Assembly (NCBI GenBank): GCA_035532375.1
Contig: DATKRC010000125.1
Coordinates: forward strand, 5,805-69,804
From: Acidimicrobiales bacterium
GTDB lineage: Bacteria; Actinomycetota; Acidimicrobiia; Acidimicrobiales; RAAP-2
Direction: 5' to 3'
DNA length: 64,000 nt
Shown: piece by piece, positions 1 through 64,000 of the stretch
Position numbering within the stretch: position 1 is the stretch's first letter
Layout: every line of letters starts with the position of its first letter
Position numbers and translations under genes: made by a program
The notes under the pieces: generated by a model
Databases searched by the model: none
Told to the model about the DNA's origin: nothing
What the model saw: the letters and a program-made list of their open reading frames with translations, nothing else

Positions 1-103
1 CAGAGTCACATCTAGCTCTCCAAAGATTTTCTTAGGAAAGCCGGAACTAGGCTCACTTGAGGGCAACGATTCGACCAGTTTGTGGGAATACCAGGAGGTC
101 ACC

Positions 104-481
104 ATGAAGACGGAGCACTGGAAGGAAGAGCCGGACGAGAAAGATTATCCAGCGGCGGTCAATTACTTGTCTCTCAAGACTGATCCCCGCGAGGCAAAGG
201 AAATCGTAAAGACAATGAAGCGGAGTTCGCGGATCGAGCACTTCATGGCCAAGGACATATTCCGAGCCAGTGGATTGCCCCATCTGGCGGCCGACGACCA
301 TCAGGTGGAGAAGGATCTCGCCAAGGTGAAGTCCGGTGAGAAGCTCTCCCCCGTACTACTGGTGCGAGGCACGCCGCTCTGGGTGGCCGACGGCTATCAC
401 CGTATCTGCGCTAGTTACCACCTCAACGAGGACGAAATGATCCCGTGTCGAATAGTTGACCGCATCTCCGCGACTCGGTGA
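104..481 (+). CDS. Small ParB/Srx-like domain protein
   Basis: GGAGG RBS before ATG104; PVLLVR...VADGYHR motif of the ParB-N/sulfiredoxin fold. Confidence 0.6.
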   Translation: MKTEHWKEEPDEKDYPAAVNYLSLKTDPREAKEIVKTMKRSSRIEHFMAKDIFRASGLPHLAADDHQVEKDLAKVKSGEKLSPVLLVRGTPLWVADGYHRICASYHLNEDEMIPCRIVDRISATR

Positions 482-595
482 CACTCAGCGGGTTGACGGC
501 CGTAGCGGGCACCGGAAGTGTGACGACGCGTGGCCCGAGACCTTCACGGGAAGTGAATCCGATCGGGAGCGTCTAATCGAACGCCAGTCGCGCTC

Positions 596-1101
596 TCAGA
601 CACGGTCCATTAGTTCGGCGAAGCTCGTCACGACCACGACGGCACCGTGGTCGCGAAGTTCATCATCGTAATCGTGCGCACCTGCCGCATCGTGATGGTC
701 GACACCAATGACAAGCCCGAAGTGACCGGCCCGACCTGCTTTAGCACCGGCGAGGGCGTCTTCGAGGACCACCGCATTGATCGGCGCGACGCCGAGAACC
801 TTCGCCCCCTTTAGGTAACTGTCAGGCGCCGGCTTTCGCGCGAGATCGAGATCCTTGACCACGTGTCCGTCGACCATCGCGTCGAATAGGTCAACAATGC
901 CCCCCGCCGCCAGTGCCTCCTTCGTGTTCTCGCTCGCGGACACGACGACGACCTTGGTCCCACGCTCATGCAGCTCGTGCACGAGTGCGACCGCTCCGTC
1001 GAAGACCTTCACGCCGTCCTTCTTCATCTCCTCCAGAAATAGTTCATTCTTGCGGTTGCCCAACCCCTTGACGGTGCGCGCGTCCGGCGGATCGTCGTCA
1101 G
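596..1101 (-). pseudogene. 5'-truncated HAD hydrolase (beta-phosphoglucomutase family)
   Basis: C-terminal HAD motifs (VVSAS, KPAPD, VLEDA..G) present; N-terminal DxD motif absent; homology stops near 1100. Confidence 0.7.
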
Positions 1102-1680
1102 TTGATCGCGTTCCGCGAGGAGAAACCGACGCGTGAGCAAATCCTCGGTCTGATCCTGGGATTCTTCGGTGTGCTGGTAGTGCTCGGCCTGTGGGAAGGA
1201 CTTCGCACCGGTCAGCTCCTCGGGACGCTCGCTTGCGTCGGTGCGGTCTGTTGTTACGGCGTGGCCTTTCCTTACGCACGCTGTCATCTCTCGAATGACC
1301 CCGAGACAGCCCTCGCCAAGGCGACCGGTCAAGTGGCTCGGCGCGGCGTTTCTGATTCCGGGCCTCTTCATCTCCGAGATCGTCGCGCCACCGCGCCGCG
1401 GACACCTCGGTCTCGGCACGGGCGGGAATGTTGGCGCTCGGCGTCTCCAGTACTGGCTTCGCGCGTACATCTTGAATTTCCAAGTCATCGACGCGGCCGA
1501 CAGTTCGACGGCGGCCGGTGTCGCGTACCTCTCACCGATCGCCGTCGTCATCGTCGGGATGGTTTTCTTGGGCGAACATCTGTTTTGGTACGAACCGGTT
1601 GGCGCCGTAGTCATCTTGTTGGGTGTCATGTTTTCGCAGGGCCGTATCATCGCGCTCGCGCGACATAACAACGTCATTCT
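1102..1680 (+). pseudogene. 5'-truncated, frameshifted EamA/DMT transporter
   Basis: DMT-like segments (REEKPT..QILGLILGFFGV; AYLSPIAVVIVGMVFLGE) are split over different frames. Confidence 0.7.
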
Positions 1681-1752
1681 GCCGATACATTCAGGGCTTG
1701 AGCAGCGCTCGCTCGCGACGACTACGTTATGTGCAAACGCTCGTGAATCGAG

Positions 1753-3771
1753 GTGCCATTGACCATCGCCCCTAGCCACCCCAAGGCCCGGACCGTCGCG
1801 CTGATCGGTCGAAATGGCGTCGGCAAGACGTCACTGCTCGAAGCCCTCGTCGTCGCCACTGGTGGATTGGAGCGGGCGGGAAAGGTTGATGCTGGCACGA
1901 CGCTCGGCGCCAACGATCCCGAGGAGCGCAAGTACCAAATGTCGCTCGGCATCGCCATGGCGCCGGTGTGGGTCGGCGAGGACAAATTGACGTTGCTGGA
2001 CACCCCTGGCCTGATTGATTTCCACGGAGAGGTCGAGCGCGCATTGGACGTGGCCGACGTCGCAGTCCTCGTGGTATCCGCCGTCGACGGCGTCCAAGGC
2101 GACTTCGTCGCCATCTGGGACCTGGCGCGAGAGGCCGACGTGCCGGTCGTCATCTTCGTGAACGCCCTCGACGCCGAGCGCGCCGATTTCGAATCGACGC
2201 TGAATTCGCTCGAGCAACTGGTTGGACCGAAGCTCGCGCCACTCGAGTTGCCGATCGGCGAAGGTCCCGATCTGCTTGGTGTGGTCGACCTGTTGGCCGA
2301 CGAGGCAATCTTCTATGACCGCAACGAGCCGCGTCACGCAGCGGTGCCCGCGGAGTTGGCCGAAATGGAATCAAGAGTGCGCGCCAGTCTGATCGAAGCG
2401 ATCGTCGTCGCCGATGACTCGCTCACCGAGCGCTACCTCGAAGGTGACGTGCCGAGCATGGAAGAGCTCGAACCGGCGCTCGCTGAAATGATGATCGAGG
2501 GTCGAATCGTGCCGGTGACGTGCGGATCGGCGACGCGCGGGGTCGGCGTGGATCGTCTCGCTACGCTCCTCGACGAGATCGCCGTCTCGCGACCGATTCC
2601 GGCGATGAAGGACGGTAACGAGACGTTCCTCGATCGTGATCCCGACGGCGAACCGATTATGAGGGCCTTCAAAGTGATTGTCGACCCCTACGTCGGACGC
2701 ATCGTCGTCATGGAGGTAATCTCGGGCACCATCACACCGGACATGATCCTGGTCAACGTGCGCACAAGGAACGACGAACGCCTCCATGGTCTCCATCATC
2801 TCTTCGGCTCCAAGTTGGTGCCGGTTACTCGAGCGGTAGCTGGCGACGTCGTCGTGGTCGCCAAACTCAGTGACGTGGCAGTGGGCGACGTGCTCGCCAA
2901 GCGCGGCGTCGATTTGGCGACGTTGACGTCACCATCACCAGCACCGGCGCTTTCGGTGGCTCTCCTCAGCGCGTCCCACGATGACGACGACAAGATCGCG
3001 ACCGCCCTGCACCGGCTCTCGGAAGAAGACCCGTCACTGCGCGTGCGTCACGACCCCGTGTCGCGGCGCCTAGTGGTCGATGCCATGGGCGACACGCATC
3101 TGAAGGTCACGCTGGAAAGGTTGCGACGACGCTTCAACGTGAACGTGACGACCGCCACACCCGACGTCCAGCGTTACGAAACCATCCGATCGGCCCGTGA
3201 GTGCGAAGGTCGACTGAAAAAGCAGACCGGTGGCCACGGTCAGTTCGCGGTGGTGAATCTGAAGGTCGAGCCAATCAAGCCCGATGAGCCCTTCGAGTTC
3301 GTCGACGCCATTGTTGGCGGCGCGGTACCGCGACAGTTCATTAGCGCCGTGCGCAACGGCATCGAGAAGTCGATGGCGCGCGGTGGCCCGGCTGGGTTCC
3401 CGGTCGTGGGCCTTCGCGTCACGCTCTTCGACGGCAAGTTCCACAGCGTCGACTCGTCGGAAGCGGCCTTCGACGCCGCCGGATCATTGGGCCTTCGCGC
3501 GGCCCTCGAAGCTGCGGGCACGGTGGTGCTCGAGCGCATCATGGAAGTTACCACGTCGTTTCCGACCGAATACCTCGGCGAGGTCCTCAATGATCTCAAG
3601 GGTCGCAGGGGCAAGGTGGTCTCGACGAATCAAGACAACGGCGACAACGTCACGGTGATCTCCTACATCCCCGAGGACGGTTTGCACCGATACGGTCTCG
3701 ACTTTCGTGCCATCACCGCTGGTCGCGGTCGAGTCACCATCGAACTGCACCACTTGTCCGAAGCTCCGTGA
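1753..3771 (+). CDS. Elongation factor G paralog (EF-G2-like)
   Basis: GRNGVGKT, DTPG, KKQTGGHGQFA, DGKFHSVDSSE; G4 motif degenerate (NALD). Confidence 0.9.
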   Translation: MPLTIAPSHPKARTVALIGRNGVGKTSLLEALVVATGGLERAGKVDAGTTLGANDPEERKYQMSLGIAMAPVWVGEDKLTLLDTPGLIDFHGEVERALDVADVAVLVVSAVDGVQGDFVAIWDLAREADVPVVIFVNALDAERADFESTLNSLEQLVGPKLAPLELPIGEGPDLLGVVDLLADEAIFYDRNEPRHAAVPAELAEMESRVRASLIEAIVVADDSLTERYLEGDVPSMEELEPALAEMMIEGRIVPVTCGSATRGVGVDRLATLLDEIAVSRPIPAMKDGNETFLDRDPDGEPIMRAFKVIVDPYVGRIVVMEVISGTITPDMILVNVRTRNDERLHGLHHLFGSKLVPVTRAVAGDVVVVAKLSDVAVGDVLAKRGVDLATLTSPSPAPALSVALLSASHDDDDKIATALHRLSEEDPSLRVRHDPVSRRLVVDAMGDTHLKVTLERLRRRFNVNVTTATPDVQRYETIRSARECEGRLKKQTGGHGQFAVVNLKVEPIKPDEPFEFVDAIVGGAVPRQFISAVRNGIEKSMARGGPAGFPVVGLRVTLFDGKFHSVDSSEAAFDAAGSLGLRAALEAAGTVVLERIMEVTTSFPTEYLGEVLNDLKGRRGKVVSTNQDNGDNVTVISYIPEDGLHRYGLDFRAITAGRGRVTIELHHLSEAP

Positions 3772-3801
3772 CCACACCAACACCGGTGAAGTCCTGACGA
3801 G

Positions 3802-4866
3802 TCAAACTGGCACGTCCAACTCGGTCCACAGGCCGTGGTGATGACACCATCCCCAATGACGCGGGGCCGATCCGGGAAGGGTCACGAGGACTTCGGTGGC
3901 GCCCTTTCGCGCACTCTCGCTCTCGGTCGACGTAGTGGGGAAATTCACCATGAACGGTGATTCCAGGGAGATCCACGCAACGTTGCCTTTGGCACAGCGT
4001 TCAACCATGTCGTTGAAGAACGCCGTCTGTTCGTCTCCTGAGAAATACGCCACGACATAACTGTTGAGCACCACCGTCAGCATCGACGGATCGCCGAGGG
4101 CGAGCGCGTCGTCGAGTCGCTCGGCGACCGTCCCGCGCAGTACCGTCACTTCGGGCCATGAGGTGCGTTGGGCGATGATCGCTTCGAGGCGAGTCATGCG
4201 CCGAGGCTCTTCGGGCCACAGGCAGGCTTCCAGCCACAGCCGGTCGTCATCGTTCGCGAGATCGAGGGGCGACGGATCAATGCCGACTCGCGAGACCACA
4301 CTCGGTAATGCAAGCAAGCGGTCGACCGGCGTCTCGTCACGACAGACCAGCGTCAGCGGATTGTCGTCATCGGTGTCGCGAACGGGATATTGATCGAAAT
4401 AGAGATTCAGACCGCCCGCCGTACCGACGTCGATCAGATTGATCGACGGATGACCGTCGCGGGCGATCAGTGCGATCACCGTCTGGAAGACCGCCGAACG
4501 CCCCGGCTCATTCGTCTGCGTTGAACGATGCAGTTGTGAACGAACCAAATCCGGTTGCGCGTTCACGACTTCGAGCACCCGTCGTGCGGCGACCTCGGGA
4601 TCAGACAACGATCCCTCTCGCGCGGCGAGATAGATCGGCGCGAGCACCGGATGACCGCGCAGGGCGGCCAGGTGCAGTGACGCCAAGACCAACATCGGGT
4701 TTCTCTGTTCGACGCGGATGCCAGCGAGCAGCACCTGGGCGACGAGATCGTTTTCGAGCTCCGTCATCAACGCTGAGTAGAAAGGCAGACGTTGGTGATC
4801 TTCAGCGGTGAACGAGTAGTGATAGCGACGTCGAGCATCTTCTAAGTCCATGGTCACAATCTGCAC
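3802..4866 (-). CDS. DUF2332 family protein
   Basis: TQTNEPGRSA, DVGTAGGLNL and WLEACLWPE motifs. Confidence 0.75.
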   Translation of the reverse strand: MQIVTMDLEDARRRYHYSFTAEDHQRLPFYSALMTELENDLVAQVLLAGIRVEQRNPMLVLASLHLAALRGHPVLAPIYLAAREGSLSDPEVAARRVLEVVNAQPDLVRSQLHRSTQTNEPGRSAVFQTVIALIARDGHPSINLIDVGTAGGLNLYFDQYPVRDTDDDNPLTLVCRDETPVDRLLALPSVVSRVGIDPSPLDLANDDDRLWLEACLWPEEPRRMTRLEAIIAQRTSWPEVTVLRGTVAERLDDALALGDPSMLTVVLNSYVVAYFSGDEQTAFFNDMVERCAKGNVAWISLESPFMVNFPTTSTESESARKGATEVLVTLPGSAPRHWGWCHHHGLWTELDVPV

Positions 4867-4950
4867 GATACCGAGCGATCACTGCGCCGCAGTGAAGCGC
4901 GTCACCACGTGAAGTCTCCGCTCGGTCCCCTCCATCTAAGGTCGTCTCTG

Positions 4951-6258
4951 GTGAAAAAGAAAATCGCGCTCGTCCAATTGGCGAAGCATCGTGAGCCGCG
5001 ACTACTCGTCACCGGCCAGACCATCTCCCAATTTGGAGATGGCGTCGCGCTGGTGGCTCTCACGCTGCTCGTCTTGGACACCACCCACAGCGCGTCGAAG
5101 CTGGCGTGGTTCGCGGCCGCGCGAATGACCCCTCTCGTGATTTTCCTATTGGTGGGCGGTGCGATCGTCGATCGCTTCTCTCGGCGGATCCTGTTGCTCA
5201 TCTCGGACTGCGTTCGCGCATTCCTCACGGCGATCCTCGTGGTGCTCATCGCCTCAGGTCATTTGAGGTACTTCGAACTGCTCATCTTCGCCGTGCTCTT
5301 CGGCACCTTCGATGCGGTCTTCATGCCGTGCATCACCGCACTCACGCCGGAGATCGTCCCGGAGGATCTGCTGCCGGCGATGAACGCCGTTCGTCCCCTG
5401 TCGAACAATCTGATGGGGAACATGATCGGTCCGGCCGTGGGTGGCGTTATCGCAGCCGCGAGCACCTCGTGGGCCATTGGCGTCGATTGCGTCACATTTC
5501 TCTTTTCGGCGAGTGCACTCTTCTTGATGAAACCGACTCCGGTACCCCATCGCACCCCTGGAAGCACCATGTTCTCTGAAATCAAAGAAGGTATTCGCTA
5601 TGTCCGGAGCACGCGGTGGCTCCGGACAGGATTGGTGGCGGCGGGCCTCGCCAACGCCATCATGTTCAGCCCGATGGCGGTCTTGATTCCGTTTTTGCTG
5701 CTTCACACGTTTCACGACAGTAAAGAAATCGTCGGTTATACCTTCGCCGTCATGGGACTGTCGGGCGCGCTCGGTGCGGTCGTGGCATCCAACTTAAAGA
5801 CGCCGCGACGCCGAATTCGGGTCATGTGGACCTTCTGGACCATCTCGTCACTCTCCGGCTTGATCGTCGGTGTGGCCACGAACTACTGGGAAGTCATGAT
5901 CTTTCCGCTCGTCGCATCACCTTTGTTGCTCCTGGGCAACGTCGTGTGGGAGTCGATGATGCAGACCGAGGTACCGCGAGACCTGCTCGGGCGCGTGAGT
6001 TCGGTCGATTGGTTCATGTCGTTGGGTTTGGCGCCCGTCGGGGTGGTCTTGGCCGGAGCACTCGCCACCGAGTGGGGTGTGCGCACCTATTTCGTCGTGG
6101 TCAGCCTCGCCTCGGCGGCGCCGGGGATATGGATCATCCTTTCGCGCAAGATCAACGAGATCGATCAGGGCCGTCTCAAGGGATCGGCAGTTGTGGAGCC
6201 TCCGCCAGGGACAGACCCACGAGGCGAGAGCCCTTCTTCGCAGAACCTGGGTATATAA
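4951..6258 (+). CDS. MFS transporter
   Basis: GQTISQFGD, GAIVDRFSRR motif A, ~12 hydrophobic segments; start uncertain (4909 or 4951). Confidence 0.9.
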   Translation: MKKKIALVQLAKHREPRLLVTGQTISQFGDGVALVALTLLVLDTTHSASKLAWFAAARMTPLVIFLLVGGAIVDRFSRRILLLISDCVRAFLTAILVVLIASGHLRYFELLIFAVLFGTFDAVFMPCITALTPEIVPEDLLPAMNAVRPLSNNLMGNMIGPAVGGVIAAASTSWAIGVDCVTFLFSASALFLMKPTPVPHRTPGSTMFSEIKEGIRYVRSTRWLRTGLVAAGLANAIMFSPMAVLIPFLLLHTFHDSKEIVGYTFAVMGLSGALGAVVASNLKTPRRRIRVMWTFWTISSLSGLIVGVATNYWEVMIFPLVASPLLLLGNVVWESMMQTEVPRDLLGRVSSVDWFMSLGLAPVGVVLAGALATEWGVRTYFVVVSLASAAPGIWIILSRKINEIDQGRLKGSAVVEPPPGTDPRGESPSSQNLGI

Positions 6259-6481
6259 CCTCCGGTCGAAACGAACGACCCTTGGCCTCGCCCGCCCGAC
6301 CGCCTCGAACCTCTACCCATTCGTCGTTCGTCGACTCGTTGAGGGCGTGCGCCACGAAGACCCAGTGCTGGCGTCGTTCTTTCACGCCGTCGACCACGAC
6401 TACGTCACCGGCACGTACGCCGTTCCAGCGCGTGCTTCGCACCACGTGACCGTGACGAGTAACGACGGCACGTGGTTTCAC
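6176..6481 (-). CDS. Hypothetical small beta-rich protein
   Basis: 101-aa ORF with plausible composition; overlaps the MFS 3' end. Confidence 0.5.
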   Translation of the reverse strand: MKPRAVVTRHGHVVRSTRWNGVRAGDVVVVDGVKERRQHWVFVAHALNESTNDEWVEVRGGRAGEAKGRSFRPEVIYPGSAKKGSRLVGLSLAEAPQLPIP

Positions 6482-6545
6482 GCTTCATTTCTACTCGGTG
6501 GCTCGGTGGTCACTCGACGTCACAGCCGGGTTCTACGGTGGAATC

Positions 6546-7334
6546 ATGACCTTCACGCAGGAACTGCCTCGCTCGCTCTCGCCTTCACGGCTGTCTGACT
6601 TTCAGGCCTGCCCGCGTCGCTACCAGCACACTTCGATTGAGAGAATCCCCCAGCCCGCGTCCTACGCGAGCGCGAAGGGTCGTTTCGCCCACTACGTCTT
6701 CGAACAGCTCTTTAACTTGTCACCCGATGAGCGCACCATCGAACGAGCACGCACATTCGTGCCGGCCGCAGTCGAAGTGATCCTCACCGAGGATGTTCGT
6801 ACCGATATCGCCATGGATGATGCACTAATGGCGCAACTCCTTCAAGAGACCGAAGAAATCATCACCACGTACTTTCAGATGGAGGATCCGACGACGGTCA
6901 CCAGTGAGGGCGTGGAACTGCGCATCGGCGTCACGGTGGACGGCACGCCGCTCTTTGGCATCTTGGACCGACTGGACCGCGACCACGACGGCTCGCTCAC
7001 CATCGTCGATTACAAAACCGGCGGCCTGCCGAACCGTAACTTCGACTCGCACACCTTCGCCAACGCCGAACTCTACGCGGCGCTGTGCGAAGCGGAACTC
7101 GGTGAACAACCGAAGAAGATTCGACTTATGTACGTCGCCAAGGGCGAGAGTATCGAGCGAAACGTGAGCGAGGTCGTCGTCAAAGCCCGTTCGCAGTCCG
7201 CGGCCAACGCGTGGGAGAGAATCAATCGGTTCTACGAGAACGGCGAATTTCCGGCGACACCTTCGGTGAAGGCGTGTCGCTTCTGCTCCTTCAAGGACAT
7301 GTGTCGTTCCAAGGGAATCGCCGTTCCGGTTTGA
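6546..7334 (+). CDS. RecB-family PD-(D/E)XK exonuclease with Cys cluster
   Basis: LSPS..CP, GILDRLD, IVDYKTG, CRFCSFKDMC; leaderless TACGGT-N6-ATG. Confidence 0.85.
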   Translation: MTFTQELPRSLSPSRLSDFQACPRRYQHTSIERIPQPASYASAKGRFAHYVFEQLFNLSPDERTIERARTFVPAAVEVILTEDVRTDIAMDDALMAQLLQETEEIITTYFQMEDPTTVTSEGVELRIGVTVDGTPLFGILDRLDRDHDGSLTIVDYKTGGLPNRNFDSHTFANAELYAALCEAELGEQPKKIRLMYVAKGESIERNVSEVVVKARSQSAANAWERINRFYENGEFPATPSVKACRFCSFKDMCRSKGIAVPV

Positions 7335-7354
7335 GCGACCTTTAGGCTGGCCGA

Positions 7355-7948
7355 ATGCAATCGTTCGATCTTTCCTTTGACTACCGCTGTCCCTTCGCCA
7401 AGAACATCCACCTGCACGTCATAGCGGCGTTGCGCAATGGGGCCGACTACGAGGTCAATTTCGTACCATGGTCCCTCAGCCAAGGGAGCCGCGGCGAGGG
7501 CGCACTCGACGTATGGAACGACCCCGACTACGACCCCGATTTGATCGCACTGGCGGCGGCGGTCTCGGTGCGCGACCAACAGAACGAGTACTTCCTTGAC
7601 GCCCACGAAGCGCTGTTCCGGGCCCGGCATGATCGGGCGGTGCGACTGACCACACTCGAAGAGATAAGCAACGTCCTCGCGCCGCTCGGCATTGACATGT
7701 CGAAAGTCGCGGCGGACATCGCGTCGCGGCGACCCCACGACGTCATCGCCGCGAGTCATAAGGAGTTCGACCGCTTCGAAGCATTCGGGGTCCCCACGTT
7801 CGTCGTCAATGACGACGCCACGTTCGTCCGCTACATGAGTGAGCCGACTGAGCCCGCCACGTCCGTCCAACTCATCGATTCACTGCTCTATCTGATGACC
7901 AACCAAGTCGACCTGAACGAGTTCAAGCACACGCAACTGCCGCGTTAA
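7355..7948 (+). CDS. DsbA/thioredoxin-fold protein
   Basis: FDYRCPFA and FGVPTF motifs. Confidence 0.8.
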   Translation: MQSFDLSFDYRCPFAKNIHLHVIAALRNGADYEVNFVPWSLSQGSRGEGALDVWNDPDYDPDLIALAAAVSVRDQQNEYFLDAHEALFRARHDRAVRLTTLEEISNVLAPLGIDMSKVAADIASRRPHDVIAASHKEFDRFEAFGVPTFVVNDDATFVRYMSEPTEPATSVQLIDSLLYLMTNQVDLNEFKHTQLPR

Positions 7949-7953
7949 GCCGA

Positions 7954-8862
7954 CTACATCGACTGGTACTGGATCAGCGTGTCGTAGGTTTCGTCGCGGT
8001 CGTCGTTCGCGCCCGCCAACGCCGCCGAGAACTCCGTCGCGCCGGCCTCGGCCAGTTCGTGCAGTTTCTCCAAGACTTGCTCGCGAGTACCGAAGAGTCC
8101 GACGTCGGCGGGTCCGTCGGCCCCTTCGCGGTCGAGCATCGCGCGATAGCTCGGCAACGTCCCGTAGATCGCGAGTGTCTCGTTCACCTTGGTCATCGTG
8201 TCGGCGACGTTCGAAGTCACCGAGATCGGCAGACTGCAGACTATTCGGGGTTTGGGGCGACCGGCGGCTTCGGCCGCCGCGTTGATCGTCGGCGCGACGT
8301 GCGCGGCGATCGTCTTCACACCGGTCATCCAGGTCAACGTGCCGTCGGTCAGCGTCCCCGCCATCTCCAGCATCTTGGGTGCCAGGGCCGCCATCAGAAG
8401 ACTCGGCGCACGGGTATCGCTCGGTCCCAAGGTGCCGATCGTGGTAGCGCTCACGCGCTCGCCGTGCACGCTGACACGTTCGCCTCGGAGTAGTGGCGCG
8501 AGGGCGTCTAAGTACTCGCTCATGTAACGCGCTGGCCGTTCGAACGAGATGCCCCACATTCCCTCGACGACCGCTTTGTGTGAGAGGCCAATACCGAGCG
8601 AGAGCTTTCCGCCAATGGCTTCTTGCACGGTGCGCGCCTGGGCGGCGAGCATCGTTGGATGGCGAGTCTGGATCGGCACGACGGCGGTCCCGAGGTCGAG
8701 GTCACGGAATTCGCGCCCGACTACTGCGAATACGGTCAAGGTGTCCGGCCCGAAGATCTGGGAGGACCACATCCGCCGAAATCCGCGCTCTCGCAAACCG
8801 GCTGCGCGCTCGAGAGTCTTTTCGAGTGGTCCGTCGACGTCCATTCCGATGGCGATGTCCAT
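7954..8862 (-). CDS. LLM-class F420-dependent oxidoreductase
   Basis: LGTAVVPI..RHP, LGIGLSH, AALAPKML. Confidence 0.85.
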   Translation of the reverse strand: MDIAIGMDVDGPLEKTLERAAGLRERGFRRMWSSQIFGPDTLTVFAVVGREFRDLDLGTAVVPIQTRHPTMLAAQARTVQEAIGGKLSLGIGLSHKAVVEGMWGISFERPARYMSEYLDALAPLLRGERVSVHGERVSATTIGTLGPSDTRAPSLLMAALAPKMLEMAGTLTDGTLTWMTGVKTIAAHVAPTINAAAEAAGRPKPRIVCSLPISVTSNVADTMTKVNETLAIYGTLPSYRAMLDREGADGPADVGLFGTREQVLEKLHELAEAGATEFSAALAGANDDRDETYDTLIQYQSM

Positions 8863-8897
8863 TGGTGTCTCCCCGCTCGACCGATATCGTTACGGTC

Positions 8898-10052
8898 GTG
8901 TTGATCGATTCCCAACCTACTGGTCCGGTATCGGTCGGAGTGGTGGGAGCGGGTCAGTTGGCGCGCATGATGGGTGAAGCCGCGCACGGCGCCGGCGTCA
9001 TCCTGACGGTCCTCGCCACCTCACTCGACGATTCTGCGGTCGCGACGGCCGACGCCGCAATCATCGGACCTCCCGACGACGTCGCGGCCCTTGACGAATT
9101 GGCCGCCCTGGTCGACGTCATCACTTTCGATCACGAACTGGTCGAACTCGATCAGATCGAGGCGTTGGAACGACGTGGCGCGGTCGTTCGACCCGATGTT
9201 CGCGCGCTTCGCTTCGCGGTGGACAAAGGACACCAGCGGCGGGTCTTTGACGCCGCAGGCATACCCGTACCGCGTTTCATCGTCGTCTCTTCGACCAGTG
9301 ATCCGATGTTGAAGGGTTTCCTCGACAGCGTCGGGGCTCCGGTCTTGAAGACCGCCAGCAGGGGCTACGACGGACGAGGCGTCCTCTTCCCGCAGAGTCG
9401 CGATGAGACCCTGGCGATGATCGACGAACTCAGCACCGTCTCCAAGGTCGTCGTCGAAGAACGGCTCGCGCTGCGCGGCGAGGCGGCGCTGGTCGTCGTT
9501 CGCGGCGTTAACGGCGAATTCGCCGGTTATCCGCTCGTCTCGACGGTGCAGTCGAGGGCCATGTGCGTCGAAGTTCGCTATCCCGCAGACGTCGACGAGG
9601 CGATGGCCCTCGAGGCGAACCGACTGGGGCGAAAGATCGCCAATCTGGTGGGCGCGGTGGGTGTACTCGCGATCGAGTTCTTCGTTTGTGACCGGGGTCT
9701 GGTCGTCAATGAGATCGCGCTTCGTCCCCACAACACCGGTCATTGGACCATTGAGGGCGCGCGTACCAGTCAGTTCACGAATCACCTCCTGGCCGTGAGT
9801 GGTCGCGCTTTGGGCTCGACCGAGCCGATCGTCGCTGCGGCGGTGATGGTGAACGTCGTGGGGGCCGAGGCGCCCGGTTCGATTGAAAACGCCCGACTGG
9901 TCCGTGGCGCGCACGTCCATGACTACGGCAAGTCGTGGCGTCCGGGACGAAAGCTCGGTCACGTCACGGTCGTGGGCGACGATGCGCCTACGGCGCACGT
10001 GACAGCATGGGAGAGCGCGCGAGCGTACGGCACGGGGACACGGGAGACGTAA
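8898..10052 (+). CDS. purK: N5-carboxyaminoimidazole ribonucleotide synthase
   Basis: [38 protein letters not shown]; adjacent to purE. Confidence 0.95.
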
Positions 10053-10540
10053 TGCAGCCAGACGTGGGCATTGTCATGGGGAGTTCTTCGGACTTAGAAG
10101 TCATGAACGGCGCCGTGTCGATACTGGAGCGCTTCGGCATCACGAATGAAATGCACGTGGTCTCGGCCCATCGCACGCCCGCAGCCATGATCGACTACGG
10201 TCTCGGCGCACGTGCGCGCGGGCTCAAGGTGCTGATCGCGGGCGCCGGTGGAGCCGCGCACTTACCGGGCATGCTGGCCGCGGTGACGACGCTGCCCGTG
10301 ATCGGCGTGCCTATCGCCCTCGCCCAACTCGACGGTCTGGACTCGCTACTCTCGATCACCCAAATGCCCCGGGGCGTGCCGGTGGCGACGGTCGCGATCA
10401 ACGGCGCCACCAACGCCGGACTACTCGCGGCACGCATCCTCTCGCTCAGCGACCCCGCACTCGCGAGCGCGCTCGACGAATACCGAGGCGAGTTGGCTGT
10501 CCAAGCCGCCCAACAGGACCGCGATCTTCCTCGGAATTAA
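10052..10540 (+). CDS. purE: N5-CAIR mutase
   Basis: [34 protein letters not shown]. Confidence 0.97.
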
Positions 10541-10626
10541 TCACTTTCTTACAAAGCGTCAGCGGCAATTCGTTCGCGGGGTACCCGTGTCGCCCCCTAG
10601 TGTGGATTCGTAACTAAGGAGGTCCC

Positions 10627-11412
10627 ATGGGGATCATGAAGCGCATCAGTACCCTCTTCCAGGCCAAGACCAACGCGGCCCTGAATAAGGCTGAGGACCC
10701 GCGCCAGACACTCGATCTCTCCTACGAACAACAGCTCGACAACCTCACCAAGGTGAAGCGCGCTGTTGCTGACGTCGCCACAGCGCGCAAGCGCGTCGAG
10801 ATCCAGGCCGAGCAGTTGAAGACCCAGGGCGACAAATTGGCCGAGCAGGCCAAGGCCGCTCTAGCCCAGAACAACGAGCCCCTGGCGCGCGAAGCACTTT
10901 CGCGCCGCCAAGCCATCACCGTGCAACTGGCCGACCTTGAGACCCAACACGCCACCATCGTGGACCAGGAACAGAAGTTGACCGACACCGCGCAGCGTCT
11001 CCAGACCGAGGTCGAGGCCTTTCGCACCAAGAAGGAAACCATCAAGGCGACGTATACGGCCGCCCAAGCGTCGGCGCATATCTCCGAAGCGGTCAGTGGG
11101 ATCTCGACGTCGATGGGCGACGCCGGTGCCGCGATGCAGCGTGCCCAGGACAAGGTCGCCGAGATGCAGGCCCGCAGCGGGGCCCTCGATGAGCTACTGG
11201 CGTCGGGGGCCCTCACCGACCTGACGAGCACGAACGACGACATCCAGGCCCAACTCGACAAGGCGAAGGGCACGTCCGATATCGATGCGCAGATCGCCGC
11301 TTTGAAGTCACAGGTGGCGAGTGGCACCACGTCGGAACTTCCTTCGGGCGACGCTGCGGGCACGGCACCTCCGACTACCGATTCCGCGCCCAGCGCTGAG
11401 GAGACAAAGTAA
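10627..11412 (+). CDS. pspA: PspA/IM30 family protein
   Basis: AEDPRQTL, long coiled coil, AAGGAGG RBS. Confidence 0.9.
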   Translation: MGIMKRISTLFQAKTNAALNKAEDPRQTLDLSYEQQLDNLTKVKRAVADVATARKRVEIQAEQLKTQGDKLAEQAKAALAQNNEPLAREALSRRQAITVQLADLETQHATIVDQEQKLTDTAQRLQTEVEAFRTKKETIKATYTAAQASAHISEAVSGISTSMGDAGAAMQRAQDKVAEMQARSGALDELLASGALTDLTSTNDDIQAQLDKAKGTSDIDAQIAALKSQVASGTTSELPSGDAAGTAPPTTDSAPSAEETK

Positions 11413-12317
11413 TGGCACAGTCCAAGATTGAGAGCGACCACGGGCTGAACGTCCGGATGTTCATGACGGGTCTCGCACTCGTCATCCTCTACGCGATCAT
11501 CTTCACGGTCCTCTTGAACGTCGGGGTCCAACTGGTCTTCGTCATCTTGATCTGCGGTGGGCTGCTCTTTTCCCAGTACTACTTCTCGGACAAGATCGCG
11601 ATGTTCTCGATGCACGCCAAGGAGGTGACACCCGCCCAAGAGCCAAAGTTGCACCAGATCGTGGACCGACTGTGCCTGCTCGCCAATATGGAGAAGCCCC
11701 GCGTCGGGGTCGCCGAGGTGGACATACCGAACGCATTCGCGACCGGTCGGAGTCCCAACCATGCGGTCATTTGCGCGACCCGGGGACTGATGAACCGGCT
11801 CAATGACGAAGAGCTTGAGGCGGTCCTCGCTCACGAGCTCAGCCACGTGGCCCACCGCGACGTAGCGATAATGACGATCGCTTCGGGCGTCGGCATGCTC
11901 GCCGGACTGGTAAGTCGAATCGCGTTGTGGAGCACGTTGCTCTCGGGCGGTGGGCGCAGTCGAAGTGGCAATCAAATCGTCCTGCTCGAGATGTTGACGT
12001 TCCTCATTTCGATCGTCATCTACATCATTGCCTTCCTGTTGACGATGGCCCTGTCTCGTTATCGCGAACTCGCGGCTGACCGCTCGGGCGCGATCCTCAT
12101 CGGCAAGCCCAGCGTGCTGGCCAGCGCGCTGGTGCACGTCACGGGTGACATGGGCAAGATTCCGCGTACCGACCTCCGCAAGTCCGAAGGCATGAACGCC
12201 TTCTTCTTCGCCCCGGCCCTGGCCGGCAACACGGCCGCGTCACTCTTCTCCACGCACCCGTCGCTGGAGAAGCGACTCGACGCGTTGAAGAAGCTCGAAG
12301 TCGAACTCAACGGCTAG
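11412..12317 (+). CDS. htpX: Zinc metalloprotease HtpX
   Basis: PNAFATG, HELSH, SRYRELAAD, FSTHP. Confidence 0.95.
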   Translation: MAQSKIESDHGLNVRMFMTGLALVILYAIIFTVLLNVGVQLVFVILICGGLLFSQYYFSDKIAMFSMHAKEVTPAQEPKLHQIVDRLCLLANMEKPRVGVAEVDIPNAFATGRSPNHAVICATRGLMNRLNDEELEAVLAHELSHVAHRDVAIMTIASGVGMLAGLVSRIALWSTLLSGGGRSRSGNQIVLLEMLTFLISIVIYIIAFLLTMALSRYRELAADRSGAILIGKPSVLASALVHVTGDMGKIPRTDLRKSEGMNAFFFAPALAGNTAASLFSTHPSLEKRLDALKKLEVELNG

Positions 12318-12892
12318 TGGGTCTGCGCGACGCTCTCTTCGGCCGCACCAAACAAGTTGCGCCCAAACTCGATGGACTCTTCGCGTTGCCATCCGCGGCG
12401 CTGACGCTGCAGAGCGAACTGGACCTCGTTTCTTCGGGCAACGCCGGACTGTGCTTCAAGGCCGGAAGTGGTGAGACGACGATCACGACTGATGACGACA
12501 TCATCGCGCTGCTCAACTTCGACGACAAGACCGGAACGGTGAAGGTCACGACCGACGAACTCGGTTTCAAGTGGCTGGTGGTGAGCGATCCCGAGCTCGA
12601 CGGCCTGGTGACCCGGATCCACGGCGCCAACACCACTATGGTCGAGCACGGACTCGGCCCGAGGTTGTTGTGCGCCGTCTTCGGTTTCGTTCCGAAGACT
12701 CCACCGGGTGACGGCTCCGTTCGGTTGGTCTATCTGTTGAAGCAAGGAACCTTCTATCCCTTCGCCCCGACTGGCCCGGAACAGCGTGACAACGAGCTCG
12801 AACTGCGCGTGAGATCGTTCATCGGCGACGACCTGCCAATGGAGAAGGACCTGGCGCGATGGATGGCGCTGTGGAACCTTCCAGTTTCCTAG
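12317..12892 (+). CDS. PspA-associated protein (PspAB-like)
   Basis: Follows htpX; LVYL.KQGTFYPFAP..RDNELEL. Confidence 0.8.
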   Translation: MGLRDALFGRTKQVAPKLDGLFALPSAALTLQSELDLVSSGNAGLCFKAGSGETTITTDDDIIALLNFDDKTGTVKVTTDELGFKWLVVSDPELDGLVTRIHGANTTMVEHGLGPRLLCAVFGFVPKTPPGDGSVRLVYLLKQGTFYPFAPTGPEQRDNELELRVRSFIGDDLPMEKDLARWMALWNLPVS

Positions 12893-13203
12893 AGGACGAA
12901 CTCGGCGAAGTCCTCCTCGATGATTAGATCGAGTCCCTCGGCGTAGTCGAGGTCCAACTGCGTCAGACCGCCCTGGTCGTGGGTCCAGACTGCGAAGCGC
13001 ACCCGGCGATAACCGAGCGTCACGTCTGGGTGATGGTTGAGGCTTTCGGCGAGCTGAACTTGGGCCAGAATCAATCGCGCGCCGCTCGGATAGTCAACGG
13101 TGGCGATCTCACGAACCAAGTGCGAATCCTCGACCCGCCAGAATGGATGATCGTTCATCCATTCGCGTAGGACTTCCTCGTCGAGTAACGCCGGTCTGGT
13201 CAC
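12889..13203 (-). CDS. phhB: Pterin-4-alpha-carbinolamine dehydratase
   Basis: [21 protein letters not shown]. Confidence 0.85.
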
Positions 13204-14588
13204 GGGTGTGTCATGTCCTCGGGCACGACCGCCGCGTCGAACTCTTCGCCAGTGAGTAGTCCCATGTCGAGCGCCGCTTCGCGCAATGTCGTGCCCTCGT
13301 GGTGGGCTTTCTTGGCCACCTCGGCCGCTTTGTCATAGCCAATGGAAGGCGCCAACGCGGTGACGAGCATGAGCGAATCGCGTAAATGCTGGGCGATGCT
13401 CACCACATCGGGCTCGATACCTTCGACGCAGAATTCGCGGAACCGATCACAGGCATCGGTGAGAAGGTTGACCGAGTTGAGGAAGTTGTGTATCAGGACC
13501 GGTTTGCACACGTTCAATTCCAGATTTCCCCGTGAACCGGCGGTCGTTACGGCGACATCGTTGCCAAAGACCTGCACCGCCACCATGATCATGGCCTCGC
13601 ACTGTGTCGGATTAACCTTCCCCGGCATGATGGAACTTCCCGGTTCGTTCTCGGGCAACTTCAACTCACCGAGACCGGAACGCGGACCCGACCCGAGCCA
13701 TCGGATGTCGTCCGCGATCTTCGCCAGGCTGGCCGCCAGTGTTCTGATGGCGCCGTGCGCGAAGACGAGTGCGTCGTGAGCGGCCAACGCGGCGAAGTAG
13801 TTCGGTGCGGCGACGAAGGGCTTGCCCGTGAGGGCCGAAATGGCAACAGCCACGCGCTCTCCGAATTCCGGATGCGTGTTGAGGCCCGTGCCCACGGCCG
13901 TACCGCCCGCCGCCAACTCACAGAGCCCCGGTAACACGAGCTCCAACCGCGCCAGGTCTGCGTCGAGTTGCGAGACGTAGCCGGAGAACTCCTGGCCCAG
14001 CGTGAGTGGCACGGCATCCATCAAGTGCGTTCGGCCAATCTTTGTGATTCCGCCGAAAGCCTCCGCCTTCACGTTGAGCGCGTCGCGCAATCGACTCACC
14101 GACGGAATGAGTCGATCAGTGATCTCGAGGACCGCCGCGATATGCATCGCGGTTGGAAACGTGTCATTGGACGATTGCGACATATTGACGTGATCGTTCG
14201 GGTGCACGGGTTCCTTGCTTCCCATTACGCCACCGGCTATCTCGATCGCGCGATTCGAAATGACTTCATTGACGTTCATGTTGGTCTGCGTACCAGAGCC
14301 CGTCTGCCAGATTCGTAGTGGGAATTCGTCAGCGAGAAGACCATCAATTACTTCGCGGCAGGCGCGCTCGATCAGCGATGCTCGCTCCGCATCAATCTTT
14401 CCTAGATCGTGGTTCACCTGAACCGACGCGAACTTCAGAATTCCGAATGCGCGAATCAGGGCCAGAGGCATCGTTTCGTGACCAATCGCAAAGTGATGCA
14501 GGCTTCGCTCTGTTTGTGCGCCCCAATAGTGATTCGCAGGCACTTCGATAGCGCCCATCGAATCTGACTCGATTCTCACCTCACTCAT
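13200..14588 (-). CDS. fumC: Class II fumarate hydratase
   Basis: [24 protein letters not shown]. Confidence 0.97.
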
Positions 14589-15855
14589 GTAAGCCTCTGT
14601 ACTTTTTCTTGGCGGACTTCGTGGTGGGCTTCCTCTTCACTGCGGCCTCTTTGATTGGTGACTTCTTCGCGGGTGACTTCTTTATCGCCACCTTCTTGGC
14701 TGGTGACTTCTTAGCGGGTGCTTTCTTCGCTGCAGCTTTCCTGACTGTCATCTTCTTCGCGGCTGAATCCTTAGCCGGAGCTTTCGTGGCTGCAGTTTTC
14801 TTCGCGGGTGACTTCTTTATCGCCACCTTCTTGGCTGGTGACTTCTTAGCGGGTGCTTTGTTGGCTGCAGTTTTCTTCGCACCGGCTTGCTTGGTCGACT
14901 TCTTCTTTACGGGTTTCCGTGTGGCAGCTGGAGGCAACTCCAGGACGAACGCTTCGAGGTCAGCGGACACCATGCCGTCATAGAGTTTGATGCCCTCGAC
15001 CACGACTTTCCTGGCCGCGATGACGTCTTCCCATCGAGGACCCTCGCCTATTCCCGGAACCTCGAGCAGTAATGGCAAGTCGCGAAAATCTGGATGGCCC
15101 ACGAGTGCGGCCAGAGCCTCGGTGCCAATCGTCCCTTCGTCGATATTGGCGTGTCGGTCTCGGTTCCCACCCAACTCGATCTTGGAATCGTTCAAATGGA
15201 AGCAACGAAGTCGGCCCAAGCCGATGCTCATATCGATTTCGTGCACGAGTTTGTTCGTGGCGTGCGTACTCGAATAGTCGACTCCACTCGCCCAGAGGTG
15301 TTGCGTGTCAATGCACAGACCGATCCGTTCGTCGCCCCCGGTGGCGTCGATCAACGCCCTAATTTCTTCGAAACTGCGACCAACCGGGCCGTCGGCACCG
15401 GCCGCGTTCTCAATCAGAATCGGGCAGTCCTTGACGCCCGGTGGTGCCGAGTGCGCGGCGTTCAGCGCGCGCTTGAGGGCCTCAGCCATCTGCGGCAACG
15501 CCGCTTCGAAGCCGTTGCCTTTGTGCGAGCCCACGTGCAAGACCACGCCCGACGAGGCCATTCCGCGCCCCGTTGAGAGGTTGCTGATCAAGCAGTCGAC
15601 GGACTTCTCATAGAGTTCCTCGTCAGGTGTGGCCAAGTTGATCAAGTACGTCGCGTGACAGAACGTGTGCGACACGCTCGGATGATTCGCCTGCGCTTCG
15701 CGGTAGGCCTCGAGGACTTCCGGCGAGTACTGCGATGGCTTCCACATTCGGGGACTCTGCGTGAATATTTGAATGGACGTGGCGCCGATTTCGACGCCCT
15801 CTTCCAGTGAAGGGATGAGCTTGCCACCCCCGCGTACGTGTGCACCAATGTTCAT
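14581..15855 (-). CDS. nfo: Endonuclease IV with C-terminal histone H1-like Lys/Ala tail
   Basis: [32 protein letters not shown]; tail of AKK repeats. Confidence 0.9.
14663..14859. repeat. 62-bp direct repeat inside the nfo tail (14663-14724 and 14798-14859)
   Basis: Identical sequence encoding [21 protein letters not shown] twice. Confidence 0.85.
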
Positions 15856-15901
15856 TACAGTAAAACTACCTCTCGCTTCACTCCAGCACGTAAGGAATTC
15901 A

Positions 15902-16303
15902 ATGCCCGATACATTCACTCCCGCGGCTCGGAAACTAATCGCGAAAAAGGTGCTGGCCCACGTGGCCAGCCTCGACGCCGACGGGGGTCCGAACGTCTCG
16001 CCGGTCTGGATCGAGCTCGATGGTGACGAACTGGTGATCAACACCGCGCTGGGACGGGCCAAGGCCAGAAACTTTGCTTCGGACTCGCGCGTGGCCGTTT
16101 CCATGGTCGATCCCGACGATGAAGATTCGATCATCACCCTTCGCGGGTCCGTAGTGGGATTCACGACGATTGGCGCGGAAGAAGATGTCGATCGGCTCGC
16201 GAAGAAATATCTCGGCGTCGATTCGTATCCCAATCGCCGTGTCGGTCAGGTGCGCGTCACGGTCCGAATCCAACCAGATCGAATTTCTCGACAGCCCAAC
16301 TAG
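15902..16303 (+). CDS. PPOX-class F420-dependent oxidoreductase
   Basis: ASLDADGGPNVSPVW, GRAKARN..SDSRVAVS. Confidence 0.85.
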   Translation: MPDTFTPAARKLIAKKVLAHVASLDADGGPNVSPVWIELDGDELVINTALGRAKARNFASDSRVAVSMVDPDDEDSIITLRGSVVGFTTIGAEEDVDRLAKKYLGVDSYPNRRVGQVRVTVRIQPDRISRQPN

Positions 16304-16306
16304 GCC

Positions 16307-16786
16307 TCAACGAAATCGGGTCGTGAGACCGAGGTCGCTCGATTCCGAGGAAACAATACGCAGCGTCTCGTTCCTGTGTCGGAGGTGGGTGCCGTCCCAA
16401 CTCCATACCGTGATTGGCTTCGGCGGTGCCGGTCGGTTGTAGGCACCGACGATGGTCGCGACGTCGTTGGAAAAGTTGACCTCGTCGTTCGTGAGAAGAG
16501 CTTCGACAACCTGGGCACTGGACTCGGCCCTCGGTGCACTGACAACTACGGTGTCGAGCGGCACCAGCCAACTGAGAGTTGCGACGTCGCGCGCCGCCAT
16601 CTGCGCCGAGTAAACATCCGAAAGATCCAACCAGACGCCGAGCGGATTGGTCACCCGATCGTGCAGCGATCCGAGCGCGACGATGGGGTCCGCGTCGGTG
16701 ATCGAAACGATGAGGTGTCGGGCGTTGATCTCATCGGCCAACGTGTCGAGTACATCGAAGCGAACGTCGAGTCGGACCAAGGTCAT
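16307..16786 (-). CDS. Hypothetical protein (possibly degenerate LLM-like)
   Basis: Co-oriented with the rplS operon; AARDVATLS and GAYNRPAP resemble LLM segments. Confidence 0.55.
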   Translation of the reverse strand: MTLVRLDVRFDVLDTLADEINARHLIVSITDADPIVALGSLHDRVTNPLGVWLDLSDVYSAQMAARDVATLSWLVPLDTVVVSAPRAESSAQVVEALLTNDEVNFSNDVATIVGAYNRPAPPKPITVWSWDGTHLRHRNETLRIVSSESSDLGLTTRFR

Positions 16787-16789
16787 GGC

Positions 16790-17089
16790 CTAGGGCTGCA
16801 GGTCTTCCTTGGGTAACTTCTCGATGTTCACGTCACGAAAGGTGAGCACTCGAACAGATGGCACGAACCGAGCGGTGCGGTACATGTCCCACACCCAGGC
16901 GTCATTCAGCGTCACCTCAAGCAATGTCGGCGTTCCCGTGGCGCGTACTTCGATGGCGACGTCGTTCGCTAGGTAGAAGCGACGATCGGTCTCGACGGCA
17001 TAGTTGAACGTCCCGACGACTGCTTTGTACTCCTGGACTAAAGCGAGTTCCAGCGTCGACTCGTAGTCGTCGAGTTCCTCTTCACCCAC
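16790..17089 (-). CDS. DUF2469 family protein
   Basis: VETDRRFYLAN, DAWVWDMYR. Confidence 0.9.
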   Translation of the reverse strand: MGEEELDDYESTLELALVQEYKAVVGTFNYAVETDRRFYLANDVAIEVRATGTPTLLEVTLNDAWVWDMYRTARFVPSVRVLTFRDVNIEKLPKEDLQP

Positions 17090-17092
17090 GCG

Positions 17093-17452
17093 TTACTGCG
17101 TGCGCTCGGTGACGCGAAGCTCCTTGATCTTGGCGGCTTTTCCGCGCAGATCTCGGAGGTAGTACAACTTGGCGCGGCGAACGTCGCCGTAGGATTCGAC
17201 TTCGATCTTGGCGATCGTCGGTGCGTGCACGGGGAAGGTGCGCTCGACACCGACGCCGAAACTGATCTTTCGCACCGTGAACGTTTCGTGAACGCCCGAA
17301 CCCTGGCGTCGAATGACCACGCCCTGGAAGATCTGAACGCGCTCGCGAGCACCTTCGACGACGCGGACGTGGACCTTCAGGGTGTCGCCAGTGCGAAAAG
17401 ATGGGATGTCATCGCGAAGCGAATCGCGGTCGATGAGGTCGGTCGGGTTCAT
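17093..17452 (-). CDS. rplS: 50S ribosomal protein L19
   Basis: [19 protein letters not shown]. Confidence 0.98.
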
Positions 17453-17490
17453 GGGAGCGGTCCCTTTCGGATCACTGAGGCCTTAGGAGT

Positions 17491-18243
17491 TTAGCCGTTT
17501 TGCCCGTTTGTTTCCAACACTGGGAATTCGACCAGTATCGCGTCGTCGGCGTCACTCAGTCCTCCGCGCGCCGCGATCAGGTCCGGACGGCGCTGGATCG
17601 TTCGGCGCAGCGCCTGGGCACGACGCCAGCGCGCTATTCGAGCGTGATCTCCTGAACGCAGGATCTCAGGCACCGCGACACCGCGCACCTCGGCCGGTTG
17701 TGTGTAGTGCGGGTATTCGAGCAGGCCGTCACTGAAGGACTCGTCGAGGCTGCTGTCGTCATTGCCCAGCGCACCGGGTCGGAGGCGCACGACCGCCTCG
17801 ATCACGCACAGAGCCGCGAGTTCGCCGCCGGCCAAGACGAAGTCGCCGAGGGAGATCTCGTCGTCGACCGCGAGGTCAAGGGCGCGTTGGTCGATCCCCT
17901 CGTACCGGCCACAGAGCAGGGAGAAGCCGTCCAGCGCCGCCAACTCCTGGGCGACCGATTGTTTGAAAGTACGCCCGGACGGCGTCAACGCAATGAGTGG
18001 TCGCGCGATGTCGGTGTGATCGTCGAGCGTCCGGAGGATGGGCTCGGCGCGCAGCACCATGCCCGCTCCCCCGCCGAACGGCGTGTCGTCCACGGTGCGG
18101 TGCACGTCGTCGGTCGCGTCGCGTAGGTCGTGGACGTGGAGCTCCCAGACGTCGCGTTCACTCGCCCGGCCGAGCACGGATGTCGACGCGTAGCCGGTGA
18201 CGGCCTCGGGAAACAGCGTCAAGACGTCTACGCGCAAGGTCAT
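17491..18243 (-). CDS. trmD: tRNA (m1G37) methyltransferase
   Basis: VDDTPFGGGAGMV, CGRYEGID, SLGDFVLAGGE. Confidence 0.97.
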   Translation of the reverse strand: MTLRVDVLTLFPEAVTGYASTSVLGRASERDVWELHVHDLRDATDDVHRTVDDTPFGGGAGMVLRAEPILRTLDDHTDIARPLIALTPSGRTFKQSVAQELAALDGFSLLCGRYEGIDQRALDLAVDDEISLGDFVLAGGELAALCVIEAVVRLRPGALGNDDSSLDESFSDGLLEYPHYTQPAEVRGVAVPEILRSGDHARIARWRRAQALRRTIQRRPDLIAARGGLSDADDAILVEFPVLETNGQNG

Positions 18244-18716
18244 TCGAAGAGACCTTCGGGCACGTCGACGTCGACGCGGACATTAGGGTCGACGCTCGTG
18301 ACGAAGGTCAGCGGCACGAGGGCACCGCTGTCGAGCACCAACAGGTCGCTGGCCGGGTTGGCCTCGACACCCACGACGACCCCCCGACGAGTCCCCTCGG
18401 CGTCGAAGACCTCCGCGTCGTAGAGCTGATCGATCCAGATGACACTCTCATCATCCAGGCGCGGGGCCGACAGCACGACGCCGCGCCACTGCTCGGCCTT
18501 CTCGCGCGTATCGATACCTTCGAAGGTCACGATGAAGCGCTGTTGGTGTGCGATGGATGCCGTGACGTGAAGCGGTCCTCGGTCGCTCAAGAGTTCACTG
18601 CCGGGGGCGAGTCGCTCGGTTCGGTCACTCCAGAGGTCGACGAGCACCTGACCCTTGAGTCCCTGTGCTTTGATGATTCGCCCGACTTCGAGCGTAGGGC
18701 GCTCTTCGGCGCTCAC
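18240..18716 (-). CDS. rimM: Ribosome maturation factor RimM
   Basis: VGRIIKAQGLKG; between rpsP/khpA and trmD. Confidence 0.93.
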   Translation of the reverse strand: MSAEERPTLEVGRIIKAQGLKGQVLVDLWSDRTERLAPGSELLSDRGPLHVTASIAHQQRFIVTFEGIDTREKAEQWRGVVLSAPRLDDESVIWIDQLYDAEVFDAEGTRRGVVVGVEANPASDLLVLDSGALVPLTFVTSVDPNVRVDVDVPEGLFE

Positions 18717-18718
18717 GA

Positions 18719-19057
18719 TTAGTCGACGATGTCGACGGAGGTCGTCACGCCATCGCGTGCGCCCGCGGCGCCGACCAGGGCGCGGATGGCCTGAGCCGTG
18801 CGGCCGCGGCGGCCGATGATCCGGCCCATGTCGTTGGCTCCGACGCTCAGCGAGAGGACGACTTTGCCCTGGCGCTCGCTGACGTCAACGGAGACCGCGC
18901 TGGGGTCTTCGGCGAGTGACGAGGCGATGAAGTGCAAGACGGCGCTCGCCGTGGCGGCGTTATCGACGCTGTCAGTGGCGGCGTTGACGTCCTGGTCGTC
19001 GTCGCCGTCGTCAATCGTGTTGACGTCGCCCGCGACGTAGTCGTTTACGTCGCTCAC
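18719..19057 (-). CDS. khpA: KH-domain RNA-binding protein
   Basis: DMGRIIGRRGRTA; GTG start overlaps the rpsP stop. Confidence 0.9.
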   Translation of the reverse strand: MSDVNDYVAGDVNTIDDGDDDQDVNAATDSVDNAATASAVLHFIASSLAEDPSAVSVDVSERQGKVVLSLSVGANDMGRIIGRRGRTAQAIRALVGAAGARDGVTTSVDIVD

Positions 19058-19350
19058 TGGGCGGCCTTCTCGGCCTTGGCGGCCGCGAACATGTCCAGGG
19101 CGCCACTGGTCTTCAGAAGCTTGGCGACCCGCTCGGTTGGTTGGGCACCCTGCTGGAGCCAACGCAGCACCTTTTCGTTGTCGATATTGGTGACGGTTTC
19201 GGGCTCGGCGGCGGAAAGTCCGCGGGGTTGGTAGGTCCCGACGATCTCGAGGAAGGCCCCGGAACGGGCTCGGCGGCTCTCGGCCGCGACGACGCGATAG
19301 GTCGGTTGCTTCTTCTTACCCATACGTACCAAACGAAGTTTCACAGCCAC
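19054..19350 (-). CDS. rpsP: 30S ribosomal protein S16
   Basis: AVKLRLVRMGKKKQPTYRVV, WLQQGAQPT. Confidence 0.97.
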   Translation of the reverse strand: MAVKLRLVRMGKKKQPTYRVVAAESRRARSGAFLEIVGTYQPRGLSAAEPETVTNIDNEKVLRWLQQGAQPTERVAKLLKTSGALDMFAAAKAEKAAQ

Positions 19351-19418
19351 GACGAAATTCCCTTCAAACCTTTTGCCCCGGTCCACCGGAACTGGGCGAG
19401 ATACCCGAGCGTCAAAGT

Positions 19419-20894
19419 TTAGCGTTGTTTGGGGGGTGTAACCCTCCCACCTTTCTTCTTCTTGCTTTTGCCACCGCCCCCGCGGACCGGTTGCGCGGAC
19501 CTCATTCCCGCGCCCAGCGCTTCGAAACCGGGTGGCAGCGCGTCGCCGCGCTGGGCCTTCTGCGCCACGTTCGCCCTTCGCCCCATGCCGCCGGGCATCG
19601 CGGGCAGCGCGCCGCCCATCTGTCGCATCATCTTTCGCATCTCGTTGAACTGCTTGAGCAGTTGGTTCACCGCGCTCACCGTCGTACCCGAGCCGCGCGC
19701 GATGCGAGTGCGACGAGATCCGTCGATGATCACCGGCTGGCGTCGTTCGCGCTTGGTCATCGATTGGATGATCGCCTCGACCTTGTTGAGCTCGCCCTCA
19801 TCGACGTTACTGGCGGCGTTTCGCATCTCTTTGGTGACTCCGGGCATCATCTTCATGATCCCGCCGAGCGAACCCATCTTTCGAACCTGGTTCATCTGGG
19901 CGAGGAAGTCATCGAGGGTAAAGGTCCCGCTCATCATCCGACCGGCACCCTCAGCGATGACGTCTGAGTCCATCTTCTGCTCGGCCTGCTCGATCAACGA
20001 GAGCACGTCGCCCATCCCGAGGATTCGCGACGCCATCCGGTCGGGGTGGAAGAGCTCGAAGTCGTCCATCTTCTCGCCGGTCGAGGCGAAGACCACCGGT
20101 CGACCCACCACGCCGCGCGCCGACAGCACCGCGCCGCCGCGCGCGTCGTAGTCGAGTTTCGTGACGATAATTCCTGAGAGGGCCAACGCCTCGTGGAAGG
20201 CCCGGGCCGTGACGACAGCGTCTTGGCCGGTGACCGCGTCGATCACCAGGAAGGTGTAGTGCGGCGAGGTGACTCGGCTGATCGAGCGCGCCTCGTCCAT
20301 CAGCGCTTCGTCGATCGAGAGTCGACCGGCGGTGTCGATGATCACCACGTCGCGTCCTAGTCGTGTGGCCTCTTTGAGACCGTGTCGCGCGACGTCTATC
20401 GGACTCGACGTTTCAGAAAAGACGTCGACGCCGACCTGCGAGCCGAGGACGCGCAGTTGCTCGACCGCCGCCGGGCGCTGAAGGTCGGCCGCGATCAAAT
20501 ACGGCTGGCGTCCCTGTTGCTTGAACCACGCGGCCAATTTGGCAGCGGTCGTGGTCTTGCCGGCGCCTTGGAGACCGGCGAGCAATATGACCGTCGGTGG
20601 TTTGGAGGCATAGGTGACCTTGAGCGCCGAACCGCCGAGGACTTCGATCAACTGTTCGTGGACGGCCTTGATGACCTGTTGACCCGGCGAGAGACTTTGG
20701 CTGAGCGTCTCGCCGCTCAGGCGTTCGCGTACCGCTTCGAGGAACGCGCGAACAACGCCGAGTTCGACGTCGGCCTCTAAGAGCGCGGAACGGACCTCGC
20801 CGAGCGCTTCGTCGAGGTCCGCCTCGCTCAGGCGTCCGCGCGATCGCAGTGACGTGCCGAGACGTTCGAAACGTTCGCTGAGGGCATCAAACAT
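19419..20894 (-). CDS. ffh: Signal recognition particle protein
   Basis: GLQGAGKTT, DTAGR, Met-rich M domain. Confidence 0.97.
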   Translation of the reverse strand: MFDALSERFERLGTSLRSRGRLSEADLDEALGEVRSALLEADVELGVVRAFLEAVRERLSGETLSQSLSPGQQVIKAVHEQLIEVLGGSALKVTYASKPPTVILLAGLQGAGKTTTAAKLAAWFKQQGRQPYLIAADLQRPAAVEQLRVLGSQVGVDVFSETSSPIDVARHGLKEATRLGRDVVIIDTAGRLSIDEALMDEARSISRVTSPHYTFLVIDAVTGQDAVVTARAFHEALALSGIIVTKLDYDARGGAVLSARGVVGRPVVFASTGEKMDDFELFHPDRMASRILGMGDVLSLIEQAEQKMDSDVIAEGAGRMMSGTFTLDDFLAQMNQVRKMGSLGGIMKMMPGVTKEMRNAASNVDEGELNKVEAIIQSMTKRERRQPVIIDGSRRTRIARGSGTTVSAVNQLLKQFNEMRKMMRQMGGALPAMPGGMGRRANVAQKAQRGDALPPGFEALGAGMRSAQPVRGGGGKSKKKKGGRVTPPKQR

Positions 20895-20910
20895 GAGTTA
20901 GAGGCTAACG

Positions 20911-21957
20911 CTAGGCGTTGAGTAGCGAATCGACGAAGGCCTCGGGATCGAAGGCGATCAGGTCCTCGACGCCTTCGCCGATGCCCACGAACTTGACGGG
21001 GATTCCGAGTTCGCGCTCGATGGCGACCACGATGCCCCCGCGAGCCGTGCCGTCGAGTTTCGTGAGGACGATCGCGGTCACATCGGCGGCAGCCAGGAAC
21101 TCTCTCGCCTGGCTCAGCGCGTTCTGTCCGGTCGTCGCGTCGAGGACCATGAACGTCTCAACCACCTGGCCGGGCTCGCGGTCCGCCACCCGGCGCACCT
21201 TGCTCAGTTCGTCGAGCAGATTGGTGCTGTTCGAACGTCGACCGGCGGTATCGGCGAGCACCATGTCCGCTCCCCGTGCGGCGGCTCGTCCGAGCGCGTC
21301 GTGCACGACCGAACCGGGATCCGCGCCTTCGGCCGAGCGCACGATATCGGCGCCGGTCCTCGTGGCCCACTGTTCGAGTTGATCGGCCGCGGCCGCACGA
21401 AACGTGTCGCCGGCTGCCAAGACGACACTGCGGCCGGCGTCGATCTGACGCTTGGCAAGTTTGCCGATCGTGGTCGTCTTCCCCACACCATTGACGCCTA
21501 CGAAGAGCCACACCGGTACGCGACCGCTCTCGGCCGTCGTGACGACCGAACGTTCGGCATTGAGTGCATCGAGCAATGACGCACGCACCGCGTAGGCAAC
21601 GCCGTCGGGCGCACCGTTCTCGCGGAGGTTGTCCAGGATCATGTTCGTCGTCGTGACCCCGACGTCACTACGCAACAACACCTCTTCCACGGTTTCCAGC
21701 TGGTCGCTACCGAGAGCCCCCACGCCTGAGAGCGACCGGACACGTTCGAAGACGCTTCGCGACGACCCGAGCCGTTGGGCGAGTGAGGGTGCTTCCAGCG
21801 ACGGTCGTTCGGCGAGTTCGGTGACGAGGACCGCCGGCATCGCCGCTCTTGTTGACGCCGGGATCGCGGCGCGACCACGGCGGCGCCGACGCACTACGAC
21901 CACGCTGATTCCCGCCAGGACCACGGCGGCCGCGACGACGATAATGGCGATGATCAC
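20911..21957 (-). CDS. ftsY: SRP receptor
   Basis: GVNGVGKTTT, DTFRAAA, TKLDGTARGG; N-terminal TM segment. Confidence 0.97.
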   Translation of the reverse strand: MIIAIIVVAAAVVLAGISVVVVRRRRRGRAAIPASTRAAMPAVLVTELAERPSLEAPSLAQRLGSSRSVFERVRSLSGVGALGSDQLETVEEVLLRSDVGVTTTNMILDNLRENGAPDGVAYAVRASLLDALNAERSVVTTAESGRVPVWLFVGVNGVGKTTTIGKLAKRQIDAGRSVVLAAGDTFRAAAADQLEQWATRTGADIVRSAEGADPGSVVHDALGRAAARGADMVLADTAGRRSNSTNLLDELSKVRRVADREPGQVVETFMVLDATTGQNALSQAREFLAAADVTAIVLTKLDGTARGGIVVAIERELGIPVKFVGIGEGVEDLIAFDPEAFVDSLLNA

Positions 21958-24900
21958 GCCGTTTCGACTTCCCTCGGACGCGCCGCACGTTGGCTGATCA
22001 CCTTGGAGGATGCGCCGGGACCCATGGTGACGCCGTAAAGAGCATCGGCCGCCTCCATCGTTCGCTTCTGGTGCGTCACGATCAACAACTGGGCTTCATC
22101 GCGGAACTCGTCGACCAGGCTTAGGAATCGTTGTAGGTTGACGTCGTCCAAGGCCGCTTCCACCTCGTCCATCATGTAGAACGGCGACGGTCGTGAACGA
22201 AACACGGCGAAGAGGAAGGCCAACGCGGCCATCGATCGTTCGCCACCGGAGAGCAATGAGAGGCGTCGGACGTTGCGACCCAGCGGTCGCACCTCGATCT
22301 CGACACCGGTGTTGAGCGGATCGTCGGGTTCGGTCAATATCAGTCGGCCCTGTCCCCCGGGGAAGAGCATCGCGATCAAGTTCGAGAAGTGTTCGTTCAC
22401 GTCAGCCACCGCGCTTGAGAATGTGTCCATGATCTCTTGATCGAGAGCGCGAAGGACTTCTTGGATCTCGCGCCGAGCGTGGCGAACGTCACTCACTTGC
22501 GCGTCCAGATCCTTGTAACGCTCCTCGAGCGATGTGAGTTCATCCAAGGCCAGCGGGTTGATCGGGCCGAGCGACGTCATGCGTGCTTCGAGTTCAGCGA
22601 CGCGCGCTTCGAGGGTCACGCCTTCGGGTAATTCCGGGAGCACCGTCTCGCCGATATCGGAAGGTTCGATCCCGAGATCATGTCGGATCAGTTCGTTGAT
22701 GTTGGCGATCTTGACGACCAACTCGGCTTGCTCGATCTCACTGTGGCGTACAGCGTCGCTCAGCTCCGCGAGCTTCGACTCGGCCTCTCTTCGTTCGCGT
22801 CGAACCTCTTCAAGGCGTTCTGCCCCGGCGCGCGTGGCTTCCAATTGTTCGCGGTACGTCGAATCCATTGCCTCCTGGGCCACTCGAATCTCTTCACCGC
22901 TGTGCTCGACCAGTCTCGATAACCGATCAAGTACCTGAAGATCGAACTCCAAGGAGACGCGTCGGCCAGCCGCTTCGGCCCTCTCACTAGAACGACCCTC
23001 CAGGCGTTGCTCGATCTCAGCGCGACGTTGCTCGAGGAGCCGTCGTCGCTCAGAGAACTCAGCTTCGCGCCGTGACAGTGCAGTCGTCTCCTCGGTGGCC
23101 CGATCACGAAGTGTTTCCAGTCCCTGTCGAGCCTCGGCGACACGGGCTTCACGTTCGCCAGCGAGGGCCACAGCCTCCTCCAATGACGGCAACTGTTCTC
23201 GCAACGTCAAGAGCTCACCGTCATTCGTGACGATCTGCTCGGTCAGTTCGGCGAGGTCTTCACCCAACGTCACCTCACCCGAGTTGAGCTCGTCGATCAG
23301 CGTCCTCAGCCGGCTCTCTTCACCTTCGAGTCGCTCCAGTTCGGCGTGGCTCTGAGCTTCACGCGATGTGGCACGATTCAACAGTTGACGAGCTTCAATC
23401 GCAGTGGCGTCGGCGTTCTTTCGACGCTCGCGCACCGGCGCGACAGCGGCGATGGCCTCGCGAGCGGCGTTCTGTGATTCTTCGACCGCGGAACGGGTGA
23501 CGACGGCGCGACCGGACGCGATTCGCCATCCCGAAGATGCGAAGCGGTCGCCGTCACGCGTCACGACGATCAATTCGGGATTCGCGAGTGCGATGTCCAT
23601 TCCCGTCTCCCAGTCAGGGGCGACGAAGGCCCGTGCGAAGAGAGTGTCCAGCACTCGAGTCACGTGCGCCGGGGCCTTGCGCCGAGCGTGCACCAGAGGT
23701 CGTAGTGGTTCGCATCCCGCAGGAGTCGCAGGAGCCGCGACGTCACCTTCACCGACCGGCAGGATAAGACCTGCCCCATTCTCTCGTCGCAGTGCCTCGA
23801 GCGAGGCGCGAGCGGAGCGCCGGCCATCGACCACCATGGCCCCCACGGAAGCCCCGGCCGCCGATTCCACGGCCCGTTCCCACCCGCTCTCAATTTCGAT
23901 GAGATCGAGGAACGCACCCAGGACACCTTCGAGGTCACCGATGATGGCGCGACCACCAGCACCAGAAAGTTCGTCGAGCGCCCGCGCCAACGCCTCGGAG
24001 TGGGCTTCGGTGCGCGCCGCCCAATCCGTCGCTTCACGCAACTCTTCGTCGCACGAGGTACGTTCGAGCTCGGCTTCGTCGGCGCTGAGCTGAGCGTCAC
24101 TACGTTCTTGTCGCGCTCTTTCCAGCACCATGCGTGCCTCTTCCAAGGCGTGACGAACGATTTCGTGTTCCGAAGTGCCTTGGGCGACGCGAGCGCGCGA
24201 TTCGCCGAGTCGCGTGGTCGCGCGTCGTTCGCTCTCGCGAAGGGAGTTCACCGATCGCTCCAACAACGCGATGCGTTGGCGCGCCGCGACCAACGCCGCT
24301 TCGTCCACTTCGCTCGATCCCGAGCCCCACGTCTCGTCAAAGGTGCGCTGGGCCGCGTCTAACTCATCTTGGGCCAGGGCGGCGGCTTCGCGGAGCGCGC
24401 TGAGCGCGAGGTCTTCATCGTCCACACTCTGAAGGTCAGACGTGAGTTTGGCGGCGTCAGCCTCGAGCGTGGCGATGACGTTCTCGTCGGCCGACGCGAT
24501 GAGCGCCTGACGCAGCGAACGTTCGCGCTCCTTGATGATCGACGCCGTTCCTCGTGCTCGTTCGGCCAGACCCTGCAAGGTACCGAGCGTCGACGCCAGC
24601 ATCTCCTCACGACGACTCGCCATCTCGGCGGCCGCGCTCGAGGCTTGTGCATCCAACGTCACCAGTTCAAGTCGTAGTTCGCGTTCGCGCGACGTCGAGA
24701 CCGCCAACTCGTTCGCCAAGGAAGTGCGTCGCCGCTCGAAGGCGTGCAGGCGCGTCGAAAATAGAGCCCGCCGCGCAGCGCGCAGATCGGCATCGATGTC
24801 GGAGTAACTGCGCGCGGATACTGCCTGACGTTCCAGGGGCCGCATCTGTCGACGGACCTCGCGCACGAGGTCGCCGAGGCGTTCGATGTTCTCCTGCGTA

Positions 24901-25448
24901 GCGGCGAGTCGGCGCTCGGCACGTTCTTTGCGCCGACGGTGTTTCAAGACGCCGGCCGCCTCTTCGATAACCGCGCGTCGATTTTCGGACGAGGAGTTGA
25001 GGATCGAATCCAACTGACCCTGACCGATGATCATGTGCTGTTGGCGGCCGACCCCGGAGTCACCTAGAAGCTCTTGGACGTCGAGCAGACGACAGACGGT
25101 TCCGTTGATGGCGTACTCGGAGTCCCCAGAACGGAACAATGTGCGCGAAATCGTCACTTCGGCACCCTCGATAGGCAACTTGCCCGAGGAGTTATCGAGC
25201 GTCAACGCCACTTCGGCACGGCCGAGGGCCGGGCGATTCGCCGTGCCCATGAAGATGACGTCGTCCATCTTGGAACTGCGCAGCGCCCTCGTGCTCTGGG
25301 CACCCAGCACCCAGGTCACGGCGTCGACGACATTGGACTTGCCCGAGCCGTTAGGACCGACGACTGCCGTGACGCCTGTTTCGAATTCGAGCACCGTGTT
25401 GTCAGCGAAGGACTTGAAGCCCTTCATCGTCAATCGCTTTAGAAACAC
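21954..25448 (-). CDS. smc: Chromosome segregation protein SMC
   Basis: GPNGSGKSN, coiled coils, LSGGE, DEVEAALD. Confidence 0.97.
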   Translation of the reverse strand: MFLKRLTMKGFKSFADNTVLEFETGVTAVVGPNGSGKSNVVDAVTWVLGAQSTRALRSSKMDDVIFMGTANRPALGRAEVALTLDNSSGKLPIEGAEVTISRTLFRSGDSEYAINGTVCRLLDVQELLGDSGVGRQQHMIIGQGQLDSILNSSSENRRAVIEEAAGVLKHRRRKERAERRLAATQENIERLGDLVREVRRQMRPLERQAVSARSYSDIDADLRAARRALFSTRLHAFERRRTSLANELAVSTSRERELRLELVTLDAQASSAAAEMASRREEMLASTLGTLQGLAERARGTASIIKERERSLRQALIASADENVIATLEADAAKLTSDLQSVDDEDLALSALREAAALAQDELDAAQRTFDETWGSGSSEVDEAALVAARQRIALLERSVNSLRESERRATTRLGESRARVAQGTSEHEIVRHALEEARMVLERARQERSDAQLSADEAELERTSCDEELREATDWAARTEAHSEALARALDELSGAGGRAIIGDLEGVLGAFLDLIEIESGWERAVESAAGASVGAMVVDGRRSARASLEALRRENGAGLILPVGEGDVAAPATPAGCEPLRPLVHARRKAPAHVTRVLDTLFARAFVAPDWETGMDIALANPELIVVTRDGDRFASSGWRIASGRAVVTRSAVEESQNAAREAIAAVAPVRERRKNADATAIEARQLLNRATSREAQSHAELERLEGEESRLRTLIDELNSGEVTLGEDLAELTEQIVTNDGELLTLREQLPSLEEAVALAGEREARVAEARQGLETLRDRATEETTALSRREAEFSERRRLLEQRRAEIEQRLEGRSSERAEAAGRRVSLEFDLQVLDRLSRLVEHSGEEIRVAQEAMDSTYREQLEATRAGAERLEEVRRERREAESKLAELSDAVRHSEIEQAELVVKIANINELIRHDLGIEPSDIGETVLPELPEGVTLEARVAELEARMTSLGPINPLALDELTSLEERYKDLDAQVSDVRHARREIQEVLRALDQEIMDTFSSAVADVNEHFSNLIAMLFPGGQGRLILTEPDDPLNTGVEIEVRPLGRNVRRLSLLSGGERSMAALAFLFAVFRSRPSPFYMMDEVEAALDDVNLQRFLSLVDEFRDEAQLLIVTHQKRTMEAADALYGVTMGPGASSKVISQRAARPREVETA

Positions 25449-25486
25449 GGCACGACGCTACCAACGTTCCCGAGGGACACTGGTCG

Positions 25487-26389
25487 TTACGACTGGCATT
25501 TCGGGCAATAGAACGTGGAGCGCCCGCGGACCGTTTCTCGGATGATGGGCTGGCGGCATTGGTAGCACGCCTCACCTTCTCGGTTGTAGACCTGATGGAA
25601 CTGTTGGAAGGTGCCGGGCACGCCGTCGGGGTCGACGAACTGCTCGTCATCCAGCGTCGAGCCACCGTGCTTGATCGCCTCGGTCAGGATTTCAGAGATC
25701 GCGCGGTGCAGCCGTCGGATCTCGATTGTGGAGAGTGATTCGGCCTCGCGGTCGTAGCGAAGACCGGCGGCAAAGAGGATTTCGTCGGCGTAGATGTTGC
25801 CGATGCCGGCGATGATGTCCTGGTCGGTCAGGACGGCTTTCAACGACGTCGAACGACTGCGCAGGATGGCCGCGAAACGGTCCCAGCCGATCTGGTCCTC
25901 GAAGGGATCGATACCGAGATGCGCCAACTCCGGCACGGCCTTTCGAAGCGCCATGCCGTCGCCGCCGATAGAAAGCCGGGCGAACTTAGATATCTCCACG
26001 GCCTGGCCCTCGGCCGGCGGCGTCGATATGTACAGCTCGCCAAAGGTCCGCGGGTCGACGTAGCGCAGCTCCCCGCCCTGGACGAAGGTGAAGACCACGT
26101 GCGTGTGCTTCGGTTTCGGGTCCTTGGGACCCTTGGCCCGCAGTAGCTGACCGCTCATGCCCAGGTGGATGACCAGGTGCGTCCCGTTGTCCAGAGCGAA
26201 GACGAGATTCTTCCCGAGTCGTTGTGCGCTGCGGATCGAATGGCCTTCGATCATGGCGCGAAAGTCCTTGGCCGTCTTGTGACGTCGGACCAGTCGCCCG
26301 TTGGTGACCGAGACGGACTTCACCTTCTTGCCGATCAGGTCGCGTGCTAGTGCCGCGCGTACGGTTTCGACTTCGGGAAGCTCAGGCAT
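25487..26389 (-). CDS. mutM: Formamidopyrimidine-DNA glycosylase
   Basis: MPELPEVE, HLGMSG, GIGNIYADE, C-terminal zinc finger. Confidence 0.97.
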   Translation of the reverse strand: MPELPEVETVRAALARDLIGKKVKSVSVTNGRLVRRHKTAKDFRAMIEGHSIRSAQRLGKNLVFALDNGTHLVIHLGMSGQLLRAKGPKDPKPKHTHVVFTFVQGGELRYVDPRTFGELYISTPPAEGQAVEISKFARLSIGGDGMALRKAVPELAHLGIDPFEDQIGWDRFAAILRSRSTSLKAVLTDQDIIAGIGNIYADEILFAAGLRYDREAESLSTIEIRRLHRAISEILTEAIKHGGSTLDDEQFVDPDGVPGTFQQFHQVYNREGEACYQCRQPIIRETVRGRSTFYCPKCQS

Positions 26390-27068
26390 CGCGCCTCCCC
26401 CAGGCTTCTTCGGCGGCGCGCGCCTCGGCGCCTTTCTTTGACGAACCCTCGCCGGTACCCATGATCCGCTTGGACAGCCGAACGACTGCGGAGAACGTTG
26501 CGTCGTGCGAAGGGCCCGAGGACGTCACTTCATACTCTGGCGTGCCGAGTCCGTTCGCCTCGGACCACTGGCGAAGTCGCGTCTTGGGATCGCCTTCGCC
26601 CGGACGCGACGCCGCTTCGGCGACTGCGTCGGCCAACATGTCCTGCACGAAGGATTTGGCGGCGTCGTAACCGCTCTCCAAATAAATCGCCGCGACCAGC
26701 GCCTCGAAGGCGTCAGCCAGCAGCGATGGTCGCTCCAAACCGTGTTCCTTTTTCACGCCGCGACCGATGCGCATCGCGCTCGCTAAGTCCACACGCGTCG
26801 CGGCCTCGGCCAAGGACGATTCGTTCACCACACGCGAACGCACCAACGAGCCGGAACCTTCGTTGAGTTCCGGATAACCGGTGACGATGAGGTCGGCGAC
26901 CGCGAGATCGACCACGGCGTCACCCAAGAATTCGAGTCGTTCGTTCGACTCACATTCATGCTCGGCCGCGAAACTCGAATGAGTCAGGGCAATGCTCAGG
27001 TAATCACTCTCGCGCGAAAGTCCCACTCGCTCGGCTAGCGCATCAAGTGGCGACAGCACCAGGTTCAC
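26382..27068 (-). CDS. rnc: Ribonuclease III
   Basis: NERLEFLGDAV, dsRBD. Confidence 0.97.
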   Translation of the reverse strand: MNLVLSPLDALAERVGLSRESDYLSIALTHSSFAAEHECESNERLEFLGDAVVDLAVADLIVTGYPELNEGSGSLVRSRVVNESSLAEAATRVDLASAMRIGRGVKKEHGLERPSLLADAFEALVAAIYLESGYDAAKSFVQDMLADAVAEAASRPGEGDPKTRLRQWSEANGLGTPEYEVTSSGPSHDATFSAVVRLSKRIMGTGEGSSKKGAEARAAEEAWGRRDA

Positions 27069-27076
27069 GTGCCCCG

Positions 27077-27364
27077 TTAGGTCACCTGCAGCTTGTCGGC
27101 GACGTAGTTGACCGCGTCGCGCACGCTCAGGAGACCTTCGAGGTCCTCGTCGTCGATGTGGAATCCGGCGGAGTAGGTGGCCAGGGACTCCTCTAACGCT
27201 TCGACGAGTTCGATCAGCGCGAGTGAATCGGCGCCCAGGTCTGCGAAGGTGACGTCCTCACCGATCTCGTCAGGGCTCTTCTCCAGGATTTCGGCGAGTT
27301 GATCACGCACGATGCCCAAAATCGTGGCCCTATCCAGTGATGTTGGAGGTACAGCGTCTGCCAT
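27077..27364 (-). CDS. acpP: Acyl carrier protein
   Basis: DLGADSL phosphopantetheine motif. Confidence 0.9.
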   Translation of the reverse strand: MADAVPPTSLDRATILGIVRDQLAEILEKSPDEIGEDVTFADLGADSLALIELVEALEESLATYSAGFHIDDEDLEGLLSVRDAVNYVADKLQVT

Positions 27365-27426
27365 CGTCCACTCCCTTGTTGTTGCTGTTCGAGTTTACTG
27401 AACGACCAGGGATGACGACTTGGAAC

Positions 27427-28410
27427 TTAGGCTTGATCAGGTCGTATGGCGAGGCGCAGTTTCTGGACCACATCGGCGGCGTCCATCTCCGAAGCCACGC
27501 GCAGCGCGTTCTTGATCGCCGTGGCATTGGAGGACCCGTGGGAGATCACGCAAATGCCGTCGACGCCCAAGAGCAGCGCTCCACCTTGATTCTCCGGCGT
27601 CATCTCAGAGGCCAACGGCAACAAGTACTGGAACAACACGTCGCCGGCGGCCCTCGTCTCGTCATTGGTCGCGACGGCCGACACGACCGCCGAGAAAGTG
27701 AACTTGAGCGCACCTTCGAGCGTCTTCAAAGCCACGTTGCCCGTGAACCCGTCGGTAACGACGACGTCGACCGGCGAGGGCACCAGGTCGCGACCCTCGA
27801 CGTTGCCGACGAAGTTGAGCCCGTCCATCGCCGTCAGGAGCTGGTTCGTCTCCTTCACCAACGGTGTTCCCTTGGTCGACTCCTCGCCGATCGAGAGCAG
27901 CCCGACTCGGGGACTCTCGACGCCGTAGTGGGCCCGGACGAACGTACTGGCCATCAGGGCGAACTGCACCAGCATCTCGGGCGTGCACTCGGAGTTCGCT
28001 CCGGCGTCGACGAGGACCGTCGGCGTGTGACCGGGATTGGGAATGGGTGTGGCGATGCACGGACGCACGACACCGGGTAGTCGTCCCATTCGCAGGAGGG
28101 CCGACGCCATGGTCGCACCGGTATTGCCCGCCGACACCATCGCGCTGGCTCTGCCGTCGCGCACCAGTTCGGCCGCGCGCACGAGCGACGAGTCCTTTTT
28201 CTTACGCACGCTGGCGGCCGGATCGTCGTCCATGGCGATCACTTCGGAGCAGGGGAAGACCTCGAGACCCAGTGGGTCGCCCATGAGTTCAGGAACGCCG
28301 ACCAGGATGACCGAGAGTCCGAGTTCATCGACGGCGGCACGGGCCCCGTCGATGATCTCCTTGGGAGCAAAGTCGCCGCCCATCGCATCCAGGGCGATGG
28401 GCAGGCTCAA
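27427..28410 (-). CDS. plsX: Phosphate acyltransferase
   Basis: IALDAMGGDFAP, SAGNTGA, DGFTGNVALK. Confidence 0.95.
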   Translation of the reverse strand: MSLPIALDAMGGDFAPKEIIDGARAAVDELGLSVILVGVPELMGDPLGLEVFPCSEVIAMDDDPAASVRKKKDSSLVRAAELVRDGRASAMVSAGNTGATMASALLRMGRLPGVVRPCIATPIPNPGHTPTVLVDAGANSECTPEMLVQFALMASTFVRAHYGVESPRVGLLSIGEESTKGTPLVKETNQLLTAMDGLNFVGNVEGRDLVPSPVDVVVTDGFTGNVALKTLEGALKFTFSAVVSAVATNDETRAAGDVLFQYLLPLASEMTPENQGGALLLGVDGICVISHGSSNATAIKNALRVASEMDAADVVQKLRLAIRPDQA

Positions 28411-28411
28411 C

Positions 28412-28591
28412 TTAGTTGACCTCTACGGCGACGCGACCCTTGTACCAACCGCAGTTGGGGCACACGATGTGAGGCATCTTGGTAGTCGCGCACTGCGGGC
28501 AGACGCTGCGCGCCGGGCGTGACAGGGTCCAGTTGGCGGCGCGGCGGCTGCGGGTCTTGGCTTTACTGGTCTTGCGCTTCGGGACGGCCAT
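28412..28591 (-). CDS. rpmF: 50S ribosomal protein L32 (missing from the ORF track)
   Basis: Manual translation MAVPKRKTSKAKTRSRRA..CPQC..PHIVCPNCGWYKG, 59 aa. Confidence 0.95.
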   Translation of the reverse strand: MAVPKRKTSKAKTRSRRAANWTLSRPARSVCPQCATTKMPHIVCPNCGWYKGRVAVEVN

Positions 28592-28625
28592 CGATCTTCT
28601 CTTTCAGTTGAACGGGCGAAGCCCG

Positions 28626-29180
28626 TCACACTTCTTTTGATTCGCCGGTCTCTACGTCCGTGAATCGGAGTCCGTCCAGTGTAGCCCAGCGAGAATCGAT
28701 GGGCGCCTGGCAGTCACACGTGGCTTCGTTGCGGTCGATCCCGCAGAACGGACACAGTCCTTTGCAGTCCTCTCGACAGAGCGGTGCCAGCGGCAGGTCC
28801 AAAAAGATTGCGTCGTGCGCCAGGGGCGCCAGATCGATGAAGTCGTCCTCGATCAGATAGACCTCTTCATCGCCCTCTTGGCGATGGTCGACGAAGCGCT
28901 CGTCGACACTGACGCTGCTCACCCCGAGAACCGGCGTCGAGCAGCGCCGACAGACGCCGTGCCACGGCGCCTCGACCTGGCCCCTGGCACGCAGTCCCCC
29001 GTTGAAACTCTCGAGGCGCAACTGCAACCGCACGGTCGCTTCGGGAAAGACGTCGGTCTCGGCCGGTCCGCGCGGCTCGAACTCATGGGGCTCGTCGAAA
29101 AGTGCCTCGAAGGCGACCTCGGCGCGCGAGGGGACGTCACGCAACAGTTGTGCGACCGGGACGAGGTACGGCGAGGCCAT
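28626..29180 (-). CDS. YceD/DUF177 family protein
   Basis: CRRC, PLCREDCKGLCPFCG, DSRWATL; upstream of rpmF. Confidence 0.9.
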   Translation of the reverse strand: MASPYLVPVAQLLRDVPSRAEVAFEALFDEPHEFEPRGPAETDVFPEATVRLQLRLESFNGGLRARGQVEAPWHGVCRRCSTPVLGVSSVSVDERFVDHRQEGDEEVYLIEDDFIDLAPLAHDAIFLDLPLAPLCREDCKGLCPFCGIDRNEATCDCQAPIDSRWATLDGLRFTDVETGESKEV

Positions 29181-29185
29181 GATGG

Positions 29186-29818
29186 CTAAAACGCGTCCTG
29201 GTCGAAGAACGACGTGGTGTCTTCGAGTCCGGTCGGTTCCTTGTAATCGGGCGCGATCCCCGAAAGTTGCTCATCGGTGCCGGACTCTTCTATAAGCGAC
29301 GTGGGCAGACCCTGGGCGCTCAGACGTTCGCGTCCGGAGTGTGTGGTCTTGAGGAGTCGCTCGAGCACGATCTCGAAACTGCCGAGTTTGCCGTCGATGA
29401 AGTCCTCGGACTGATTGATCATCTGGCGCGATTGGGCGTGGGCTTCGGCGATGATCTGTTGGGCCATCAAGCGGCTCTGGCGAACGATCTCAGTCTTGTC
29501 GACCATCCGGGCGGCCTCGGCGCGGACCTGATCCATGAGTTGTTGCGCCTTTTGCAGTTCGGCGGCCATCAACTCCTCGCGGTCACGCAGCGCCCAGCGA
29601 GCCTCGCGGATCTCGTCGGGCAGGCTCCGCAGTGCCTGTTCGAGCAGCCCGAGCACGTCGTCGCGCGGGATCAGCGCCGAGTTCGACAGCGGCATCTGCT
29701 TGGCGTTGGCGACCAGTTCGATCAGGTCGCGCAGGTCCGATTCGATGTCGCGGCGAATGTGGCGGCCCGAGGGCTCTTGGAACTCCTCGGGGTCGTCGTA
29801 TCCGTCAAAGGACGTCAT
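29186..29818 (-). CDS. Coiled-coil protein (SepIVA/DivIVA-like)
   Basis: AKQMPLS..LPDEIREARW; conserved position after coaD. Confidence 0.75.
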   Translation of the reverse strand: MTSFDGYDDPEEFQEPSGRHIRRDIESDLRDLIELVANAKQMPLSNSALIPRDDVLGLLEQALRSLPDEIREARWALRDREELMAAELQKAQQLMDQVRAEAARMVDKTEIVRQSRLMAQQIIAEAHAQSRQMINQSEDFIDGKLGSFEIVLERLLKTTHSGRERLSAQGLPTSLIEESGTDEQLSGIAPDYKEPTGLEDTTSFFDQDAF

Positions 29819-30303
29819 TGCCCACCTCCTGGAAACTTGCCGATCAGGCGTTTGGCGACCGCGGCCGGTACGAAGGTTGACACGTCGCCACCGTAACGTG
29901 CCACTTCGCGAAGCAAACGTGAGGCAATAAAGGAGTGCGTCGAGCTGGTCGGGATGAAGAGCGTCTCGACCCCCGACAGTGACCGGTTCATCTGAGCCAT
30001 CTGCATCTCGCTCTCGAAGTCCGACACGGCCCGCAGGCCCTTCACGATCGCCGTCGCGTTGACGTCCTTCGCCACGTTCACCAGCAGCGTCGAGATCGAG
30101 ACGATACGGATGTTCGGAAGGTGCCCCAGGCACTCGGCGATCATGTCACGGCGTTCGTCGAGGTCGAAGAGCGCCTCGGACTTCTGGGGGTTGCGGATGG
30201 CCGCGACGACGATCTCATCGAAGATGAGCGAGGCGCGTTCGACGATTTCCAGGTGTCCGTTATGGAAGGGATCGAAGGATCCGGGGATGAGTCCAACCGT
30301 CAT
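29815..30303 (-). CDS. coaD: Phosphopantetheine adenylyltransferase
   Basis: PGSFDPFHNGH, KGLRAVSDFE. Confidence 0.97.
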   Translation of the reverse strand: MTVGLIPGSFDPFHNGHLEIVERASLIFDEIVVAAIRNPQKSEALFDLDERRDMIAECLGHLPNIRIVSISTLLVNVAKDVNATAIVKGLRAVSDFESEMQMAQMNRSLSGVETLFIPTSSTHSFIASRLLREVARYGGDVSTFVPAAVAKRLIGKFPGGGQ

Positions 30304-30824
30304 ACGTCACCTTCGTCTGGTTCCAACATCGTTACGAGCGTAGTTCCGTAGCGCTTCGTTTTGGTAACGATCCAGCCCGTCGGCGGGTCCATATGACGGT
30401 CGTTTTCGACCATTACGCGCTTCGCGGTGACCTCACGCAGCACGCTCTCGAGATCGAGCGGTCCGTAGGGCGGATCGGCGAGCACGAGGTCGAGGTCGTC
30501 CGGCGGTGACCACACCGGCAACATCGCGCGCACGAAGACAGCCTCGGCGTCGAAGTTGAGCGGCTCTAAGTTGAGCTTGACCGCGGCCAGACATGCCGGA
30601 TCGCTGTCGACGAAATAGACCTTGGCAGCGCCTCTCGACATTGCTTCGATGCCCATGGCGCCCGAACCGCAGTACAGATCGGCGACCACCAGGTCATAGA
30701 GCCCCCCGCGGCTCTCCAGCATGGAAAAAATCGCCTCACGCGCATAGTCCGTCGTCGGGCGAACCGTTGACGGGAGCTTCGCCTTGAGCGGACGTCCTCG
30801 CGCCGACCCACCAATAACTCGCAT
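30300..30824 (-). CDS. rsmD: 16S rRNA m2G966 methyltransferase
   Basis: MRVIGG, RPTTD, DLYCGSG, DPPY. Confidence 0.93.
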   Translation of the reverse strand: MRVIGGSARGRPLKAKLPSTVRPTTDYAREAIFSMLESRGGLYDLVVADLYCGSGAMGIEAMSRGAAKVYFVDSDPACLAAVKLNLEPLNFDAEAVFVRAMLPVWSPPDDLDLVLADPPYGPLDLESVLREVTAKRVMVENDRHMDPPTGWIVTKTKRYGTTLVTMLEPDEGDV

Positions 30825-30849
30825 GCCTCAAGGGTAGGTCGCTTAATCG

Positions 30850-33060
30850 TCACGACTTGAACAAGTAGTCGGCTTCTTCGTCGTCGATGAAAAGGCGTAG
30901 TTCGTCGACCATTTCGGGTTCCGTGTCGAGACCGTCTCTTTGGACCATCGTGGCAGCTACCTGCTGAGCGGCGATCAATAAGTCCTCGTCGCGGCCTAAG
31001 GAGGCCAAGTGCAGGTCGCTTCGTCCGCGTTGGCGCGATCCCAGCAGCGTTCCTTCCCCGCGAAGATCGAGGTCGATTTCGGCCAGGGCGAACCCGTCGT
31101 TGGAGTCCACCAACGCCTGCAAGCGCTTCGTCCCGTCGTCGCTCGGCGACGTGCCTAACAGGTAGCAGAAACTCTGTACGTCGCTTCGTCCGACGCGACC
31201 GCGTAGTTGGTGCAGTTGCGCGAGGCCGAATCGCCAGGCGTCTTCGATCACGATGACGCTCGCTTCGGGCACGTCGACGCCGACTTCGATCACCACCGTG
31301 GCGACCAGTACGTCGAGTTCGCCGGCGCGGAACTGAGCCATGACCTCTTCCTTTTCCGGACCTTTCATCTGCCCGTGCAGAAGGCCGACCGCGAGACCGC
31401 GCAACTCATTGAGCGCGAGGCGCGTACGTTCTTCGACGGCGCTCGTGGCCTCTATCTTTTCGGAACCTTCCACGAGCGGACAGATCACGTACGCCCGTCG
31501 ACCGAGCGCGACCTCGTCGCGTACCCGCTGCCAGCAACTGGCCACTTCCAATCCTTCCTTGGTCCAGTACGTCTTGATCGGCAGGCGGCCTTGGGGCATC
31601 TCGTCCAATACCGAACGCTCGAGGTCGCCGAAGACGACCATGGCCGCCGTGCGCGGTATCGGCGTCGCGGTCATAACCAACAAGTCCGGGTCGGCCGCTT
31701 CATCCGAGCGCTGGCGACCTTTATCACGCAACGCCGCTCGCTGTTCGACGCCGAAGCGGTGCTGTTCGTCGATCACGATCACCCCGAGAGCGCGAAAGCG
31801 AACCTCGTCATTCAACAATGCGTGCGTGCCGACGACGATATCGACCGAGCCGTCACGAAGACCGTCCAACACACTCTGGCGTTCCTTGGACCTCACTCGC
31901 CCCGTGAGCAGTTGTATCGAGAGTGGCCGTTCGCCACCCAGCACCGCAGGATCGGCCTTCGTGAGTCCCTCTAAGTCCTTGCGCAGTGACGCCAGGTGTT
32001 GTTCGGCCAACACTTCGGTCGGCGCCATCAACGCGCCCTGACGTCCACCGTCGATCGAGGCCAGCAACGCCGTCAACGCCACGATGGTCTTTCCCGATCC
32101 AACGTCGCCCTGCAGCAGCCGATGCATCGGTAGTGGCGACGAGAGATCGGTGGCGATCTCGCCCAGCACACGACGTTGGGCGTTCGTCAGGGCGAAGTGA
32201 TGGCCGACGAGAAATCGACGCACTAGTGACGACGAGGTATCGGCGAGGGCTCTGGGGCCGACGTCGAGGTCTTCGGTGTTAATCGGGTGACGAATGCCGG
32301 CCGACGTCGCCTCGAGTCGGCGACGGCGCAGCGCTAACAACAACTGGAGTCGCAAGAACTCGTCGAAGGCGAGTCGTCGGCGCGCGGGTTTCGTGTCGGC
32401 GATGTCAGCCGGGAGATGGATCCCCCAATACGACTCCGTGCGATCGACGAGGTCGAGTTCGCGACGCACGACTTCGGGGACCGGATCGAGAAGCGGTCCG
32501 GCCCGACGCAGGCTTTCGTCAATGAAGCCGCCGATTTCCCAACTAGTGAGTCCGGCCTTGCCCGATGCCGGATAGATCGGCACGACGCGACCAATGCGCG
32601 AGGCGTCTCGTTCGTCCCCGGACGGCCCAATGATCACGTCGACCACGGGATTGGTCATCTGACGCTGGCCTTTGTAGTCAGTCACTTTGCCAAAGAAGAG
32701 CGCCTGAACGCCTTTCGGCAGCTGACGTTCGCGCCAACCCTGATTGAAGAAGACGACCTTGAACGATCCGCTTTCGTCGCTGACGCTGGCCTCGACCATG
32801 ACGCGTCCGTTCTTCGTGCGCCGACCACTGATCTTGGTCACTTCGCCGAATACGGCGGCTTCTTCACCGACAGTGAGATCCGAGAGATCGACGCGCTTGG
32901 TGCGGTCGATGTAGCGACGGGGATAAATGGTCAGGAGATCGAAGACGTTGTCGATGCCCAGTGTCGCCAACGCGGCCGTGCGCTTCTCGCCTATGTGGCG
33001 CAGTTGGCTGACCGGAATGTCGCCTAACTCACGAAGCCGGCGTGGCGCCGTCTCACTCAT
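30850..33060 (-). CDS. recG: ATP-dependent DNA helicase RecG
   Basis: QGDVGSGKT, DEQHRFGV, QLHQLRGRVGR. Confidence 0.97.
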   Translation of the reverse strand: MSETAPRRLRELGDIPVSQLRHIGEKRTAALATLGIDNVFDLLTIYPRRYIDRTKRVDLSDLTVGEEAAVFGEVTKISGRRTKNGRVMVEASVSDESGSFKVVFFNQGWRERQLPKGVQALFFGKVTDYKGQRQMTNPVVDVIIGPSGDERDASRIGRVVPIYPASGKAGLTSWEIGGFIDESLRRAGPLLDPVPEVVRRELDLVDRTESYWGIHLPADIADTKPARRRLAFDEFLRLQLLLALRRRRLEATSAGIRHPINTEDLDVGPRALADTSSSLVRRFLVGHHFALTNAQRRVLGEIATDLSSPLPMHRLLQGDVGSGKTIVALTALLASIDGGRQGALMAPTEVLAEQHLASLRKDLEGLTKADPAVLGGERPLSIQLLTGRVRSKERQSVLDGLRDGSVDIVVGTHALLNDEVRFRALGVIVIDEQHRFGVEQRAALRDKGRQRSDEAADPDLLVMTATPIPRTAAMVVFGDLERSVLDEMPQGRLPIKTYWTKEGLEVASCWQRVRDEVALGRRAYVICPLVEGSEKIEATSAVEERTRLALNELRGLAVGLLHGQMKGPEKEEVMAQFRAGELDVLVATVVIEVGVDVPEASVIVIEDAWRFGLAQLHQLRGRVGRSDVQSFCYLLGTSPSDDGTKRLQALVDSNDGFALAEIDLDLRGEGTLLGSRQRGRSDLHLASLGRDEDLLIAAQQVAATMVQRDGLDTEPEMVDELRLFIDDEEADYLFKS

Positions 33061-34694
33061 TCGATGCCGAAGTAATAGGGGTACAACGGCTGGCCCCCGT
33101 GATGGACTTCGACGGTGATTCTTGGATGTTCGTCGGCCAGGAACTCGGTGATCCGTCGAGTGTTGGCCGGTGAGGATCCCTCACCCTCGATGATGGTGAC
33201 CAACTCGTGCTCAGGCGTGATGATTTCGTCCAAGAGTCGGTTGCTCGCCCCGGCGATCGAGCCATCGACGGAGCGCACGCCGTCGGCAGTGAGACCGATC
33301 CAGTCACCGACACGCACCTCGCCCACGTCGGTCGTGGTGTCGCGCACCGCCCGGGTCACTTCGGCCGCCACGACGTTGCACGCCGCGACGCTCATCGCTT
33401 TGGCGTTGGCCTCGGCCGTGGCGTCCGGGTCGTAGTCGAGCAACGCCGCGAAGCCTTCGACGATGGAATTCGTCGGCACCACCGTGACGGTCTGTTCGAC
33501 CAGGTCGTTCACCTGCTCGGCGACCGGACGGATGTTCTTGTTGTTCGGCAAGAGGACCACTTGATCGGATCCGGTGGCGCGCACCGCCGCCACGAGGTCG
33601 GCCGTCGACGGGTTCATCGATTGTCCGCCCGACACGACGCCGCGCACGCCGAGCGAACGAAAGATCCTTCCGACGCCCTCGCCGACGACGACCGCGACCA
33701 CGGCGGTCGTCGGTGCCGGGTGAACTTCGACTTCGAGTTGCTCGGCACTGCCCTCGCGGACCCAGCGCTCCTCGAGTACCTGCTCGGAGAGATCGGTCAC
33801 GCGAATGTCACGCGGTCGACCAGCGTCGAGGGCCGCCTCGATCGCGGCGCCGATGTTGTCGGTGTGGATGTGGCAGTTGTAGAGACCGTCGCCGCCGACG
33901 ATGACGATGGAGTCGCCGATTCCTGACCAGACCTCGCGGAAACCGTCTATCTTGTCCTCCTCGGCGTCAAGGAAGTACATCACCTCGTAGCGAAGGTCGG
34001 CGATGTTCGATTCGCGTTCGTCGGTCTCTTCGTGCACGTGCACCGAGATGGAATCGGCCGACGGCGCGATCGGTAGCGGATCGTCGGCGACCACGCTGCA
34101 CAGTGCGTCGTAGAGCAACAGGAGTCCCGTGCCGCCGGAGTCGACGACCCCGGCCTGTTTCAGTACCGGGAGCTGCTCGGGCGTCAAGGCCAGCGCGTCT
34201 TTCGCGCGGTCGCGGGCCGAGCGCACGAGTTCGATCAACGTCTCGCCGTGCGCACGAGCTCCTTCGGCCGCGGCGCGGGCAATGGACAACATCGTGCCCT
34301 CGACGATGCGAACGACGGCTTGGCGCGCGAGGACGTCGGCGTTCTCGAGCGACTCGGCCAACAGATCAGGCGACACGTCACCCTTGATGGGGAATTTGGC
34401 CACTAGTCCGCGCAACATCTGGGAAAGAATGACCCCGGAGTTGCCCCGCGCGCCCATCAACGAGCCGTGGGCGATTGCCTTGCACACCTCGGCCATCTCG
34501 GCGTCGTCGGCCAGCGGACCCAGTTCGGCGGTGACCGATTCGATGGTGAGGGTCATGTTGGTCCCGGTATCGCCGTCCGGTACGGGATAGACGTTCAGTC
34601 GATTGATGACCTCTTTATGAGAACGCAGCAGATCCAGGTAGGTGGCGATCGTTGAACGCAGTTCGCGCGCGGACAGCGTCAACGGAGTGGTCAT
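33057..34694 (-). CDS. DAK2-domain fatty acid kinase subunit
   Basis: NVYPVPDGDTGTNM, GARGNSG, HHGGQPLY. Confidence 0.92.
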   Translation of the reverse strand: MTTPLTLSARELRSTIATYLDLLRSHKEVINRLNVYPVPDGDTGTNMTLTIESVTAELGPLADDAEMAEVCKAIAHGSLMGARGNSGVILSQMLRGLVAKFPIKGDVSPDLLAESLENADVLARQAVVRIVEGTMLSIARAAAEGARAHGETLIELVRSARDRAKDALALTPEQLPVLKQAGVVDSGGTGLLLLYDALCSVVADDPLPIAPSADSISVHVHEETDERESNIADLRYEVMYFLDAEEDKIDGFREVWSGIGDSIVIVGGDGLYNCHIHTDNIGAAIEAALDAGRPRDIRVTDLSEQVLEERWVREGSAEQLEVEVHPAPTTAVVAVVVGEGVGRIFRSLGVRGVVSGGQSMNPSTADLVAAVRATGSDQVVLLPNNKNIRPVAEQVNDLVEQTVTVVPTNSIVEGFAALLDYDPDATAEANAKAMSVAACNVVAAEVTRAVRDTTTDVGEVRVGDWIGLTADGVRSVDGSIAGASNRLLDEIITPEHELVTIIEGEGSSPANTRRITEFLADEHPRITVEVHHGGQPLYPYYFGIE

Positions 34695-34772
34695 TGTTCG
34701 AAATGCTACAATGGACATTCGGTTTAGTCCGGTGGCGCCAAATGGCGCCTACGACCAAGGAGAACGTTCATC

Positions 34773-34982
34773 ATGGCATCCGTCTGCGAAATCTGCGGTA
34801 AGAAGCCGTCGTTCGGCATGAACGTCTCGCACTCGCACCGTCGTACCAAGCGTCGTTGGAACCCGAATATCCAGCGCGTTCGCGCCATGGTCGGCGGTAC
34901 GCAAAAGCGTATGAACGTCTGCACCGGCTGCATCCGTTCGGGCAAGGTCACCAAGCCCGTTCGCCGCGTCGTCGAGGCGTAA
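34773..34982 (+). CDS. rpmB: 50S ribosomal protein L28
   Basis: [23 protein letters not shown]. Confidence 0.97.
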
Positions 34983-34983
34983 C

Positions 34984-35937
34984 TCAAAGCTGGTGCTGCC
35001 AGCCGCGCGGTTCGAACACTTCTCCTCGTAAAGTCCTCGTCGCTTCGTCCGAGACAACCTTCCCGATCGTGAGTGGTGCCCGCAGTCCCCGGTCCTGAAA
35101 GACCAGCCGCAGTCGCGCCGCGTCATCGGTCGCGATCAACAACTCGTAGTCCTCTCCCCCGCCGATCGCCTCGTCGACGGTCGCACCGTCAGCGACCGGG
35201 ACGTCGGTCAACTCGAAGCCGACCCCGGACGCGTCGGCCAGTCGGTGCAGGTCGAGCCCGAGTCCGTCACTGAGATCCATCATCGCGTGAACCGCGGCTC
35301 CTCGCGCCGCTAAACCTTCGGCGAGACGGGGCCACGGCCGACGATGCGCGACGACCAGTTCGTCGGCAAGTGGCGCGCCGGCCCGGCGACGCCGAAGACC
35401 CGCCGCCGAACGGCCGAGCGCGCCGGTGACCAACAATTCGTCTCCGGGCTTCGCGCCCGAGCGGTAGATCGCGCCTCGACCGGGACAATCGCCCAAGACC
35501 GTGACCGCGACCGCAATGTCGCGACCCAGTGCGAGGTCACCGCCGACGATCGGGCAGTTGGTGAGAATCGAGGCGTCGGCGATGCCGCGGTGCAACTCTT
35601 CTAAGTCCGTTCCCTCCGGAGCCGTCACCGCGACGACCGCGCCACGAACACGCGCGCCCATGGCGGCCAAATCCGAGACCGCCGCGGCGACCGCTTTGAA
35701 CCCCAGGTCCTCCAATGGAAAGTATTGCGAATCGAGATGGACATCGAGGACCGCGACATCGGTGCTGATCACAGACTGTCCGACCAGGGGCGCGAGCACT
35801 GCGGCGTCGTCGCCGATATGGCGTTCGCCCTTCGGAATATGGCGTTGTCCGACTATTTGGGCGATACGCTCGATGACGTCATCTTCACGTCGGGAGTAAA
35901 CCCCTTCGGGGACTGTTGGGTCAGTCGGCGTGGGCAT
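34984..35937 (-). CDS. thiL: Thiamine-monophosphate kinase
   Basis: IGDDAAV, SDLAAMG, DLSDGL, GGEDYEL. Confidence 0.95.
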   Translation of the reverse strand: MPTPTDPTVPEGVYSRREDDVIERIAQIVGQRHIPKGERHIGDDAAVLAPLVGQSVISTDVAVLDVHLDSQYFPLEDLGFKAVAAAVSDLAAMGARVRGAVVAVTAPEGTDLEELHRGIADASILTNCPIVGGDLALGRDIAVAVTVLGDCPGRGAIYRSGAKPGDELLVTGALGRSAAGLRRRRAGAPLADELVVAHRRPWPRLAEGLAARGAAVHAMMDLSDGLGLDLHRLADASGVGFELTDVPVADGATVDEAIGGGEDYELLIATDDAARLRLVFQDRGLRAPLTIGKVVSDEATRTLRGEVFEPRGWQHQL

Positions 35938-35999
35938 GAACCTGGTGAACCAGGCGTGCGTCGCAGCGTTGCGGCGCCCTATGAGTGGAGGAACTCAAC

Positions 36000-37790
36000 G
36001 TGTCGTACCCGACCCAACACAAGAAACTGATCTCGTGGGTGGAAGAGATAGCGCAGCTCACAACCCCCGATCGTATCCACTGGTGCGACGGATCGGATCA
36101 GGAGTACGACGAACTCTGTCAACTCCTCGTCGACCACGGCACCTTCATCCGACTCTCGGAGTCGAAGCGACCGAATAGCTACTACGCGACGTCGGACCCC
36201 GATGACGTCGCGCGCGTCGAGGACCGCACGTTCATCTGCTCCAAGGATGAGCGCGACGCCGGTCCGACCAATAACTGGCGCGAACCGAGCGAGATGCGCG
36301 ACATCCTGACGGGTCTCTTCGCGGGATCGATGAAAGGTCGCACCATGTACGTGGTGCCGTTCTCCATGGGGCCACTCGGTTCGTCGATCAGCCACATCGG
36401 GGTCGAAGTCACGGACTCGGCCTACGTCGCGGTCAATATGAAGATAATGACGCGCATGGGCACTGGCGCGCTCGAAGTCCTCGGTGACGACGGCGAGTTC
36501 GTGCCGTGCCTCCATTCGGTCGGCGCGCCGCTCGAAAAAGGTCAAGTCGACGTCAAGTGGCCGTGCAACGCCGAGAACAAGTACATCGTGCACTTCCCCG
36601 AGACCCGCGAGATCATCTCCTACGGCTCGGGTTACGGCGGCAACGCCCTCTTGGGCAAGAAGTGCTTCGCGTTGCGTATCGCTTCGACCCAGGGGCGCGA
36701 CAACGGCTGGCTGGCCGAGCACATGCTGGTATTGAAGCTCACCAACCCGGCCGGCGAAACCCGCTACGTGACTGGCGCGTTTCCCAGTGCCTGTGGCAAG
36801 ACGAACTTGGCGATGCTGGTGCCCACGTTGCCGGGCTGGAAAGTCGAGACGATCGGTGACGACATCTGCTGGATGAAGCCCGGTCCTGACGGACGTCTCT
36901 ACGCGATCAACCCCGAGGCCGGCTTCTTCGGGGTCGCACCCGGGACCAACATGGTGACCAATCCCAACGCGATGCTCTCGGTCCAGGCCAACACGATATT
37001 TACCAACACGGCGCTGACTCCCGACGGCGACATCTGGTGGGAAGGCATGGGCGATCCGCCCGAGGGCCTTCTCGACTGGAAGGGCCAAGTGTGGTCGAAG
37101 GACCTGGGTACCCCGGCGGCCCATCCGAATTCTCGCTTCACCGCCCCGGCCGCCCAGGATCCGGCGATTGCCGCCGAGTGGGAAGATCCGGCCGGTGTGC
37201 CAATCGACGCCATTTTGTTTGGTGGTCGCCGCGCGAACACGATTCCGCTGGTCTTCCAATCGCGCAACTGGGATCACGGCGTCTTCTTGGGCTCGATCCT
37301 GTCCTCTGAGACGACGGCCGCGGCGACCGGTACCGTCGGCAGACTGCGACGTGACCCCTTCGCCATGCTGCCCTTTTGCGGCTACAACATGGCCGACTAC
37401 TTCGCCCACTGGCTGACGTTCTCCCAGCGCTTCGACGAGGCCACACTGCCGAAGATCTTCTACGTGAACTGGTTTCGCAAGGGTGGCGACGGCCGCTGGC
37501 TGTGGCCCGGCTACGGCGAGAACAGTCGTGTGCTCGAGTGGGTCTTCGAGCGAACGGCTGGTCGCGGCGACGCCGTCGAGACGCCGATCGGGTTCGTTCC
37601 GACGGCCACCGCGATCAATGTCGAAGGTCTCAACGTCACCGAAGCGGACATGACCGAGTTGTTGACGGTCCATACGCACGAGTGGCACGAAGAGGTGCCG
37701 TTGATTCGCGAGCACTTCGCGGAGTTCGGCCAGGACCTTCCCGCCAAACTCCACGAAGAAGTCGATCGACTCAAAGCTCAGCTCGGATAA
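36000..37790 (+). CDS. pckG: GTP-dependent PEP carboxykinase
   Basis: [38 protein letters not shown]. Confidence 0.97.
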
Positions 37791-37820
37791 TTCTCGCGTG
37801 CGAAGTCGAGAGACGGGGAC

Positions 37821-39116
37821 CTAGTCCACCGTTTCTGCGTCGGCAACGATCAGTCGCGGTCCGGATGGCCAGTCGAAGTATCGCCACGTCCAATTGATCA
37901 ACACGCGCAGTCGATTACGAAAACCCACCAGGTACCACAAGTGCAGGCCGAGCCAAGCCAGCCAACCAAGGCGACCCTTGACCACGACGCCGTGCGGCAA
38001 CTCCGCGACCGCGGCGTTTCGACCGATCGTCGCCATTATCCCCTTGTCGTGATAGTGAAACGGCGTCGTCGCCTCACCATGAACGACGTGAAGGATCTGC
38101 TTCGCACAATGCCGACCGCTCTGAATGGCGACGGGCGCCAGTTGCGGACAGAAATCCGCGCCCAGCGGCTCAGCCGCGGCGTCACCGACGGCCCACACGT
38201 TGTCGCTGCCGACGAGGCGCAGATCCGGGTTCACGCGTAACCGACCATTCGGTCCTGAGGTCGCGCGCAAGTCCTTCGGCAGCGCGTCGCCGGCACTCAC
38301 GCCGGCCGCCCAAATGACGGCGGCGCATTCGATTTGCTCGCCGTCCTCGAATCGAATCGAATTCTCGTTAATCGCGACGACCGATCGCCCGAACTGGACT
38401 TCGACTCCGGTCGACTCCAGTCGGCGCTTGGCGTACTCACTCGCGCGCGCCACGAAGGCCGTCAACAACCGTGGCGCCACGTCGACCAACACGACGTGAA
38501 TCCGCTTGGGATCGAGTCGAAGGCCGTCGCGACGAATCGCGATCTGTATCAACTCCGACAATGCGCCCGACGTCTCGACGCCGGTCGGGCCTCCCCCGAC
38601 CACGACGAACGTGAGCTCGGGTGAGGACTGCTCGCTCTCGCCGCGCACCTCAGTCTCTTCGAGAATCGAAAGAAGACGATTGCGAAGTCGTCGAGCGTCG
38701 GCCAACGTGTAGAGCGGCAGCGCGAACTTCGACGCACCGGGAATGCCGAAGAACGCAGCCGTCGCCCCGGTGGCGATGACGAGGTGGTCGTAGGAAACCC
38801 GCGAATCGTCGCCGAGCGTGACGAGGTTTCGCGTCTGATCGACACTGCGGACTCGACCGTGTCGGAATCGCACGTTCGCGGCGTGACCGAAGATCGTGCG
38901 GATCGGAAACGCCACGTCGGCCGGCTCCAATCCTGCCGTCGCCACTTGGTACAACAAGGGCTGGAACGTGTGGAAGTTGTGCTGATCGATGATCGTGACC
39001 CGGACGTCGTGACCGACCAGACCTTTCGCGGTGGCGACCCCTCCAAAACCGCCGCCGAGGACTATGACGTGCGGAAGCGACGAAAGGTCGCGAGGGCCGG
39101 AGCGGGTAGTCGCCAT
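37821..39116 (-). CDS. ndh: Type II NADH dehydrogenase
   Basis: GGGFGG, FQPLLYQVAT, GGGPTGVE, DKGIMATIGR. Confidence 0.92.
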   Translation of the reverse strand: MATTRSGPRDLSSLPHVIVLGGGFGGVATAKGLVGHDVRVTIIDQHNFHTFQPLLYQVATAGLEPADVAFPIRTIFGHAANVRFRHGRVRSVDQTRNLVTLGDDSRVSYDHLVIATGATAAFFGIPGASKFALPLYTLADARRLRNRLLSILEETEVRGESEQSSPELTFVVVGGGPTGVETSGALSELIQIAIRRDGLRLDPKRIHVVLVDVAPRLLTAFVARASEYAKRRLESTGVEVQFGRSVVAINENSIRFEDGEQIECAAVIWAAGVSAGDALPKDLRATSGPNGRLRVNPDLRLVGSDNVWAVGDAAAEPLGADFCPQLAPVAIQSGRHCAKQILHVVHGEATTPFHYHDKGIMATIGRNAAVAELPHGVVVKGRLGWLAWLGLHLWYLVGFRNRLRVLINWTWRYFDWPSGPRLIVADAETVD

Positions 39117-39152
39117 GTGCCGCTCAGCATAATGACGACGCCATCAGGTTCA

Positions 39153-40451
39153 TCAGGCGCGAGCGAAGCGCCGTCCGAAGCCGTAAATCAGTCCGGCGGC
39201 GAAGGTCAGGACCGCGAGCAGGCCATCGCCGACCGAGAAGCGCAAGGTGATGGCGACTGGTATCAACGCTCCGACGACCCAGAGCAATTGTTGACGCACG
39301 GCGAAGCGCGCGAAGGTACGACCCTGCGCGCCGGGCGCTACGTTGCGCTGGGTGATGGCATCGAAGGTTGGTTGCGCGACGGCCGCGCACAGACCAAGCC
39401 ATCCAGCCAGGATGACCTGCGTGATCAACGTCGAATGGAAGGCAGTCAGTGCAGATCCCAAGCCGGTCGCGAGCAGCGCCAACGTCAACAATGTCGATTC
39501 GGGAACGGCGTTTCGAAACCTGGTGACCAACGCCAAACCGATGAGGGCGCCGAACGCGCTGATCGCCAAGGCCACCGCGAAATAGCCCAGCGCGGCGTTG
39601 TCTCGTCGAAGTCCGAAGGCGAGGAGAAAGGTCGCGAACCCCACGGTGAAGCGCATCAACGCCGCGGCGCCGAGTCCCCACACAACTTCGATGTCGCCCA
39701 TCGGATTGAGCGCGTTGCGATCTCGTTCGGCCTGGGAGAGACCGGTGATCTCTTCGCGCACGACCTTCGGCGGGCGTTGCAACCGGAGACTGGCGACCGT
39801 CGCGCCGATGAAGACGACTGACGCCGTAATAAGGACACTCGTCGCCCCGAGACCCTTCAGTATCCCGGCGCCAATCGAACCGGCGACGAGTCCGCTCAAC
39901 GTGCCAAGCAGCGTGAGTTGAGCGTTGAACCCGGAGTAGCCCTTCTCCTGTTGTGCAGCATTACTCGGCCATCCCGCGCCGCCGACGCGGTCTGAGTGCT
40001 CACGCAGTTGATCCGTGCGCGCCATTTCAGGCACGAGCGCGCCGCGCGTGACGACATAGAGCTTGGATGAGATCAAGACCAGGAACGCTAACGGGAAGAG
40101 CCAGAGCGAATTGAGGTGTTGGCTCATCATCCAACACAGCCCCGCGCGTGCCGCCGCTGAAAGCGCCACCAAGATACGCCGCCCGTTCGCGGACTTGTCT
40201 ATGAGCGGTCCGAGCAACGGCGACACCACGGCAAAAGGAGCGATTGTCAACAAGAGATAAAGCAGTACCCGGCTCTTAGCTTCGGTCGGTGACACCGAGA
40301 AGAAAAGAGAACCGGCCAGTGAGACGGTGACCAGGGTGTCGCCGGCGATCATGATGACGTGCACCAGCGCCAGACGACCGAAGGCCGTCTCTTGATCGAA
40401 CAGTTCCTGCGCGGAGGCCCACGCGAGTGAACCGAATCCCCGTCGTCGCAC
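39153..40451 (-). CDS. MFS transporter
   Basis: LYLLLTIAPFAVV.PLLGP.ID; multiple TM segments. Confidence 0.85.
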   Translation of the reverse strand: MRRRGFGSLAWASAQELFDQETAFGRLALVHVIMIAGDTLVTVSLAGSLFFSVSPTEAKSRVLLYLLLTIAPFAVVSPLLGPLIDKSANGRRILVALSAAARAGLCWMMSQHLNSLWLFPLAFLVLISSKLYVVTRGALVPEMARTDQLREHSDRVGGAGWPSNAAQQEKGYSGFNAQLTLLGTLSGLVAGSIGAGILKGLGATSVLITASVVFIGATVASLRLQRPPKVVREEITGLSQAERDRNALNPMGDIEVVWGLGAAALMRFTVGFATFLLAFGLRRDNAALGYFAVALAISAFGALIGLALVTRFRNAVPESTLLTLALLATGLGSALTAFHSTLITQVILAGWLGLCAAVAQPTFDAITQRNVAPGAQGRTFARFAVRQQLLWVVGALIPVAITLRFSVGDGLLAVLTFAAGLIYGFGRRFARA

Positions 40452-40557
40452 GACATCGAGCGTACGTGATGGGTAGACGAGGACTAAACGTTCGACATCG
40501 CCGCGGGGGCGGCGAGACGAAGAATCCTCACTGAAGTTCTACAACACAGAAAGCGAT

Positions 40558-41172
40558 TCAGTGTCGCGCGATGATGACACCAAGCAGGACACCCATAGTG
40601 GCTTCCCAATCCGAATTGTCGATTGGCGTCGTCGACACGTCGTCGAGCGTGCGACCAATCAATAGCACCTGGATCAGGACCGCGATCGAGTGAGCGGAGA
40701 GTTCTCGACTGAGCCACTCGCGCTCCTGTCCGTATTGGACGATCGATTCGAGCTCGCTGGTCAGACGCGACTGCGTGGTCCCAATCAGTTCCCTCAGTTC
40801 GGGGCGCATCATCGACGCCGCCACGATGCGCGCCCGCAGAGCTCGTCGGGCGCGGCGCAGGTCGCTCGAGGTAAACGTCCCGACGAGTGCTTGCATGGCG
40901 ACGGCGTACTCGTCATAAGTCTTCGATGAGACACTCACCAACTGCAACGTGGCGAGGTCCTCTTGGGCCAACTTCGTGAACATCTGGTGATAGGCCGCGT
41001 CAATGACGCCTTCGCGCGACCCGAAGTGGTGATACACCGAGCCGTAGTTGACACCGGTCGCTTCGCAGATCTCAGGGATGCGAATGAGCGATTCATCGGC
41101 TTTGATCAGGCGTTCGCCGACCGCGTCCAATACTGCCTGCATGACTGGAGCGGAGCGGTTCTGTTTTGCCAT
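40558..41172 (-). CDS. TetR family regulator
   Basis: HTH IPEICEATGVNYGSVYHHFGSRE; leaderless TATTAT-N6-ATG. Confidence 0.88.
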   Translation of the reverse strand: MAKQNRSAPVMQAVLDAVGERLIKADESLIRIPEICEATGVNYGSVYHHFGSREGVIDAAYHQMFTKLAQEDLATLQLVSVSSKTYDEYAVAMQALVGTFTSSDLRRARRALRARIVAASMMRPELRELIGTTQSRLTSELESIVQYGQEREWLSRELSAHSIAVLIQVLLIGRTLDDVSTTPIDNSDWEATMGVLLGVIIARH

Positions 41173-41291
41173 CGAATCATAATAACGTGACCAATCGAAC
41201 GTTGGACAATCTGTATAGCGCAAAATACCTGTTCACCGCACGATTGTTTGGAAGTTGTTGAGCATCCAAAAACCGCGGATGCGCGCTTTAA

Positions 41292-42539
41292 TCACCAACG
41301 AACGGGCAACTCCGCCATTCCCCGCAAGAACGGGTGGGCTTGATAGATCGGTGAGAAACCCTCGGCGAGTCGAAGACCCGGCAGGCGCTTCGTCAGAACT
41401 TCCAAGGCAATTCGCGCCTCTAGTCGCGCCAACGGCGCGCCAATGCAATGATGGATGCCCCTTCCGAATGCTAGATTCGGCGCAACGCGTCCACGATCCA
41501 GCATGAAGGAATTGGCGTCGACGTAGTAGCGCTCGTCACGGTTGGCCGCGAGATACACCAAGAAGAGCTTCTGGTCCGCCAATACCGTTTGCCCGAGCAA
41601 CTGCGTGTCACGGGTTGCGATACGCCACATGCCATAGACCGAAGGGTCGCAGCGCAGAGCTTCCTCGAAGAACTGCGGCGCTAGGTTCGGATCGTCGACC
41701 AGCGCCTGCCATCGCTCGGGTACGGAGAGAAGTCGCCAGAGCACGTTCGTGAGTTCGTGGGCCAGCGTCTCGTGTCCGGCGAGAAAGAGACCTGGAACGA
41801 GGGACAGCATCTCTCGTTCGCTCAAGTTGAACTGGTCACGGCCCTGCGCGATGACGGTGAGAAGATCATTCTGAGGACGGTCGTAGCGCTCCTCTATGAG
41901 TCGAGAGATCATCCGGTGCATCTCGAGGATGTTGTTCGCCATCTCGAGTTGTTGCTCCAGCGGCACTCCCATCAATAGCGCAATCGCCAAATCGGGCCAG
42001 TCCTTTACGCCTCGACGAAGTGACGGCATGGCTTTTTTGGGCATCCCGAGCAGCAACGCCACCACGCGCAATGGCAATGGATAGGAGAACTGACTCAATA
42101 GATCGGCGCTCGTCCCATGTTCGAAGCCGTCGACGAGTTCGTCGCACGCCCAGCGAATCATGGCCCCATGCGTCGCGACGCTGCTCGGCGTGAACGAGGA
42201 CTCCATGACGCTTCGTAACCTCGTGTGATCTGGAGGGTCGACCCCTATCAGTGTGCCCTCCATCGGAATCTCGTCGCCGAACAGTTCGATGACCTCTGGT
42301 GAGAGCAGTTCGATGATAGAAAGAATGTCTTTCGAGCAGAACAGTTCCGGGTCTCGCAAGATCGACACGACGTCGTCGTAGCGGGTAACGATCCACGCGT
42401 TCATGATCGGACTGAAGAAGATCGACCCTTCGTCGCGCGCACGCGCCAAGACCGCGTCGGGGTCGGTCATGAAGACCGTGTCGAAGGGGTTGAAGGCCGA
42501 CTCGAGCGGAATATTCTCGTCAGCTGTTTGAACTGCCAT
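41292..42539 (-). CDS. Cytochrome P450
   Basis: DPPDHTRLR, AGHET, EALR, FGRGIHHCIG. Confidence 0.95.
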   Translation of the reverse strand: MAVQTADENIPLESAFNPFDTVFMTDPDAVLARARDEGSIFFSPIMNAWIVTRYDDVVSILRDPELFCSKDILSIIELLSPEVIELFGDEIPMEGTLIGVDPPDHTRLRSVMESSFTPSSVATHGAMIRWACDELVDGFEHGTSADLLSQFSYPLPLRVVALLLGMPKKAMPSLRRGVKDWPDLAIALLMGVPLEQQLEMANNILEMHRMISRLIEERYDRPQNDLLTVIAQGRDQFNLSEREMLSLVPGLFLAGHETLAHELTNVLWRLLSVPERWQALVDDPNLAPQFFEEALRCDPSVYGMWRIATRDTQLLGQTVLADQKLFLVYLAANRDERYYVDANSFMLDRGRVAPNLAFGRGIHHCIGAPLARLEARIALEVLTKRLPGLRLAEGFSPIYQAHPFLRGMAELPVRW

Positions 42540-43058
42540 TGTTCGAAGACCTTCGTTTACTCGTTACTCGACCGATTGTTCGGCGCGGTAGCGACATTGA
42601 TTGACGCCGACAATGTACCAAGTAGCGGTGTTGATCGGGCGTACTTGAAGCATTGACCGAGTCACTTACTCACCTCGTCGAGGCAATTGCCGCGCATCGA
42701 ACTCTCATACGGCGGCCGAATCACGGCGTGAAGGCGCCTTTAAGACCCATCTTTCGAGAAGAATGCGCCACACGGTCACCGAAAGGTCCCAGTTGACAAA
42801 CTATTTTTGGTGTATGGATCGAAGCATTCAGTTCTTGTTTGCACACGACGTTCCGCAATCCGAAGGCGCGACGATTCATCCCATCGTTCCTCCATCACCC
42901 GAACCGAATGACGACGACAAGATTGGCTTCACACTCGATGTCGCCGCGCGTCTCGATCGGGAATCCGAAGAGGGCGACGAACGTGCCGTCGTCATACCGA
43001 TTGGCAAGCCGAGGGCGCCGACGCTCGCCGACTCTGCCTGATTCGTTTTGAGAGTTGA

Positions 43059-43451
43059 TCAATCGATCGACTGCGAGATCTCCCAAATAAATCCATCGGG
43101 ATCCTTGAAGTGCGCCGTACGTCGTCCCCATTCGCGATCAATTGGATCAAGGAAGAATGCGACACCCTTGGACTTGAGCGTCTCAAAGGCCTCGTCGACA
43201 TTCTCAACAAAGATGTTGAACAGCGCTACGGGTCGTTGACCACGGGGCGTACTCGGATCGACCGCGGACAGGAACTGCGCACCGGCGATGGTCACCAGGA
43301 GCAACAGGTCGTCACCGAGGAGAACTCCGGCCGACGTTGAATCTTCGAATGCGAACTTGAATCCAAGGGTCTCGACGTAAAACGTCTTGGCTCGTTCCAG
43401 ATCTTCGACGAATAACACCAGCGGACCGAATCCGCCAATCGCATGACCCAT
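43059..43451 (-). CDS. VOC/glyoxalase family protein
   Basis: VEDLERAKTFY, WGRRTAHFKDPDG. Confidence 0.9.
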   Translation of the reverse strand: MGHAIGGFGPLVLFVEDLERAKTFYVETLGFKFAFEDSTSAGVLLGDDLLLLVTIAGAQFLSAVDPSTPRGQRPVALFNIFVENVDEAFETLKSKGVAFFLDPIDREWGRRTAHFKDPDGFIWEISQSID

Positions 43452-43585
43452 TTTCAACCTCCACAATTCGACGGTCGTCAGTCTTGCTTGGCTGACCAGT
43501 CCAAAGTAGCGGCTGCTCGCATATCGCCGGATTGACGGAAGGAACCCAAAGAATTCAAGGACGATACCTATGGCAGTCTTGATAC

Positions 43586-44830
43586 GTGAGTGCTGACAAC
43601 CCCGATCTGGTCGCCGTTGTTGACAGAGCTCTGGATTGGCTGGTTGCCAGTGCCCGAGTCACTGAACATGGAGTCGCCTGGGCTGACACGCAAAGCGCCG
43701 ACGACCTCAATCCGAATCTTTACAACGGTGGCGCCGGAATCGTGATGACCCTCCTCGAGGCGTATCGACACTTCGACGATGATCGTTTCGGAGACCTCGC
43801 GCTCGCGACGAGTCGAGACCTTGGTGTAATGCTCGACACGTGGGAGCACTGTTCCCTTTATTTCGGGCTCACTGGAATGGCCGTAGCGCTCCAGGCTGTT
43901 CACGAGGTGTTGGGTGACTCGCTCGCTCGAGCGAACGCCTTAAAAGCATTGCATCTCGTGCGCGCTCGATTCGACGGCGAACGTTGGAGCGATCAGTTCG
44001 AACTCCTTGGGGGAAACGCCGGCATCGGTCTCGGCGCACTACGCGTAGGCGACACTGACCTGGCAGTTATGGCTGTGACGCCGTACATTCAACGAGCGGA
44101 GAAAACGAAGGCGGGCATCAATTGGGAGGTTCGAGAAGGAACTCCCGCGCGTTTCCACCATATTTCACACGGCACGCTTGGCATCGTCGAAGCGCTCGCC
44201 GCAGTGGGAGCTGCGGCGAAAAACCCCGACTTGATCGATCTGGCCCTCGCCGGGGCGTCGGACGTCGTCAGCCGCAACGAGTCGGAAGATGGCTTCTTGG
44301 TTCCGCATTCCGATCCGCAGCACCGACCCGAATTGATCGATCGTCATAGCTACGGCTGGTGTCACGGTCCAGCCGGTGACGCTCAAGTCTTTCGCCTCCT
44401 CGCCGCCGTGACCGGCGATGACAAATGGATGGAACTTACCGACCGATGTTGGCGAACGTTGTTGGAATCTGGCGTCCCCGAACGCGTGCGCCCCGGATTC
44501 TGGGACAACAGTGGCCGGTGCTGTGGAACCGCCGGCGTACTGGCCCTCGCCTGCGATCGATATGTCGAGAGGGATCAAGACCTCGCCTTTGCGCGCGTGC
44601 TGGTCCACGATGTTTGTCGGAGAGCGACGTTGGACGGCGAAGGTGCGCGGTGGTCGAACTTTGAGCACCGAGTCACGCCGAGCGAACTCGAACCGAGAAC
44701 TGGTTGGGCGATGGGCAACGCCGGCATCATCCGTGAGCTTCTGCGCTTTGCGCGAATTGTCGACGGTCGCTCGTCGGACTATTTCGTCCTCTGGCCCGAT
44801 CAGCCTGCCACTGGACCGCGCACGCTGTAA
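43586..44830 (+). CDS. Stand-alone lanthionine synthetase C-like protein
   Basis: LYNGGAG, SHGTLG, WCHGPAG, CCGTAG. Confidence 0.85.
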   Translation: MSADNPDLVAVVDRALDWLVASARVTEHGVAWADTQSADDLNPNLYNGGAGIVMTLLEAYRHFDDDRFGDLALATSRDLGVMLDTWEHCSLYFGLTGMAVALQAVHEVLGDSLARANALKALHLVRARFDGERWSDQFELLGGNAGIGLGALRVGDTDLAVMAVTPYIQRAEKTKAGINWEVREGTPARFHHISHGTLGIVEALAAVGAAAKNPDLIDLALAGASDVVSRNESEDGFLVPHSDPQHRPELIDRHSYGWCHGPAGDAQVFRLLAAVTGDDKWMELTDRCWRTLLESGVPERVRPGFWDNSGRCCGTAGVLALACDRYVERDQDLAFARVLVHDVCRRATLDGEGARWSNFEHRVTPSELEPRTGWAMGNAGIIRELLRFARIVDGRSSDYFVLWPDQPATGPRTL

Positions 44831-44878
44831 GACTTCGAATCGGGCCAGGGCTGCGATCGCGACGAATAGAGTTCCCTG

Positions 44879-45550
44879 ATGCGAAGTCACCCTCGTGCGT
44901 GGATGAGCTGGAGCAGCGGCAAGGACAGTGTGATGGCGTTGGCGGCTTCCCGTCGAGACGAAACAATCGACGTCGTGGGTCTTCTGGTCACGATGAACGA
45001 ATCGGCCGACCGAGTTGCCATGCACGCAGTTCGGCGTTCACTCGTCGAGGCTCAGGCCGAGCGACTAGGCCTGCCGCTCACGCTTGCGGAAATACCGGAA
45101 CACTGCACGAACGCGATGTACGAAGAGAGAATGACGCAGGCCATTGATGCCGCTCTCCGCGACGACATTGAGCACTTCGTATTCGGCGATCTCTTCCTCG
45201 AAGATGTACGGCTCTACCGAGAGAGCCAACTGAACGGAACCGGCATTTCGCCACTCTTTCCTTTGTGGGGGCTTCCCACGGACGAACTCGCACGCTCGGT
45301 GATTGAGGCGGGTGTGCGCGCGGTGATCACGTGCGTGGATCCGAAGCAAATGCCGTCTGAGTTCATCGGCAGAATGTTTGACGCCACGCTTCTCGAGGAA
45401 TTGCCGACCGATATCGATCCGTGTGGCGAACGAGGTGAGTTCCATACGTTCGCCTTCGACGGACCGGGTTTCTCCTCGCCAATCGACATTGAAATCGGCG
45501 AGGTCGTCGAACGCGGTGGATTCGTATTCTGCGACGTGCTGCCCGTCTGA
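44879..45550 (+). CDS. PP-loop ATPase (diphthamide synthase/MJ0570-like)
   Basis: SWSSGKDS, FGDLFLED, DPCGERGEFHT. Confidence 0.88.
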   Translation: MRSHPRAWMSWSSGKDSVMALAASRRDETIDVVGLLVTMNESADRVAMHAVRRSLVEAQAERLGLPLTLAEIPEHCTNAMYEERMTQAIDAALRDDIEHFVFGDLFLEDVRLYRESQLNGTGISPLFPLWGLPTDELARSVIEAGVRAVITCVDPKQMPSEFIGRMFDATLLEELPTDIDPCGERGEFHTFAFDGPGFSSPIDIEIGEVVERGGFVFCDVLPV

Positions 45551-45558
45551 AAACGCGG

Positions 45559-46968
45559 CTAACTGGAAGGAACTCCACGAAACGCCACGACGCGGTAAGA
45601 GGAAGCGAGCAGCAAGAGTCCGTCACCCACGCTCGGAGTCGTGAAGTCGTTAGCGAGAGTACCGACTGATGCCTGTTGGCGAATGTTCCCTGTGGCGTCG
45701 TCGAGTCCGTAGAGGACGCCATTCTTGCCCACCGTCCACACCAGACCGGCCGCCACGATCGGCGGACCGCCGCCCACACTCGCGCTCCAGAGCACTCGCA
45801 TTGACGCAGGTGACTTCGAAGTGTGCAGCGCGACCGGTCCGTTGAGACACGGCAGATATACCGTCGCACCTACGATGGCGCTGCCACCGTCGATGTCGTT
45901 CGAACACACGGAAGAAAGGCTCGCCTCTTGGTTTCCAATGCCGCCCAGGCGCGCTCTGTTCAAGAGATAGACGGTCGGCGACTTGCCCGCGACCACCACC
46001 TGGCCGTCGGCGAGCAGCACCGGTGCCGTCGTCATGTCGTAGTCAGACGCGTTATCCGATGCCCAGCTCGAAGGAGCGAAATACTGTTCGAGTCTTTCGG
46101 TCGAACTGAGTTCCAGCACCGAGTCACTGTCGTCGTACGCCTGACCGGCACTGTGCACCGAGCCATTGCCGACACTCACCCACACGTTGCCCTTCGCATC
46201 GACCACCGGCGCCGCCCCACCCATCCAGATGGCACCTTGGGAATCCCCCGCACGCTCGTCGACGGTAAATATGTCGGGCGCGGAGCCACCCTCTCGTACC
46301 GAGATGACCCGACCACGGTACGGCGAACAATCGCCGTAGTTCCCTCCCATCGCAAAGACGACTCGCCCACCATCGAGGTTGAGCCCAGTTCTCTGCAGCA
46401 ACGCCGCCGGATCGGAACCGGCTGGATCGACTCGCTCTCGCAACTCGAGGGCTCCGTTTTTCGTGTTCAGACCGACCAGAAAGTGTTCGGGGTGCCCACC
46501 CTTGAACTCGTCGGCGACGATGAAGATCTCTGCGCGCGACGGATCGATCACCGGAGTACCGGTGATCCCGACGCTGGGCGAAATGTTCCCGCACGGCAGT
46601 TCCGATGACGGAACGGCGGTGGCGAGGTGCCGCTTCCATACGACTGAACCGTTCGCGGCCGAAAGCGCGTAGACCGTGTCGTTCTCGGTCGCGACGAAGA
46701 CGTCACTCGAATAGACCAGCGGCTCGCCGTAGATCTCTCCACTCAACTCCGGTGAAGTCCACGCCCTCTTGGTCGTCGTGACCGACCTCAAGACCGAAGA
46801 GAACCCGGTGTCGAGAGCGTCCCCGTGATACACGGTCCACGAAGAATCATTCGTCGATGCGCCCGTTGACGGAGGTTGGGCGACGCCCAAGAAGACCGAC
46901 GTCACGACCGCTGCCATCGCCAACATCGTGGCCAGCGACCAGGAGGAACGACGGATTCGCATGGTCAC
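45559..46968 (-). CDS. Secreted PQQ-like beta-propeller protein
   Basis: Signal peptide; VYALSAANGSVVW and GITGTPVID repeats. Confidence 0.8.
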   Translation of the reverse strand: MTMRIRRSSWSLATMLAMAAVVTSVFLGVAQPPSTGASTNDSSWTVYHGDALDTGFSSVLRSVTTTKRAWTSPELSGEIYGEPLVYSSDVFVATENDTVYALSAANGSVVWKRHLATAVPSSELPCGNISPSVGITGTPVIDPSRAEIFIVADEFKGGHPEHFLVGLNTKNGALELRERVDPAGSDPAALLQRTGLNLDGGRVVFAMGGNYGDCSPYRGRVISVREGGSAPDIFTVDERAGDSQGAIWMGGAAPVVDAKGNVWVSVGNGSVHSAGQAYDDSDSVLELSSTERLEQYFAPSSWASDNASDYDMTTAPVLLADGQVVVAGKSPTVYLLNRARLGGIGNQEASLSSVCSNDIDGGSAIVGATVYLPCLNGPVALHTSKSPASMRVLWSASVGGGPPIVAAGLVWTVGKNGVLYGLDDATGNIRQQASVGTLANDFTTPSVGDGLLLLASSYRVVAFRGVPSS

Positions 46969-47029
46969 CTCAAACTAATTCCGAGATGCGATGCTCGTGA
47001 CCGCGACCATGTGACCCTGAACACCCGCC

Positions 47030-47280
47030 TGGTGTTTACTGCGCCGTCCAGAGCGCTGCGCCGGTGACTGTCGGCAGCGTCGCTACACAGATATGAGGTC
47101 ATGGCGCCAATTGAGGCCGGTGTCGTGAATTTGGACATCGACTGCTTTTCTGTCAACAGCCGCCCCTTCTCCACGTCTATCTGCGTCCGATTGTTCGGCA
47201 CGTTCTTGCAACTGGCTCTCGACCAGCGGCGTGAGGACCCAGCCGGGACAGATGGCGTTCACGGTGGCGCCATGATTGGC
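47030..47280 (-). pseudogene. C-terminal remnant of 3-hydroxybutyrate dehydrogenase-like SDR
   Basis: TVNAICPGWVLTPLV, then a frameshift to LLTEKQSMSKFTTP..YLCSDAA; N-terminus replaced by repeat R8. Confidence 0.75.
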
Positions 47281-47420
47281 CCGAAGGAATGATGCGAGAG
47301 GAATCGGTCGAACTCGCCCGGTGATGTCGGATTCATCCAAGATGGAATTGATCCCTTGTCCGATTGATCGGTTTGGGCCGGTGGTTTCGGATCGGCATGT
47401 GCGTTGAAACGTAGGATTTT
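47281..47420. repeat. Composite repeat R8 (most degenerate; tRNA part nearly lost)
   Basis: CGGTCGAACTCGCCCGGTGATGTCGG...GGGCCGGTGGTTTCGG...TGAAACGTAGGATTTT. Confidence 0.65.
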
Positions 47421-47469
47421 CAGCTCAGGGGACTGAAATTGACATCACCATGCTGAAAAAAGGAGAAAA

Positions 47470-47835
47470 ATGGCCAAGTTCATAGTTTCGTACGGTGCCA
47501 GCGCTATGGACCACATCCCCGATGAGGACATGCCCGCGGTGGCCGATGCCGCTCACGCTGTCGTCGAGGAGATTCTGAACGCCGGCGTCTATGTGCTCGC
47601 CGGCGGACTGGAAAATCGGAGCTCGAGCATCGTAGCCACCGATGGGACCGTCACCGACGGTCCGGGACCGGAGGCCATTGGCGGACTCACGATTGTCGAC
47701 GTGTCATCGCGCGAGGAGGCGCTGAAGTGGGCTGCCAAGATCGCGGTCGCATGCCGCTGCGCGCAAGAGGTTTGGGAGATAGGATTCGACCCCGAACTTG
47801 AGGCGATGATCGACCAGGCCGGTGGAAGAAGTTGA
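47470..47835 (+). CDS. YciI/DGPF-like protein
   Basis: AGVYVLAGGL, DGTVTDGP, SREEALKWA; AGGAG RBS. Confidence 0.85.
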   Translation: MAKFIVSYGASAMDHIPDEDMPAVADAAHAVVEEILNAGVYVLAGGLENRSSSIVATDGTVTDGPGPEAIGGLTIVDVSSREEALKWAAKIAVACRCAQEVWEIGFDPELEAMIDQAGGRS

Positions 47836-47875
47836 CGTCCCCACAACACAAAATCGCGGGAATGTTACTCAGGTC

Positions 47876-47949
47876 GTAAAGCCGGTGGGGACCGAACCCA
47901 CGACCGAGCCATTACGAGGTGGAGCAAACGGTCGGACTAATCCGGTGGC
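47876..47949. repeat. Composite repeat R7 (arm truncated)
   Basis: GCCGGTGGGGACCGAACCCACGACCGAG..GAGGTGGAGCAAACGGTCGGACTAATCCGGTGGC. Confidence 0.8.
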
Positions 47950-48040
47950 TTTGCCAATCGTTGGTGATGGATGGACGACGCGTGGCTCGACAAAGAATTC
48001 TTACAATTTTCATAGAATTAAACCCTCTTGACCTGCTAAA

Positions 48041-48067
48041 TTGGCACTCGATGCCGGTGAGTGCTAG
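48041..48067 (+). promoter_or_regulatory. CIRCE (HrcA operator)
   Basis: TTGGCACTC-N9-GAGTGCTAG upstream of hsp20; TTGACC -35-like box at 48028. Confidence 0.85.
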
Positions 48068-48107
48068 CCGGCATCACGAGACAAATGAGTGATTAGGAGG
48101 TAAGGCA

Positions 48108-48548
48108 ATGCCGCTTCTTGTTCGTTCCGAACCATATCGAGACTTTGATCGACTCTTTCAGCAGCTCATGGGAGAGTCGAGTCGCCGAGTTACGTCCGTC
48201 GGAATTCCGATGGACGCCTATCGGAAAGAAGACCAATTCTTGCTTCAATTCGATGTGCCTGGCGTGGACTCCGAATCGATTGAATTGACAGTCGACAACA
48301 ACACGTTGACTGTCAAGGCAGAACGTCAAGCGCCCGTACTCGCCGAAGGCATCGAAGCGTTGGTCGCAGAGCGTCCCCATGGGGTTTTCACCCGTCAGAT
48401 ACTTTTGGGCGACAATCTCGACACATCGAAGATCGATGCGCAGTTTTCCGACGGAGTGCTCACTCTGGCAATACCCGTTGCGGAGGAAGCGAGGCCTCGG
48501 CGAATTGACATTCGGCACGATTCATCTAAAACAGAGATCCTGGCGTAA
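48108..48548 (+). CDS. Hsp20/alpha-crystallin small heat-shock protein
   Basis: PMDAYR, FDVPGV, ERPHGVFTRQ, DGVLTLAIP; AGGAGG RBS. Confidence 0.95.
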   Translation: MPLLVRSEPYRDFDRLFQQLMGESSRRVTSVGIPMDAYRKEDQFLLQFDVPGVDSESIELTVDNNTLTVKAERQAPVLAEGIEALVAERPHGVFTRQILLGDNLDTSKIDAQFSDGVLTLAIPVAEEARPRRIDIRHDSSKTEILA

Positions 48549-48561
48549 AACCAACTCTTGT

Positions 48562-48601
48562 TCCGGGGTGGCCCGAGGCTTCGGCATCGAGCCACCCCGG
48601 A
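48562..48601 (+). terminator. Hairpin after hsp20
   Basis: TCCGGGGTGGC...GCCACCCCGGA 11-bp stem; no U-tract. Confidence 0.6.
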
Positions 48602-48668
48602 GTATCTCGACACTGCGTGCAGGTGCTTTTCTTGTATCACGGCAATCCCAAAATCCGAGCATCGGAAA

Positions 48669-48855
48669 GTGGAGTCGAAAGGTATCGAAGCCACAACCGA
48701 GGGATTATGAGGTGGAAGCAAACGGTCGGACTGGTCGGGTGACGTCGGATCGATCCAAGATTGCCCTAATTCCACGGTCCGGCGATATCAGATCGTAGTT
48801 TGTCGAACTCGATTTCATCTCCTCACTGGGAGAACCGAGGGCAACGTGGGATTTT
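48669..48855. repeat. Composite repeat R6 (degenerate)
   Basis: ATCGAAGCCACAACCGAGGGATTATGAG-GTGGAAGCAAACGGTCGGACTGG...AACGTGGGATTTT. Confidence 0.8.
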
Positions 48856-49259
48856 CTTGATTGGAGTAATCACGGGCGGATTCGTCTCGGCGGCCGTCGT
48901 ATCAGTTATGCCACCGGACACCAAGACTTCATCTATGCCGAACCTGATTGTCGTCGAGGGCCCCGCGCAACGAGTCTTCGAACATGCACTGCCATATCTG
49001 CGAAATTTTATGAATCCTTGATTGTCGGTTGATGAATGGGGGTCCAAGATGACGCAGCGGACCCGGGAATCCCAATTCGAAGGACTCCGAGAAACTATTT
49101 TTATATCGCACGATCTTTCACAATGCGCTCGCAAGGGAGTCAAGTTCGAAGGATCAGGAAACGGGGCCAAAGAATTAATTGCCGTGCTTCAACAGGTTGG
49201 GCTGCAACACGGTGGTGCAACGCCATAAGTTGTTGCACCTTGACAGAACGAGAAGAGGG

Positions 49260-49712
49260 ATGACCAACACTATTCACAATCTGAAGCGCCACAGGGATGC
49301 TGGGGAGATAAACGGTTTCACGTTGATCGAAGTCCTCATCGTCATCGTTGTTCTCGGTATCTTGGCTGCCGTCGTGATCTTCGCTCTCGGTGACATCACC
49401 GGCAAGACTGCAGTCGCTGCCTGCCAGGCTGACGGAGTAACGGTTACAACGGCGATTGCCGACTTCAATGCTCAGAACGCGAAATCCGCAGTGACTACGG
49501 CAGGGCTCTTAAATGGCACCTCCGCGAACGGCAATAGCCCGTATATTCAGTCGTGGCCGAGTAACACTCCTCACTACGCTTTCGAGCTTTCGACAGCTGC
49601 CGGTAGGCCCGTGTTAAAAGTCTCCATTACCCCTGCAGGAGCGGTCGTTGCATCTGCACAGGCCAATTACAAGCCTTACGCCGGTCCCGCTTCTTGCCTC
49701 GGCGTTTCATAA
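49260..49712 (+). CDS. Type IV pilin-like protein
   Basis: Prepilin motif G-FTLIEVLIVIVVLGILAAVV. Confidence 0.9.
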   Translation: MTNTIHNLKRHRDAGEINGFTLIEVLIVIVVLGILAAVVIFALGDITGKTAVAACQADGVTVTTAIADFNAQNAKSAVTTAGLLNGTSANGNSPYIQSWPSNTPHYAFELSTAAGRPVLKVSITPAGAVVASAQANYKPYAGPASCLGVS

Positions 49713-49752
49713 ACCGGCAACGACGTGAATTAAATTGACCGATCGATTTCCC

Positions 49753-49917
49753 AGAGCCGGTGGGGATCGAACCCACGACCGAGGGATTATGAGCTGAGGG
49801 CGAACAGTCGGACTGGTCTGGTGACGTCGGTTTCGTCCGAATATCACTGCAACAGTTGTCCGGTGACGTCGGATTGGTCTGGAGACGTCGGTTTGGTTTG
49901 TGGGATGAAACGTGGGA
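49753..49917. repeat. Composite repeat R5
   Basis: GCCGGTGGGGATCGAACCCACGACCGAGGGATTATGAG + arm ending GTGGGATGAAACGTGGGA. Confidence 0.9.
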
Positions 49918-50012
49918 CCTTCTGAGAGCGAATCACCGCGTGCGAGTTTGTTTCACATGCCGGAGTCGGCGCGATGCGACCCCGGCCGTCGATCACTTAC
50001 CTTCAGCGGTGT

Positions 50013-50636
50013 TCATGGTCCCGTGTCGTCTGAGACAACCTTCCAACCTTTGAGCGGCATCCTCGCGAGAGTTGCGAAAGTAGATGCAGCCATTGTTTCC
50101 GGGTAGGGCCTGTGCTTGACGTGCACCATCACTGCCGCAGTCGCATTCTTAGGGACCACGCCGACGTAGCCGCTCTTGGAACCGTCAAGATTCCTGCACC
50201 AGTGCACACCTATTGACTGCTGTTTGACATTGAGCACCGTCTCTTCGTTCTTGTAGACAGAGATTGGTGTGAGATGCCTGGCGGCGTAGTACTTCTTCAA
50301 TGCCAAGACGACATTCGCGGATATAGGCTTCACGGCCGACTTTGCGATAATGGGACAGGCGGGTAGTGAAGTGCCCCCTAGCGCCGGAGTTGACCCTGTG
50401 AACATAGTGAGCACCATTGCGACGGTCAACACAACCACGCCGCCCGCACGACGGACGCTTGCTTTCGGCGTCAACTCAATATCGGACTTTTGCTGCGAAG
50501 TCAGCCCCTGACACCGAGCGCCTCGGAAGCGCATCTGGTCCAACTGTTCGTAAGGCGCGATCTTCTTGATTTTGGCGACTCTTCCAAACGTAGTGAAGCA
50601 TTTCCCTGACCTGTTCTTGAGCACCGCAGCCTCCAT
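50013..50636 (-). CDS. Hypothetical secreted protein (true start probably near 50480)
   Basis: Signal-peptide-like RRAGGVVVLTVAMVLTMFTGSTPALG; C-terminal GWKVVSDDTGP. Confidence 0.55.
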   Translation of the reverse strand: MEAAVLKNRSGKCFTTFGRVAKIKKIAPYEQLDQMRFRGARCQGLTSQQKSDIELTPKASVRRAGGVVVLTVAMVLTMFTGSTPALGGTSLPACPIIAKSAVKPISANVVLALKKYYAARHLTPISVYKNEETVLNVKQQSIGVHWCRNLDGSKSGYVGVVPKNATAAVMVHVKHRPYPETMAASTFATLARMPLKGWKVVSDDTGP

Positions 50637-51076
50637 TCGTTAGACATTCACGCCATGATCTCGCGCACAATCGATATTCAATTTTGAAGGTAGCCAAAAG
50701 GAAATTGACTAGGGCCAAACGTCACAAGTGTCAGCGTCTCGGGCGTGAAGAATCTCTCTCCCCCCCGTTTCTTGTCGCAGTGGGGATAATCTTCCCGGTC
50801 CGATTTGTCCGGACTGGCGATCGTTCTTGCCTCAATTTCAATCCACTGCATTGACGGCAGGATGGCTGGACGGTGGAATGAGAATCGCTGTCGGTGGGTA
50901 TCTTGCGAGACCCCAGTCACCACGCGAAGATGGGCATAGCATCACCCGGAGCCGTTCCGACAAGAAACAGCGGCATGTCAAGGATCAGCTGACGTTGCGT
51001 GAAGGATCAGGTTGCGATGTCAACAATCCGGTGATGGCGAAATGTCAACCATTAACCGTTACAAAAAAGATTCTTC

Positions 51077-51242
51077 GTAGGGCCGGTGGGGATCGAACCC
51101 ACGACCGAGGGATTATGAGTTGGGAGCAAACCGTCGGAATGGTCCGGTGACGTTAACCATCCGAATTTCACTCCATCCATTGTCCGGTGGCGTCGGAATC
51201 GTCCGGTGGTGTCGATTTGGTATTTGAGAGATCAGGTGGGAT
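51077..51242. repeat. Composite repeat R4
   Basis: Exact match to the tRNA 3' half (GTAGGGCC...TTATGAG) followed by the arm. Confidence 0.9.
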
Positions 51243-51280
51243 GTCTCGGTTAGTTGACACCGATTCTGTACACTTCCTCG

Positions 51281-51742
51281 GTGATCGAAGAACGACTCAA
51301 TGAGCTTGGAATTGTCCTTCCACCGGTGTTCCCTCCCGCCGGCAACTACCTCGGCTGCGTCATCGTGGACGACATGGTTTACGTCGGCGGTCATGGACCG
51401 ATCGCGGGTTCGGACATCATTCGAGGAAAGGTCGGTGTCGACTTGACGTTGGATGAGGCGCAGGAAGCCGCGCGGGCAACCGCACTGTCAATCCTCGCAA
51501 CGCTAAAGGCAGAACTCGGTGATTTGGATCGAATTGAACGATTCGTCAAAGTCTTAGGGATGGTCAACGTCGCACCAGGGTTTAACCAAACTCCGGCTGT
51601 AATTGACGGCTGCTCGGATCTCCTTGTCAAAGTGTTCGGCGAAGCGGGACAACACACGCGGAGTGCAGTCGGACTAGCCGAGCTGCCTTTCGATATCGCT
51701 GTTGAGATTGAGTTAATTGCAAAACTGAAACCCGCTCGATAA
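51281..51742 (+). CDS. RidA/YjgF family protein
   Basis: YVGGHGP, GKVG, HTRSAVG..LPFDIAVEIE; leaderless TACACT-N6-GTG. Confidence 0.9.
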   Translation: MIEERLNELGIVLPPVFPPAGNYLGCVIVDDMVYVGGHGPIAGSDIIRGKVGVDLTLDEAQEAARATALSILATLKAELGDLDRIERFVKVLGMVNVAPGFNQTPAVIDGCSDLLVKVFGEAGQHTRSAVGLAELPFDIAVEIELIAKLKPAR

Positions 51743-51821
51743 CTGCATTTGTAGGGCGAACTTGGCGATAGAGGTCGGCGAAGTGACCTAGCATCACCAT
51801 CACCTTCACCACTGTTGGCCC

Positions 51822-52184
51822 ATGAATGGAAGGGGACAAGTGTCCACTATCACCGAACTCATCGATAGTGAGGTTGCGGCGTATAGAGACCGCGATCTCG
51901 ACAAGTATCTCAGTTTCTTCGCCGAAGATGTTGTTGTGACCGATTTCGAAGGGAATGTGCTGATGCGAGGAATCGAAGGGCTGAGGTCCAACTACCAGCC
52001 GCTATTTGAGAACAGTCCGGATCTCACAGTCGAAATCGTTTCGCGCATTGAGTCGGGAGGGTTCGTGGTCGATCTGGAGCACCTTGACGGTTTCATAAAT
52101 CCTCCGTATCCAGAAACTTTCGACGCCGCCGTTATCTATCAAGTGAAGGTCGGAAAAATCTCAGCAATGAAAATCCTGCTCTAA
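51822..52184 (+). CDS. SnoaL/NTF2-like protein
   Basis: AYRDRDLDKYLSFFAEDV, FVVDLE, IYQVKVGKI. Confidence 0.8.
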   Translation: MNGRGQVSTITELIDSEVAAYRDRDLDKYLSFFAEDVVVTDFEGNVLMRGIEGLRSNYQPLFENSPDLTVEIVSRIESGGFVVDLEHLDGFINPPYPETFDAAVIYQVKVGKISAMKILL

Positions 52185-52306
52185 ACAACTCCCGTCCGTG
52201 ATCCGGGGAAAAGCTTTCAGAGCCGTTCAGAAATCGGAGCACGCTCGATCTCTGTCCCCCAGCTCGCTTGTCCCCTTTAGTAAGTCCTATTTCTTTGCCA
52301 TCGAGC

Positions 52307-52475
52307 AGGGCCGGTGGGGATCGAACCCACGAGCGAGGGATTATGAGGTGGGAGCAAACGGTCGGACTGGTCCCGTGGCGTCAGATTGGTCCGAAAAAGT
52401 CAGAGTTCTTCGTCTGGTGGTGTCGGTTTGGTCCGGTGGTGTCGGTTTGGTATGTGGGATGAAACGTGGGATTTT
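52307..52475. repeat. Composite repeat R3
   Basis: tRNA 3' half (1 mismatch) + full arm ending GTGGGATGAAACGTGGGATTTT. Confidence 0.92.
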
Positions 52476-52499
52476 GAATCGATACGGACCGATTTCAAA

Positions 52500-52817
52500 A
52501 TGCTCAACCTCGTCTTGGTTCGCATGGGCTACCCGCCCGTGATCATCTACAAGCGGTATCGAAGCAAGTACCTTCGATCCCTGCAGCGGGCGGACGACGG
52601 CGACCCAGGTGCTCTGGGTGAGTTGATCGCGCGCGCGATTACAGACAACGTTTATCGCTTCGTAGTTCCTGCGGTGGCCGGACCGAACCGGTTGGTTCCG
52701 CTCGCTGCTTTAGCTACGAAAGATCGGAGCGTCGTTTCGCTCCGAGCGACGATCAAACGCGGACGACTACGAGCACAGAAGGGGCCCGACGGCCAGTGGT
52801 GCAGTTCTCGCGCGTGA
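52500..52817 (+). pseudogene. C-terminal fragment of a Fic-family protein
   Basis: LNLVLVRMGYPPVIIYK..YLRSLQRAD.GD is the segment that normally follows the Fic HPFxxGNGR motif, which is missing. Confidence 0.65.
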
Positions 52818-52999
52818 GTTGACGAATATGTTGCGAGCGAACACCGACGAAATTAGATCTTCAACTTGGTAGCGTCCCTTCCTCGACTCTCTACACAACG
52901 GTCGGCCGAATCGAAAAGAGAGTAGCAAGTAACCCTGGACGGCAGGCGTGGGATTTTAGAGATAGCAATAGATACTTAGTTTGATGCGAAGATTGATCG

Positions 53000-55774
53000 T
53001 CAACCTATTTGCGTTCGCCCAAGCGAGAAATCAACCAATTGGTCTTGAGATAGGCGCCGACCCACGTCAGCCAATCGTTCAAACTCTTCGACTCCGAGCG
53101 ATTCAATCAGTGATTCCCGATTGTGCTCGCGCATCTCTATTTCTATTGGGGTCCAGTAGCCCGCCCCGTCGAGGACCCTGGTTTCAATTGCATCGTGTGA
53201 TCCAGTGAGTTTGGCGCCTCGTACAAAGTCGCCACGCGCCGTTGCACAGCACGCCAAGCTGAAAACACACCAGAAGATTACCCTTTCGTCCAATCCAATA
53301 CGTCGAGCAGTGAACAGCGCACGGCGACTGAATTGCTCAGACTGCTGAATATCTCCTGACAAAAATAGGGTGACGCCAAGATTCGACAAAAGCAGTTGGA
53401 TGTGAAATTGGGACCCGATCTGCTCAGCTATTGCCATGGCCTCCATAGTCAAGGATTTGGCTTCATTTAAGTCGCCGGCGAATAGACCGCCCGTGATCGA
53501 CAACCCCATAAGGGCGGTACAAATTCTGAACAGGTTTCCCTGTCGTCGAACCTCCGCTAGGGCGAGCGAGTAATACTCGTGCGACGTCGGGAAGTCGTTC
53601 GCAGTGAACGCTCTCATTAAGAATGCATCGCCCAAGACGCTCACATCGCCCGACGTACGCGCGAGGTCAACCGCCTTAATTCCGAGACGGACACCTGCTT
53701 CGTTGTCTCCTCTCTCACGAGCCTCGAACGCCATCCATCCAGTGGCATTGGCCTCGAGTGTCTTGTCCTGAGAGTTACGAGCCATATTTAATGCGATTTC
53801 GAGATAATGACGCGCTATCCCTGAACTAAATTTGTCGGGCGACGCTGTGAACATCATTTCTGCGAGCAAGACCGCAACCCTACCTCGAAGTGATTCGGGG
53901 AGATCCTCACCTCTCTCCAAGACACTCGCCATCCAAGCAATTGGGACCTCTTTCACACGAGACGTTAGAAATTGGACGAGGTCGATTCCAATCCGCAGCA
54001 CTTTCTCGTCATCGCGTTCTTCGTCTAAATAGTGTCGCCACGCGCTTTGGATGTTGTCCCACTCATTATCGATTCGCCGCATCCATAGACCCTGCTCCGG
54101 ACCTTTGAGGAAGGGTTCCGCGCTTTCGCAAAGCTCGAAATAATATGCCGCGTGACGACCTCGAACTTCGCGCGCGACGATCTCACCGTCAATTTGAAGG
54201 AGTTGGTCGGCCGCGTACTGGCGAATCGTCTCGAGCAATCTGTAACGCAAGGCTGTCGAGGTGCGTTCGCCAGTTACGAGGCTTTTATTGACAAGTGAAC
54301 TGACGATGTCTGCCACGTCAAAAGATTCAAGTGCGTCGGTGGAGCAGACATATTCTGCCGCCTTGAGATCAAACCCTCCGACGAACACCGAGAGGCGACG
54401 TAGTGCACTGCGTTCACGCTCGTCAAGCAAGTCATAGGACCAAGCGACCATCGCACCCAGCGTTTGCTGGCGAGGCAACGCGTTTCGACTCCCTCCGGTG
54501 AGAAGACGGAATCGTTGGTCGAGGCGTTCGTGCAGATCCTCCAAGGACATCGACGAAAGCCTCGATGCAGCTAACTCGAGGGCCAAGGGAATACCATCGA
54601 GGCGCCGGCAAATTGAGGCAATGATTGGTGCGGCGTCGTCATCAAAGGTGAAGGTCGAGTCATACGAATTCGCACGCGCAAGGAAAAGTTCAACTGCATC
54701 TGAACCTTCGAGATCAACAAAGTTGTCGACGTCTTCAGACGGCAGCGACATCGATCGAACCCGATAGATCTGCTCACCTTCGACACCAAGTGGTTCGCGT
54801 GAAGTTGCCACGATAGTTACCCGTGGACATCGATGGCCGATTTGTTCGACCATCTTGGCCGTGGCATCGATTAGGTGCTCACAGTTGTCAAGGACAATCA
54901 AGACATTTTGACTCTTCAGCGTGACGAGCAAGGATTCCAGAGGAGAGCGGTCCGGCTGTTGACGCATCCCCAAGGCATTCAGCGCGGTTGATGGAACTTG
55001 GTTGGGATCACTAATTGGGGCGAGGTCCACGAACCAAACTCCCTCACCACTGCCGTCCAGCATTTCGGCGGCGACCTGAAGAGCGATTCGTGTCTTACCG
55101 GATCCGCCCGCGCCAGTCAGGGTTATTAGTCGAGATTCGACTACCAACCGTCGTACTTCAATCATCTCGACGTGACGCCCGATCATTGGACTCAGAGAAG
55201 TGGGCAAGTTGTTCGCTAACTCTGGATTGTCCAGAGATCGCAACGGCGGAAAATTCGCCTCGAGCCCTTCAGCGACAAGCTGAAAGATCGTCTCTGGACG
55301 CCCAAGGTCCTTGAGTCGATGAGAACCGAGTTCGCGCAACGCAAGATCGCTAGACAATGAAGTTTCGACTAGGCCGGCCGATGATGACGAAAGGAGAATT
55401 TGGCCACCGTGACCCACCGCCGCAATCCGTGCCGCTCGATGGACTTCATAGCCAACGAGTCCGGTCGATTTCTCCGATGCTTCACCCGTATGGATTCCCA
55501 TGCGTACTTTGAGAATCTCCGCGCCGGGCCAATGGTGCATTGCCAAATTTCGTTGAATACCTAGCGCCGCCGAAATACAAGCGCTAGGGGAAGTGAACAC
55601 CGCGAAAAAGGCGTCACCTTGCGTGCCTTCCTCTTTCCCACCGTGGTCAACGAGTTCGTTGCGAACGATTTGATGATGATCCGCAAGGACTTTGGCGTAC
55701 GCGTCATCACCGAGACGTCGTAGCATCGCCGTTGACTGCTCGATGTCAGAGAAAAAGAAGGTCAGAGTCTCAAT
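53000..55774 (-). CDS. Class III nucleotide cyclase - STAND ATPase - TPR-like protein
   Basis: TFFFSDIEQST (upstream of ATG55726), GDAFF, RMGIHTG, GAGGSGKT, LDNCEH, LDGIPLALELAA. Confidence 0.88.
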   Translation of the reverse strand: METLTFFFSDIEQSTAMLRRLGDDAYAKVLADHHQIVRNELVDHGGKEEGTQGDAFFAVFTSPSACISAALGIQRNLAMHHWPGAEILKVRMGIHTGEASEKSTGLVGYEVHRAARIAAVGHGGQILLSSSSAGLVETSLSSDLALRELGSHRLKDLGRPETIFQLVAEGLEANFPPLRSLDNPELANNLPTSLSPMIGRHVEMIEVRRLVVESRLITLTGAGGSGKTRIALQVAAEMLDGSGEGVWFVDLAPISDPNQVPSTALNALGMRQQPDRSPLESLLVTLKSQNVLIVLDNCEHLIDATAKMVEQIGHRCPRVTIVATSREPLGVEGEQIYRVRSMSLPSEDVDNFVDLEGSDAVELFLARANSYDSTFTFDDDAAPIIASICRRLDGIPLALELAASRLSSMSLEDLHERLDQRFRLLTGGSRNALPRQQTLGAMVAWSYDLLDERERSALRRLSVFVGGFDLKAAEYVCSTDALESFDVADIVSSLVNKSLVTGERTSTALRYRLLETIRQYAADQLLQIDGEIVAREVRGRHAAYYFELCESAEPFLKGPEQGLWMRRIDNEWDNIQSAWRHYLDEERDDEKVLRIGIDLVQFLTSRVKEVPIAWMASVLERGEDLPESLRGRVAVLLAEMMFTASPDKFSSGIARHYLEIALNMARNSQDKTLEANATGWMAFEARERGDNEAGVRLGIKAVDLARTSGDVSVLGDAFLMRAFTANDFPTSHEYYSLALAEVRRQGNLFRICTALMGLSITGGLFAGDLNEAKSLTMEAMAIAEQIGSQFHIQLLLSNLGVTLFLSGDIQQSEQFSRRALFTARRIGLDERVIFWCVFSLACCATARGDFVRGAKLTGSHDAIETRVLDGAGYWTPIEIEMREHNRESLIESLGVEEFERLADVGRRLSQDQLVDFSLGRTQIG

Positions 55775-55862
55775 TAGTGCATCGTAGGAGACGGCGCCGC
55801 TTCAAGTTCAGAAAATCACTTCCTAGGTATTCCCCTTATTCCCAATACTTCTTGGCGTGGGT

Positions 55863-56032
55863 TGGTAGGGCCGGTGGGGATCGAACACACGACCGAGGGA
55901 TTATGAGGTGGGAGCAAACGGTCGGACTGGTCCGGTGGCGTCGGTTTTGTCCGAAAAAAGCAGATTCCTTCGTCCGGTGGCGTCGGTTTAGTCCGTGGCG
56001 TCGGTTTGGTACGTGGGATGAAACGTCGGATT
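55863..56032. repeat. Composite repeat R2
   Basis: TGGTAGGGCC...TTATGAG (includes the CCA end, 1 mismatch) + full arm. Confidence 0.92.
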
Positions 56033-56085
56033 GGGACCGCGGCAAGCCCAGATTGAAGAGCGTGGGGAAAAATCCAGCGGAAAGG

Positions 56086-56496
56086 TTAACGCTGGAAATA
56101 AACGTCAGCGTTGTCTACCAATTCTCGAGCGAACTTCACTGCCCTTTGGGCGCTCGCTCGTGAAAAGTCTTGGAACCCGTAGTGCGCCGCGTCCTTCAGG
56201 TCCAAAAGCCGAAGCAAGGTCTTCTTGCACTTTGGCCCATCGAAAAATGCAGCTTCGAGTAGTTCCGTGGCTTGACGATGATCTTCACCTCGAAAACACT
56301 TCTTCAGCCCTTTTCCGCAAATTGCATCTGCAGCTGCTATCCCAGCCAGCACTGCGTTGCCGGCTGCCACACCGGAGAATTCACGACGTTCATCTCCCAG
56401 TATCAGTTCTGCAGCTTCGAGATAAGCACGCGCCGTATTAAGACGTTGTCGAGCCTCGCGAATTGTGCAAACAACGGTTCGGATTCTCGTAGTCAT
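56086..56496 (-). CDS. HEPN-domain protein (putative toxin)
   Basis: AVLAGIAAADAIC..H..LLDLKDAAHY; translationally coupled to the MNT gene. Confidence 0.7.
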   Translation of the reverse strand: MTTRIRTVVCTIREARQRLNTARAYLEAAELILGDERREFSGVAAGNAVLAGIAAADAICGKGLKKCFRGEDHRQATELLEAAFFDGPKCKKTLLRLLDLKDAAHYGFQDFSRASAQRAVKFARELVDNADVYFQR

Positions 56497-57218
56497 TGGC
56501 CGATCCGCCCCTTCGGGTATTGATATTTAATAGGGGCAAGTTCGTCATAGAGTCGAATCTCATCTTGAGCAATGTTCCGATAAATTGCGCTCTGAGCGCG
56601 TCGATTTTCTGACCATTCAATTGCCGTAATACTGACGACTTGAAGCGGATTCCCAGTCCATCGCCGCACCAAATCGTGCAAGTTGTCGACGTTCGACTCC
56701 CATTTCTTGATTTGCGCTTCTGAAATCACCCTCGTCGAAATGACTTCAACCCACACACCTAGAGCCGACCAGATTGATTTGTTCCTTTGTGCCTCATTTA
56801 TTTCAGAAATGGTTGAAGGTCGTACTACCAGCAAATCAATGTCACTGTCATTGTCTCCGTCGTGACGAGCAGCGGAGCCAAAGACACTTGCGTAGAGAGG
56901 TCGAACAGTCCATCGTTCGACCTCTCGAGCAAACCTTCGCCAGAGCTCCGAACGTATTTCCGCCATTTCGGCTGCAACTGCTGCCGCTACGTGGTCCCGG
57001 TTCAAGCTATAAACGCGAGTGTTTCCCAGTTCAGTACACTCGACGACACCTTGTGAGAGAAGTCGCCCCAAAGATTTGCGGATTCCAATCTCGGAACCAC
57101 GTGCCGATATGCTCGCAACTTCAGAAACAGTCAGGGGCTTTCCGGCACTGGCGAGGACAACAAGAACGGGTCCGTCCAGCGACGAAGTAACTGCCATTGA
57201 AGGGTCAGTGAGATTCAT
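56493..57218 (-). CDS. HTH + minimal nucleotidyltransferase (putative antitoxin)
   Basis: N-terminal wHTH; VFGSAAR..DSDIDLLVV. Confidence 0.8.
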   Translation of the reverse strand: MNLTDPSMAVTSSLDGPVLVVLASAGKPLTVSEVASISARGSEIGIRKSLGRLLSQGVVECTELGNTRVYSLNRDHVAAAVAAEMAEIRSELWRRFAREVERWTVRPLYASVFGSAARHDGDNDSDIDLLVVRPSTISEINEAQRNKSIWSALGVWVEVISTRVISEAQIKKWESNVDNLHDLVRRWTGNPLQVVSITAIEWSENRRAQSAIYRNIAQDEIRLYDELAPIKYQYPKGRIGQ

Positions 57219-57273
57219 TATCTGTAAGTATAGAATCTTATTCTTTTAGATAGCAACCTATACTTTTGGAAAT

Positions 57274-57445
57274 TAGTAGGGCCGGTGGGGATAGAACCCA
57301 CGACGGAGGGATTATGAGGTGGATGCAAACGGTCGGGGTGGTCCGGTGGTGTCGGAACCATCCGGATTTGAAAGAAAGCTCGTCCGGTGGTGTCGTTTTG
57401 GTCCGGTGATGTCGGATTGGTCTGTGGGATGAAATGTGGGATTTT
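57274..57445. repeat. Composite repeat R1
   Basis: tRNA 3' half (3 mismatches) + arm ending GTGGGATGAAATGTGGGATTTT. Confidence 0.92.
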
Positions 57446-57652
57446 CGAAGGCAATCATGCAGTGTCGAGGTTCTTGGCGAAGGACCGGCATCAACAATCC
57501 ACGACTGACGGATTCGAACGGCAAGGTCCGAACGAAGCCGACTCTCTTGGTCAGGGGATACTATTCTCCGACCAGGGCACCGTTTTGCTCTCGTGTCAGT
57601 ATGTGTGGTAAGCGCTGCATTTCGCCAGTTCAAAAAGTCGGAGGGGCATTCC

Positions 57653-59785
57653 GTGGTTAGCTACCTGGAAGATTATCCCCTCTCGTGGAACCACCTGCTT
57701 GAGGTGCTGCCCGACGGAATTGCCTTCGTCGACGAGCACGGGACAATTCGTCAAGCGAACGAACGCCTCACGGTCCTGACTGGCTACACGCGCGACGAGC
57801 TGGTCGGTCAGGCCGTCGAGATGCTCGTGCCTTCGCCGGAACGAGATGCACACGCCGCACATCGCGACGAGTACTCCCGAGACCCGAAAGCACGTGAGAT
57901 GGGGAGCGGTCTGGATCTCACGCTCTTGTGCCGCGACGGCAACGAACTACCGGTTGAAATCGCCCTCTCGCCCCTCGCCGTTGACGGCAAAGAGTGGGTT
58001 GTGGCGATGATCCGTGATGACCGCGCCCGGAGGGCAGCAGAGCAAATCCGCACCGAGTTCGAACTACATGCGCTGGCCACCGCCGAGGCGCTCTCGGAGA
58101 GCGAGCGGCGCTTCCGCCTCGCGTTCGAGAACAACGTGGCCGGCATGGTTTTCACCGATTTCGAAGACAGGATTCTGGTAGTCAACGACGCCTTCTGTCT
58201 AATGGTCGGACGCACTAGGGAAGAACTGCTCGGGCACGACTCGACTCCATTCACCTATCCCGAGGACCTGGGCATCAGCGAGGAGGCCCACCGACGCGCG
58301 ACCTCCGGTGAGGCCGATCAAGTCAGATATGCCAAGCGCTACGTGCACAAGGACGGTCGGGTCATCTTTGTCGAGGTGCACAGGTCCACCGCCCGCGACC
58401 CCGAAGGAAAAACGCTCTACTTTGTCATCTCGGAGCGCGACATCACCGAGGAGCGGGCGCTCAACGCCCAGCTCTCCCACCAAGCACTGCACGACCCGCT
58501 CACGGGACTCGCGAACCGAATGCTCTTTGAGGACCGGCTCTCCCATGCGCGCGCAAAGGTCGTTCGCCAAGGCGGGATGAACGCGGTGTTGATGGTGGAC
58601 CTCGATGACTTCAAGGGGGTAAACGACACACTCGGACACTTCGTTGGCGACAAGTTGCTTGTGGCGATTGCGCGCCGCTTCGACCAGGTGACTCGTTCCT
58701 CGGACACGCTGTGTCGCTTCGGTGGCGACGAGTTCCTCTACCTGGCCGAGGGACTAACCTCCCCGGCTCAGGCCGAGCAGGTGGCCATACGTCTTCTTGG
58801 TGCGCTCGCCGAACCGTTTTCCATCGATGGGGCGCACCTCGCACAGCACGCGAGCATCGGAGTCGTGGTCTGTGACGAAACGAGCACGGACTACACCGAA
58901 TCTATCCGGGACGCCGACGTCGCCATGTACGAGGCCAAACGCGAGGGCAAGGGCCACCATGTTCTCTTTACTTCCAACATGCGCCAACAGGTGACCGGCC
59001 GCTTCGCGCTCTTGCAAGAGTTGCGCCGGGCTCTCCAAGCCGGCGGAATTTCGATGCACTACCAGCCCATTATCAATCTCATTACGACCGAGGTGGTTGG
59101 CTTCGAGGCGTTGATGCGCTGGCAGCACCCTGATCGGGGATGGGTTCCCCCCAACGAGTTCATACCGCTGGCCGAACAGAGCGAACTCATCTTGGAGCTC
59201 GGCGCCTTCGCTTTGCTCGAGGCCGTAAACGTGGCCAGTTCCTGGGAACGTACCGGTACTCAGACCAGTCAACCTTACGTGACGGTCAACCTCTCTGCGC
59301 ACCAGTTTCACGACCCGGGCCTGACGGCGATGATTGAGGGGGTCTTGCGAACGAGCGGTCTTGCACCAGAGTTCCTGATCATCGAGATCACCGAGAGCGT
59401 GACGCTGCTCGACGTCGCTGAGACATTGCGCGTGATTGAACACCTCAAACGTCTCGGGATTGGCATCGCGCTCGACGACTTCGGCACGGGGTACTCCTCA
59501 CTCTCCTACCTCGCGCTGCTGCACCCGAGGATCATCAAGATTGATCAGTCCTTCGTCAGCCCGCCCCACGAGAGCGCCCGCAACGACACACTGCTCGAGA
59601 CAATCGTCTCGCTCGGCCACAAACTCGACATGATCATGCTCGCCGAGGGGATCGAGACGTACGCACAACTCGAGCGCCTGCGCAACCTCCATTGCGACTT
59701 CGGCCAGGGCTACCTCTTCTCACCCGCCGTACCGGCCGACGAGGTGGAGTCCCTGCTCGCCCGCGTGCGAGCTAAATGGGGGTAG
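57653..59785 (+). CDS. PAS-PAS-GGDEF-EAL c-di-GMP enzyme
   Basis: Two PAS domains, HDPLTGLANR, GGDEF, EAL, DDFGTGYSS. Confidence 0.95.
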   Translation: MVSYLEDYPLSWNHLLEVLPDGIAFVDEHGTIRQANERLTVLTGYTRDELVGQAVEMLVPSPERDAHAAHRDEYSRDPKAREMGSGLDLTLLCRDGNELPVEIALSPLAVDGKEWVVAMIRDDRARRAAEQIRTEFELHALATAEALSESERRFRLAFENNVAGMVFTDFEDRILVVNDAFCLMVGRTREELLGHDSTPFTYPEDLGISEEAHRRATSGEADQVRYAKRYVHKDGRVIFVEVHRSTARDPEGKTLYFVISERDITEERALNAQLSHQALHDPLTGLANRMLFEDRLSHARAKVVRQGGMNAVLMVDLDDFKGVNDTLGHFVGDKLLVAIARRFDQVTRSSDTLCRFGGDEFLYLAEGLTSPAQAEQVAIRLLGALAEPFSIDGAHLAQHASIGVVVCDETSTDYTESIRDADVAMYEAKREGKGHHVLFTSNMRQQVTGRFALLQELRRALQAGGISMHYQPIINLITTEVVGFEALMRWQHPDRGWVPPNEFIPLAEQSELILELGAFALLEAVNVASSWERTGTQTSQPYVTVNLSAHQFHDPGLTAMIEGVLRTSGLAPEFLIIEITESVTLLDVAETLRVIEHLKRLGIGIALDDFGTGYSSLSYLALLHPRIIKIDQSFVSPPHESARNDTLLETIVSLGHKLDMIMLAEGIETYAQLERLRNLHCDFGQGYLFSPAVPADEVESLLARVRAKWG

Positions 59786-59982
59786 AGGGCTCGCGCTGTC
59801 ATCCTGCAGTGAACCACTTCAGTGGGGCTAGTACATCTTCGTTGTGGCGACAGTGCTCTTCCGAGTTGGCTCGTGACGGGAGCATGCCCTGTATTGCGGG
59901 ACATGCAAACTGCATCGCTCAGGGCGGTCGCATTGTGGAGATTGACTCCTGAATGGACTTGTCCGTCAGTTTTAGACCGGAC

Positions 59983-60058
59983 TGGTAGGGCCGGTGGGGA
60001 TCGAACCCACGACCGAGGGATTATGAGTCCCCTGCTCTAACCACTGAGCTACGGCCCT
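59983..60058 (-). tRNA. tRNA-Ile2 (CAT, lysidine type)
   Basis: Cloverleaf AGGGCCG/CGGCCCT-A-CCA; loop CTCATAA; body resembles ileX rather than tRNA-Met. Confidence 0.9.
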
Positions 60059-60079
60059 TCAAAAGACAACGGGCTAAAG

Positions 60080-60152
60080 CTCCCAGAGCAGGACTCGAAC
60101 CTGCAACCTAGCGATTAACAGTCGCTTGCTCTGCCAATTGAGCTATCTGGGA
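60080..60152 (-). tRNA. tRNA-Asn (GTT)
   Basis: TCCCAGA/TCTGGGA-G acceptor stem, loop CTGTTAA, no encoded CCA. Confidence 0.95.
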
Positions 60153-60197
60153 AAGGGATTGTGAAAGCAGAGCAACATTAGCACCCGCCATTCGAAG

Positions 60198-61001
60198 TCA
60201 CTGGCGGGCAAACCATTGCAGTAAGCGTTCAGCGTCGCGGCTTTCGCGAACCAGTCGCCGACAACGAGCGATGCGTTTGGTCATTCCTTGTCGGGAGATT
60301 CCTTCGGACCGTGCGATTTCGTCAATCGACATCGTTCGAAAGGTGAACTGCCAAAACGCGTCAAAATCATCGCCACATACTCGGCGGAGAGCATCGATCA
60401 CCCACGACGGAGGATCGCTGACGTCATGTCGCATCTTAAAATCGGTGTCGTCATCGAGTTCGGTGTTGCCGTAACGACGGGACTGCAATTCTCGATTGAG
60501 TTGCATCGTTTCGTGCGCCCTGGCCTGCGAAACTCCGAGTGCCTGGGCAACGTCTCGCTTGGTCAGATGTTTCGCGGGATTCGCTCGGATCAATTTTTGC
60601 AGCTCCAGTATGAGGCGCATCTCTGAATCGCTCAGACCGGCCTGTTGCTGCACGGCCTGATTGACCAGTTTCATGATCCAGTAGTTGGCGTAGGTGGAGA
60701 ATCGATTTCCTTGCTCCGGATCGAACCTTTGAAGGGCGTTCACCAATGCCTCGACGCCGGCCGCCTCCAACTCATCGTTGCCGAACCGGTACCCCCGTTC
60801 GACGACGCGCGTGCGCACGAGTCCCAACGTTGCGCGGAGAAGCTTCGATTCCGCTTCCTGGCCAGCGTGGCGCTGACGAAGCAGGCGGCGGCGCTCGGTC
60901 GAGTTCGATGTGCCACGTTCGAGGAGCTGTCCGGCTCGACGTCCCTGTTGGATTAGCGGATACAGACTCCGCTCTTCGTCGACGCTGAGAGGGGCGGTCA
61001 T
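60198..61001 (-). CDS. Divergent sigma-70 family factor
   Basis: PLSVDEERSL (region 1.2), RFDPEQGNRFSTYANYWI (region 2), HTH SIDEIARSEGISRQ (region 4). Confidence 0.8.
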   Translation of the reverse strand: MTAPLSVDEERSLYPLIQQGRRAGQLLERGTSNSTERRRLLRQRHAGQEAESKLLRATLGLVRTRVVERGYRFGNDELEAAGVEALVNALQRFDPEQGNRFSTYANYWIMKLVNQAVQQQAGLSDSEMRLILELQKLIRANPAKHLTKRDVAQALGVSQARAHETMQLNRELQSRRYGNTELDDDTDFKMRHDVSDPPSWVIDALRRVCGDDFDAFWQFTFRTMSIDEIARSEGISRQGMTKRIARCRRLVRESRDAERLLQWFARQ

Positions 61002-61036
61002 TTCGAGTCCACCGATAATGCCCAGAGTCTGTCCGG

Positions 61037-62878
61037 TCACGTTGACCTTGATGATGTTCGTTCGACCAGCCACTCCCGGAGTTCGTTCTCGGCGAGCTGT
61101 CCCGAGGGGCTCTCGAGAAGGACCAGCCGCTCCTTTACGTCACGGACGGTCACGTCGGCGACTTCGGGTGACAAGATGCCGCTTTGAAGATCGCGATTCA
61201 CGTTCTTGAGTTCAGCGTTGACCGCACTGCGGATGAGCTGGGACACCACTGCGGTCACGTCTTCGACGGTGTACTCGCGGTCCAGTTCGTCGACCGCGAG
61301 TTGGCTGAGGACGTGCGCCGCTTCCTCTCCGCCACGGCGATCGAGGTCGTCGATGACTTCGGAAAGTGACCGTTCGCTGGAAAGTCCATCAAAGATCTCT
61401 CGCTGCACGTCGTTGACGAAATACGCGGAAATCAGTCGATCTTTCACGTCATTCGGGAAATGAACGCGAAGTCGAAGAGCTTCCAGACCGGGACGCGGCA
61501 TCGGTAGACGCGCGGCCCGAGGTTGGCTCACCGCAATAGGGCGAGGTTCATTCGTCGTGGGCGGTCTTGGATTGCGCGCGAGTTCGGCGACTCGCGGTCG
61601 AAGGAGTGACTCTTCGAGTCGCAGAGCGCTGGCGACTTGCATGATGTACTGATCGCGCACCAGTTCACTCGGGTGCTCGGCGAGGACCTCCATGGCGCGC
61701 TCCGCGGCCCGCCCTCTGCCTTCGGCGGTGGCGACGTTCGCGCTCTCGAGTACGCGGTCCAGTCGGAACTGCAGAAATGGCACGGCCTCGTTTATCGACT
61801 TACGGAGCTCCTCGGGATCGCTGCGCGCGAGATCGGCCGGATCTTGCCCCTTGGGCAGATGCGCGACAAAGACGTCGACCTCGTGTTGTCGCTCCCACTG
61901 ATAGACTGAGGCCGCCGCACTCTGACCCGCCTTGTCAGCGTCGTATGCCAGCACGATGCGTTTAGCGAAGTTGCGCATTGTCTTGAAGTGCTCTTCACCA
62001 AGGGCAGTGCCGCAGGTGGCGACGGCCCGCGGCATGCCGGCCATGAAGAACGCGATGACGTCCGTGTAGCCCTCGCACACGATGATCTCGTCGGACTTGA
62101 TGATGTCGTCCTTGGCCCAATTGAGCGCGTAGAGCGTGCGGCGCTTGGAGTAGATCGACGTCTCGGGTGAGTTCTTGTACTTCGCCTCTACACGGCCGTC
62201 GGGGCCAGCGGCGCTTCCGTACGGCGGGGGAAGGATGCGACCGCCGACGGCTATCGCCTTGCCCGCCGAGTCGAAGATAGGAAAGATGACGCGCGCCCTC
62301 AGGGCGTCCTGACGACGATCGCCTTTGTTGACGAAACCGAGACCGGTGGCGAGCAGCAACTTTTCAGTAAATTTAAGCCCCTTGGCGAGTCCATCCCATT
62401 CGTCAGGCGCCCAGCCGAGTCGAAACTGTCGAGCGATGTCGCCGCCGAAACCGCGCGACTTCAAATACTCGCGCGCCGGACGGGCGTCGGGTGCGTTGAG
62501 TAGTCGATCGTGATACCACGTGACCGCCATCTCCATGGCCGCCATGGCCTCTTGGCGCTCTTTGCGAGCCGGTCCAGCGTTGGCGTCATCGTGCAACTCA
62601 ATTCCCGCACGGTCGGCCAGCAAACGAAGGGCGTCCATGAAGTCCAGGTGCTGAATCTCGCGCACGAAGGTGATCTGGTCGCCAGACGCGCGACAGCCGA
62701 AGCAGTAGTAGCGGCCCTCTTCGGCATTCACGGAAAACGACGGGGTCTTCTCCGCGTGAAACGGGCATAGACCGGTCCAGCGACGACCGGACTTCTTCAG
62801 CGCCACGGTCTCACTTATGAGAGCCACGATGTCGGTCGCCGAGCGGACCTGCGCGATCTCACTCTCCGATATGGCCAT
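61037..62878 (-). CDS. dnaG: DNA primase
   Basis: CPFHAEKTPSF, CFGC, KYKNSPET, EGYTD, YDADKAG. Confidence 0.97.
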   Translation of the reverse strand: MAISESEIAQVRSATDIVALISETVALKKSGRRWTGLCPFHAEKTPSFSVNAEEGRYYCFGCRASGDQITFVREIQHLDFMDALRLLADRAGIELHDDANAGPARKERQEAMAAMEMAVTWYHDRLLNAPDARPAREYLKSRGFGGDIARQFRLGWAPDEWDGLAKGLKFTEKLLLATGLGFVNKGDRRQDALRARVIFPIFDSAGKAIAVGGRILPPPYGSAAGPDGRVEAKYKNSPETSIYSKRRTLYALNWAKDDIIKSDEIIVCEGYTDVIAFFMAGMPRAVATCGTALGEEHFKTMRNFAKRIVLAYDADKAGQSAAASVYQWERQHEVDVFVAHLPKGQDPADLARSDPEELRKSINEAVPFLQFRLDRVLESANVATAEGRGRAAERAMEVLAEHPSELVRDQYIMQVASALRLEESLLRPRVAELARNPRPPTTNEPRPIAVSQPRAARLPMPRPGLEALRLRVHFPNDVKDRLISAYFVNDVQREIFDGLSSERSLSEVIDDLDRRGGEEAAHVLSQLAVDELDREYTVEDVTAVVSQLIRSAVNAELKNVNRDLQSGILSPEVADVTVRDVKERLVLLESPSGQLAENELREWLVERTSSRST

Positions 62879-62948
62879 AGGAAGAAAGTACCGGTTCCTT
62901 CACGCGCTCACATCGGAGTTGTCGAGGCGCCTGCCTAAACTCTGGGCC

Positions 62949-63953
62949 ATGTCTGGAATCTCGGTTGAGGCGACCGATATCGTCCGAACGTTCAACCACG
63001 GCGAGTTTCGCGCGCTTGATGGCGTGTCATTGCAGGTGTCCACCGGACAAGTCTTCGGACTCCTCGGACCGAATGGCTCCGGCAAGACAACCATGGTGCG
63101 AATCCTCTCGACGGTCCTTGCACCCACGCAAGGTCGGGCCATGGTCGGTGGCTTCGACGTGGTGAAGCAACCGCGACAGGTCCGTCGTGTCATCGGCCTC
63201 GCCGGACAGTTCGCGGCGGTCGATGAGAACCTCACCGGCTACGAGAATCTCCGGATGGTGGGCTTCTTGAATCACATGGAGAGATCCACCGCCATCGCGC
63301 GTTCGCGCCAACTGCTCGCCGATTTCGGATTGGCCGAGTTTGCGCACAAACTGGTCCAGACGTATTCCGGCGGCATGCGACGTCGACTGGACCTAGCGGC
63401 TGCACTGGTCGCTGATCCTCCAATCCTCTTCCTTGACGAGCCGACAACGGGACTGGACCCACAGTCACGTCAAGACCTCTGGGCGATCATTGAAGGTCTC
63501 GTGGAAGGTGGCACGACCGTACTGCTCACGACCCAGTATTTGGAAGAAGCCGATCGGCTCTGTAAACAACTCGTCGTACTCGATCACGGCAAGATCATCG
63601 CTGAGGGGACGTCCTCGCAACTGAAAAGCTCACTGGGTAACACCGTATTGGTGCTCACCTTCGCACACATCGGTGACGCGCATCGCGCGCTCGGATTGAT
63701 TTCGGATATATCGGCGAAGCCCGCCAATGTCGACGGCACCGTAATCGAATTGACCGTCGATACTGGACCGGCCTCAGCCGCCGAGGCGCTGCGACGTATC
63801 GACAGCGCCGAAATCCAAATCGCCGGTTTGCAACTCCGCGAACCGAGCCTCGACGACGTCTTCTTGAATCTCACCGGTCACAAAGCCGATGACGAAGTGG
63901 CCCCGGTGACCGAGAAGAAGTCGCGTCGTTCACGTCGAAGGGCCCAGGTATGA
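62949..63953 (+). CDS. DrrA-family ABC transporter ATPase
   Basis: GPNGSGKT, YSGGMRRR, LDEPTTGLD, PSLDDVFL. Confidence 0.93.
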   Translation: MSGISVEATDIVRTFNHGEFRALDGVSLQVSTGQVFGLLGPNGSGKTTMVRILSTVLAPTQGRAMVGGFDVVKQPRQVRRVIGLAGQFAAVDENLTGYENLRMVGFLNHMERSTAIARSRQLLADFGLAEFAHKLVQTYSGGMRRRLDLAAALVADPPILFLDEPTTGLDPQSRQDLWAIIEGLVEGGTTVLLTTQYLEEADRLCKQLVVLDHGKIIAEGTSSQLKSSLGNTVLVLTFAHIGDAHRALGLISDISAKPANVDGTVIELTVDTGPASAAEALRRIDSAEIQIAGLQLREPSLDDVFLNLTGHKADDEVAPVTEKKSRRSRRRAQV

Positions 63954-64000
63954 CCTTCACTTCTCGGCCAACGGCGGTCGCAGCACCCCACCACGACTCT
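63950..64000 (+). CDS. Probable ABC permease, 5' fragment at the window edge
   Basis: ATGA overlap with the ATPase stop; function inferred from context only. Confidence 0.45.
   Translation, partial: MTFTSRPTAVAAPHHDS

Follow-up and report, generated by a model that had tools for sequence, protein, structure and literature searches.

Integrase-less gene packets stacked behind one tRNA gene of a soil actinobacterium and the helper elements that may have moved them

In a soil actinobacterium of the Acidimicrobiales, eight small gene packets without an integrase are stacked behind one tRNA gene, within a stretch of 64,000 nucleotides that is called the window here. It is somewhat probable that this array is a stack of integrase-less cassettes, which were moved in cis by a visiting helper element and then left behind. 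Sequence comparison with congeners has shown that the repeats between the packets have the attR anatomy expected for a clade of integrases encoded behind tRNA-Ile2 or tRNA-Lys(TTT). It has also been shown, at the same level, that the units lack both the P' sites and the int-rep-xis module, and that they are exchanged between species. The layout of a cassette is tRNA 3' half, cargo and P arm.

The tRNA(CAT) that anchors the array is labelled as Met by ARAGORN. By elimination, it is likely to be Ile2, since an initiator-type and a further CAT tRNA are present elsewhere in the genome. Four public runs cover the array, three of them evenly (depth about 10), and contigs from public runs span the distal junctions; an assembly chimera is therefore unlikely. 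One X1 contig diverges from the window at a repeat and may represent a variant array. Comparable stacks are found at other tRNAs of the same genome. A genome-wide search for the arm, which had been proposed in an earlier reading of the sequence alone, revealed that the arm also occurs outside this locus, on tRNA-Lys(TTT) halves (contigs C2, C3 and C38).

Table 1. Features of the array and its flanks, from the tRNA outward (positions in the window; attR assignments are predictions)
Feature	Position	Strand	Details
tRNA-Asn(GTT)	60079-60152	-	upstream neighbour of tRNA(CAT)
tRNA(CAT), likely Ile2	59983-60058	-	intact; array anchor (attB)
Unit 1	57447-59982	.	PAS-PAS-GGDEF-EAL gene 57593-59785(+); arrays of two further species have homologous units (87%)
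attR 1	57274-57446	-	P arm (ATCCCAC pair 57424-57442, 19-bp repeats) and 3' half 57274-57318, 2/43 mismatches
Unit 2	56035-57273	-	HTH-nucleotidyltransferase 56493-57218 and 136-aa ORF 56086-56496
attR 2	55863-56034	-	arm and 3' half, 1/43 mismatches
Unit 3	52966-55862	-	cyclase-NB-ARC-TPR (STAND) gene 53000-55726
Hidden ninth junction	~52870-52965	-	single A-type arm site joined to what remains of a B-type helper P' arm
ORF fragment	52477-52817	+	5'-truncated, adjoining arm
attR 3	52303-52476	-	arm (ATCCCAC pair 52454-52472) and 3' half, 2/43 mismatches
Unit 4	51247-52302	+	RidA/YjgF 51254-51742 and SnoaL-like 51822-52184
attR 4	51075-51246	-	ATCCCAC pair degenerate; 3' half perfect
Unit 5	49922-51074	-	207-aa ORF 50013-50636, without family match
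attR 5	49749-49921	-	arm and 3' half, 3/43 mismatches
Unit 6	48856-49748	+	pilin-like ORF 49260-49712, carrying an N-methylation motif; other arrays have homologs (71-80%)
attR 6, decayed	48667-48855	-	3' half 9/43 mismatches; arm disrupted at 48712-48855
Unit 7	47954-48666	+	Hsp20 48108-48548
attR 7, decayed	47874-47953	-	6/43 mismatches; arm cut at 47919, only ~35 bp left
Unit 8	47423-47873	+	YciI-like 47470-47835; homologs in G018 (86%) and G136 (78%)
attR 8	47281-47422	-	arm, core only faintly preserved; distal array end
PQQ/BamB-repeat gene	45559-46968	-	distal flank kept in G005, G018, G020 and G194

The eight units (0.6-3.6 kb) are delimited by five intact and three decayed copies of an arm joined to the tRNA 3' half. 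The eight copies counted in the sequence-only reading are thus accurate for five and approximate for three, which are disrupted, cut or faint. Full-length arms are present in the first five copies (attR 1 to 5), whose 3' halves carry 0-3 mismatches in 43. The tRNA 3' halves begin in the anticodon loop, at position 32, and the crossover is likely to take place in this loop. The P' remnant at the hidden ninth junction is 84% alike over 55 bp to the P' region of G181, and it is not followed by an integrase. The repeat is best described as a predicted attR site, in which the P arm carries paired ATCCCAC sites, and not as the attC-like element that had been proposed before. Neither the RYYYAAC nor the GTTRRRY motif was found on either strand of five arms, and a search of the same arms and strands for an attC hairpin gave folding z-scores between -1.8 and +0.4. 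Moreover, the cognate integrase scores 34 bits on the TIGR02249 model, for which the cut-off is 265, and is predicted to be an arm-binding enzyme of the phage type and not an IntI.

No recombinase was found within or beside the window array, and none of the 11 array ORFs scanned has a recombinase, transposase, Rep or conjugation domain. This agrees with the earlier statement that integrase, transposase, replication and conjugation genes are missing and that the units, all without an integrase, are non-autonomous. Concerning the cargo, unit 2 recurs in G020 (88%) and, with a B-type arm, in G005 (82%), and its gene pair is MNT-HEPN-like by arrangement, the 136-aa ORF having no family match. The genes of unit 4 each have homologs in other arrays (80-89%). 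The truncated ORF starting at 52477 had been likened by eye to Fic, for which database searches gave no support.

A tyrosine integrase that is encoded elsewhere and uses the same arm had been anticipated, and such a family was indeed found in congeners. There, the matching element is a unit of 5-9 kb with a tyrosine integrase, Xis, a repressor and a rolling-circle Rep, which lies directly behind the same tRNA and bears an ATCCCAC pair on its P' side. In G190 and G285, the tRNA is followed by the ATCCCAC pair, about 46 bp past the tRNA end, by the integrase and then by the rest of the element. The genes encode an integrase with an arm-binding domain, a G2P-type Rep, a HTH_17 Xis, Xre and cargo, and the arm is of the A type. 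The second (B) arm type is defined by a pair of TGCTACTC and has its own helpers (G346 and G277). A-type helpers carry the G2P-type Rep (PF23343), B-type helpers RepSA (PF20199). The ten integrases with the ATCCCAC P' motif form one clade (97/95) that is split into an Ile2 and a Lys(TTT) group, which explains the presence of the same arm at both tRNAs. A cognate helper is absent from the window's own assembly (90% complete), where the best-matching integrase reaches 51% identity and homologs of Rep or Xis were not found. An integrase beside tRNA-Lys(TTT) on contig C67 was a candidate for the trans-acting enzyme but was dismissed, because its arm motif differs and it shares 30% identity with the cognate integrase. 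Conjugation and capsid domains, as well as an FtsK/SpoIIIE/TraB translocase, were not detected among the helper ORFs scanned (one scan covered 28 of 68 listed ORFs). In viral contigs, the arm and the arm-core patterns gave no matches and the helper integrase had no relative.

By using arm and core patterns, 184 units were collected, a set that is biased towards intact arms. Related species have up to 16 units between recognised cores at this tRNA, and most of them differ from those in the window, as was expected for cassettes undergoing turnover. An integrase is present in only five units, all at position 1 next to the tRNA, and the remaining 179 have no match to int, rep or xis, pieces included. 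At least 94 units are located at positions 2 and beyond, none of which is autonomous, and PF00589 is absent among 148 cargo representatives. The cargo pool comprises 222 ORFs in 159 clusters, and the longest ORF is in forward orientation in 81 and in reverse orientation in 89 of 170 units. Not one of the 131 A-type units without an integrase has an intact P' ATCCCAC pair. The P arm is the sole arm of the units, contrary to the idea that they are circles carrying an attP. A family-wide search has little bearing on arrays outside the genus, as its matches were mostly the tRNA itself and only five candidates per genome were scored.

Both junctions are common to 18 unit pairs, and the units are more similar between species than neighbouring core genes are (for example, against sigma/dnaG, 93.5 versus 72.1%, 90.5 versus 70.9% and 86.0 versus 69.6% identity; 82.5 versus 70.4% for the window and G005). 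Common units often occur in a differing order and not as blocks. In 10 homologous integrase-less pairs, hand-picked and non-independent, the arm sites differ at 5% of the bases, their immediate surroundings at 17% and the spacer at 33%, the last value being too high because of 1-base register shifts in three pairs. This conservation could result from arm replacement or from conversion among repeats. In 93 of 126 arms, site and core lie 124-125 bp apart. Core decay grows with distance from the tRNA (rho 0.37, n=124), in line with the sequential addition at the tRNA that had been suggested earlier.

According to the favoured explanation, a helper would integrate at the anticodon loop of the tRNA, ahead of the resident units, and Int and Xis would pair the helper attL with the attR of a unit. 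The excised circle would thus carry the unit and a complete attP, consisting of the P arm of the unit and the P' arm of the helper. After transfer by some vehicle and integration at the tRNA of a new host, the helper would excise at its own attR and drop the unit at position 1. Repeated rounds would build a polarised stack with the newest unit at the tRNA, and P'-less units would accumulate, since they would not excise without an adjacent helper. New units probably arise when a cargo-bearing helper loses its P'-int-rep-xis end, and probably also through fusion or fission of units. Genomic traces of cis-mobilisation are seen in the three complete A-type helpers (G190, G324 and L210), all of which reach a downstream attR and contain an inner arm with a dead core, followed by 1.0-3.3 kb of cargo and an intact attR. 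Furthermore, the G346 helper closes with 585 bp that match the right end of a free unit at 99% identity. Against the explanation stand the absence of a cognate helper from the window's own assembly and of conjugation and capsid domains from the helper ORFs scanned. Also, the deletion origin has few intermediates because no unit retains an integrase fragment, and the differing order of common units would be explained equally well by mini-circles.

A broader interpretation, which we hold only tentatively and consider rather unlikely, is a tRNA-anchored cassette system that parallels integrons but works independently of their machinery, with long-lived attR-only cassettes circulating at many tRNAs throughout the genus, a separate visiting integrase clade for each arm type, possibly one-armed free circles and continual packaging of new chromosomal genes. 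It is unlikely, and less likely than cis-mobilised attR-only cassettes, that the units are mini-circles, free and non-autonomous, made up of P arm, core and cargo and moved singly by an integrase acting in trans, with a dispensable P' arm. The compactness of the units (median 1424 bp; a single ORF in 73 of 179; median coding share 82%), their recurrence in differing order and the conserved P arm sites would fit such circles, and seven integrase-less units that keep a B-type P'-like site could excise in trans. However, all helpers examined have the arm-site pair on both sides, A-type units have lost the P' pair, and the characterised attP sites of this enzyme class are two-armed, the available parts of the reports describing arm-site pairs on both arms for mv4 (bioRxiv 10.1101/2023.11.06.565760) and for mycobacteriophages (PMC3203893). 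Moreover, neither excised circles nor attP junctions nor empty sites were observed, which also counts against the favoured explanation; in metagenome contigs the attP junction pattern gave 0 matches, a weak result since the pattern was exact. The joints in the public-run contigs fall inside repeats with at most 31 bases on the short side and have no bearing on circles.

That the units are inert deletion remnants of once autonomous elements, which no longer move by site-specific recombination, is quite unlikely. P' remnants do exist in the window, in decayed form in one homologous pair of units and in L212, the decay grows distally, and a single deletion would yield the unit anatomy because the helper cargo adjoins the P arm. 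However, whole units with both junctions are common to species at identities far above those of core genes, integrase-less pairs have kept their arm sites and spacing, none of the 179 units retains a piece of the module even far from the tRNA, and helpers reach as far as downstream attRs. That units are exchanged, gained and lost mainly through homologous recombination between the ~170-bp repeats after DNA uptake, with an integrase mattering only at the origin of a unit, is very unlikely. In its favour, each unit lies between direct repeats, one cargo is combined with an A arm in the window but with a B arm in G005, and there are fused units that have lost a boundary (internal arm matches number 12, in 10 units, two being helpers), but the arms within the array are only ~77-90% alike, conservation is centred on the integrase-type sites and their spacing instead of being even, and the polarised decay points to entry at the tRNA.

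In Acidimicrobiia of peat and soil, the units make up a large and varied stock of accessory genes. Now that the cognate integrase, Xis and the two arms are available, the pile-up of integrase-less islands at tRNAs becomes directly testable. It may be asked whether a helper attL can use the attR of a passenger and whether a one-armed circle can integrate; the latter, if true, would depart from the two-arm attP model. A literature search, covering few subscription journals, found neither such arrays in Acidimicrobiia nor attR-only cassettes.

Integrons rely on IntI, attI and attC sites that fold as single-strand hairpins with RYYYAAC/GTTRRRY ends, and their cassettes are mostly co-oriented and read from a common promoter. 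The array resembles them in its polarity and in its recombinase-free cassettes of one or two genes, including small enzymes, regulators and toxin-antitoxin-like genes. It differs in the tRNA anchor, the even gene orientation (81 versus 89) and the lack of attC hairpin and motif, IntI and a resident integrase. The helper resembles AICE/pSAM2-like and RCR-Rep elements in its Int-Xis-Rep module at a tRNA, but it is only 5-9 kb in size and no FtsK/TraB translocase was detected in the scan mentioned above. Islander/TIGER islands, as defined in the available part of the source, have one integrase gene or more and measure at least 2 kb (PMC12424338), whereas the units lack an integrase and 121 of 184 do not exceed 2 kb; island catalogues built on these criteria are thus blind to them. 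As far as the accessible text goes, sequential tRNA integration of Prochlorococcus tycheposons pushes older elements outward and leaves partial tRNAs, as in the present arrays, while the distal material consists of degenerated remnants with fragmented integrases (bioRxiv 10.1101/2020.12.28.424599). In contrast, the units here are compact, free of integrase fragments, conserved in their arms and exchanged whole.

Two published analogues make the earlier view that this is not a described system too strong, namely CIME accretion and the module-less ssrA islands of Dehalococcoides. The latter, in the available part of the report, are tandem islands bounded by direct repeats behind one RNA gene, in a region of up to 100 kb; the enzyme is a serine integrase and the repeat measures 20 bp. 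The integration module is retained by 16 islands and missing from 15, and for the latter mobilisation in cis was suggested (PMC3146451). Many tandem module-less units behind one RNA gene are likewise found here, but with a tyrosine integrase, a 45-bp half plus a 125-bp arm, units of about 1.4 kb and the module in 5 of 184. CIMEs of streptococcal ICE/IME loci, according to the accessible parts of two reports, are stacked at the target gene's 3' end without recombination or transfer genes, measure 1.2-13 kb (microCIMEs 130-220 bp), are most decayed in the outermost position, by definition retain attL and attR and are moved by an adjacent element; in a survey of S. salivarius, composites of two or three elements were found (PMC5704250, PMC7563491). 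The arrays match this portion of the record in the 179 of 184 units devoid of int, rep and xis, in the stacking at a 3' end with the most decayed unit outermost, in a microCIME-sized unit of ~220 bp in G277 and in helpers that share the arm motif and lie at position 1 in congeners, though not in the window's own assembly. They differ from it in keeping only the P arm, in comprising up to 16 units between recognised cores, in occurring at several tRNAs of one genome and in a usually absent helper without detected conjugation machinery. The best reading of the array is a new variant of CIME tandem accretion.

The window carries tRNA-Asn and a tRNA with the anticodon CAT, which by elimination is likely tRNA-Ile2. 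Copies of the 3' half of the CAT tRNA lie downstream of it, each starting at tRNA position 32 in the anticodon loop. Read in the direction of the tRNA, every half follows a non-tRNA arm of ~125 bp. Of the eight copies proposed from the sequence alone, five near-perfect halves with arm stand (0-3 mismatches in the 43 bases of the core); two more are decayed (6 and 9 mismatches), and the eighth arm has only a faint core. The units between the cores measure 0.6-3.6 kb. Their cargo comprises genes for a PAS-GGDEF-EAL protein, an HTH-nucleotidyltransferase pair, a STAND NTPase, RidA with SnoaL, Hsp20, YciI, a pilin-like ORF and an unknown ORF. The view that the array is integrase-less agrees with a domain scan, which detected no recombinase among the array ORFs scanned. 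The GC content of the array is mostly 51-55% vs ~62% in the left part of the window. Contigs from four runs cover the array, with even depth in three of the four.

In tRNA orientation, the arm consists of two direct ATCCCAC sites followed by roughly four 19-bp repeats with one spacer, which lead into the core. The sites lie 124-125 bp from the core in 93/126 arms, and the remaining distances are mostly shorter by steps of ~20. Judged by its layout, with a P arm ahead of the duplicated tRNA half, the repeat has the geometry of an attR. The attC likeness suggested by the sequence-only reading was not borne out, as the arm has no attC hairpin fold; moreover, it matches no Rfam family. The left junction of the units is sharp, at tRNA positions 74-76. 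In 10 homologous pairs of integrase-less units, which were hand-picked and are not independent, the ATCCCAC sites differ at 7/140 bases, the 40 bases outside the sites at 68/400 and the spacer at 59/180, the last figure being inflated by register shifts. Core mismatches increase with position (rho 0.37, p 2e-5, n 124), and arm-site mismatches hardly do so (rho 0.18, p 0.05).

The cassette system is real and genus-wide. The arm is present in 13/24 same-genus genomes and in 0/16 genomes of other families, and a search of all species genomes with the arm pattern yielded 77 stretches, every one titled as an Acidimicrobiaceae, Acidimicrobiales or Actinomycetes MAG. The core pattern was found in 159/194 congeners; with the tRNA counted among the matches, 36 have at least four and 13 at least seven, and the longest stack comprises 17 cores. 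As the predicted cassette turnover demands, arrays of relatives share their flanks and differ in content. Variable insertions of 1.4-2.6 kb between tRNA-Asn and tRNA-Ile2 (G005, G006, G023, G194) are absent from the window. Three other contigs of the window's own genome (G000) have the A-type arm, defined by the ATCCCAC pair, in front of tRNA-Lys(TTT) halves. The further stacks mostly have their own paired arm motifs, some of which match integrases of the same clade.

Coordinates of features in the window, in its genome (G000, contigs C) and in collected stretches (L)
Feature	Location	Remark
Anticodon-CAT tRNA	window 59983-60058	minus strand
Eighth arm	window 47296-47422	
Unit 2	window 56035-57273	
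Hidden junction	window ~52870-52965	
LanC-like gene	window 43586-44830	outside the array; 73% homolog is array unit cargo in G193
15-bp tandem repeats	window 14603-14905	code for Lys/Ala-rich low-complexity stretch
Cargo-free unit of ~220 bp (half, arm, core)	L177:7998-8247 (G277)	microCIME-like
Unit with Hen1-Pnkp RNA repair pair	L118:8829-10223	
Unit with Hen1-Pnkp RNA repair pair	L055:579-3251	
Element at tRNA-Lys(TTT)	G000:C67:56173-58856	integrase frame antisense through tRNA 3' half; after Lys cores in three relatives, C-terminal remnants of the integrase
Two or three tandem tyrosine recombinases, clustered	G000 C36, C99, C100	RIT-element-like
Lys(CTT) stacks of tRNA 3' halves	G000 C77, C82, C121, C52, C1, C84, C117	
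Lys(TTT) stacks of tRNA 3' halves	G000 C38, C3, C45, C23, C17, C50, C2, C94	
Gly(CCC) stacks of tRNA 3' halves	G000 C76, C86, C3	
Glu(TTC) stack of tRNA 3' halves	G000 C16	
Val(GAC) stacks of tRNA 3' halves	G000 C98, C118	

From 53 stretches, 184 non-redundant units were collected (median length 1424 bp; 133 A-type, 32 B-type with the second paired motif, 19 neither); exact duplicates and gaps >15 kb were dropped, and the set is biased in favour of loci that bear an arm. An integrase occurs in 5/184 units, always at position 1 next to the tRNA and once frameshifted. The other 179 contain no piece of an integrase, Rep or Xis, and two of them have a weak HTH match. A Pfam scan of 148 of the 157 cargo representatives gave matches for 95, mostly small hydrolases, methyltransferases, glyoxalases, reductases, regulators, transporters and toxin-antitoxin-type proteins; six are IS proteins and none is a phage integrase. 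Tandem re-iterations (~12 bp) of the last tRNA bases directly behind the tRNA end were observed in 12/184 units (for instance, G212, G216, L049, L080 and L097) vs 1 in control windows, and homologous units differ in their presence. Contigs C118 and C121 of G000 have them too.

Units have also been exchanged between species. Comparison of 183 units gave 89 clusters, 63 of them singletons, and 5/8 window units have homologs in other arrays. Both junctions are common to 18 unit pairs; 49 pairs agree in the left junction alone, 28 in the right alone and 140 in neither. In every matched pair, unit identity exceeded that of the adjacent sigma-factor/dnaG stretch (93.5 vs 72.1, 90.5 vs 70.9, 86.0 vs 69.6, 95.4 vs 84.5 and, over 512 bp only, 95.3 vs 84.6; for window unit 2, 82.5 vs 70.4 and 88.4 vs 81.2). 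Some unit pairs of 99-100% stand without a core-gene comparison, and binning could account for them.

The search for a tyrosine recombinase beside the same arm succeeded in one congener, in which a 5.5-kb element lies immediately behind tRNA-Ile2. In this helper, an ATCCCAC pair lies ~46 bp past the tRNA end. Its genes code for a tyrosine-type integrase of 395 aa that matches an arm-binding domain, a Rep of the G2P type, an excisionase-like HTH_17 protein and an Xre repressor; cargo and an A-type arm complete the element. Among the best 30 loci of a genus-wide search, several different tRNAs have an integrase relative behind them, and almost every locus shows a paired P' motif matching an arm type known from the arrays. 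Ten ATCCCAC-bearing integrases form one clade, five at Lys(TTT) and five at Ile2; one of the latter is from an unpublished genome (G303), and the claim rests on the other four and the stretch L210. The second arm type, TGCTACTC, goes with helpers that carry RepSA. No cognate helper was found in the window's own genome, which is 90% complete.

We favour, with moderate confidence, that the cassettes were moved by cis-mobilisation followed by helper drop-off. Characterised attP sites of this integrase class have a pair of arm sites on either side (mv4, bioRxiv 10.1101/2023.11.06.565760; PMC3203893), as does every helper. If a helper attL recombined with a unit attR, a complete attP would result; we infer the steps of excision, transfer and drop-off, and the exact attP junction pattern had no match in metagenome contigs. 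As for a transfer vehicle, viral contigs contained neither the arm and arm-core patterns nor a relative of the helper integrase. In 3/3 complete A-type helpers, there is an inner arm whose core is dead, followed by more cargo and an intact attR, an arrangement that reads as a trace of such pairing. Cis-mobilisation is therefore favoured, since a unit circle would lack P', attL and attR would together restore attP, and the helpers bear these traces. Furthermore, the helper in G346 is joined to sequence 99% identical to the right end of a unit that occurs free elsewhere. The hidden junction in the window and L212, which has a P' arm and no integrase, are among the signs that units originated by deletion.

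Integration of mini-circles in trans is unlikely because the unit circle would be without P', unlike characterised attP sites and every helper. Within the unit set, the P' ATCCCAC pair is limited to two A-type helpers. With a P' profile, two integrase-less units that are homologous to each other proved to have a decayed P'; three further matches were weak, and 182 control windows gave none. Most integrase-less units keeping a P'-like site belong to a PIN-domain toxin-antitoxin-like family (B-type; G005, G006, G018, G202, G324), as if excision-capable units persisted only alongside addiction genes. That the units are inert remnants is improbable; the system is apparently active. Homologous exchange is the least probable explanation of all.

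A literature search returned no paper on such arrays in this lineage or on attR-only cassettes. The value of the system lies in its scale, its one-armed anatomy and the identified helper, and the mechanism is therefore testable. In outcome the array resembles an integron, but the integron tests were negative. CIMEs and accretion are known from streptococci, with S. salivarius composites of two or three elements (PMC5704250, PMC7563491), Dehalococcoides has 15 ssrA islands without a module (PMC3146451), and partial tRNAs are retained in tycheposon islands (bioRxiv 10.1101/2020.12.28.424599). The window array works like all three; however, CIMEs are recognised by a retained attL, which the window array lacks. 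The array is a variant of tandem accretion and not a separate category.
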